Shown here one piece after another: positions 1-64,000 of a DNA stretch of 64,000 bases. The first letter of the stretch is position 1, and each line of letters begins with the position of its first letter. Source of the DNA: Scyliorhinus canicula (lineage: Eukaryota). The notes below the pieces were generated by a model that saw only the letters and a list, made by a program, of their open reading frames with translations, did no database searches and was not told the origin of the DNA. The position numbers and the translations under genes were made by a program. The stretch covers positions 19,005,327-19,069,326 of the forward strand of contig NC_052172.1 of the NCBI RefSeq assembly GCF_902713615.1, in the 5' to 3' direction.

Positions 1-255
1 ATTTTAAATAGTTACGTTTATTAAGCTGTAAGTAATATTACCAAACATTGTTATAGCCAGGAAGGGGGGGGGGGGGGGGGGGGGGGGCTGGGGGGGGGGC
101 TGGGGGAATCTGATCTAAAGAGATTGTCGCACCTTTTGAGAAATTGTGTCTCCGCCCAAAGGCGGAGGATGGAATCCAACCTTCACATCGCACAGCTTCT
201 AATTATTTATTACTGGGACAAAACACCCACCGTATCTTTTGTATCTAGCACTTGG

Positions 256-2103
256 CCGGATGATGGGATACCCGGTGGAATGATGGGATACCCGGTGGAA
301 TGATGGGATACCCGGTGGAATGATGGGGTACCCGGTGGAATGATGGGGTACCCGGTGGAATGATGGGGTACCCGGTGGAATGATGGGATACCCGGTGGAA
401 TGATGGGGTACCCGGTGGAATGATGGGATACCCGGTGGAATAATGGGGTACCCGGTGGAATGATGGGATACCCAGCAGGATGGTTGGATACCCGGTGGAA
501 TGATGGGATACCCGGCAGGATGGTTGGATACCCGGTGGAATGATGGGATACCCGGTGGAATGATGGGATACTCGGTGGAATGATGGGATACTCGGTGGAA
601 TGATGGGGTACCCGGCGGAATGATGGGGTACCCGGTGGAATGATGGGATACCCGGTGGAATGATGGGATACCCGGCAGGATGGTTGGATACCCGGTGGAA
701 TGATGGGATACCCGGTGGAATGATGGGATACCCGGCAGGATGGTTGGATACCCGGCAGGATGGTTGGATTCCCGGCAGGATGGTTGGATACCCGGCAGGA
801 TGGTTGGATTCCCGGCAGGATGGTTGGATACCCGGCAGGATGGTTGGATTCCCGGCAGGATGGTTGGATTCCCGGCAGGATGGTTGGATTCCCGGCAGGA
901 TGGTTGGATTCCCGGCAGGATGGTTGGATACCCGGCAGGATGGATTCCCGGCAGGATGGTTGGATTCCCGGCAGGATGGTTGGATACCCGGCAGGATGGT
1001 TGGATTCCCGGCAGGATGGTCGGATACCCGGCAGGATGGTTGGATACCCGGCAGGATGGTCGGATACCCGGCAGGATGGTTGGATTCCCGGCAGGATGGT
1101 CGGATTCCCGGCAGGATGGTCGGATTCCCGGCAGGATGGTTGGATACCCGGCAGGATGGTCGGATACCCGGCAGGATGGTTGGATTCCCGGCAGGATGGT
1201 TGGATTCCCGGCAGGATGGTTGGATTCCCGGCAGGATGGTTGGATACCCGGCAGGATGGTCGGATACCCGGCAGGATGGTTGGATTCCCGGCAGGATGGT
1301 TGGATTCCCGGCAGGATGGTTGGATACCCGGCAGGATAGTTGGATTCCCGGCAGGATGGTTGGATTCCCGGCAGGATGGTTGGATTCCCGGCAGGATGGT
1401 TGGATTCCCGGCAGGATGGTTGGATACCCGGCAGGATAGTTGGATTCCCGGCAGGATGGTTGGATTCCCGGCAGGATGGTTGGATTCCCGGCAGGATGGT
1501 CGGATTCCCGGCAGGATGGTTGGATTCCCGGCAGGATGGTTGGATTCCCGGCAGGATGGTTGGATTCCCGGCAGGATGGTTGGATACCCGGCAGGATGGT
1601 CGGATACCCGGCAGGATGGTTGGATTCCCGGCAGGATGGTTGGATACCCGGCAGGATGGTTGGATTCCCGGCAGGATGGGGTACCCGGCAGGATGGTTGG
1701 ATCCCCGGCAGGATGGTCGGATTCCCGGCAGGATGGTTGGATTCCCGGCAGGATGGTTGGATTCCCGGCAGGATGGTTGGATACCCGGCAGGATGGTTGG
1801 ATTCCCGGCAGGATGGGATACCCGGCAGGATGGTTGGATCCCCGGCAGGATGGTCGGATTCCCGGCAGGATGGTTGGATTCCCGGCAGGATGGTTGGATT
1901 CCCGGCAGGATGGTCGGATTCCCGGCAGGATGGTTGGATACCCGGCAGGATGGTTGGATTCCCGGCAGGATGGTCGGATTCCCGGCAGGATGGTTGGATC
2001 CCCGGCAGGATGGTCGGATTCCCGGCAGGATGGTTGGATTCCCGGCAGGATGGTTGGATTCCCGGCAGGATGGTTGGATTCCCGGCAGGATGGTTGGATA
2101 CCC
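256..2103 (+). repeat. 20-bp minisatellite (CCCGGTGGAATGATGGGATA grading into CCCGGCAGGATGGTTGGATT)
   Basis: direct tandem periodicity, about 90 units. Confidence 0.98.
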
Positions 2104-2422
2104 TTGGTGGTTGTTCACAGTCTCCTCCGGGGACCTGCCTCTTAATTACTATCCGCAGTGCGGCTGTATTGTGTCAGGATTCCCTCTTAACGAAGAGGGG
2201 AAAATTTGCGGAACCTCCCAAAATGTCGTCACGGGCCCCGTTTTTTTTTTCAAACACACCTCTCTGCCCTTCACAATAATGGTACAAGTTATCTCTGGTC
2301 CTGGGACCAGGCCAGACTTGGCCCTCCTTTTAACTCCCTTTGCACTATCTCTGGCTAGAACTGGAAGCTAACGTTGGACCCAACTGACGGTATTCCAAGA
2401 CGGCGGCTCCTCTACGAGTTGG

Positions 2423-2600
2423 ACCGGGTACCCCATCATTCCACCGGGTACCCCATCATTCCACCGGGTATCCCATCATTCCACCGGGTACCCCATCATT
2501 CCACCGGGTATCATTCCACCGGGTACCCCATCATTCCACCGGGTACCCCATCATTCCACCGGGTACCCCATCATTCCACCGGGTATCCCATCATTCCACC
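2423..2600 (-). repeat. inverted copy of the same 20-bp minisatellite
   Basis: ACCGGGTACCCCATCATTCC units are the reverse complement of the 256-740 unit. Confidence 0.95.
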
Positions 2601-2697
2601 AGTTAGACATTCCCTGTGATTCTACAATCCTCGAAGCGGAGTTGTCATCAAATCCTGGAGCAAACAAAGCCATTCAGCCCATCTGGTCTGAGCGTGA

Positions 2698-2860
2698 CCA
2701 AAAACAGAAAATGCTGCAGAATCTCAAGGGGGTCTGACAGCGTCTGTGGAGAGAGAAGGGAGCTAACGTTTCGAGTCTGGATGACTCTGTGGCCGAGACC
2801 CAGCTGTCAAGCCTGCTCCGATCATCCAGTATTTTCTGTTTTTGTTGCAGATTCCAGCGT
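2698..2860. mobile_element. Penelope-like terminal-repeat remnant with inverted ends
   Basis: AAAAACAGAAAATGCTG ... CAGTATTTTCTGTTTTT; shares sequence with 5520-5700. Confidence 0.6.
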
Positions 2861-3359
2861 GCTCCGGGATTGTCCCTGGAGTCTCCGGCGATTTAGATTT
2901 CCGGGGACCCCTCCCACACCCCCACCCCACCACCTTGAAGGACATCACAAACCTATATCCACCCCACAATTAGGGATTGATATTTCTTTTTCAAATGAAA
3001 GCTATACAAGACGGTAGCTTCCAACTCCGGTTCCACACAGTTTTTCAAAAGCTGGAATTTTTGGTGAACCTGTGGCGAATATTTCATATTCTTTAAACTT
3101 CTTATTCCGAGTTTAATCATGTCGATTTGAGTCAATGTGACCGAGTACTGTATTCGAGGCACTGCAGGGTAACTTGTGATAAGACCCTGAGTTGATCTTC
3201 GGTGGTGAAAATGGCCTGTGTCGTTTTAACAGTCGGACATCTTTATCTGGTTTCAGAGTTTATTCAGAGATGAGATTCAATAAACTGATTTACCACAGAA
3301 CACCACGGGCTGACTTCTTATTGTTCATTTGCCTTCTTCCAGTTTTCAAACATCTCATT

Positions 3360-3650
3360 CAGCACGGTAGCACAGTGGTTAGCACTATGGCTTCACAGCG
3401 CCAGGGTCCCGGGTTCAATTCCGACCTCGGGTCACTGTCTGTGCGGAGCCTGCACGTTCTCCCCCGTGCCTGCGTGGGTTTCCTCCGGGTGCTCCGGTTT
3501 CCTCCCACAGTCCAAAGATCGCCTATGCTTAATTGCCCCTTGGTGTCCAAACAAGGTTAGGTGGGGTTTCGGGGATAGGGTGGATGTGTGGGGATAGGTA
3601 GAGTGCAGACTCGATGGGCCGAATGGCCCCCATCTGCACTGTAAATTTTC
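3360..3650 (+). mobile_element. HE1/V-SINE-like
   Basis: tRNA box A/B head, V-domain TTCTCCCCGTG...GGTTTCCTCC, CR1-type tail. Confidence 0.85.
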
Positions 3651-3779
3651 TAATTCCGCTCCTGAAGATGAGAGATACGCCAAGCATTGAAATAAGTGCT
3701 CAGCAGGTCAGGCAGCACCTGTGGAGAGAGTCCCTCATTATTGACCCTTCGGGGGGAGGGGGGGGGGGGGTGGTATGGA

Positions 3780-4022
3780 GGGGGCAGTGGTTAGCACTGC
3801 TGCCTCACGGCACCGAGGACCCGGGTTCGATTCCGGCCCCGGGTCACTGGTCCGTGTGAAGCTTGCACATTCTCCCCATGTCTGTGTGGGTCTCACCCCC
3901 CACACACAACCCAAAGATGTTGCAGGGTAGAGGTGCACGGGGAGAGAATGCAGGTGGATTGGCCAGGCTAAATTGCCCTTAATTGGAAAAAATAATTGGC
4001 TACTCTAAATTTATATTTTTAA
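3780..4022 (+). mobile_element. HE1/V-SINE-like
   Basis: same consensus. Confidence 0.85.
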
Positions 4023-4375
4023 AAACTCACCCTTCAGCTAAGGGGAGCAGCTACATCCTATCCGCCCCTCATAACCTTCCACATCTCAAATCAGGCCTCA
4101 CTTCGGCCTACTCTGCTCTGTTGTAGACAAGTGCCTTATGCCCAGAAACACGCAAATCTCCTCCCACCTGACTTCATCTCATTGCATCACCCCATCCTCC
4201 TATTCCTTCACCAACTTGGCCCCTACATCCCATCTCTACCGCTCACCTCGGCCTCTCCCTGTGGGAGCGAGTCCCACATTCCCCCCCCCGCAACCTGGTT
4301 CTGGGCTCCACAAGTTCAAAGGTCTTCTTCACATCTACCTCCTCAAACCCTTGCACAATTTTAAAGGCCTCTTGT

Positions 4376-4700
4376 CAGAGAATTTACAATGCAGAAGGAG
4401 GCCATTCGGCCCATCGAGTCTGCACCGGCCCTTGGAAAGAGCACCCTACCTAAGCCCACACCTCCACCCTAACCCCGTAACCCGGCAACCCCACCTAACG
4501 TTTTGGGACACGAAGGGGCAATTTCTCACGGCCAATCCACCTAACCTGCACATCTTTGGATTTGTGGGAGGAAACCGGAGCACCCGGAGGAAACCCACGC
4601 AGACACGGAGGAGAACGTGCAGACTCCGCACAGACAGTGACCTAAGCCGGGAATCGAACCTGGGAACCTGGAGCTGTGAAGCCACAGTGCTAGCCACTGC
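4376..4700 (-). mobile_element. HE1/V-SINE-like
   Basis: reverse complement of consensus. Confidence 0.85.
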
Positions 4701-4824
4701 CTCTTTTCCAGAGAAATGTCGCTGTTGACATTTAATCGCTCCTGCCTTCCACCATATACTAGACTTCCCCAATACTGTTGTTATTGGCATTTACAAATTG
4801 GGGGCCTCTCTTGTTCATGAACCC

Positions 4825-5335
4825 CAGAAAGCCAGCACACAGGAGCGGACGCTAATGGGGAAGGCAAATAGAAAGCTGGCTTTTATTTCAAAGGGGGCTG
4901 AAGTATAAAAGTGAAGAGGTTTCGCTGCAAGTGTACAATGTACCAGTGAGGCCACATTTAGAATACAGGGCACAGTCTCAGTGCCCTTATTTAAGGGAAG
5001 ATATATTATCACTGGAGGCAGTTACAGAGGAGGTTTACTGGGATGGCCCCGCAGATGGAGGGACTGCCAGACGAGGAAAGATTAAACAGCTTGGGTCTGT
5101 CCACCTCGGAGATGAGGAGAATGAGACGGCATATGATTGAAGCAGATCAGATTCTGAGGGGTAAATGTTGGGGGGATGTTTCCGCCCGTGGGAGAGTGTA
5201 GGACGCAGAAGGCGGAGTCGCAGAATAAAGGGGAAGCTCAATAAGACGGATCTGAGGAAGATTTGCGTCTCTCAAAGAGCGGAATATGTGGCGGCTGAAA
5301 CCGTCAACATTTTCCCGGCTAAGATCAAGATGTAG
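4825..5335 (+). mobile_element. decayed CR1-like LINE 3' fragment
   Basis: remnant YNVPVRPHLEY motif and CR1-type 3' region. Confidence 0.7.
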
Positions 5336-5519
5336 CCAGGGTGGCGTGGTGGGAGTGGGGGAGGGGATTGGGATGGGGTGGGGAGGTTGGGGACATGTGT
5401 GGGGGGTGAGTGAGTGTGGGGGGGGCGAGTGAGTGAGAGTGTGGGGGGGGTGAGTGAGTGTGGGAGTGTGAGGGGAGTGGGAGAGTGAGTGAGAGGGTAA
5501 GGGAGGGTGGGAGAGTGAA

Positions 5520-5700
5520 ACGAAAGGGAAAATGCTGGAAAATCTCAGCAAATCTGGCAGCATCTGTAGGGAGAGAAAAGAGCTAACCTTTCGAGTCCGA
5601 TGACTCTTTGTCAAAGCTAACAGCCGGAGAGAGTGGGAAATATTTATACTGTGGAGTAGGAATGAAAGATGAGTCGTAGCCACAGAAACTCGGGGGTGGA
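5520..5700 (-). mobile_element. Penelope-like terminal-repeat fragment with degenerate hammerhead core
   Basis: minus strand TTGACAA-A-GAGTC-ATCG-GACTC-GAAA. Confidence 0.55.
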
Positions 5701-7152
5701 AGGGTGGGTGAGCGAGAGTGTGAGGGAGGTGTGAGTCCTGATTCTGCCCTCCGCGGGATTCTCCGTGCGATTGCGATTCCTGATCTTCACGTTGGGCAGC
5801 AGAGAATCCCGGCCCAGGTCTTGCTGCACTTGGACATGTCACAATCAGTGACTTAAAACGACACCGCGGCAGATTTAATGGAAACAGGCTCTGCTCTCAA
5901 AGCAGCCACACGTCCTGCACTTGGGACTGAAGTCCTGGGGAGTTTATAGTCACATCCTCTCTCGGTGGGGAGCTCACTGTTTGTCGGTTTGTGTGGTTAA
6001 CCTCCCCAATCTTCCAGTTGCCAAAATAAAGACAGAGAAGAGGTTTTTGCTCGAAAAGCAACGGGTGAGTCACGTCTGTGCAAAATGTTAAAACAACCTC
6101 AAAAAACAGGAAATTGTGAAGCACACTTTGAAGGTCTGAACGAGAGAAGCAGAGCTAATGTTAAGCTCTCTTTTTCTCTTTCCCTTTCCTCTTTTTCTCT
6201 TTCTCCCCTCCCTGCCTCCCTCCACACTCTCTAACAAACAATATTAGGTGTGGACCATTGGACGAAGAACCTTCTGAGATCTTCACTGTCCTCCAATCCA
6301 GGTCTCTTGCACATCCGCCATTTTAATCTTCCATCGTTGGTGGATAACTGTTCCTAAGTGCAGTCTCCATGACAGTGCCTTGACTAATCAGAATCCACTT
6401 GTCAACCCTCTTCTCATGCAGTATCAATTGTTGTTCCCTTTGCGATTTGGTTTTCTTGTGAGTCTGATGAGTGAAAGATGAAAAACTTCAACAGCACGTG
6501 TCTTTTGTCCGTATTACAAAAGTAAATGATTAATTTGTGCCCGAAATAGAGGTATTATATTCTAAACATTAATGCTACAAGAAAGCGTGTTTGTTTGAAA
6601 CATTATAATATGTCCTAAAATTATCACAATGTTCTTCTTCGAAGAAACTATTACTTATCTTTGATAGACACAAATCAAAACAGAAATCAACAGGAGTGTA
6701 GCTTCCAACCTTTGCTCAAAAAACAGCCTGCTCAATCTGGGTAGTAGGCTGGTAAATGAATGAGGAAGTGGATTATTCAGTATTATTACTGTTTAGTTAA
6801 TTATGCAAGATATGGGAACAATGTAGTCAGGAAGTCATAGATGTTTTATGAGGCTTTAATGCATTAAATATTAACTTTAATAATTAATGATGTTTGATTG
6901 CAGTAATGCTGAGTCTACATGGTATGATATCCACCACCTTCTCTATAACCCAAACTCCATGGTTTCCAGCGTGTTTGACACAATGACCCGGCCTCAACCA
7001 ACGCTTGAAAAATAACTTATCTCGTGGCTATCTGGGGGATCTCACTGTGTAAATTTGCTGCTGCGTGCTTCATGTAATGATTACACTTCATAAATGTACC
7101 CTGTAGTCCGTGTCTACTTTGGGACTGTCTGTGATCACGAGGGCGCGAAATG

Positions 7153-7362
7153 GGGGCGGCACGGTGGCTCAGTGGTTAGCACTGCTGCCTCACGGCGCCG
7201 AGGACCAGGGTTCGATCTCGGCTCTGGGTCTCTGTCCGTGTGGAGTTTGCACATTCTCCCCGTGTCTGCGTGGGTTTCGCCCCCACAACCCAAAGATGTG
7301 CAGGGTAGGTGGATTGGCCACGCTAAATTGCCCCTTAATTGGGAAAAAAAAGAATTGGGCTC
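7153..7362 (+). mobile_element. HE1/V-SINE-like
   Basis: same consensus. Confidence 0.85.
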
Positions 7363-7476
7363 GCTCAATTCTCCCCTCAATGGTCCCTTCCTGTGGGGCT
7401 GGTTTAGCACAGGGCTAAAGAGCTGGTTTTTAAAGCAGGCAAAGGCAGGCCAGCAGCACGGGTTCAATTCCCGTAC

Positions 7477-8107
7477 TGTCATAATATACACCAGCATATC
7501 ATGGTGCAGACACACACCGATGGACACACACACACAGGGACCAATCAACATGTACAAACACCGCAGCCAATCACCAGTTAGAATACACACACTATAAAGG
7601 CAGAGGGCACCACGGTTCCCGCTCATTCTGGGTGCTGCCTCTCAGTGTAACAGGAACTCATCCAGCCCAGCACAGACTCTCACCACGTGCTGAGAGAATC
7701 AACTGATTCGGACAAGGCTTAGGTCTCTAGTTTAAGTTAGCATCAATTAGACCCACAGTCATCGTGTGTTAGTTAGTTAGAAATAGTTAATAAAAGGGCA
7801 GCACGGTGGAACAGTGGTTAACAGTGTTGCCTACGGCGCTGATGACCCGGGTTCGAATCCCGGCCCTGGGTCACTGTCCGTGAGGAGTTTGCACATTCTA
7901 CCCGTGTCTGCGTGGGTCTCACCCCCACAACCCAAAAAAGATGTGCAGGGTAGGTGGATTGGCCACACTAAATTGCCCCTTAATTGGAAAAAATAATTGG
8001 GTACTCTAAATTTAAAAAAAAAGAAATAGTTAATAAAATTGAGTTGAACCTTCATCAGTGTTGGAAGTGTCTGTTCATCTCTCACATCTACACTAGCCAA
8101 CACTTCA
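7477..8107 (+). mobile_element. solo LTR (about 388 bp without its nested SINE)
   Basis: TG...CA ends, 5-bp TSD CGTAC (7472-7476, 8108-8112), two CCAAT boxes, TATAAA, AATAAA. Confidence 0.85.
7796..8021 (+). mobile_element. HE1/V-SINE-like element nested in the LTR
   Basis: tRNA head, V-domain, A tail; 17-bp TSD AGAAATAGTTAATAAAA. Confidence 0.9.
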
Positions 8108-8576
8108 CGTACCAGCCTCCCCGAACAGGCGCCGGAATGTGGCGACTAGGGGCTTTTCACAGTAACTTCATTTGAAGCCGATTTGTGACAATAAGCGATT
8201 TTCATTTCATTTTCATTTCACCTAAGTCTGGAATTTAGAATTCTCGGCCTTGCATTCCAGTCCCTCCCTCTCACCCTTGACCTTTCTCTAACATTCCCCC
8301 CCCCCCCCTCACCGTTCTGACATACTCATTTGATAACTGCCCTAGTAGTTGGTTGTTCAGTGTCATGTTCTGCCTGATAACTTTCCTGTGACATGTTTCC
8401 TCTGTTTCCTGTTTCCTCTGGGACATTTGAGCACATGAAAGGCGCTATCAGAATGAAAGTTGTTGCTGGGTCCCCCTAATTAATTCACTTTTCCCTCCCT
8501 GTGCAGCAAACCTGTTCAAATTAAATTGCAAGAAGTCTTACAACACCAGGTTAAAGTCCAACAGGTTTGATTCAAA

Positions 8577-8611
8577 CACGAGCTTTCGGAGCGTAGCTCC
8601 TTCCTCAGGTG
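8577..8611 (-). ncRNA. mirror hammerhead ribozyme motif
   Basis: reverse-complement arm of the palindrome; differs only in the helix II loop. Confidence 0.65.
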
Positions 8612-8633
8612 AATGGCGAGGTACCTCGCCATT

Positions 8634-8668
8634 CACCTGAGGAAGGAGCAGCGCTCCGAAAGCTCGTG
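8634..8668 (+). ncRNA. minimal type I hammerhead ribozyme motif
   Basis: CAC-CTGAGGA-A-GGAGC-AGC-GCTCC-GAAA-GC-TC-GTG: CUGANGA and GAAA cores, 5-bp helix II, CAC/GTG helix I. Confidence 0.7.
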
Positions 8669-9247
8669 TTTGAATCAAACCTGTTGGACTTTAACCTGGT
8701 GTTGTAAGACTTCTTACTGTGCTCACCCCAGTCCAACGCCGGCATCTCCACATCAAATTAAATTGTGACACTCTCTTTAGTTTGGATTGATAAAGATCAG
8801 GAAAGCCTATTTGTGTTGGTCTCAATGCTGTTCATCTTGGAGTTGGTAATGGTCGGCAATAAAAATCCCCAGTTGCATGCCTACCTACCCCTTCAGTCCA
8901 TCCACCAAATGTTTATCGGAAATTGAAGTCTCCAGACTCTAATTGCTGTCGAGGCTAAAACCTTCAAATGGACCTAAACTGGGTGTTTTATTATCTAATT
9001 AACCCTGACCCTGGGAGGCAGATGATTAGCGGGCACTATCTTTGCAAACCTCCAAACATGTAGCAGGAACAAATCGCCCTCAGCCTTAAGCTCAATTCAC
9101 AGAGTTGCCAACTCATTGGATTCGCCTCGCGTCCGCAGAAATGAAGGATTAATCTCCCAGACACTGCAAAAACAAAGGCTGTGAGAAAGAAAAATCACAG
9201 GGGCGTTCACAACATGAATTTGGTATTGTCGGGGGAAAAGACACAGG

Positions 9248-9283
9248 CTGTCGAAGCTTTTCATTTTGCACTCATCAGGTCAG
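9248..9283 (-). ncRNA. hammerhead-like motif in an older dispersed repeat
   Basis: CTGAC-CTGATGA-GTGCAAAAT-GAAA-AGCT-TC-GACAG; related decayed copy on + at about 6460-6495. Confidence 0.45.
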
Positions 9284-9604
9284 ATGCAACAATACCAAAT
9301 TTCAAAAGGAGCAACAATTTGTGTCACGTGAGAAAATTGCTGATTGGTTGGCTAGTCAACCCGGAGTGGTTGGGATGTTGCTATGCAGCATGCACCGGGG
9401 AACTAATGTCCCCCTGCACTTTTGTTTAATTTACAAAAGGTGCAACGCCTGGACAAGTTCCTTTTGTCTGAAGAGGACAGGTCCCTGCAGATGAATGTAA
9501 GTAGCTTCCAGCAAGTGTGTCACAATGCCGGCCCGATCGGCCGTCTTAGAATGGTTGTTGTTGTAATCCTTAGCACACTTGGGATTGTTCAGCAAGTCCC
9601 ATCG

Positions 9605-9940
9605 CGGAATAATGGTGGTTAGCATCAATGCTTCACAGCTCCAGGGTCCCAGGTTCGATTCCCGGCTGGGTCACTGTCTGTGTGGAGTCTGCACGTCCTC
9701 CCCGTGTGTGCGTGGGTTTCCTCCGGGTGCTCCGGTTTCCTCCCACAGTCCAAAGATGTGCGGGTTAGGTGGATTGGCCATGCTAAATTGCCCGTAGTGT
9801 AAGGTTAATGGGGGGATTGTTGGGTTACGAGTATACGGGTTACGTGGGTTTAAAGTAGGGTGATCATTGCTCGGCACAACATCGAGGGCCGAAGGGCCTG
9901 TTCTGTGCTGTACTGTTCTATGTTCTATGTTCTATGTTCT
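9605..9940 (+). mobile_element. HE1/V-SINE-like with (TTCTATG)n tail
   Basis: consensus plus CR1-type tandem tail. Confidence 0.85.
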
Positions 9941-9995
9941 AATGCGAGAACAAATTCATTTGACTTTGTGTTAATTTAGTCGAATATTGTAAGAT

Positions 9996-10701
9996 CAGTG
10001 TTTTTCAAATCTTTTTCGGGGGGGCCCATTTTACCGGCCGACCTTCGCGACGCACGGCAGTCGAACTTCGCCACCCACCATTTTCACTGACCTTTAATGC
10101 GACAGGTGAGCCTGCTTGGTCCTCGCGATCTCACTTGCTTTGTCAGTCAATGTTACGTTTCGGTATGGGTTGTTCACCAGAGGTCCTGGAGCTCACACCA
10201 GCACTGCTGTGTCCTGCTGTGGACTCTCCTGTGCAGCTCTCCCCTCAGATTCAGTTGTGAGATTGTGACCTGTTTGTTTCTCTTCCTTAGTCGAAAAAGA
10301 TCCCTCTTCAGTTCTTCACGCAGTCCTGGTGCTTGCTTGCTGGCAGCTACAAAACAGAGGAAGCTCTCCTCAGTAATTCCACGGCCAGAGTACGCAATGT
10401 CAGTGTCCCGGGCGCGCGATCTGCTCACTGCTGGAGCCTCTGGCGGGAAGAGGAATCGATTAAAAAAGAAGTTCTGCTCCTGAAACTGTGCGCTGACGAG
10501 CGGAGGAGGTGGTCTGTTCCGCTGGGCCCCAGGCCTGCGGGCCTAGGGCCCCAGGCCTGCGCGGGACAGCTAACATTCTTGAAAGCCGGCATTTCTAGAA
10601 GCCGGCTGCGGCCATAGGGCACTTCTTCCCACAATCGGGAACGCCGCGACCGATCGCTCCATGACCCTCCCGCCCGCAGACCCTGAGTTTTAAGATGACT
10701 G
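9996..10701. mobile_element. putative non-autonomous hAT-like DNA transposon
   Basis: starts CAGTGTTTTTCAAA, ends in a degenerate inverted TTTAAGATGACTG; TSD not convincing. Confidence 0.45.
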
Positions 10702-11899
10702 CTGTGGACGAGCGAGAAAATAAATGTCGTCAGAGTCCCAGAGCAACCGCTCTCCCCTTCGAGGAAGAGCTGAAGCTGAGGGTCACCACACCTCAGGTGA
10801 GGGGTAAGATTGAGAAGGTTGGGGGAGGAGGAGGGGGGGGGTTGTTGCCATTCGGCCCCTCTAGTCTGTGAGGTTCCATGTGAGCCTCCTCCTGCCTTAC
10901 TCCATATTTACCCCATCAGCAGATTCCCTCCTCCCTCTTGCTTTCCCTCGAATGTATCGAGTCCCACAATCTCACCACCCTCTGGGCAAAGAGCGTTCCC
11001 CGGAATTCCGCCCTGAACGTGGGTGGGGGGGGGGCTCTGGCGGAGAAACGCGACAGGAGTCCAATCTCAGCAAGTCTATTATTTTGTGTGAAACGTGCAG
11101 CTGGTTTGGAATGCCCCCTGCTGCCCAGCAGAGGAATGGCGGGCAGACACTCTCGACCATCCTGAAAATCACCTTGCTCAGGAGGCCCATCGGCCCACAT
11201 TGCCCGTACTGGCCCTTTCGAAAGAAACATCCCATTACTCCTGGAGAGTCTCAGACCGGCGCAGGGTCAGTGTGCAGTCGATCCGAGACATCGGAAGCAG
11301 ACAACACTCGGCCATACCGCTCCCCTCTAACGTTTTACTGCCGTTTTATGACGGGTTGATTTGCATTCATTTCCTAATATGTAGGATTCTCTTTTTTTTA
11401 AAACTATTTTCCACTTTTCTGGAATGATGGTGAGGGTAATAAGGGAGAATATTGTGTTAATGAAAGAAATGTAATTATGGATACAAAGGGACAGAGCAGC
11501 ACTGCCTCTGAAACAACACACTGCCTCCCCCAGATGACCCAGCCACAACAAGGGGGCACTCGGAAAGCCATTATACAAGACCGATTGGAGGGGGGCTCCT
11601 AACTTCCCCATCAAGCCTACCCCCAAACAGAAGGGCTCAAACAACTCAGAGGCATAGCACACACACTCACATTTCAACAAGTTGAGCAAGGATTAACCAA
11701 CCACACCCAGGCATGTACCACCACGCATTTCCTCCCAACCCAATAGCTCCACAAACACCAACCACAAAAAGGAAAGACTCAGGCGGAACCCAGTCCTCTC
11801 CCGGATACATGAGCTGCCTGGGCCGTCGAAGGAGATGACCGTGGATTCTCAAAACTCAAAGCGACAAATAAAGGCTAAATAAAAGCCCAGTACGATTGG

Positions 11900-14800
11900 C
11901 CCTCGCCGGGGGGCACCGCCCGCTCTCGCCGGGGGCACCGCGGACCCTCACCGGGGGCACCGCGGACCCTCACCGGGGGCACCGCGCCCTCTCACCGGGG
12001 GCACCGCCTGCCCTCGCCGGGGGCACCGCCCACACTCGCCGGGCGCCCTCACCGGGGGCACCGCGCCCTCTCACCGGGGACACCGTGCTCTCACCGGGAA
12101 CACCGCGCTCTCACCGGGGACACCGCGTTCTCACCGGGGACACCGTGCTCTCACCGGGGACACCGCGCCCTCACTGGGGACACCACGCTCTCACCGGGGA
12201 CACCGCGCTCTCACAGGGACACCGTGCCCTCACCGGGAACACCGCGCTCTCACCGGGAACACCGCGCTCTCACCGGGGACACCACGCTCTCACCGGGGAC
12301 ACCGCGCTCTCACAGGGACACCGTGCCCTCACCGGGAACACCGCGCTCTCACCGGGGACACCGCGCTCTCACCGGGAACACCGCGCTCTCACCGGAGACA
12401 CCGCGCTCTCACAGGGGACACCGTGCCCTCACCGGGGACACCGCGCTCTCACAGGGACACCGTGCCCTCACCGGGGACACCGCGCCCTCACCGGGGACAC
12501 CGCGCTCTCACAGGGACACCGTGCCCTCACCGGGAACACCGCGCTCTCACCGGGGACACCGCGCTCTCACCGGGGACACCGCGCTCTCACCGGGAACACC
12601 GTGCTCTCACCGGGGACACCGCGCCCTCACCGGGGACACCGCGCTCTCACCAGGGACACCGCTCCCTCACCGGGGACACCGCGCTCTCACCGGAGACACC
12701 GCGCTCTCACCGGGGACACCGCGCTCTCACCGGGGACACCGCGCCCTCACCGGGGACACCGCGCCCTCACCAGGGACACCGTGCTCTCACCGGGGACACC
12801 GCGCTCTCACCGGGGACACCGCGCCCTCACCGGGGACATCGCACTCTCACCGGGAACACCGCGCTCTCACCGGGGACACCGTGCCCTCACCGGGGACACT
12901 GCGCTCTCACCGGGGACATCGCACTCTCACCGGGAACACCGCGCTCTCACCGGGGACACCGCGCTCTCACCGGGGACACCGCGCTCTCACAGGGACACCG
13001 TGCCCTCACCGGGGACACCGCGCCCTCACCGGGGACACCGCGCTCTCACCAGGGACACCGTGCTCTCACCGGGGACACCGCGCCCTCACCGGGGACACCG
13101 CGCCCTCACCAGGGACACCGTGCTCTCACCGGGGACACCGCGCTCTCACCGGGGACACCGCGCCCTCACCGGGGACATCGCACTCTCACCGGGAACACCG
13201 CGCTCTCACCGGGGACACCGTGCCCTCACCGGGGACACTGCGCTCTCACCGGGGACATCGCACTCTCACCGGGAACACCGCGCTCTCACCGGGGACACCG
13301 CGCTCTCACCGGGGACACCGCGCTCTCACCGGGGACACCGCGCTCTCACCGGGGACACCGCGCTCTCACCGGGGACATCGCGCTCTCACCGGGAACACCG
13401 TGCTCTCACTGGGGACACCGTGCTCTCACCGGGGACACCGCGCTCTCACCGGGGACACCGCGCTCTCACCGGGGACACCGCGCTCTCACCGGGGACACCG
13501 CGCTCTCACCGGGAACACCGTGCTCTCACCGGGGGCACCGCGCTCTCACCGGGGACACCGCGCTCTCACCGGGGACACCGCGCTCTCACCGGGAACACCG
13601 TGCTCTCACCGGGAACACCGTGCTCTCACCGGGGACACCGCGCTCTCACCGGGAACACCGTGCTCTCACCGGGGACACCACGCTCTCACCGGGGACACCG
13701 CGCTCTCACCAGGGGCACCGCGCTCTTACCGGGGGCACCGCTCCCTCACCGGGGACACCGTGCTCTCACAGGGACACTGTGCTCTCACCGGAGACACCGC
13801 GCTCTCACAGGGACACAGTGCTCTCACCGGGGACATCGCGCTCTCACCGGGGACACCGTGCTCTCACCGGAGACACCGTGCTCTCACCGGGGACACCGCG
13901 CTCTCACCGGAGACACCGCGCTCTCACCGGGGACACCGCGCTCTCACCGGGGACACCGCGCTCTCACAGGGACACCGCGCTCTCACCGGGGACACCGCGC
14001 CCTCACCGGGGACACCGTGCTCTCACAGGGACACTGTGCTCTCACCGGAGACACCGCGCTCTCACAGGGACACTGTGCTCTCACCGGAGACACCGCGCTC
14101 TCACAGGGACACCGCGCCCTCACCGGAGACACCGCGCTCTCACAGGGACACTGTGCTCTCACCGGGGACACCGCGCTCTCACCGGGGACACCGTGCTCTC
14201 ACCGGAGACACCGTGCTCTCACCGGGGACACCGCGCTCTCACCGGAGACACCGCGCTCTCACCGGGGACACCGCGCTCTCACCGGGGACACCGCGCTCTC
14301 ACAGGGACACCGCGCTCTCACCGGGGACACCGCGCTCTCACAGGGACACCGCGCTCTCACCGGGAACACCGTGCTCTCACCGGGGACACCGCGCTCTCAC
14401 CGGGAACACCGCGCTCTCACCGGGAACACCGCGCTCTCACCGGGGACACCGCGCCCTCACCGGGGACACCGCGCCCTCACCGGGGACACCGCGCCCTCAC
14501 CGGGGACACCGCGCTCTCACCGGGGACACCGTGCCCTCACCGGGGACACCGCGCTCTCACCGGGGACACCGCGCTCTCACCGGGGACACCGTGCTCTCAC
14601 CGGGGACACTGCTCCCTCACCGGGGACACCGCGCTCTCACCGGAAACACCGCGCCCTCACCGGGGACACCGCGCTCTCACACGGACACCGCGCTCTCACC
14701 GGGGACACTGTGCTCTCACCGGGGACACTGTGCTCTCACCGGGGACACCGTGCTCTCACCGGGGACACCGCGCTCTCACCGGGGACACCGCGCTCTCACC

Positions 14801-15505
14801 GGGGACACCGTGCCCTCACCGGGGACACCGTGCTCTCACCGGGGACACCGCGCTCTCACCGGGGACACCGCGCTCTCACCGGGGACACCGCTCCCTCACC
14901 GGGGACACCGTGCTCTCACCGGGGGCACCGCGCTCTCACCGGGGACATCGCGCTCTCACCGGGGACACCGTGCCCTCACCGGGGACACCGCTCCCTCACC
15001 GGGGACACCGTGCTCTCACCGGGGACACCGCGCTCTCACCGGGGACACCGCGCTCTCACCGGGGACACCGTGCCCTCACCGGGGACACCGCGCTCTCACC
15101 GGGGACACCGTGCCCTCACCGGGGACACCGCTCCCTCACCGGGGACACCGCGGTCCCACCGGGGACACCGCGCTCTCACCGGGGACACCGCGTCCTCACC
15201 GGGGACACCGCGCTCTCACCGGGGACACCGTGCCCTCACCGGGGACACCGCGCTCTCACCGGGGACACCGTGCCCTCACCGGGGACACCGTGCCCTCACC
15301 GGGGACACCGCTCCCTCACCGGGGACACCGCGGTCCCACCGGGGACACTGCGCTCTCACCGGGGACACCGCGCTCCCACCGGGGACACCGCGTCCTCACC
15401 GGGGACACCGCGTCCTCACCGGGGACACCGTGCTCTCACCGGGAACACCACGCTCTCACCGGGGGCACCGTGACTCACCGGGGACACCGCGCCCTCACTG
15501 GGGAC
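11900..15505 (+). repeat. CpG-rich 20-bp minisatellite (CACCGGGGACACCGCGCTCT)
   Basis: tandem periodicity, about 180 units, degenerate at both edges. Confidence 0.98.
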
Positions 15506-16656
15506 AGGTCACTCTTGCTGGGGATGAGTCGCACTAATTGGGGATGATCTAACCCTATCCGCCACGTTCTCCCCGTGTCTGCGTGGGTTTCCTCCCACAG
15601 TCCAAAGATGCACAGGTTTGGCGGATTGCCGTGATAAATTGCCCTTAGGTGGAGTTGAGGGGATAGCGGGGAGGGGAATGGGTCGAGGTAAGATGCTCTT
15701 TCGGAGGGCAGGTGCAGAGTTGATGGGCTGAGTGGCCTCCACCTGCACTGTAGTGATTCTTTGATCACTTCAACGATTCAACATGCTTCTTGCTAAAACA
15801 GGATAACAAACGACCCTCGGCGTCGTGTTCAAACATCACACACCCTCGTCAGGAGAAAAGAAACAACATGAAATCAACAGGATAACGACGAGGGAATAAA
15901 GTCCAGGGTGACTGATGAAGTGCAGGATAATAACACCAACTATGTTGCTTAGAAAGGCTAAAGCCATGACGGGATCTCTCAAGAGTCCATCGAACAAAAT
16001 GCCATGCCAGGGGGGACTGGGGGGGGACTGGGGGGGGGGGGGGGGGGGACTGGGGGGGGGGGGGGGGACTGGGGGGGGGACTGGGGGGGGACTGGGGGGG
16101 GGGGGGGACTGGGGGGGGGCTCCCAACATTCCCTCTGGATACTTCACAGCTCATCAAGGTGAGCACCAAAAAGCTGCACCCCGGAGCGGAGATCATCATC
16201 GGAATGGTCATCATCCCCACGCACCAGTGCGCAGGACCGCCAAACAGAAACGTCACCACTGCGTGTGGAGCCCCACCCCAGGCACCTCCAACCCTTCCAT
16301 CATTCAGCGATTCTCTCCAAATTAACTAGACCCTTCATCATCGATCTCCAACCAGGACCACCCAGGGATATAGTCAAAGACATATTCCCCCCAAAAAATT
16401 ATGGAATGTGCATTAGGATAAAATAAAAGATCGAAGGACCAGGAGAGGCAGATCTCGAAACTAGAGCTGCTCCCGCACACGCTTCATGTGACCCCTCCTA
16501 ATTCTAAAATTCCCATCCCTGTTTTACAATCCTTCCATGAACTCAGGGCCTCCCTATCGCTGTAATGTCCCCCAGCCCAACGACTCTCCGGGATCTCTCC
16601 GCTCCTCGCCTCGGGAGCATCCCGAATTTCAATCAGGATCATCAGCGCCAAGCCTT

Positions 16657-19116
16657 CTGCTCCCCACCCACAGCTCGGCAATCTGCTCCCCACCCACAGC
16701 TCTGCAATCCACTCCCCACCCACAGCTCGGCAATCTGCTCCCCACCCACAGCTCGGCAATCCGCTCCCCACCCACAGCTCTGCAATCCACTCCCCACCCA
16801 CAGCTCGGCAATCTGCTCCCCACCCACAGCTCTGCAATCCACTCCCCACCCACAGCTCGGCAATCTGCTCCCCACCCACAGCTCTGCAATCTGCTCCCCA
16901 CCCACAGCTCTGCAATCCACTCCCCACCCACAGCTCGGCAATCTGCTCCCCACCCACAGCTCTGCAATCCACTCCCCACCCACAGCTCTGCAATCTGCTC
17001 CCCACCCACAGCTCGGCAATCTGCTCCCCACCCACAGCTCTGCACCCCACCCACAGCTCTGCAATCCACTCCCCACCCACAGCTCTACAATCTGCTCCCC
17101 ACCCACAGCTCTGCAATCCACTCCCCACCCACAGCTCGGCAATCCACTCCCCACCCACAGCTCTGCAATCCACTCCCCACCCACAGCTCGGCAATCCGCT
17201 CCCCACCCACAGCTCGGCAATCCACTCCCCACCCACAGCTCGGCAATCCGCTCCCCACCCACAGCTCGGCAATCCACTCCCCACCCACAGCTCGGCAATC
17301 AGCTCCCCACCCACAGCTCTGCAATCCACTCCCCACCCACAGCTCGGCAATCCACTCCCCACCCACAGCTCGGCAATCCATTCCCCACCCACAGCTCGGC
17401 AATCCACTCCCCACCCACAGCTCGGCGATCCGCTCCCCACCCACAGCTCGGCAATCAGCTCCCCACCCACAGCTCGGCAATCCATTCCCCACCCACAGCT
17501 CGGCAATCCACTCCCCACCCACAGCTCTGCAATCCACTCCCCACCCACAGCTCGGTGATCCGCTCCCCACCCACAGCTCGGCAATCCATTTCCCACCCAC
17601 AGCTCGGCAATCCACTCCCCACCCACAGCTCTGCAATCCACTCCCCACCCACAGCTCGGCAATCAGCTCCCCACCCACAGCTCGGCAATCAGCTCCCCAC
17701 CCACAGCTCGGCAATCCACTCCCCACCCACAGCTCGGCAATCCACTCCCCACCCACAGCTCGGCAATCCATTCCCCACCCACAGCTCTGCAATCCGCTCC
17801 CCACCCACAGCTCTGCAATCCACTCCCCACCCACAGCTCGGCGATCCGCTCCCCACCCACAGCTCTACAATCTGCTCCCCACCCACAGCTCTACAATCTG
17901 CACCCCACCCACAGCTCTGCAATCCACTCCCCACCCACAGCTCGGCGATCCGCTCCCCACCCACAGCTCGGCAATCCATTCCCCACCCACAGCTCGGCGA
18001 TCCGCTCCCCACCCACAGCTCGGCAATCAGCTCCCCACCCACAGCTCGGCAATCCACTCCCCACCCACAGCTCGGCAATCCACTCCCCACCCACAGCTCG
18101 GCAATCCATTCCCCACCCACAGCTCGGCAATCCACTCCCCACCCACAGCTCGGCAATCCACTCCCCACCCACAGCTCGGCAATCCGCTCCCCACCCACAG
18201 CTCGGCAATCAGCTCCCCACCCACAGCTCTGCAATCCACTCCCCACCCACAACTCTGCAATCCACTCCCCACCCACAGCTCTGCAATCCACTCCCCACCC
18301 ACAGCTCTGCAACTCCCCACCCACAGCTCGGCAATCCATTCCCCACCCACAGCTCTGCAATCAGCTCCCCACCCACAGCTCTGCAATCCACTCCCCACCC
18401 ACAGCTCGGCAATCCACTCCCCACCCACAGCTCGGCAATCCACTCCCCACCCACAGCTCGGCGATCCACTCCCCACCCACAGCTCGGCAATCCACTCCCC
18501 ACCCACAGCTCGGCAATCTGCTCCCCACCCACAGCTCGGCAATCCACTCCCCACCCACAGCTCGGCGATCCACTCCCCACCCACAGCTCGGCAATCCACT
18601 CCCCACCCACAGCTCGGCAATCTGCTCCCCACCCACAGCTCGGCAATCCACTCCCCACCCACAGCTCTGCAATCCACTCCCCACCCACAGCTCTGCAATC
18701 CACTCCCCACCCACAGCTCGGCAATCTGCTCCCCACCCACAGCTCTGCAATCCACTCCCCACCCACAGCTCGGCAATCCACTCCCCACCCACAGCTCGGC
18801 AATCAGCTCCCCACCCACAGCTCTGCAATCCACTCCCCACCCACAGCTCGGCAATCAGCTCCCCACCCACAGCTCTGCAATCCACTCCCCCACCCACAGC
18901 TCGGCAATCAGCTCCCCACCCACAGCTCGGCAATCTGCTCCCCACCCACAGCTCTGCAATCCACTCCCCACCCACAGCTCTGCGATCTGCTCCCCACCCA
19001 CAGCTCGGCAATCCGCTCCCCACCCACAGCTCTGCAATCTGCTCCCCACCCACAGCTCGGCAATCCACTCCCCACCCACAGCTCGGCAATCCACTCCCCA
19101 CCCACAGCTCTGCAAT
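16657..19116 (+). repeat. 26-bp minisatellite (CTCCCCACCCACAGCTCGGCAATCCA) inside an L2-like LINE 3' fragment
   Basis: tandem periodicity; flanks 16500-16656 and 19117-19215 read as the two halves of one LINE tail. Confidence 0.95.
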
Positions 19117-19217
19117 TTCCTCCCTACCTCACCTTCCTCGACGTCCCTCAAAACCTGCCTGTTTGGCCGAGACTTCGGTCATCCCACCTGCCATGAGCTC
19201 GGTGTCAAAATTTATTT

Positions 19218-19630
19218 TGCACTGTTGCTTCACAGCGCCAGGGTCCCAGGTTCGATTCCCGGCTCTGGGTCACTGTCTGTGCGGAGTCTGCACATTCTCC
19301 CCGTGTCTGCGTGGGTTTCCTCCGGGTGCTCCGGTTTCCTCCCACAAGTCCCGAAAGACGTGCTTGTTAGGGTGAATTGGACATTCTGAATTCTCTCTCT
19401 GTGTACCCGAACAGGTGCCGGAGTGTGGAGACTAGGGGTTTTTCACAGTAACATAAAACGTTACAGCGCAGTACAGGCCCTTTGGCCCACGATGTTGCGC
19501 CGTCCTGTGAAACCCCTCTGAAGTCCCTCTACACGATTCCCTTATCGTCCATATGCCTATCCTATCCAAGTGGGTAACTTCATTGCAGTGTTAATGTTAG
19601 CCTACTTGTGACACTAATAAAGATTATTAT
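19218..19630 (+). mobile_element. V-SINE-like with an interrupted tail
   Basis: consensus head; tail broken by about 120 bp of inverted LINE 3' end. Confidence 0.75.
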
Positions 19631-20074
19631 TGCGGATTGTGGGATCTTGCTGTGCACAGATTAATTGCCGGGTTTCCGACGTTACAGCAATAGCTACACG
19701 TCAAAAGCACGGCAGTGGCCATAAAACGCCAGAGACGGCGGGAAAGTTGCTGCAGAAACGTAGTTACTCTGTCGAGTGGCTGGGGGTTACCGGGTGCAGT
19801 TACAGATTCCAGCACCAGAGGGTGCACTTGTGAAACAATTCCCTTCAGGGGAAAGATGAGCAGGCGGGAAGCTTAAACCTAGCAGGGGCACAGCAAGCTC
19901 CCACAAACAGCAACTAATCCGCTTTTAGTGATGCTGATAGAGGAATAAATATTGGTCAGGACTCCCAGGGGAGAATTCCCTGCTGCTCTCCTTCGCAATA
20001 GCAGCCACAGGGATCGTTTAAGTAATATTCCAGAGGCGGACTGAGTTTAGCGACTCATCAGAATGACAGCATCT

Positions 20075-22672
20075 CTGACAGTGCAGCACTCCCTCAGTAC
20101 TGACCCTCTGACAATGCAGCACTCCCTCAGTACTGACCATCTGACAGTGCAGCACTCCCTCAGTACTGACCCTCTGACAGTGCGGCACTCCCTCAGTACT
20201 GACCCTCTGACAGTGCGGCACTCCCTCAGTACTGAACCTCTGACAGTGCGGCACTCCCTCAGTACTGACCCACTGACAGTGCAGCCTTCCCTCAGTACTG
20301 ACCCTCTGACAGTGCAGCACTCCCTCAGTACTGACCCTCTGACAGTGCAGCACTCCCTCAGTACTGACCCACTGACAGTGCAGCCTTCCCTCAGTACTGA
20401 CCCTCTGACAGTGCGGCACTCCCTCAGTACTGACCCTCTGACAGTGCGGCACTCCCTCAGTACTGACCCTCTGACAGTGCAGCACTCCCTCAATACTGAC
20501 CCTCTGACAGTGCAGCACTCCCTCAGTACTGACCCTCTGACAGTGCAGCACTCCCTCAATACTGACCTTCTGACAGTGCAGCACTCCCTCAGTACTGACT
20601 CTCTGACAGTGCAGCATTTGCTCAGTACTGACCCTCCGACAGTGCAGCACTCCCTCAGTACTGACCCTCTGACAGTCCGGCACTCCCTCAGTACTGACCC
20701 TCTGACAGTGCAGCACTCCCTCAATACTGACCCTCTGACAGTGCAGCACTCCCTCAGTACTGACCCTCTGACAGTGCGGCACTCCCTCAGTACTGACCCT
20801 CTGACAGTGCAGCACTCCCTCAGTACTGACCCTCTGACAGTGCAGCACTCCCTCAGTACTGACCCTCTGACAGTGCTGCACTCCCTCAGTACTGACCCTC
20901 TGACAGTGCAGCACTCCCTCAATACTGACCCTCTGACAGTGCAGCACTCCCTCAGTACTGACCCTCTGACAGTGCAGCACTCCCTCAATACTGACCCTCT
21001 GACAGTGCGGCACTCCCTCAGTACTGACCCTCTGACAGTGCGGCACTCCCTCAGTACTGACCCTCTGACAGTGGGGTACTCCCTCAGTACTGACCCTCTG
21101 ACAGTGCGGCACTCCCTCAGTACTGACCCTCCGACAGTGCAGCCCTCCCTCAGTTCTGACCCTCTGACAGTGCGACACTCCCTCAGTACTGACCCTCTGA
21201 CAGTGCAGCGCTCCCTCAGTACTGACTCTCTGACAGTGCGGCACTCCCTCAGTACTGACCCTCTGACAGTGCAGCACTCCCTCAATACTGACCCTCTGAC
21301 AGTGCAGCACTCCCTCAGTACTGACCCTCTGACAGTGCAGCACTCCCTCAATACTGACCTTCTGACAGTGCAGCACTCCCTCAGTACTGACTCTCTGACA
21401 GTGCAGCATTTGCTCAGTACTGACCCTCCGACAGTGCAGCACTCCCTCAGTACTGACCTTCTGACTCTGCAGCACTCCCTCAGTACTGACCCTCTGACAG
21501 TGCGGCACTCCCTCAGTACTGACCCTCTGACAGTGCGGCACTCCCTCAGTACTGACCCTCTGACAGTGCAGCACTCCCTCAGTACTGACCCTCTGACAGT
21601 GCAGCACTCCCTCAGTACTGACCTTCTGACTCTGCAGCACTCCCTCAGTACTGACCCTCTGACAGTGCAGCGCTCCCTCAGTACTGACCCTCTGACAGTG
21701 CAGCACTCCCTCAGTACGGACCCTCTGACAGTGCGGCACTCCCTCAGTACTGACCCTCTGACAGTGCAGCACTCCCTCAGTACTGACCCTCCAACAGTGC
21801 AGCACTCCCTCAGTACTGACCCTCTGACAGTGCAGCACTCCCTCAGTACTGACCCTCTGACAGTGCGGCACTCCCTCAGTACTGACCCTCTGACAGTGCG
21901 GCACTCCCTCAGTACTGACCCTCTGACAGTGCAGCACTCCCTCAGTACTGACCCTCTGACAGTGCAGCACTCCCTCAGTACTGACCCTCTGACAGTGCGG
22001 CACTCCCTCAGTACTGACCCTCTGACAGTGCAGCACTCCCTCAGTACTGACCCTCCAACAGTGCAGCACTCCCTCAGTACTGACCCTCTGACAGTGCAGC
22101 ACTCCCTCAGTACTGACCCTCTGACAGTGCGGCACTCCCTCAGTACTGACCCTCTGACAGTGCAGCACTCCCTCAGTACTGACCCTCTGACAGTGCAGCA
22201 CTCCCTCAGTACTGACCCTCTGACAGTGCGGCACTCCCTCAGTACTGACCCTCTGACAGTGCAGCACTCCCTCAGTACTGACCCTCTGACAGTGCAGCGC
22301 TCCCTCAGTACTGACCCTCTGACAGTGCGGCACTCCCTCAGTACTGACCCTCTGACAGTGCAGCGCTCCCTCGGTACTGACCCTCTGACAGTGCAGCACT
22401 CCCTCAGTACTGACCCTCTGACAGTGCAGCACTCCCTCAGTACTGACCCTCTGACAGTGCGGCACTCCCTCAGTACTGACCCTCTGACAGTGCGGCACTC
22501 CCTCAGTACTGACCCTCTGACAGTGCGGCACTCCCTCAGTACTGACCCTCTGACAGTGCGGCACTCCCTCAGTACTGACCCTCTGACAGTGCGGCACTCC
22601 CTCAGTACTGACCCTCTGACAGTGCAGCACTCCCTCAGTACTGACCCTCTGACAGTGCGGCACTCCCTCGGT
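20075..22672 (+). repeat. 33-bp minisatellite (CTGACAGTGCAGCACTCCCTCAGTACTGACCCT), array 1
   Basis: tandem periodicity, 11-aa repeats in the ORF track. Confidence 0.98.
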
Positions 22673-23829
22673 ACGGAGCTACCATTAGGGGGCTGTAGGA
22701 GTTTCAGGCCCAATTAGAAGCAGCAGGAGCCAGTTTTTGACATTTTAATCATTCTTCCTGTTGCTGCCGCAGCAAAATGTTTGTGCCGGACGTACTGGGT
22801 CGAGTTGGTTTCGTGTTTTCGGCTGTCAAGTGGAGGTGGAAGGGATGAATGGCAGTTTCACCAGGCCATTCAGCCGTGGGAGGCCTCACAGCAAAATGTT
22901 CTCCCTCCTCACTCGGCCCACCAGCCCGGGCCTTTCCCCAAGGAGCCTCCGCGTAGCAACCGGTATCAGGAATCGTCGTTGGGGTCTTTATAGGGCCAAT
23001 GGTCAACAAATAGGAGCAGGATGTGCCATTCGGCCCCTCAATCATGCTCTGCTATTCAAGATAACGGGTGATCTGATTCTGGTCCTGACTCCATTTTCCT
23101 GTCTGTTCCCGCGGGACCTCACATGTTTAATCCTGTTCCTCACGCTATGTCGGTATGTGTGTGTCTCCAGCTATTGCTGTTCCTCAACCACCTCGAGACC
23201 GTGAGACAGCCCAGGAGGCCATTCTGCCCATCGGAAGCCCCCTGGCCATTCCCGAGCAGGGCTTTTTACGTGGGGTAAAAAAATCTACGCAAACATCAAG
23301 TTGCAAATCTCACCTTTTAATGCGATCGGCCCAACCCCGCCAGGCCATCACTCCGCTCCGGTTATTACAGAATAAAAGTCATTCTCAGACACGATGGGAA
23401 ATCCTGTTCAACACAGTTGTTCAATCATTGCCGACTCAACACAAACCTCTGGCTATTTTATTTGTGAACAAGGCAGATGATTGGCTAATTCCCCCCCCTC
23501 CCCCCTCCCCTCCCCTACCCCTCCCCCCCCCTCCCCTACCCCTCCCCCTCCCCCCCCCTCCCCCCCTCCCCCCCTCCCCCCCTCCCCCTCCCCCCTCCCC
23601 CCCTCATCCCACCTGAAGACCTCATCGCTGCAATTGTTTGGGGTTAATTTCAGATCTGTATGGAGCAGCTGACTGTATGTGATTGTGGAAACCCTCCCTC
23701 ACTGGGAGTGGTTTAGGAATAAAATTGAAATCTCCCAATCTCCTCCTGACTGGCTGACACCTTGGTGTCAATATTCACAATAATATATGAAATACAACTC
23801 TATAAATCCACTCACTTTCATTTTATTTT

Positions 23830-24062
23830 TTTTCTTTGTTTTTATAAATTTCACGTACCCAATTTATGTTTTCCAATTAAGGGGCAATTTAGCGTGGGCA
23901 ATCCACCCACCCGGCACATCTTTGGGTTGTGGGGGTGAAACCCACGCAGACACGGGGAGAATGTGCAAACTCCACACGGACAGTGACCCAGAGCCGGGAT
24001 CGAACCTGGGACCTCGGTGCCGTGAGGCACCAGGGCTAACCCACTGAGCCACCGTGCTGCCC
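23830..24062 (-). mobile_element. HE1/V-SINE-like
   Basis: consensus; CTCACTTTCATTT duplicated on both sides. Confidence 0.88.
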
Positions 24063-24484
24063 CCTCACTTTCATTTGAAATGGTCTCCCTTCCTTTCTGG
24101 AGGATCACTCTCTCTCTCTCTCCACCCTCACCCCTGATCAATCACCATTGGCCGGGCCGCAGTGTCTCGACCATTCTGTGTCCGGTACGGACCAGTGAGA
24201 ATCACTGGGCTATTCGGTCCCAGGTTGCATCACAGTTCTACCCCCCAGCCATCAGGACGGAGGCCAATCAAGGTGGGGAATATATGAATCGGATCCCCTC
24301 CGGATGCATCCGGGCAGTTACAGAGGCTTCGATCCCAGTCGGGTAAGTGGAGCTCACTTGGAGCTTCGGACAAGCTTTAGGAAAAATGTGAAAGCTTTCG
24401 GGAGAGTGGAGAAAAACAATCATGAGAATGGTTCCAGGGATGAGGAATTGGATTGGAGGAACTGGGGTTGTCCTTGTTGGGAGA

Positions 24485-25295
24485 GGTTGGGAATCCTACA
24501 GCAAGTAACTCACCTCCTGACCCCCCAAAGCCTGTCCACCATCTATAAGGCACAAGTCAGGAGTGTGATGGAATACTCTCCACTTGCCTGGATGAGTGCA
24601 GCTCCAACAACACTCAAGAAGCCCAACACCATCCAGGGCAAAGCAGCCCCGCTTGATTGGCACCACGCCCACAACATTCACCCCCTCCATCACTGACAGA
24701 ACAGTGGCAGCCGTGTGTACCGTCTACAAGATCCTTATCAAGGCTCCTTAGGCAGCACCTTCCAAACCCACAACCTCCACCATCTAGAAGGACAAGATCA
24801 GCAGATCCCTGGGTAACCCATCACCTGGAGGTTCCCCTCCAAGTCACTCACCGCCCTGACTTGGAAATATATCGCTGTTCCTTCACTGTCGCTGGGGCAA
24901 CACCCTGGAACTCGGAGCAGCACGGTGGCGCAGTGGTTAACACTGCTGCCTACGGTGCTGAGGTCCCAGGTTCGATCCCGGCCCCGGATCACTGTCCGTG
25001 TGGAGTTTGCACATTCTCCCTGTGTCTGTGTGGGTCTCACTCCCCACAACCCAAAGATGTGCAGGGTAGGTGGATTGGACACGCTAAATTGGAAAAAAAT
25101 GGAATTGGGCACTTTAAAACTTTTTTTTAAATCCTGGAACTCCCTCCCTAACAGCACTGTGGGTGTACCTACACCTCAGGGACTGCAGCGGTTCAAGGAG
25201 GCAGCTCGTCACCGCCTTCTGAAGGGTCAATTAGGGACGGGCAATAAACTCTGGCCTAACCAGCGACCCCCACATCCCGGAAATGAACGGTGTTC
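24485..25295 (+). mobile_element. non-LTR retrotransposon RT C-terminal/3' fragment with nested SINE (24915-25128)
   Basis: TIYKAQVRSVMEYSPLAW; related copies at about 48120-48560 and 49600-49910; CCTGGAACTC duplicated around the SINE. Confidence 0.8.
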
Positions 25296-25346
25296 AAAAT
25301 GATGAGGGAGAAGCTGTTCCCATTGGTGTGAAAATCGAGAACAAGA

Positions 25347-25980
25347 GTGATCAGGATCAGGAATGTGATCCCAGGATTGGTCGGGAATGAGGAACGTGAT
25401 CCCGGGATGGTCGGGATCAGGAACGTGATCCCAGGTTGGTTGGGATCAGGAATGCGCTGCCCGGGATTGGTCGGGATCAGGAATGTGATCCCAGGATTGG
25501 TCGGGATCAGGAATGCGCTGCCCGGGATTGGTCGGGATCAGGAATGTGATCCCAGGATTGGTCGGGATCAGGAATGTGATCCCAGGATTGGTCAGGTTCA
25601 GGAATGTGATCCCAGGATTAGTCAGGATCAGGAATGTGATCCCGGGATTGGTCAGGTTCAGGAATGTGATCCCAGGATTAGTCAGGATCAGGATTGTGAT
25701 CCCGGGATTGGTCAGGATCAGGATTGTGATCCCAGGATTGGTCAGGATCAGGATTGTGATCCCGGGATTGGTCAGGATCAGGATTGTGATCCCAGGATTG
25801 GTCGGGATCAGGATTGTGATCCCAGGATTGGTCGGGATCAGGATTGTGATCCCGGGATTGGTCAGGATCAGGATCGTGATCCCAGGTGTGATTGGGATCA
25901 GGAATGTGATCCCGGGATTGGTCAGGATCAGGAACTCGCTACCCGGGATTGGTCAGGATCAGGAATGTGATCCCGGGAAT
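25347..25980 (+). repeat. 30-bp minisatellite (GTCAGGATCAGGAATGTGATCCCAGGATTG) inside a CR1-like LINE 3' fragment
   Basis: tandem periodicity; CR1-like flanks at 25305-25346 and 25981-26150. Confidence 0.92.
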
Positions 25981-27171
25981 GTGCGGTGGAGCTGGGTTCA
26001 ATCGGGTTTTTTTGTAAAGAGAATTTCAAAAGATTAACATCGGAGGGAAGAAGCTTTGCCGGTCTCGGCGGGCATGTGGGACGAGTGAAGTTGTCCTTGC
26101 AGAGGGCTAGCACAGGTGCCGTGAGCTGAATGGCCTTCTACGGTGCCCATTCGATGGAAGCCGACATCTCCTGGTTCAGCCCAGGGATATTCGCCCGAGG
26201 GAAGGAAGCAGCCCTCTCCTGGTTTGTGCCCCTACGTGACTCCATTCCTACACCAACGCGGCTGACTCTGAACTGGCATCCCCCCCCCTCCCCTTCCCCC
26301 CTTCCCACCCTCCCCCCCCTCCCCCCTCCCCCCTTCCCCCCTTCCCCCCCTTCCACCGCCCCCCCTCTCTCCCCCCCCCTTCCACCCCCCCCGCCCCCCC
26401 CCACCCCCCCCCCACCCCCCCCCCCCACCCCCCCCCCCCCCCCCCCCCCCCCCCCCGAAGCAGCCCAGCTGCCACCTTCTCAGGGCAATGGGCAGGACTT
26501 CTGCTCCAAACTCTGACGTCATGGACAACGCAACTGGGGGAGTCCTTCAAATCATCCGCTGCATCCCCTTTGTTTAGGAGGTGTTGGCGAACGACGAGAC
26601 TGGCTCAGGCCCCGAGGTGGTCGCCCACCTTTCCTTTCAGGTTCGCAGACCAGGTACAAAGCTCGCTCGCTCTTCAGTTTCCATCATTATAAATTGGGAT
26701 CCACCTTTCAAATTAATCAATTCTCAACTAACATAAACAAAGGAACTTTCCACAGCGTCGTCATCGCTCAAAGGTCAGCAGACCGGGGCGGGTAGATAAG
26801 AGTTACAACACAGACTCAGTCACAATCTCATCTGAACAGTGGAATGGATTCAAGGCGCCAAATGGTTTTTTGTTTCTGGACCCCTCTCCTTTGGGTGGTT
26901 ACAATTATTGGGTAAATCTCTCTTTTTCCAGGGACATGGTGTGAAAAATCTACCCCCCCCCCCCCAACCCCCTCAGATACAGAGGAACCTGGCCGCTACT
27001 TAACAGTGCCTCTATTAGCGTTACCAACCCTTCCTCCCTCCACGTGGGGGCCCTGCGGTCTCCAGGGGTTGAAGATCAACTTCCAGGTCACGGGAGTGGT
27101 GACCTCGGAGGAAGTTCATGCGGCATCATAAAGATGATGGGCTCTTTCACTTAATTAATCACCAAAAGGTA

Positions 27172-27408
27172 GGGCAGCACGGTGGCGCAGTGGGTTAGCC
27201 CTGCTGCCTCACGGCGCCGAGGACCCGGGTTCGAATCCCGGCCCTGGGTCACTGTCCGTGTGGAGTTTGCACATTCTCCCCGTGTCTGTGTGGGTTTCGC
27301 CCCCCACAACCCAAAGATGTGTTGGATAGGTAGATTGAACACTCTAAATTGCCCCTTAATTGGACAAAATAATTGGGTACTCTAAATTTTAAAAAAAAGG
27401 AAAAAAGA
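27172..27408 (+). mobile_element. HE1/V-SINE-like, young
   Basis: 18-bp TSD AATTAATCACCAAAAGGT. Confidence 0.9.
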
Positions 27409-27594
27409 AATTAATCACCAAAAGGTGTTGGGTGGGAAAAGGCAGTTTGCCCGAAATTGAGAATCGATCAAATCGAGGAGGGAGTTTGTCTGCTCGTTTT
27501 CTGATGGGTGGGGGGGGGGGGGGGGGGGGGCAGGAGAGTCATGGGGTCGGACGCGTGTCGGGTGGTCAACGGCGGAAGGGGTCAGGTCGACGGG

Positions 27595-27860
27595 TGGTAA
27601 ATCACGTGACACGACCTCCAGGAATCCACCCTTTTTGAGTTGGCAATCTCAGACCCGTACCTGGGAGTCAGCCATCTTGTCCCATCTGAGCTTTGACCAG
27701 AATCAACCCCGCCCCCACCCCAGCAGCTAACAGGCCGCGCTTAATCACGGCTACCGCGTGGCTATACCGGCAGGGGGAAGGTGAAAAGGGGCTCGCGAAA
27801 CCTTCCCGGAAACCCTTCCTGCCTTCAGAACGTTTAGGTGGTTCCGGAAGTCTCTCTCAC
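27595..27860 (-). promoter_or_regulatory. possible CpG-rich promoter motif cluster
   Basis: TCACGTGAC 27602-27610, GCCATCTTG 27671-27679, CCCCGCCCCC 27707-27716, TTCCCGGAA 27803-27811, CCGGAAGT 27844-27851. Confidence 0.35.
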
Positions 27861-27909
27861 ACACACACGCGCGAATCTTCGGTGGTAAGGCTGGAAGCAC
27901 TGCTAGGCC

Positions 27910-28142
27910 TCAAAGTTCCCCTTTCTTCTCGCTGCAGTCCACGCAGACCCTGACTGGATGGTCCCACCCCCGCGAGGGTACTGGCCTCAGCTCTGGGGAG
28001 CACTGGCTGCAGAAGCCTAGGCCACAGGCCCGGCAGTGGTGTTTTGCCGTCGTCCCAGCGAAGGGCTTCTCACAGTGGTGACACTTGACGAGCTCGTGGT
28101 CTGGCACCCAGTAATCCGGCCTCGCCACATCCTTGACGATCC
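27910..28142 (-). CDS. ZFYVE1-like exon 11, FYVE domain 2 and stop
   Basis: IVKDVARPDYWVPDHE...AKHHCRACG...VPSRGWDHPVRVCVDCSEKKGEL*; 233 nt; joined CDS is 1947 nt with consistent phases. Confidence 0.95.
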
Positions 28143-28749
28143 CTGGGCAAAACAGCAACCGGCAAAATATTAGAACAAAACAACACTCATCATTAGCCAC
28201 CTCTCACAACGCGTTCCTCGTCCTTACTGGGTAACGACTGCCCTGGGCACCAGCCTCTGCCAACTTGGCGAGCAGCGACTAGGAACGCGAGCAGGCTATT
28301 CACCAATAGAAGGCATCACAGTCCTGTTCGACAGACATAAACGCAGAAAAACACACAGCTGGCATAACAATCAGGACTCATCCTGGTTTCCAAACCCCTC
28401 CACCGTCTTTCCCCATCGCATCTCCGTAACCTCCTGCCGGGCCCCAACACTCACAAGATCACCGCGCTCCTCCAGTTCTGGCCTCTTTCACAGTCACGAC
28501 CTTAAATAGGTGGCACTGCCCTGGGTTGCCTGGGCGCTCAGCTCTGGAATCCCCTCCCGTAAATCTCTCCGCCTCTCTCTCTCTCCTTAAAAGTGACCCT
28601 TTAAAAGCTCCCTTATTGACCACATTTTGGGTCATCTGATCTAATAACGCCTTAAGTAGCTCAGTGATGATTTGTAATGCTTCTGTAAAGCACCTGGGAA
28701 GTATGTTTGAACAAGTTTTACAAAGTAACTTTAATAAATGTAATATATA

Positions 28750-28975
28750 GGGCAGCATGGTGGCGCAGTGGTTAGCACTGCTGCCTCACGGCGCTGAGGT
28801 CCCGGGTTTGATCCCGGCTCTGGGTCACTGTCCGTGTGGAGTTTGCACATTCTCCCCGTGTCTGTGTGGGTTTCTCCCCCACAACCCAAAGATGTACAGG
28901 GTAGGTGGATTGGCCACGCTAAATTGCCCCTTAATTGGAAAAATAAAGAATTGGGTACTCTAAATTTACTTTTTT
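28750..28975 (+). mobile_element. HE1/V-SINE-like
   Basis: consensus. Confidence 0.9.
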
Positions 28976-29109
28976 AAATAAACGTATATGCAAATATTGC
29001 AATTGGCTCAAATTCTCTGGCAAAACTATTTCCCCACATCTTAGGGTGCAGCTTATAACTCCGAGTTTGGGGGAGGGGGGGGCAGACAAACAAGGTTGGC
29101 TGTACCTAC

Positions 29110-29220
29110 CGAGGGGATATTCGACTGCTGAAGTCATGGCATCCAGCGTGCTCTGCGCCACTTCGGTAATCCTGCGAGCCATTAGCCCCCTGCCTTCCCT
29201 GGCTGCCTCCAGCTGCTTTC
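29110..29220 (-). CDS. ZFYVE1-like exon 10, inter-FYVE linker
   Basis: GLMARRITEVAQSTLDAMTSAVEYPLG resembles human TLIARKVGEAVQNTLGAVVTAIDIPLG; 111 nt, phase 1 to 1. Confidence 0.9.
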
Positions 29221-29291
29221 CTGCAACATCAACAAAATGGACAAAATCAAATGATCCTTGGGTCAAAGATTATTCACCGTCACGTCCAGCA

Positions 29292-29530
29292 TTTTTTATT
29301 TTATTTATTTATTTCATTTAGTGTACCCAATTAATTTTTTCCAATTAAGGGGCAATTTAGCCTGGCCAATCCACCTACTCTGCACATCTTTGGGTTGTGG
29401 GGGTGAAACCCACACAGCCACAGGGAGAATGTGCAAACTCCACACGGACAGTGACCCAGAGCCGGGATCGAACCTGGGACCTCGGTGCCGTGAGGCAACA
29501 GGGCTAACCCACTGCGCCACCGTGCTGCCC
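29292..29530 (-). mobile_element. HE1/V-SINE-like
   Basis: consensus; TSD CACGTCCAGCA. Confidence 0.9.
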
Positions 29531-29796
29531 ACGTCCAGCACTTATTACGCCTCCTTAATTTCCCTTGCCAGGGCGTTGGTGAGCCCCCTTCAAGTAGCTT
29601 GCTGGCCGTATCAGAGGGGCAATTAAGAACAAAGAAAATTACAGCACAGGAACAGGCCCTTCGGCCCTCTAAGCCTGTGCCGATCCAGATCCTTTATCTA
29701 AACCTGTCGCTTATTTTCCAAGGATCTACTTCCCTCTGTTCCCCGCCCGTTCATATATCTGTCTAGATGCATTAAGAGTCAACAACATTGTTGTAA

Positions 29797-30028
29797 GGGC
29801 AGCACGGTGGCACAGCGGTTAGCTCTGTTGCCTGAAGGTGCCGAGGTCCCAGGTTCGATCCTGGCCCCGGATCACTGTCCCTGTGGAGTTTGCACATTCT
29901 CCCCGTGTCTGCGTGGGTCTCACCCCCACAACCCAAAAAGGTGCAGGTTAGGTGGATTGGCCGCGCTAAATTGCCCCTTAATTGGGGAAAACAAAGAATT
30001 GGGTACTAATTTATATTGAAAAAAAATT
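29797..30028 (+). mobile_element. HE1/V-SINE-like
   Basis: consensus. Confidence 0.85.
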
Positions 30029-30977
30029 AATTTCAAAATAAGCGAACAGTTTCATTCTCAAACCGCTCGATGGCAACTTTCCTTTGGAGAATGTTCCCTC
30101 GGATCCTGACCTCCAGGAACGAGTTAACGAGACTTCTCTCAATGGTCACAGGCTGGGTATCTTGCTGCATGCCACAGCGTTTAAACAGCGACAAGTCGTT
30201 AATGCTGGAGTTTCTCATTAAACTCAAATCAATTGATTGGGTCACTTGATCAATGGGAACATTTAGAATCAGGTCCAGTTCATCAGCTGCATTCTTCAGA
30301 GCAGCTGGCAGCCAGATTGGATCAGTTTGAACAACTTCGACATCCTGTTCAACACTTTGTGCTTTCAAGTGTTTATCGGACTGAATAGTAGAGCATTACA
30401 ACGCGTCAATCTCCCCTCGGACAATTTCAAAAGGACGCTTTGTGGTTAACCCTCAGTATTAAGCCGATGCCTCCCCCTCCCCAGAGTCTGCGGCTGGAAG
30501 GGTTCAACCCCCCCCACGGGTGGGCTACAATTCCCGGACAGTCCCAGTCCTGGTCAATATTCATCCCACAACACAAAAGAAAAATCTCGATTGGTCATTG
30601 TCACAGTGCTGTGTGTGGGAGACTGCTGCGTGCAAACTGGTTTTCCAATCTTCCAACAGTAACCACAATGTGAGTGATTCAATTTGGTAGAGAGACAATG
30701 TAAGATAACGTGCATCATTTCTAAAGGAGATGCAGAGGGACCTGGGTGTATTAGTGTACAAGTCAGTGAAGGGGGCCGGACTTGCTGACAGCACAGTTAA
30801 TAGGAGCATACTGGACTTTATTAATGGAGACATTGAACACAAAAGCAAGAAGGTTACGCGAAAACCGTTACAACAACTCGATTTGGTGCAGACTCGATGG
30901 GCCGAATGGCCTGCTTCTGCACTGTAAATTCTACGGCTTCAAGTGGAGGACAGTGTGCAGTTCTAGGCGTTGCACTT

Positions 30978-31265
30978 GATAATGATAATCTTTATTATTG
31001 TCACAAGTAGGCTGACATTAACACTGCAATGAAGTTACTGTGAAAATCCCCTCGTCGCCACATTCTGGCGCCTGTTCGGGTACACGGAGGGTGAATTCAG
31101 AATGTCCAATTCACCTAACAGCACGTCTTTCGGGACTTGTGGGAGGAAAGCGGAGCACCCGGAGGAAACCCACGCAGACACGGGGAGAACGTGCAGACTC
31201 CGCGCAGACAGTGACCCAAGCCGGGAATCGAACTCTGAACAACAGTGCTAACCACTGTGCCGCCC
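30978..31265 (-). mobile_element. V-SINE-like
   Basis: same subfamily as 63632-63920. Confidence 0.8.
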
Positions 31266-31648
31266 GTACAGCATTCGAGAGGGCGTGGGAAAGACTCACA
31301 CGAATTGTTCCAGGCATGAGGGTCTCCAGTTAGGTGGATAGATTGGTGAATCGGAGATCTTTTCCTCGGAGAAGAGGGTTGAGAGGGGGAGATCTGGACA
31401 GAGTGGCTGGGGAGAAACTGTTCCCTTTGGTGGAAAGGTCGAGAACGAGGGGCCCCCCGGATTTAAGGTCATTGACAAAAGGAGCAATGGGGCGGGGCGG
31501 GGGGGGGGGCAGCAAGTGGATTGCGCCATTCAGAGAACCAGCACAAACACAAGAGGCCGAATGGCCTCCCTGAATGATGTGACCATCCTGTGATGAGCTA
31601 CGGAATGGATGAGGCACCATAGACAAACAGGAAGTCAGTGACTATTAC

Positions 31649-31829
31649 CTGTGCTGTTCCCACCTGTTCTGAAGCAATCGTCACAGACTCTGACAGCAGC
31701 GCTACCCCATCCCCGTTCCGGGACAGACATGGTTTTGGTGGAGCAGACGTCACAACAACCCTCTCCACAGGAGCGACAGTGATGTTTACGCTCTCCATCC
31801 TCAAAAGGTTTCTTGCACTGATGGCATTC
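31649..31829 (-). CDS. ZFYVE1-like exon 9, FYVE domain 1
   Basis: CHQC...RKHHCRSCGEGCCDVCS...VRVCDDC; CAG acceptor, CAG|GTAATA donor (a same-phase GT lies 15 nt inside); 181 nt, phase 0 to 1. Confidence 0.92.
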
Positions 31830-31877
31830 CTGTAAAAATGGCAACAATTTTAAAAAAAAATCAGGTCTTCCGTCACC

Positions 31878-32510
31878 ATAGAATCCCGACAGTGCAGACG
31901 GAGGCCATTCGGCCCATTGAGTCTGCACTGACCCTCTGAAATGAACACCCCACCCAAGGCCCATTCCCCACAACCCCACCCGACTGACCCCAAGGGGCAC
32001 TTTAGCATGTCTGAGCCACCTAACCTGCCCATCTTTGGACTGTGGGAGGAAACCGGAGCACCTGGAGGAAACCCACGCAGACACGGGGAGAATGTGCAAA
32101 CTCCACACAGACAGTGACCCAAGCCGGGAATCGAACCTGGGACCTCGGCGCCGTGAGGCAGCAGCGCTTTATTTTTTAAAAAAATTTTATTATTATAAAT
32201 TTAGCGTACCCAATTATTGTTTCCAATTAAGGGGCAATTTAGCGTGGCCAATCCACCTAACCTGCACATCTTTGGGTTGTGGGGGCGAAACCCACGCAGA
32301 CAGGGGGAGAATGTGCAAACTCCTCACGGACAGTGACCCAGAGCCGGGATTCGAACCCGGGTCCTCAGCGCCGTGAGGCAGCAGTGCTAACCACTGAAAT
32401 GAAAATGAAATGAAAATCGCTTATTGTCACGAGTCGGCTTCAAATGAAGTTACTGTGAAAAGCCCCTAGTCGCCACATTCCGGCGCCTGTTCGGGGAGGC
32501 TGGTACGGGA
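31878..32510 (-). mobile_element. cluster of three abutting SINEs
   Basis: two V-SINE copies and one TTTCA-tailed fragment, all on the minus strand. Confidence 0.8.
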
Positions 32511-33273
32511 CCCTTTCAGAGGATGTCCGGATGCGACACCAATTCCGCCAGCGATCTAGAGGGGGCGATGTTGGGGGAAGGCGGCCAGGTTCGCCGAAAC
32601 AAAACAAATCATTGGAACCAGTAAAGGACGAAGTTGCGATTTTCATCACCTTCCCATTCCCCATTCTCTGGAATTCCAATCCTTCAACCCCTCTTCCCCG
32701 AGACCCCGCCCCTTTAGCAGTCTGTCCAAACGTGTGGTTCGGAGTTAGGATTGGTTTGCTAATCGCTTCTGTCCGATGGCTATGTTAGAGGCCCTATAGA
32801 AATGAACGTTGTCGTGGTTCTCTGGCATCGCCAGCCTTGGCCAATCTGCAGTAGTGAAGGATGTTGCAGTGGGTAAATAACACAAGTGGCAATGTGGGCA
32901 CACCTGGCATCTATTGCCCACCTGTACTTGCCCCTGGAGAGGGAGGGGCGGTTTCTTCACCAGCCGCTTTCACATCTGACTGCAGCAGCCGTGTGACTTT
33001 TTCATTATTGCCAGGGAAAGAATGAACAAAAGATTTGCATTCATATAGCACCACAGGATGTCCCAATGTTTGAATTTGTGTACAGCAAGATCCGACAAAA
33101 AGCAATATGACAATAATCACACCACCTGTTTTAAAGATGTTGATCGAGGGAAAAATATTCACCAGAGAGAATGCCCCCCCCCACCCACACATCACCCACC
33201 CCCTAACCCACATCTCACCCCACCCTCCCCCCACCCACACACCACCCCCCCATCCCCACCCAACCCTCCCACC

Positions 33274-34962
33274 CAGTACTGACCCTCTGACAGTGCAGCA
33301 CTCCCTCAGTACTGACCCTCTGACAGTGCAGCGCTCCCTCAGTACTGACCCTCTGACAGTGCAGCACTCCCTCAGTACTGACCCTCTGACAGTGCGGCAC
33401 TCCCTCAGTACTGACCCTCTGACAGTGCGGGGCTCCCTCAGTACTGACCCTCTGACAGTGCAGCACTTCCGCAGTGCTGACCCTCTGACAGTGCAGCACG
33501 CCCTCAGTACTGACCCTCTGACAGTGCGGCACTCCCTCAGCACTGACCCTCTGACAGTGCGGTGCTCCCTCAGTACTGACCCTCTGACAGTGCGGCACTC
33601 CCTCCGTACTGACCCTCTGACAGTGCAGCACTCCCTCAGTACTGACCCTCTGACAGTGCGGCACTCCCTCAGTACTGACCCTCTGACAGTGCAGCACTCT
33701 CTCAGTACTGACCCTCTGACAGTGCGGCACTCCCTCAGTACTGACCCTCTGACAGTGCAGCTCTCCCTCAGTACTGACCCTCTGACAGTGCAGGGCACGC
33801 CCTCAGGGTAGCAGGCCCTCTGACAGTGCGTGCTCCCTCAGTACTGACCCTCTGACAGTGCGGCACTCCCTCAGTACTGACCCTCTGACAGTGCGGAACT
33901 CCCTCAGTACTGACCCTCTGACAGTGCGGCACTCCCTCACTGACCCTCTGACAGTGCAGCACTCCCTCAGTACTGACCCTCTAGCAGTGCGGGCGCTCCC
34001 TCACTGACCCTCTGACAGTGCGGCACTCCCTCAGTACTGACCCTCTGACAGTGCGGCACTCCCTCAGTACTGACCCTCTGACAGTGCGGCACTCCCTCAG
34101 TACTGACCCTCTGACGGTGCAGCACTCCCTCAGTACTGACCCTCTCACAGTGCGGCACTCCCTCAGTACTGACCCTCTGACAGTGCAGCACTCCCTCAGT
34201 ACTGACCCTCTCACAGTGTGCCTCTCCCTCAGTACTGACCCTCTGACAGTGCAGCACTCCCTCAGTACTGACCCTCTGACAGTGCGGCACTCCCTCAGTA
34301 CTGACCCTCTGACAGTGCGGCACTCCCTCAGTACTGACCCTCTGACAGTGCGGCACTCCCTCAGTACTGACCCTCTGACAGTGCAGCACTCCCTCAGTAC
34401 TGACCCTCTGACAGTGCGGCACTCCCTCAGTACTGACCCTCTGACAGTGCAGCACTCCCTCAGTACTGACCCTCTGACAGTGCGGCACTCCCTCAGTACT
34501 GACCCTCTGACAGTGCAGCACTCCCTCAGTACTGACCCTCTGACAGTGCGGCACTCCCTCAGTACTGACCCTCTGACACTGCAGCACTCCCTCAGTACTG
34601 ACCCTCTGACAGTGCGGCACTCCCTCAGTACTGACCCTCTGACAGTGCAGCACTCCCTCAGTACTGACCCTCTGACAGTGCGGCCCTCCCTCAGTACTGA
34701 CCCTCTGACAGTGCAGCACTCCCTCAGTACTGACCCTCTGACAGTGCGGCACTCCCTCAGTACTGACCCTCTGACAGTGCAGCACTCCCTCAGTACTGAC
34801 CCTCTGACAGTGCGGCCCTCCCTCAGTACTGACCCTCTGACAGTGCGGCACTCCCTCAGTACTGACCCTCTGACAGTGCAGCACTCCCTCAGTACTGACC
34901 CTCTGACAGTGCGGCACTCCCTCGGCACTGACCCTCTGACAGTGCGGCGCTCCCTCGGCACT
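33274..34962 (+). repeat. 33-bp minisatellite, array 2 (ZFYVE1-like intron 8)
   Basis: same unit. Confidence 0.98.
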
Positions 34963-35152
34963 GCAGTGGGAGTGTCGGCCAGGATTTGGTGTTGAATTCT
35001 CCGAGAGGGAACTGCAACCCGCTCACCTTTCACTTCCACGACAGGGACACCGATTTTGCTTTTCCATCCCTTCTGATCCAACGTTGGAGTCGCCCAGTTA
35101 ATGACAAGTAAGGGAAGAAGTTCTTTTGCATAAAAGAAAAAGGTTAACTCAC

Positions 35153-35323
35153 GGTGATCTGTGAATTGGGCCTCCAGTATTCCGGAGCCACCTGATCTGT
35201 TAACCAGGCTGTGATCGCCTTGGTTGGGCCTCTACTGTAATCGGTAACCGACTGGATCGCAAAGTTGACACCATCCAATACTCTCTGAGTTCCATTGCTA
35301 TTATCCTTCAAGAAGGCCTCATT
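35153..35323 (-). CDS. ZFYVE1-like exon 8
   Basis: NEAFLKDNSNGTQRVLDG...WLTDQVAPEYWRPNSQIT; CAG/GTGAGT borders; 171 nt, phase 0 to 0. Confidence 0.93.
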
Positions 35324-35954
35324 CTGAAATACACAAACAGAGATCGGCATTTCCTTCATGTCTTTCACAGGCACAGAGTATCCAAACGCTTTACATCTAA
35401 AGTACTTTTCAACATACAGTCACTGTTGTAATGTAGCCAATTGGTGCACAGCACAATCCCATGCACGAGACACAATTTGTTTTGAAGTGATGTTGACTGG
35501 GGCACAACAGCAGAGTGAACTCCCCAGTTCTGTTGTGCGATCCTTTCCACACCCACCCAAGGGGGGCCCGGCTTCAACGTCTCATCCTCAAGACGGCACC
35601 TCCGACAGCGCAGCGTTCCCTCGGGAGCACCAGCTGGAATGGGGAGGGAATTGAACCCGTAGCCTTGCGACACAATAAATCCACGTGGGAATCATCGTTT
35701 ACCACTTGCTGTACCGAACATATTCCTGTAAAAAACCCACTCCCCCAAGACAGGAACGCCAGCTGAGAAATCACGTTCACCTTTCCCATCCCGGGGTTTT
35801 CCCCCCTGCGGATCGCTGACCTCAATACGGGCTGGCGATCCGCTGTGGGTTACAGAGGCTAAAAAATTACAGCAATTAACTTGCACCTCATTAAATCTCT
35901 CATGTTCCCCATTATCATTCGCCCGCATCTTTTATCTTTTTGACCAAGGGATGG

Positions 35955-37437
35955 AGACACAAGAGCGCACGAGACAACAGCGTGCGCGCGAGACACAGCG
36001 CACGAGACAACAGCACACGCGCGAGTGCGAGACACAAGAGCGCGCGCTAGTAACAAGAGCGTGCACAAGTAACAAGAGCGCGCACAAGTAACAAGAGCGC
36101 GCACGAGTAACAAGAGCGCGCACGAGTAACAAGAGCGCGCACGAGTAACAAGAGCGCGCACGAGTAACAAGAGCACGCGAGACAGAAGCGCACGAGACAA
36201 CAGGACACACGAGAGACACGAGCGCGCGTGCGAGACAATAGTGTGCCCGCAAGACAACAGCGCGTGCAAGACACAAGAGAGCGCGAGACACAACAGTGCA
36301 CGAGACGACAGCGACGTGTGAGCGCGAGACACAAGAGCGCTCACGTGAGAGACAAGAGCACCAGTGAGACAGAGAGAAATAGCAAAAGAGACAGAGCACG
36401 AGCAGAGAGACAGAGCGCGAGCAGAGAGAGAGAGCGTGAGCAGAGAGAGAGAGCGCGAGCAGAGAGAGAGAGCGCGAGCAGAGAGAGAGAGCGCGAGCAG
36501 AGAGAGAGAGCGCGAGCAGAGAGAGAGAGCGAGCAGAGAGAGCGAGCAGAGAGAGAGCGAGCAGAGAGAGAGAGAGAGCAGAGAGAGAGCGAGCAGAGAG
36601 AGGAGAGAGCGAGCACAGAGAGAGAGCGAACACAGAGAGAGAGAGCGAACAGAGAGAGAGAGCAAGCAGAGAGAGAGAGAGAGCAGAGAGAGAGAGAGAG
36701 CGAGCAGAGAGAGAGAGCGCGAGCAGAGAGAGAGAGCGCGAGCAGAGAGAGAGAGCGCGAGCAGAGAGAGAGAGCGCGAGCAGAGAGAGAGAGCGAGCAG
36801 AGAGAGAGAGAGAGCGAGCAGAGAGAGAGAGCGCGAGCAGAGAGAGAGAGCGCGAGCAGAGAGAGAGAGCGCGAGCAGAGAGAGAGAGCGAGCAGAGAGA
36901 GAGAGAGAGCGAGCAGAGAGAGAGAGAGAGAGAGAGAGAGCAGAGAGAGAGAAAGAGCGAGCAGAGAGAGAGAGAGAGCAGAGAGAGAGAGCGCGAGCAG
37001 AGAGAGAGAGCGCGAGCAGAGAGAGAGAGCGCGAGCAGAGAGAGAGAGAGCGAGCAGAGAGAGAGAGCGAGCAGAGAGAGAGAGAGCGAGCAGAGAGAGA
37101 GAGAGCGCGAGTAGAGAGAGAGAGCGAGCAGAGAGAGAGAGAGAGCGAGCAGAGAGAGAGAGCGCGAGCAGAGAGAGAGAGCGCGAGCAGAGAGAGAGAG
37201 CGCGAGCAGAGAGAGAGAGGGCGAGCAGAGAGAGAGAGGGCGAGCAGAGAGAGAGAGAGCGAGCAGAGAGAGAGAGCGCGAGCAGAGAGAGAGAGCGAGC
37301 AGAGAGAGAGAGCGAGCAGAGAGAGAGAGCGCGAGCAGAGAGAGAGAGCGCGAGCAGAGAGAGAGCGCGAGCAGAGAGAGAGAGCGCGAGCAGAGAGAGC
37401 GAGCAGAGAGAGAGAGCGAGCAGAGAGAGAGAGAGAA
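35955..37437 (+). repeat. compound repeat: 19-bp ACAAGAGCGCGCACGAGTA units grading into GCGCGAGCA(GA)n
   Basis: visible periodicity, purine-rich strand. Confidence 0.95.
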
Positions 37438-37502
37438 AAACTAAAAAGGTAGAGCAAAAGAAAAATAAGGGGGTAAATCAGCATCACAATTTCAGTACAG
37501 AT

Positions 37503-37725
37503 AGGGCAGCACAGTGGCGCAGTGGTTACAACGCTGAAGTCCCAGGTTCGATCCCAGCTCTGGGTCACTGTCCGTGTGGAGTTTGCACATTCTCCCCGTG
37601 TCTGCGTGGGTTTCGCCCCCACAACCCAAAGATGTGCAGGGTAGGTGGATTGGCCATGCTAAATTGCCCCTTAATTGGAAAAAACAAAATTTAAAAATTG
37701 GGTTCTCTAAATTTATTTTTTAAAA
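37503..37725 (+). mobile_element. HE1/V-SINE-like
   Basis: consensus; TSD AATTTCAGTAC. Confidence 0.85.
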
Positions 37726-38714
37726 TAATTTCAGTACGGATAGTTTAATGCCTGGTCCATGCCTGTCACCCAACTCCCATGTGAACACGTTTGTCACCTT
37801 CTGGTCTCCTCGGGTTGTTCACAGACAGTTAGACACTTGTTCAGGCGATTCTCTTGCTCCTCTGACTGCTCTGCTGCCTACAGCCTGTCAGAAGCCATCA
37901 GCATCCAGGATACAGCCCCTGACAGATGGCCCCGAGGCAGCAAAGCTGTTTACAAGCCGTGTCTCTCTCACTCACTCACCTCACTGGCTGTGGGACCCAG
38001 TCCCAGCCTTGTTAACTCACCCACTGTACCGTGATGAGAGGGACGATGACACGGCAGGGGGGGTGGGGGAAGAGAGAGAGAGAGAGAGAGAGCCGACATC
38101 TGTCAACAATGGCAGGATGTACAGGCCCCAGGCGTTGGGACGGTCAGGGACATTCGGTGCCATATTGTTTGCGTCTCGACTTAGAACTGAGATTTGTGTT
38201 TAATGTTGGGCTGAGGGCAATGAAGTGTTTTCCCACCTGGATTTGTTTCCTCACAGGCCCCTCCGCCCCCACCCCCATTCGCCCCACCCCCGTGAGCCTG
38301 GCTCCCCAATGTCCCTCGATTGAATTTGTCGCCACCACACTCTCAGACAGTGCATCCCAAATCCTCGTCGCCCACTGCAAAAGGAGTTTTTTGTCCTCGT
38401 GTCACTTTTGCCAATCCGTATCATCTGATTGGATTAATTTATTTTGGGGGGGGGGGGTGACCAGATGACCTCCCACGGCCAACGGCCCTGCCCCCCACTC
38501 CCCCCAAGACATGTCACTCTTCATCGGTACCGCCCCCGTCCCCGTATAAATCAATACCCCCACGCACTCGATCCTCAATATTTTTCTCACGAGTAAACAT
38601 TGGGAGATTTTCTCTCCTCCCAGTTATCTCCTGAAGATTAAATCTTCGGCTCCCAGAGGACCCCCCCCCCCCCCACGTTGGGCAATAACCCAAAACGTCG
38701 TGTAGCAAACTCAC

Positions 38715-38832
38715 CCCGAGCCACACGTGTCTTAACTCGGGACGTACGACTGACCCTTCCGGATCCTGGTTTCCAATCCAGTGCTGTCTGCTACGGTAAA
38801 TAATGCCACAGGTCGAACATTCCAGGACATAC
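38715..38832 (-). CDS. ZFYVE1-like exon 7
   Basis: YVLECSTCGIIYRSRQHWIGNQDPEGSVVRPELRHVWLG; TAG/GTGAGT borders; 118 nt, phase 2 to 0. Confidence 0.93.
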
Positions 38833-39118
38833 CTAAGTAGCAAATGAAGACACATCAGGCCAAATATTTCCCATTTTCCTTTAATATTTTTCAGGAATTC
38901 AAGGACAGGGAAAGCACCCCGACGTTAGCCATGGTAAAGATCGGACCGAGCTTGGGCGGCAGAGAAACGGAGTCAGGGACGGACGATGACGATGAGGGAC
39001 GCCGACTGGGTTTTGGAAGATCCGTGGGACAACGGGAAGACGGGAGGGTGGGGGGTGGGGGGGGGGGGCGAGGATTTCCAGCGTCTGCAGCTTCCCTGGG
39101 GACGTGAGAGTTGGAGTA

Positions 39119-39300
39119 GGGGCTGGTTTAGCACAGTGGGCTAAACAGCTGGCTTGTAATGCAGAACGAGGCCAGCAGCGCGGGTTCAATTCCCGCACCA
39201 GCCTCCCCGAACAGGCGCCGGAATGTGGCGACTAGAGGCATTTCACAGAAACTTCATTGAAGCCGACTTGTGACAATAAGCGATTATTATTATTATTATA
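39119..39300 (+). mobile_element. short tRNA-SINE
   Basis: GGGGCTGGTTTAGCACAG head, (ATT)n tail. Confidence 0.85.
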
Positions 39301-39859
39301 TGGAGTTCATTAGCTTACAATGATGAAAGGAAGGATGGGCCTGCATTTGGATAGGGCCTTGGACCATGTAACGTTCCAAAGTGTTTTATAGTCGACAGAG
39401 CACATTTAGGTGCAGTCACTGCCGTGGGAAACAGAACAAAGTATGCACAGAAAGATCCCACAAATCCCTTTGTGATAAAGATTATTTTATTTGAGGGTTG
39501 TGATTGAGGGTTAACCTTTGAACAGGGCACCAGGCACCGCACAAAATAGTCGCCAAGGAGTCCGTCACCCAAAAGGGACCCTCGGTTTAACGTTTCCTCC
39601 GGGAGGTGATGCCCCCGACAGTGCGGCACTCCCACCGCGTCGCACAGGAAGGAAGGCTGGACAGGAGAGGGGCAGGGGATTCAAAATTCGGGAAGAACTC
39701 ATCGGGAAATCTCGAGGACAGGGTAGTTTCTCCAGCTGGATGGGAAAGGAACTGGGGCGCCGTCTCTTCCGTGGGTATAACAGGCAGCTATTCGGCCGGG
39801 AAACCCGCTCTCCACCTCTCTCTGCACAGCTGACTCCACCTTCACACCGACGACAGCAC

Positions 39860-40054
39860 GGGGACTGGTTTAGCACACTGGGCTAAATCGCTGGCTTTGA
39901 AAGCAGACCAAGGCAGGCCAGCAGCAGCGGGTTCAATTCCCGTACCAGCCTCCCCGAACAGGCGCCGGAATGTGGCAACTAGGGGCTTTTCACAGTAACT
40001 TCATTTGAAGCCTACTCGTGACAATAAGCGATTTTCATTTTCATTTTTCATTTC
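39860..40054 (+). mobile_element. short tRNA-SINE abutting the exon 6 donor
   Basis: full head-to-(TTTCA)n tail copy. Confidence 0.88.
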
Positions 40055-40060
40055 ACTCAC

Positions 40061-40158
40061 CCTGACCAGGCGTACGTTGCTAATCCAAACCACTTGCTGT
40101 CCGTTGATGCGGAGGTTTTGGGATTGACAGCCACCTCCAGGCCACGCTCGTAGCACAC
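40061..40158 (-). CDS. ZFYVE1-like exon 6
   Basis: VCYERGLEVAVNPKTSASTDSKWFGLATYAWSG; CAG/GTGAGT borders; 98 nt, phase 0 to 2. Confidence 0.93.
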
Positions 40159-40491
40159 CTGGATCAGATCAGAAGGTAGCTTCAGACTTCAGCGCTGCCT
40201 CCTCTTCCCCCTCCCTCCTTCCCTTATACTCCATACATTAGGGGTTGAGCAATAGGCCATTCAGCCCTTCCAAGCCTGCTCCACCATTCAATAAAATCAT
40301 GTGGTCACAACTCCATTTTGCCATCAGCTCCCCCTTGATTGTAATGTCCGACGAGCAGAATTGTGTTGTAGAAACTGATGGAGGATTGGAAAGTACATTT
40401 GCTTCCACCGCCTCGCTGCTGGCAACACGCCACCCTGACCTGGAAATATATCGGCCATTCCTCTATTGACACTGGGTCAAACTCCCTCTGT

Positions 40492-41492
40492 GGGTGGCAC
40501 AGTGGTTAGCACTGCTGCCTCACAGCACCAGGGACCCGGGTTCAATTCCGACCTCGGGTGTCTCTCTGCGGAGTCTGCACGTTCTCCCCGCGTCTGCGCG
40601 GGTTTCCTCCGGGTGCTCCGGTTTCCTCCCACATTCTAAGAGACGTGCAGGTTATGATGGATTGGCCGTGCTGAATTGCCGCTTAGTGTCCAACGGTTCG
40701 GTGGGGTTACGGGGATCGGGTAGGGAATGGGGCTCAGGTAGGGTTGTCTTTCGGAGGGCTGGTGCAGCTTCGATGGGCCGAATGGCCCTCTGTAATGTAG
40801 GGATTCTATGATTCCATCAGCACAGTGAGTGTATCTACATCACAGGGCCTGCAGCGGGTTCAAGAAGACAGCTCACCATCACCTTCTCCGGGGCAATTAG
40901 GGATGGGCAATAAAGGGCAGCACGGTGGCACAGTGGTTAGCATTGCTGCCTACGGCGCTGAGGACCCGGGTTCGAATCCCGGCCCTGGGTCACTGTCCGT
41001 GTGGAGTTTGCACATTCTCCCCGTGTCTGCGTGGGTTTCACCCCCACAACCCAAAGATGTGCCGGGTAGGTGGATTGGCCATGCTAAATTGCCCCTTAAA
41101 TTGGCAAAAAATAATTGGGTACGCTAAATTTAAAAAAAAAAAGGGATGGGCAATAAATGGAGGCCTCGCCCAGTGATGCCTGGTATCCAGGAAGAAATGA
41201 GGAAACAGAACTGTCTGTCTGTTAAAAGGGCAGCGCAGTGGTTAGCACTGCTGCCTCACCTAGCCGGGGTCCCGGGTTCGATTCCCGGCTTGGGTCACTG
41301 TCTGTGCGGAGTCCGCACGTTCTCCCCGTGTCTGCGTGGGTTTCCTCCGGGTGCTCCGGTTTCCTCCCACAAGTCCCAAAGATGTGCGGGTTAGGTGAGG
41401 TCATGGGGGAGCAGGCCTGGGTAGGGTGCTCTTTCAGAGGGTCAGTACAGAATCGATGGGCTGAATGGCCTCCTTCTGCGTGATGATTCTAT
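40492..41492 (+). mobile_element. three V-SINE copies (about 40492-40812, 40914-41142, 41227-41492) within LINE remnants
   Basis: consensus; middle copy has TSD GGGATGGGCAATAAA. Confidence 0.8.
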
Positions 41493-41517
41493 GAAACGCC
41501 ATTGGGAGACGCCTTAC

Positions 41518-41626
41518 CCGGCAGATCAGAACCTTGTTGTTGTACTGATGGGTGTATCGACATCGGCTCTTTGCAGTGTGAGCGACATTATCCTTCAAGT
41601 GGTTCATATTCTTTGTACAGCGAGCC
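41518..41626 (-). CDS. ZFYVE1-like exon 5
   Basis: ARCTKNMNHLKDNVAHTAKSRCRYTHQYNNKVLICR; AG/GTAAG borders; 109 nt, phase 2 to 0. Confidence 0.93.
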
Positions 41627-42610
41627 CTTCAACAATTAAAAAAAAACGGAACAGTAACATTTCCCCTCCTGGTTACTCTCTGCACCTCATTTACCGCAAC
41701 ACAGGCCTCTGGTTCACTGTCAGCTTGACGTAGAGCAGGGGCGGGTTACGTGGGTATTTTCCAGACCTGAGTGAGCGATGAGGAATGGAGTGGTGGCTTT
41801 GGGTCGTCTACACGGAAACAAGGAGGCGGAAGGGAGATTTAATTGAGGTGTAGCAAATTCTGATGGGGCCAGGATAGAGTGGACAGGGAGGACATGATTC
41901 CCTCAGCAGACAGGTCATTAACCAGGGGGCTGAGATTTTAAAATAATTGGGAGAAGGATTGGAGAAGATGGTGGGGGGATTTTCACCTGTGTTAGGGAGA
42001 ACTCGGAGATTATCGGCGGGGAAATCTCAAGCGTTAATGGGAACGCTTACTTTTATTTTGCTCTGGTGTGAGGTGACAAGTGAAACTTCAGTGTGAATAC
42101 ATTTATTAGGGTGGCACGGTGGCGCAGTGGTTAGCACGGCTGCCTCGCAGCGCCAGGGACCCGGGTTTGCACCTTCGGCCCGTGTCTGCGTGGGTTTTAC
42201 CCCCACAACCCAAAAGATGTGCAGAGTAAGCGGATTGGCCACATTAAATTGGCCCGTAATTGGGAAGAAAACAGAATTGGGACATGCTGTCAAAGTTTTT
42301 CACCTTGCACCCATCAGAACAAATGGCAGAATGCCAAATTTCAAACAATCTCAATTTATACTCATCGGAGAAAAGGGTGATGATTGGTCAGGAGGTTGAC
42401 GCTGAATGGCTGGGGAGCTGCCATGTCTCTGATCGGGGGGGGGGGGACACACGAGGTGCGCAATGTGACCCGGAGCTTGTCCAAGGTTTTGCCCGCGACT
42501 TTTGCTCCATTGCTGGAGCGCGGAAAGCTCAGAAGGCGGGGGAGCGAAGGAAAGAACAGAGCCCCCTCCACCCCCTCCTCCCAGCCGCGCACTCTAGGAC
42601 TGTCGCTCAC

Positions 42611-42717
42611 CCACAGCTCAGACAGACGTTGGAGCAGCTGAAGTATTCATCGGGGAAGAACGAGCTGGTCGTAATTCGATCGTCCGTAATCTCCCCGTTA
42701 AACCTCATACTCAGAGC
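42611..42717 (-). CDS. ZFYVE1-like exon 4
   Basis: ALSMRFNGEITDDRITTSSFFPDEYFSCSNVCLSCG; AG/GTGAG borders; 107 nt, phase 0 to 2. Confidence 0.93.
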
Positions 42718-43338
42718 CTGGATTGAAAAGAAACCACACACGCGGGGAGTCACAAAGAGAGAGAACATTCATTCTTATGGCGCCTTGCACATCCTCCGCT
42801 TCGGAGCCAATGAAGCATTTACTTTCCTTGACGTCCAGTCGCTGTTGTACGTAGGAAACGCTGCAGCCAACCACCGCACAGCACGATCCCGCAAAGAATA
42901 GTGCCCAGATTATCATGTTTAAGTGAGTGTCCCACCCCCCCATCTCCCACCCCCCCACCTCCCCCACCCCCACCTCCTCACACCCTCCCCATCTCCTCAC
43001 ACACTCCCCACCTCCCCACACCCCCACCCCACCACCTCCCCCTCCCCACACCCTCCCCACCTCCCCACACCCCCACCTCCCCCTCCCCACACCCCCCCAC
43101 ATCCCCACCCCACCACCTCCCCCGCCTCCCCCTCCCCGACAACCCCCCCCACCACCCCCCCCACCCCACACACCCCCACCCACACCCCCCCACCACCACC
43201 TCCCCCTCCCCACACCCCCCCCCCACACCCCCCCATCCCCCAAGCACAGCAGACCATTCAGCCCATCGTGCGCACATTGGCTCAGGTAAAGCGGACCCAT
43301 CGGTCGCCCTCGACGCAACCCCTCCCCACCCGCGTTAC

Positions 43339-43556
43339 CTTCAATACGTTGTAGACGATAGCGGGCGGCCTCCGAGAGCGGGTGGACGTGTTGCTTGCCC
43401 GCCTGCACACCACCTCCAAAAACCCACTGAAGTTGGTGGGTGGCAGGGTGGTCCTGGTGCCCACGTACTCGACCGAGTTGAAGGCTTCGGTGCTCAAACT
43501 CAACTGGTGGAACCTCTTCTGGAGCAGTTGCTCGGCACCTCCTGGGGTCCGGGAGT
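43339..43556 (-). CDS. ZFYVE1-like exon 3
   Basis: EQLLQKRF...EAFNSVEYVGTRTTLPPTNFSG...VYNVLK; CAG acceptor, AAG|GTAACG donor; 218 nt, phase 1 to 0. Confidence 0.93.
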
Positions 43557-43714
43557 CTGCGAGGGGGGGAGGGGGGGAGAAGGTCAACACAGCAGCTAAA
43601 CCCGGCGTCCATGTGATTTTGTACATTATAGGTTTTTTAAAATTCATTCACAGGGCACCCCTGGTGGGGTCAGGACTTATTGCTCAACCCCAACGGTGCT
43701 GACCGACCACCGAT

Positions 43715-44418
43715 TGTGATGCTCGGGCCCATTTTGGAGAGGTGGTTAAGAGTCGACAACATGTCTTATGAAGAAAAGGTTTTATTTTATTTATTTTTTT
43801 ATAAATTTAGATTAGCCAATTATTTTTTTTTTCCAATTAAGGGGCAATTTAGCGTGGCCAATCCACCTACTCTGCACATTTTTGGATTGTGGGAGCGAAA
43901 CCCACGCAGACACGGGGAGAATGTGCAAACTCCACACGGACAGTGATCCAGAGCTGGGATCGAACCTGGGACCTCAGCGCCGTGGGGCGGTTGTGCTAAC
44001 CACTAGGCCACCGTGCTGCCCTTTATGAAGAAAGGTTGAGGGAGCTCGGGGCTTTGCTCACTGGAGCGAAGAAGGCAGAGAGGTGACTTGATAGAGGTGT
44101 ACAAGGTGATGAGAGGCATGGATAGAGTGGATAACCAGAGACTTTTCCCCAGGCCGGAAATGGCAGTCAAGAGGGGACATCATTTTAAGGTGATTGGAGG
44201 GAAGATGTCAGAGGTCGGTTCTTTACCCAGAGAGCGGTGGGTTTGTGGAATGCACTGCCAGCAGAGGTTGTGGAGTCAGAGTCATTAGGGACATTTAAGT
44301 GACTCTTAGACAGGCACATGGACAGCAGTAAATTGAAGGGGTGTAGGTTAGGTTGATCTTAGATTGGGATAAATGGTCGGCACAACATCGTGGGCCGAAG
44401 GGCCTGTACTGTTCTATA
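43715..44418 (+). mobile_element. CR1-like LINE 3' fragment interrupted by a minus-strand SINE (about 43780-44021)
   Basis: RGDLIEVYKVMRGMDRVD; TTATGAAGAAA duplicated around the SINE. Confidence 0.85.
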
Positions 44419-44786
44419 ACATCGCTGTGGGTCTGGAGTCACGTGTAGGCCAGACCAGTTAAGTACAACAGATTTCCTTCCCTAAAGGGAGACATTAGTG
44501 AATCAGATGGGATTTTACGGACAATTGGTGATGGTTGTCACGGTCGCCGTTACTGAAACCAACTTTCAATCCCAGATTTTATTCATCGAATTTGAATTCC
44601 ACGGGGTGGGATTTGAACCCGTGTCCCCCGGAGCGTTAACCTGGGGCCTTCTGGGCTACCTGATCCAGTGACAACACCAACCTCTCCGTGTCCCAGCTAT
44701 CAGAGGAATAATCTTATCAACCACCAGCCCTGAAGCGAGAGTTAGTGTCAAACTGGGAATCAATAAGCATCCTGGATCGAGCCAAT

Positions 44787-45008
44787 GGGTGGCGCAGTGG
44801 TTAGCACTGCTGCCTCACAGCACTGAGGTCCCAGGTTCCGGGTCCCGACCCCGGGTCACTGTCTGTGTGGAGTTTGCACATTCTCCCTGTGTCTGCATGG
44901 GTTTCACCCCCACAACCCAAAGGTATGCAGGGTAGGTGGATTGGCCACGCTAAATTGCCCCTTAATTGGAAAAAATGAATTGGGTACTCTAAATAAAAAA
45001 AAAAAGAA
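44787..45008 (+). mobile_element. HE1/V-SINE-like
   Basis: consensus. Confidence 0.85.
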
Positions 45009-45136
45009 ACTCTACCCACCATTACACTCCGCTGGTCACCTGGGCTGGATTTACGACCTCACAGGTCAGGGTCAACCCCATGACCTTTTCCCCCATCCCC
45101 GTCAGGTCAAGACAACCCCCCCCCCCCCCCCACACT

Positions 45137-47150
45137 CCAGCAGCACTCACAGCCGCCCAGCAGCACTCACCGCCGCCCAGCAGCACTCACCGCAGCCCAG
45201 CAGCACTCACCGCAGCCCAGCCGCCCAGCAGCACTCACCACAGCCCAGCAGCACTCACCGCCGCCCAGCAGCACTCACAGCCGCCCAGCAGCACTCACAG
45301 CCGCCCAGCAGCACTCACCGCAGCCCAGCAGCACTCACAGCAGCCCAGCAGCACTCACAGCCGCCCAGCAGCACTCACCACAGCCCAGCAGCACTCACCG
45401 CAGCCCAGCAGCACTCACAGCAGCCCAGCAGCACTCACCACAGCCCAGCAGCCCAGCAGCACTCACAGCCGCCCAGCAGCACTCACCACAGCCCAGCAGC
45501 ACTCACCGCAGCCCAGCAGCACTCACAGCAGCCCAGCAGCACTCACAGCAGCCCAGCAGCACTCACAGCAGCCCAGCAGCACTCACAGCCGCCCAGCAGC
45601 ACTCACCACAGCCCAGCAGCCCAGCAGCACTCACCACAGCCCAGCAGCCAGCAGCACTCACCGCAGCCCAGCAGCCCAGCAGCACTCACCGCAGCCCAGC
45701 AGCACTCACCGCAGCCCAGCAGCACTCACCGCAGCCCAGCAGCCCTCACAGTAGCCCAGCAGCCCTCACAGTAGCCCAGCAGCACTCACAGCCGCCCAGC
45801 AGCCCTCACAGTAGCCCAGCAGCACTCACAGCTGCCCAGCAGCACTCACCGCAGCCCAGCCGCCCAGCAGCACTCACAGCCACCCAGCAGCACTCACCGC
45901 AGCCCAGCAGCACTCACCGCAGCCCAGCAGCACTCACAGCCACCCAGCAGCACTCACCGCAGCCCAGCAGCACTCACCGCAGCCCAGCAGCACTCACAGC
46001 CGCCCAGCAGCACTCACAGCCGCCCAGCAGCACTCACAGCCGCCCAGCAGCACTCACCGCAGCCCAGCAGCACTCACCGCAGCCCAGCAGCACTCACAGC
46101 AGCCCAGCAGCACTCACCGCCGCCCAGCAGCCCAGCCGCCCAGCAGCCCAGCAGCACTCACAGCCGCCCAGCAGCACTCACAGCCGCCCAGCAGCACTCA
46201 CCGCAGCCCAGCAGCCCAGCAGCACTCACAGCCGCCCAGCAGCACTCACAGCCGCCCAGCAGCACTCACAGCCGCCCAGCAGCACTCACAGCCGCCCAGC
46301 AGCACTCACCGCAGCCCAGCAGCCCAGCAGCACTCACAGCCGCCCAGCAGCACTCACCGCCGCCCAGCAGCACTCACAGCCGCCCAGCAGCACTCACCAC
46401 AGCCCAGCCGCCCAGCAGCACTCACAGCCGCCCAGCAGCACTCACCGCAGCCCAGCTGCACTCACCGCAGCCCAGCAGCACTCACCGCAGCCCAGCAGCC
46501 CTCACAGTAGCCCAGCAGCCCTCACAGTAGCCCAGCAGCACTCACAGCCGCCCAGCAGCACTCACCGCAGCCCAGCAGCACTCACCGCCGCTCAGCAGCC
46601 CAGCAGCACTCACAGCCGCTCAGCAGCACTCACCGCAGCCCAGCAGCACTCACCGCAGCCCAGCAGCCCAGCAGCACTCACCGCAGCCCAGCAGCCCAGC
46701 ACCCCGGCAGCACTCACAGCCGCTCAGCAGCACTCACCGCAGCCCAGCAGCCCAGCAGCACTCACCGCCGCTCAGCAGCACTCACCGCAGCCCAGCAGCA
46801 CTCACCACAGCCCAGCAGCACTCACAGTAGCCCAGCAGCACTCACCGCAGCCCAGCAGCACTCACCGCAGCCCAGCAGCACTCACCGCAGCCCAGCAGCA
46901 CTCACCGCAGCCCTCACCGCAGCCCAGCAGCACTCACCGCAGCCCAGCAGCACTCACCGCAGCCCAGCAGCACTCACCGCAGCCCAGCAGCACTCACCGC
47001 AGCCCAGCAGCACTCACCGCAGCCCAGCAGCACTCACCGCCGCCCAGCAGCCCTCACAGTAGCCCAGCAGCACTCACAGCAGCCCAGCAGCCCAGCAGCA
47101 CTCACAGCAGCACTCACCGCCGCCCAGCAGCACTCACCACAGCCCAGCAG
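45137..47150 (-). repeat. 20-bp minisatellite made of the exon 2 splice donor (CTGCTGGGCTGCG|GTGAGTG)
   Basis: about 100 units; the first unit overlaps the last 13 nt of exon 2. Confidence 0.97.
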
Positions 47151-47642
47151 CTTGGTGTTGGAGGTCTCGTGAAAGACGAGCAGTGCAGGCCCCAGGCTGG
47201 ACAGGGGCACCTCCAGGCCGCAGCGGTCGGACATGGCCTTCAGCTCGCTGGTGAAGTGTTTGAGGTAGGCCTGGGAGGCGTTGCCCAGGAACCGGAAGAG
47301 GTCGTTGTGTAGCCGCTCGGCCCGAGTCCGGTACACCACCATGTCGGAGACTGCCAGCACCTTCAGCAGCAACCTCATCCGCTGGTTCTGCTTGCTGGTG
47401 GCCCCCAGCAGGCCCTCCGTGTCCAGGAGGATGAGGGACAGCGAGGGGTCGAAGGCAGCCCACACCCCCACGGTGCAGGAGTCCTGGGTTTCCGAGGTGC
47501 GGAATACCTCGTGGCCGTTGAAGAAGGTGGCGTTTAAAGTGTGAGATTTCCCATCCCCCGTATTGCCGAAAATGGAAAGGACTTTCACGGCCTTGTTGCT
47601 GGGAATCCCCAGCCTCTCCAGGAAACTTTCCTCTTCCATCAC
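47138..47642 (-). CDS. ZFYVE1-like exon 2, P-loop NTPase domain
   Basis: KVLSIFGNTGDGKSHTLN...LLDTEGLLG...LLLKVLAVSD...FHET matches the ZFYVE1 GBP/atlastin-like domain; AAG|GTG acceptor, G|GTGAGT donor; 505 nt, phase 0 to 1. Confidence 0.95.
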
Positions 47643-50600
47643 CTTCCAAAGAATGAAGCACATCGTTAGAAAGTTCAAGCTTAGGGACCGGCACAAAAAT
47701 CCAGGCTGACATACCCCCTGGGCGTAAAGTCCCAGAGTACCACTTCGGAGGAGAGCAGAGCAGTTTCTCCCTGCCAGTCATCACCGCCACCCCCCCCCCC
47801 CCCCCCCCCCCCCGGGCCACCACCACACACCCCCTCTTCCCCCCCCCCCTCCCCTCCCCACCCCCACCTCCTCCCAATAACCCTGGTCAACATTTAACTT
47901 TAAAAAGACACCATCACCAAAATCAAATTTTCTGCTCTCTACGGCATTGTTGCCTGTGGGATCTTGCTGTGCGCAAAGTATAGATCGCCAACTATTTCCC
48001 GCTGGTTTTGGGGGGGGGGGGGGGGGGGGGTCTCAGATATGGGTCACAGTAGAACAATTAGAGCCAGCCCTTTTCAGGGGTAAGGTTAGGGAACATTCCT
48101 ACACACACGCACACGCACACACTTCCCTGGATGAGCGCAGCTCCAACAACACTCAAGAAGCTCGACACCATCCAGGGCAAAGCAGCACCGCTTGATTGGC
48201 ACCCCATCCATCACCTTCTACACCTTCAGGGGCTGTTTAGCACAGGGCTAAATCGCTGGCCTTGAAAGCAGACCAAGCAGGCCAGCAGCACGGTTCAATT
48301 CCCGTACCAGCCTCCCCGGACAGGCACCGCAATGTGGCGACTAGGGGCTTTTCACAGTAACTTCACTTGAAGCCTACTTGTGACAATAAGCAATTTGCAT
48401 TTGCAACATTCACTCCCTCCACCACTGACCCACAGTGGCAGCCGTGTGTACCGTCTACAGGATGCACAGCAGCAACTCACCAACACAGCACCTTCCAAAT
48501 CCACGGCCCCTACCAAAGGCAGCAGACATATGGGAACACGCTGTCAAAATCCTGGAACTTCCTCCCGGACAGCACGGTGCTGCGTGGGTTTCCTCCGGGT
48601 GCTCCGGTTTCCTCCCACGAAAGACGTGCTTGTTAGGTGAATTGGACATTCTGAATTCTCCTTCTGTGACCCGAACAGGCGCCGGAATGTGGCGACGAGG
48701 GGATTTTCACAGTAACATCATCGCAGTGTTAATGTAAGCCTACTTGTGACAATAATAAAGATTATAATAATAAAGGTGATGGCCCTTTTAAGGGGGCAAT
48801 TAAGGATGGGCAATAAATAGCCAGTGATGTCCACACCCCATAGATGAATTGTTTAAAAACTCAAAGGGTGGTCAGAATTTTGGAACTTCTTTCCTTAAAT
48901 GGTTAGTGATGCTCCGACTGTTGTTGATTTTGAAGCAGTTTGTTGGGTTTTGGTTATCCATGCGTATCGAGGGACATGGGGCAAAGGTGGGCGTACGGAA
49001 TTAGGTCATAGATGAGACAGGATCTCACCGATTGGCAGAGGGGCTGAATTGGCCTCCTTCAGATCCCAAGCTGCCTGTCAGCCCTCAAATCAGTCACTGT
49101 CCACCCCCAAATTCTAGTGATCCCTTCACAAATTAATAAATGTTCTTTCACGAACTTCACACTCTCCAGCCCGTCAGTCACAGTGGGTCAGAAACCTTCC
49201 CCTGGAATCCATGTGCACCCTCCCCAGAGGCACGCAGCGTGGGAACATATCCGTGGAAAACAGACAGGCAATGGAGCAAAAAATCCCCATCAACGTCCAG
49301 GCCCTGGGGCAATCCAACAAGAGCAGCATTTACTTCCAATTGCGAGTCTGCACTTACAATGATTTACTTCATGCATGACTTACGTCCAACATATGTCCCC
49401 TACACGGGTGTCATTACCATGTTGCTACAGATTCTGTCCCTGGGCATCGCCGCTGCTGAAGAATCTCATTTAATTGCCCCTCGCTAGCAGGGGCATCAAT
49501 TGGCGGCAGAATTATATCCCGCAGTTAGAACAGCAGTTCAGGCTGCTTAACCGGGGATGTTAGGGCTCAGTTCCATCTCCTTAGCACAGCAGCAACTCCT
49601 CCCTCAACAGCACCTTCCAGACCCGGGATCTCTACCATCAGCAAGACCGAGACGGCAGGTACCTGGGAACCCCACCACCTGGAGCTGCCCCTTTGAGTCA
49701 CTCACCATCCCGACTTGGAAATATATCAGCCGTTCCTTATCGGCCGTTCCTTCACTGTCGCGGGGGGGGGGGGCAAAATCCCGGAACTCCCCTCCCTAAC
49801 AGCACGGTGGGTGCACCCACACCACACGGTGGGTTCAAGGTGGTGGTGGAAGATGCAATTCGGGATGGGTAATAAATGCCAGCCGAGTCCATCGATGTCC
49901 ACATCCCGTAAACAAAGGAAACAGATGTGGGAAACTCAACTGCCCCAGGAAGGGGGAATACAGAGACGAGCACATTTGTACTCGCTCCTTTACAATCCTC
50001 GGGATACTCCGCTTCCCACATTTTCCACCGTCTGCTGTCAGGGCCTCAGAATGAGTGGGTCCGAGACTCTGCTCCGATCCCCTCACCTTTTGGAGATTAG
50101 CCAATGGGGGGGGGAGGTTCCTGATTAGATGGGACCAATGGCACCATCGTCACTAGACTCCTGGGGCTGTGACCACAGAAGAACTGAGCGTGAATCCTGC
50201 AAATTCAGCCCAGGTTGGATTGGGTCGAGGACGGCTCGCTTCATCCATATTGGCAGCTTCGTAAAGGCAGTTAACTGGTGTTGGGGTAAGTACCGGGGTG
50301 GGCTTGCATTTATACTGCACATTCCACAACTTCTCAAAGTGAATCCCAGACTTAACACTTTAGGAACACAGCGGATGATGTAATGTACAGAGACACGCCA
50401 GTCAGTTTATGCACTGCAAGCTCCCACAGCAATGTGACAAATGGGCAGATCAGGTCGTGGGGTAAACATTGTTTCCCAAGCTGGGAGGACTCCCCAGCTC
50501 CTCCTCGACATGTTGGTCGCCCAATTCAAGAGGGGGGGGGGGGCAGACGGGTAACGTCCCATCTAAAGACGGTGTCTGGTGACAGAGCAGCACTCCCCTC

Positions 50601-50645
50601 AGTACTGCACTGGGAGCACCCATCTCGATTCTGTTCTTAAAATCG

Positions 50646-50820
50646 ATTGGGGGCAATTTAGCGTGGCCAATCCACCTATCCTGCACATCTTTGGGTTGTG
50701 GGGGTGAAACCCACGCAGACACGGGGAGAATGTGCAAACTCCACACGGACAGTGACCCAGGGCCGGGATCGAACCGGGGACCTCAGCGCCGTGAGGCAGC
50801 AGCGCTAACCACTGCCACCC
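50646..50820 (-). mobile_element. HE1/V-SINE-like
   Basis: consensus. Confidence 0.85.
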
Positions 50821-63490: not shown

Positions 63491-63598
63491 GATTGGCCCC
63501 CGGACAGTTATATACCTACCCAGCTCGATGCTGGCGGAAGAAGAGACGCCTAAATATCCTGGAAGACCCAAGGCTAAGACCCTGTGAAATTAAACTTG
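63491..63598 (+). CDS. DPF1: DPF1 next exon
   Basis: [36 protein letters not shown]; TAG acceptor, G|GTAAAA donor; phase fits the previous exon. Not in the ORF track. Confidence 0.93.
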
Positions 63599-63631
63599 GT
63601 AAAATAGTTTTTTTTTGCCTTTCTCACTATT

Positions 63632-63920
63632 TATAATAATAATCTTTATTGCTACCAGTAGGCTTACATTAACACTGCAATGAAGTTACTGTGAAAATCC
63701 CCTAGTCGCCACATTCCGGCGCCTGTTCGGGTACACAGAGGGAGAATTCAGAATGTCCAATTCACCCAACAAGCACGTCTTTCGGGACTTGTGGGAGGAA
63801 ACCGGAGCGCCCGGAGGAAACCCGCCCAGACACGGGGAGAACGTGCAGACTCCGCACAGACAGTGACCCAAGCCGGGAATCGAACCCGGGACCCTGGCGC
63901 AGTGAAGCAACAGTGCTAAG
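63632..63920 (-). mobile_element. V-SINE-like
   Basis: consensus with (ATT)n tail. Confidence 0.85.
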
Positions 63921-64000
63921 AACACTGATCCGTCCTTAATTCAGGGGGAAAAATAATGGTTTTTTTTTTAGAATGTAAGTTGTCGGGACAGGGAATCGTG

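What the first reader, a model, noticed from the sequence alone, without database searches (positions are those of the whole stretch)
45137..47150. A 5' splice site amplified about 100 times: the minisatellite unit is the exon 2/intron 2 junction
Seen: on the gene strand the 20-bp unit CTGCTGGGCTG(C/T)G|GTGAGTG equals the last 13 exon bases plus the first 7 intron bases, giving about 2 kb of near-consensus donors (GCG|GTGAGT, GCT|GTGAGT) right after the real one. Decoys at +20 and +32 shift the frame; the one at +60 (exon end 47078) is in frame and would add 20 aa after the NTPase core; reading on past 47034-47036 hits TGA. Inference: a U1-binding decoy array whose copy number could tune productive splicing versus nonsense-mediated decay.
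Basis: partly seen in the sequence, partly recalled or inferred. Interest (0 to 1): 0.75.

Follow-up and report, generated by a model that had tools for sequence, protein, structure and literature searches.

The report
Splice-donor minisatellite in shark ZFYVE1-like intron
The last 13 bases of an exon plus its splice donor have been copied about 95 times in tandem into the following intron of a shark ZFYVE1-like gene; this is a large new example of a kind of repeat already known from human genes, and it is most likely tolerated rather than useful.

Summary
A 20-bp minisatellite (45137-47151, 97 TRF copies, 94 GTGAG motifs) lies on the gene (minus) strand. Its first unit is the last 13 nt of exon 2 plus the first 7 nt of intron 2 of a ZFYVE1/DFCP1-like gene. 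Fifty-two decoys match U1 as well as the real donor.

The exon end encodes a conserved LLG. The phase-1 intron sits at this position in orthologues that have no array. So the junction was copied into the intron, not the reverse.

This is the known exon-boundary minisatellite class: human F7 IVS7, IFI6, CBS, LMNB2 and PDGF (PMC1557585). In those genes only the most upstream donor, or the first two or three, is used.

The scan has already noted at least seven similar arrays in other genes of this same genome (FPGT, ARL16, LAMTOR1, MHC-I, PDCD11 and others). About 34% of this window is minisatellite, so such arrays are expected by chance.

The proposed function, copy-number tuning of splicing against NMD, has no evidence for it and precedent weighs against it.

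Verdict: a new member of a known kind, of low to moderate interest.

The parts
47138..47642 (-). Exon 2 of the ZFYVE1/DFCP1-like gene (P-loop NTPase core). The 3' end is firm; the 5' end is inferred from the AG at 47644-47643.
   Evidence: Pfam GBP N-terminal domain, E=1.9e-5. 69% identity over 167 aa to an annotated pufferfish ZFYVE1-family protein, ending at LLG. 500 homologues with E<=1e-10.
47132..47140 (-). Authentic 5' splice site GTG|GTGAGT. The exon ends at 47138 in phase 1.
   Evidence: Joining 47138 to 43556 gives ...LLGC-D-SRTPGGAEQLLQKRF, collinear with the spliced orthologue to within one residue. 42 homologous genomic ORFs read LLGxG..., as expected for a G|GT donor at the same place.
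45137..47151 (-). 20-bp minisatellite with 94 donor-bearing units. It makes up 56% of intron 2, and its first unit overlaps the last 13-14 nt of exon 2.
   Evidence: TRF; unit census; pattern search against shuffles.
47112..47120 (-). Decoy donor +20 (GCG|GTGAGT). Same -1..+6 U1 match as the real donor. It shifts the frame and gives a stop in exon 3.
47100..47108 (-). Decoy donor +32 (GCT|GTGAGT), inside a truncated 12-bp unit. It shifts the frame.
47072..47080 (-). Decoy donor +60 (GCT|GTGAGT). It is the only decoy that keeps the frame without a stop. It would insert 20 residues and change Asp to Tyr.
47034..47036 (-). First in-frame TGA on read-through. It is contained in every transcript that would use a decoy beyond +100.
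45116..45131 (-). G16 tract that closes the array.
43557..45136 (-). The non-repeat remainder of intron 2. It holds an inverted pair of SINE-like elements (43822-44012 and 44788-44980) and the polypyrimidine tract and AG acceptor (43557-43580).
43339..43556 (-). Exon 3 (218 nt). It completes the split codon.
   Evidence: Aligns to residues 177-215 of the spliced orthologue P0011. AG at 43558-43557 and GT at 43338-43337.

Best explanation
This is a lineage-specific exon-boundary minisatellite.

Origin: a 20-bp segment spanning the ancestral exon 2/intron 2 junction of a ZFYVE1-like gene was duplicated in tandem, by replication slippage or unequal exchange. It then expanded inside the intron to about 95 units. 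Continuing exchange among units kept them alike.

Why it persists: the vertebrate splicing machinery, working from the defined exon, takes the most upstream donor when identical donors follow one another. The rest of the array is therefore removed with the intron. Any leak to decoys is nearly always out of frame or carries the TGA at 47036-47034, so it would be removed by nonsense-mediated decay.

It is a tolerated by-product of a very minisatellite-rich genome, not a regulator.

Shown here: the anatomy, the direction of copying, the conservation of the intron without the array, and the frame consequences.

Inferred: the mutational mechanism, first-donor use in vivo, and neutrality.
For: 1. 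Array anatomy.

2. Direction of copying. The first 9 nt of the unit encode the conserved LLG. Exon 2 aligns to an annotated orthologue up to LLG, and exon 3 follows collinearly.

3. The intron is older than the array. Locus L001 has ...CTCGGTCATG|GTGAGA with an intron of about 77 nt and no repeat. L002 has CTGCTGGGTCACA|GTACGT with no repeat. Of the 120 best homologues, 42 are genomic ORFs that read LLGxG.

4. Signs of turnover. There are 24 unit variants. Two variable positions occur in all four combinations (26/20/6/5 units). Units of 12, 28, 36 and 44 bp arise from slips of an 8-nt sub-repeat. The exact junction 20-mer recurs 4 more times deep in the array.

5. Nothing marks the real donor out. 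RNA folding is no better than shuffles (z=0.10). No AG in the array has a pyrimidine tract before it.

6. Precedent. In F7 IVS7, identical pseudo-sites are functional but silent, and the upstream-most site is chosen. IFI6 and CBS also use the two nearest pseudo-sites. LMNB2 and PDGF use only the real one (PMC1557585).

7. Genome context. 34% of the window is minisatellite. The scan holds at least 7 similar junction arrays in the same genome, some reported with first-donor RNA evidence (unchecked leads).
Against: No RNA data could be obtained for this locus, so first-donor use rests on homology and precedent.

The unit is short (20 bp). In the two human cases where the two nearest pseudo-sites are used as well (IFI6, CBS), some leak occurs. 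Here the +20 decoy is as strong as the real donor.

The orthologues I compared are distant (78% identity at best). The array could therefore be shared by close relatives and be older than I assume.

In-vitro work with duplicated strong sites has sometimes favoured the site nearer the 3' splice site (from memory). The F7 paper also notes that earlier duplicated-site studies gave opposite results.

Neutrality cannot be shown from one sequence.
Confidence: 0.74

Rival explanations
1. The array is a U1-binding decoy field whose copy number sets the ratio of productive splicing to frame-shifted, NMD-destined transcripts. It would act as a heritable rheostat on ZFYVE1-like expression.
For: 52 decoys have the same -1..+6 complementarity to U1 as the real donor. 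Two strong alternative sites are both bound by U1 in complex E (PMC3413131). All decoys but one give a premature stop. Human CBS and IFI6 do use proximal pseudo-sites.
Against: The array is not present in the two orthologous loci that could be read. In F7, pseudo-sites with complementarity raised to a consensus value of 91 did not compete, and surplus U1 is purged before commitment. Only the nearest one or two decoys are ever used in known cases, so copy number beyond a few units should not matter. Comparable arrays sit in many unrelated genes of this genome, which fits mutation pressure better than design.
Confidence: 0.07
2. Constitutive leak without regulation. As in IFI6 and CBS, the nearest decoys (+20, +32, +60) are used at an appreciable fixed rate. 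This gives NMD substrates and a minor isoform with a 20-residue insert, a mild cost rather than a function.
For: The +20 decoy equals the real donor in U1 match and lies only 20 nt away. [quoted passage not shown] The +60 product is in frame.
Against: F7, LMNB2 and PDGF use only the real donor. The scan's notes on other arrays of this genome report only the first donor in RNA (unchecked). The +32 and +60 sites have T at -1 and are weaker.
Confidence: 0.15
3. Assembly artefact. The array, or most of its length, was produced by mis-assembly of a shorter repeat.
For: Another array in the same window runs into a 500-N gap (55117-55616), so arrays are hard to assemble here.
Against: There are 24 different unit variants in a non-periodic order. 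There is only one unit with a single-base deletion, and the flanks are clean on both sides. Many similar arrays occur across the genome.
Confidence: 0.04

Closest known systems
Human F7 intron 7 37-bp VNTR (Borensztajn et al. 2006, PMC1557585)
   Same: The first monomer spans the exon-intron boundary. The donor is reiterated identically in the following monomers, and all copies face one acceptor. The model says the most upstream site wins.
   Different: F7 has 5-9 copies of 37 bp with 4 exon bases. Here there are about 95 copies of 20 bp with 13 exon bases. Donor use has been measured in F7 but not here.
Human IFI6 (6-16) intron 2 minisatellite (Turri et al. 1995, as summarised in PMC1557585)
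   Same: A short-unit array gives 25 pseudo-donors right after the real one. It is the closest case in unit size and donor density.
   Different: In IFI6 the two nearest pseudo-sites are used constitutively. By my recollection of the original paper (not held in the library), these keep the frame. Here the nearest decoys shift the frame.
Human CBS intron 13 31-bp VNTR, LMNB2 100-bp repeat and PDGF intron 4 81-bp repeat (all cited in PMC1557585)
   Same: The exon/intron junction is reiterated in an intronic minisatellite. In CBS, copy number has been associated with enzyme activity (title of Lievers 2001, seen).
   Different: They have 10-20 copies and longer units. They are polymorphic in humans; polymorphism here is unknown.
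Other donor minisatellites of this same genome noted by the scan (FPGT, ARL16, LAMTOR1, MHC class I, PDCD11, HEI10)
   Same: The architecture is the same: exon end plus donor copied tens to hundreds of times into the intron.
   Different: They lie in other genes, with other unit sequences and lengths. Those notes are AI reports that I did not re-test.

Membership tests
Exon-boundary (splice-donor) minisatellite, F7 IVS7 / IFI6 / CBS type | The first monomer of a head-to-tail array spans the exon-intron boundary | tested here: met
   The array reaches 47151 and the exon ends at 47138, giving 13 exon nt plus 7 intron nt in unit 1.
Exon-boundary (splice-donor) minisatellite, F7 IVS7 / IFI6 / CBS type | The donor sequence is reiterated in the following monomers | tested here: met
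   93 further GTGAG motifs. 52 have the same -1..+6 as the real donor, and 4 whole units are identical to the junction 20-mer.
Exon-boundary (splice-donor) minisatellite, F7 IVS7 / IFI6 / CBS type | The junction is ancestral and the repeat derives from it | tested here: met
   The LLG codons and the phase-1 intron are conserved in orthologues without an array.
Exon-boundary (splice-donor) minisatellite, F7 IVS7 / IFI6 / CBS type | Only the most upstream donor (or the first two or three) is used in mRNA | not testable with these tools
No same-species protein or transcript appeared in the protein search (best hit 78% identity).
Exon-boundary (splice-donor) minisatellite, F7 IVS7 / IFI6 / CBS type | Copy number varies between individuals (VNTR) | not testable with these tools
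   Only one assembly is in hand.
Regulatory pseudo-5'-splice-site / U1 decoy element | The element is conserved at the orthologous site in other species | tested here: not met
   L001 and L002 keep the intron position but have no repeat. Both are distant relatives; close relatives were not available.
Regulatory pseudo-5'-splice-site / U1 decoy element | Splicing outcome depends on the decoys or their number | not testable with these tools
   This needs RNA data or minigenes.
ZFYVE1/DFCP1 protein family (host gene) | GBP-like P-loop NTPase followed by two C-terminal FYVE fingers | tested here: met
   Pfam GBP on exon 2. FYVE at E=2.7e-15 and E=7.6e-19 on the exons in 31635-32108 and 27910-28200.

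The most novel reading that the evidence does not exclude
Junction-derived donor arrays may be more than random accidents in this shark genome. G-rich GGTGAGT-type junctions on the non-template strand (the array is 50% G on the gene strand) would then be preferred seeds for minisatellite birth, for instance through transcription-linked R-loops. The resulting copy-number variation would measurably change the share of unproductive (NMD) splicing of the host gene, here the second ZFYVE1 paralogue.
Probability: 0.06. Interest if true: 0.65.

Novelty: new member of a known kind. Interest (0 to 1): 0.27.

Why it matters
Taken alone it matters little. It adds one more gene, in a shark, to a class described in human F7, IFI6, CBS, LMNB2 and PDGF.

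Its value is as part of a set. With about 95 donors, half of them as good as the real one, and with sister arrays of 35 to 360 units elsewhere in the same genome, it offers a natural stress test of the rule that the most upstream donor wins. It also shows how much donor redundancy vertebrate exon definition can absorb.

If RNA data showed leak proportional to array length, it would be a rare natural example of a VNTR acting through unproductive splicing.

Tried and rejected
Which donors are used was not measured.

2. Same-species or close-relative sequences. The protein word search with exon 2 gave 78% identity at best. The array's age and polymorphism could not be assessed.

3. Further protein searches. 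The chance of seeing it among hundreds of fish orthologues was low, and an annotation would add little to the homology argument.

4. Joined models. Exons were searched one by one by reference. Joined translations were made only inside my own scripts, to check frames.

5. Masking of decoys by RNA structure. Rejected: folding energy equals that of shuffles (z=0.10).

6. A dispersed repeat family that merely landed beside the exon. Rejected for this window: the unit occurs nowhere outside the array and its first 9 nt are conserved coding sequence.

7. Internal acceptors creating mini-exons. Rejected: none of the 100 AGs in the array has a pyrimidine-rich run before it.

8. Literature. The original IFI6 paper is not held. 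A search for catshark tandem-repeat literature gave nothing relevant.

9. Human sequence.

Full report
**Observation**

Tandem Repeats Finder reports a single array at 45137-47151: period 20, 97.4 copies, 83% matches, 10% indels, score 2346. Read on the minus strand, the units are CTGCTGGGCTG(C/T)G followed by GTGAGTG. A search for the commonest 20-mer with up to 3 mismatches finds 92 copies. All lie inside 45144-47150, against 0.01 expected from shuffles, and none lies elsewhere in the window.

**Host gene and junction**

The minus strand carries a ZFYVE1/DFCP1-like gene.
- The exon ending at 47138 hits the GBP-type NTPase domain.
- Two downstream exons (in 31635-32108 and 27910-28200) hit FYVE with E=2.7e-15 and 7.6e-19.
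- Exon 2 is 69% identical over 167 residues to an annotated pufferfish ZFYVE1-family protein, and the match ends at ...KLLG.
- Exon 3 (43556-43339) aligns to the residues that follow directly in that spliced protein.
- Joining 47138 to 43556 reads ...LLGC-D-SRTPGGAEQLLQKRF. This is collinear with the orthologue to within one residue.

The exon therefore ends at 47138 in phase 1, and the intron begins with GT at 47137-47136. The first repeat unit consists of 13 exon bases and 7 intron bases.

**Direction of copying**

The first nine bases of the unit encode the conserved Leu-Leu-Gly, so they are ancestral coding sequence.

The intron is older than the array.
- Among the 120 best homologues of exon 2, 42 are genomic ORFs that run on as LLGxG... 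This is what a G|GT donor at the same phase-1 position gives. Two annotated spliced proteins continue with D.
- L001 has ...CTCGGTCATG|GTGAGA, an intron of about 77 nt and then the next exon.
- L002 has CTGCTGGGTCACA|GTACGT.
- Neither locus has any repeat.

The junction was therefore copied into the intron; the exon end was not built from a repeat. Both loci are distant (78% identity), so I cannot date the array.

**Anatomy of the array**

- It has 94 units ending in GTGAG(T/G)G. Of these, 77 are 20 bp. The rest are 12, 27, 28, 36 or 44 bp, mostly through slips of an internal 8-nt sub-repeat.
- There are 24 variants in a non-periodic order.
- Two variable positions occur in all four combinations (26, 20, 6 and 5 units). 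They are unit position 10 (T/G) and position 13 (G/T), the -1 base of the donor. This points to exchange among units or recurrent mutation.
- The exact junction 20-mer recurs four more times deep in the array.
- The TGCG-to-TGTG difference between the commonest unit and the exon copy is a CpG transition and is synonymous (Cys).
- The gene strand of the array is 50% G and 5% A.
- The array ends in a G16 tract (45116-45131) and fills 56% of the 3581-nt intron.

**Donor strength and consequences**

Counting complementarity to the U1 5' end, the real donor GTG|GTGAGT pairs at -1 to +6.
- 52 decoys do the same (44 GCG|GTGAGT and 8 GTG|GTGAGT).
- 34 have T at -1.
- 7 have G at +6.

Frame consequences:
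- Use of +20 (exon end 47118) or +32 (47106) shifts the frame and meets a stop in exon 3.
- +60 (47078) is in frame and stop-free. It would insert 20 residues and change the split codon from Asp to Tyr.
- +100 is out of frame.
- Every decoy further on includes the in-frame TGA at 47036-47034.

Nothing in the sequence sets the real donor apart. Exon 2's end plus the first 238 nt of the array folds no better than shuffles (z=0.10). None of the 100 AG dinucleotides in the array is preceded by a pyrimidine-rich run, so internal acceptors are unlikely.

**What is known**

Borensztajn et al. 2006 (PMC1557585) describe exactly this arrangement as a class: minisatellites whose first monomer spans an exon-intron boundary, so that the donor is reiterated in the intron.

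| Gene | Array | Donor use |
|---|---|---|
| F7 IVS7 | 37 bp, 5-9 copies | only the upstream donor |
| IFI6 (6-16) | 25 pseudo-sites | the two nearest also used |
| CBS IVS13 | 15-20 copies | two pseudo-sites also used |
| LMNB2 | 100 bp, 10-15 copies | only the real donor |
| PDGF intron 4 | 81 bp, 16-18 copies | only the real donor |

[quoted passage not shown] Only a perfect-consensus site shifted choice.

Hodson et al. 2012 (PMC3413131) showed that two strong alternative sites are both bound by U1 in complex E, and that the surplus U1 is displaced on formation of complex A. U1 binding to the decoys here is therefore plausible. Precedent does not, however, predict that distant decoys or their number change the outcome.

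**Genome context**

TRF arrays with score of at least 200 cover about 22 kb of this 64-kb window, or 34%. They form 13 or more arrays, four of them inside introns of this gene.

The scan's own notes (AI notes that I did not re-test) name the genome as the small-spotted catshark. They list the same architecture in FPGT, ARL16, LAMTOR1, an MHC class I gene, PDCD11 and HEI10, and a donor-like array behind a receptor gene's stop codon. For ARL16, PDCD11 and the MHC gene they report that RNA shows only the first donor in use. So the scan has found this before on other DNA of the same genome.

A rough estimate follows. It is an inference that uses general figures of about 2x10^5 donors and 4x10^9 bp.
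- A 20-bp founder placed at random spans a donor usefully at about 13 positions. That gives about 6.5x10^-4 per array.
- With 10^5 to 10^6 arrays in the genome, tens to hundreds of junction arrays are expected without any selection for them.
- Within this gene the chance is about 0.6% per array.

**Conclusion**

The most likely account is a lineage-specific, tolerated exon-boundary minisatellite. It arose by duplication of the junction and grew by slippage and unequal exchange. The gene works because the first donor after the defined exon is used, and because nearly every mis-splice would be an NMD substrate.

It has nothing in its favour beyond the presence of good U1 sites.

**What could not be done**

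- No same-species or closely related sequence was reachable.
- The large protein search was not used.

Noticed in passing
window 20073-22674, 33274-34963, 52288-55116, 55954-56752: One 33-bp minisatellite family (rotations and reverse complement of the same unit) forms four separate arrays of 24-86 copies. One of them runs into the 500-N gap at 55117-55616. It looks like a dispersed, perhaps transposon-borne, array family.
   Followed up: no
whole window: About 34% of the 64 kb lies in minisatellite arrays with periods of 17-43 bp. Besides those above, they sit at 254-2103, 11921-15506, 16660-19116, 25351-25978, 36034-37436, 59180-60400 and 60475-61249. This is an unusually repeat-dense region.
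   Followed up: partly
window 43822-44012 and 44788-44980: An inverted pair of SINE-like elements (84-88% complementary, about 800 nt apart) lies in the non-repeat part of intron 2. It could form a long RNA hairpin in the pre-mRNA.
   Followed up: partly
window 27910-47642 (gene), exon 2: Homologues of exon 2 fall into two motif groups. One has YRTRAERLHNDMF.. (72-78% identity to the window). The other, canonical ZFYVE1-like, has YRTHADRLH(D/N)DLFKFL (62-69%). The window gene belongs to the first group, which suggests a second ZFYVE1 paralogue.
   Followed up: partly
window 47790-47875 and 43014-43232: Long G-rich tracts on the gene strand lie just upstream of exon 2 and about 100 nt into intron 3. 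Together with the 50%-G donor array, all three introns around exons 2-3 have G-rich non-template DNA next to the exons.
   Followed up: no
L001:852-928: In one orthologue (unknown vertebrate, Logan run SRR32377442) the intron that holds the 2-kb array here is only about 77 nt long.
   Followed up: partly
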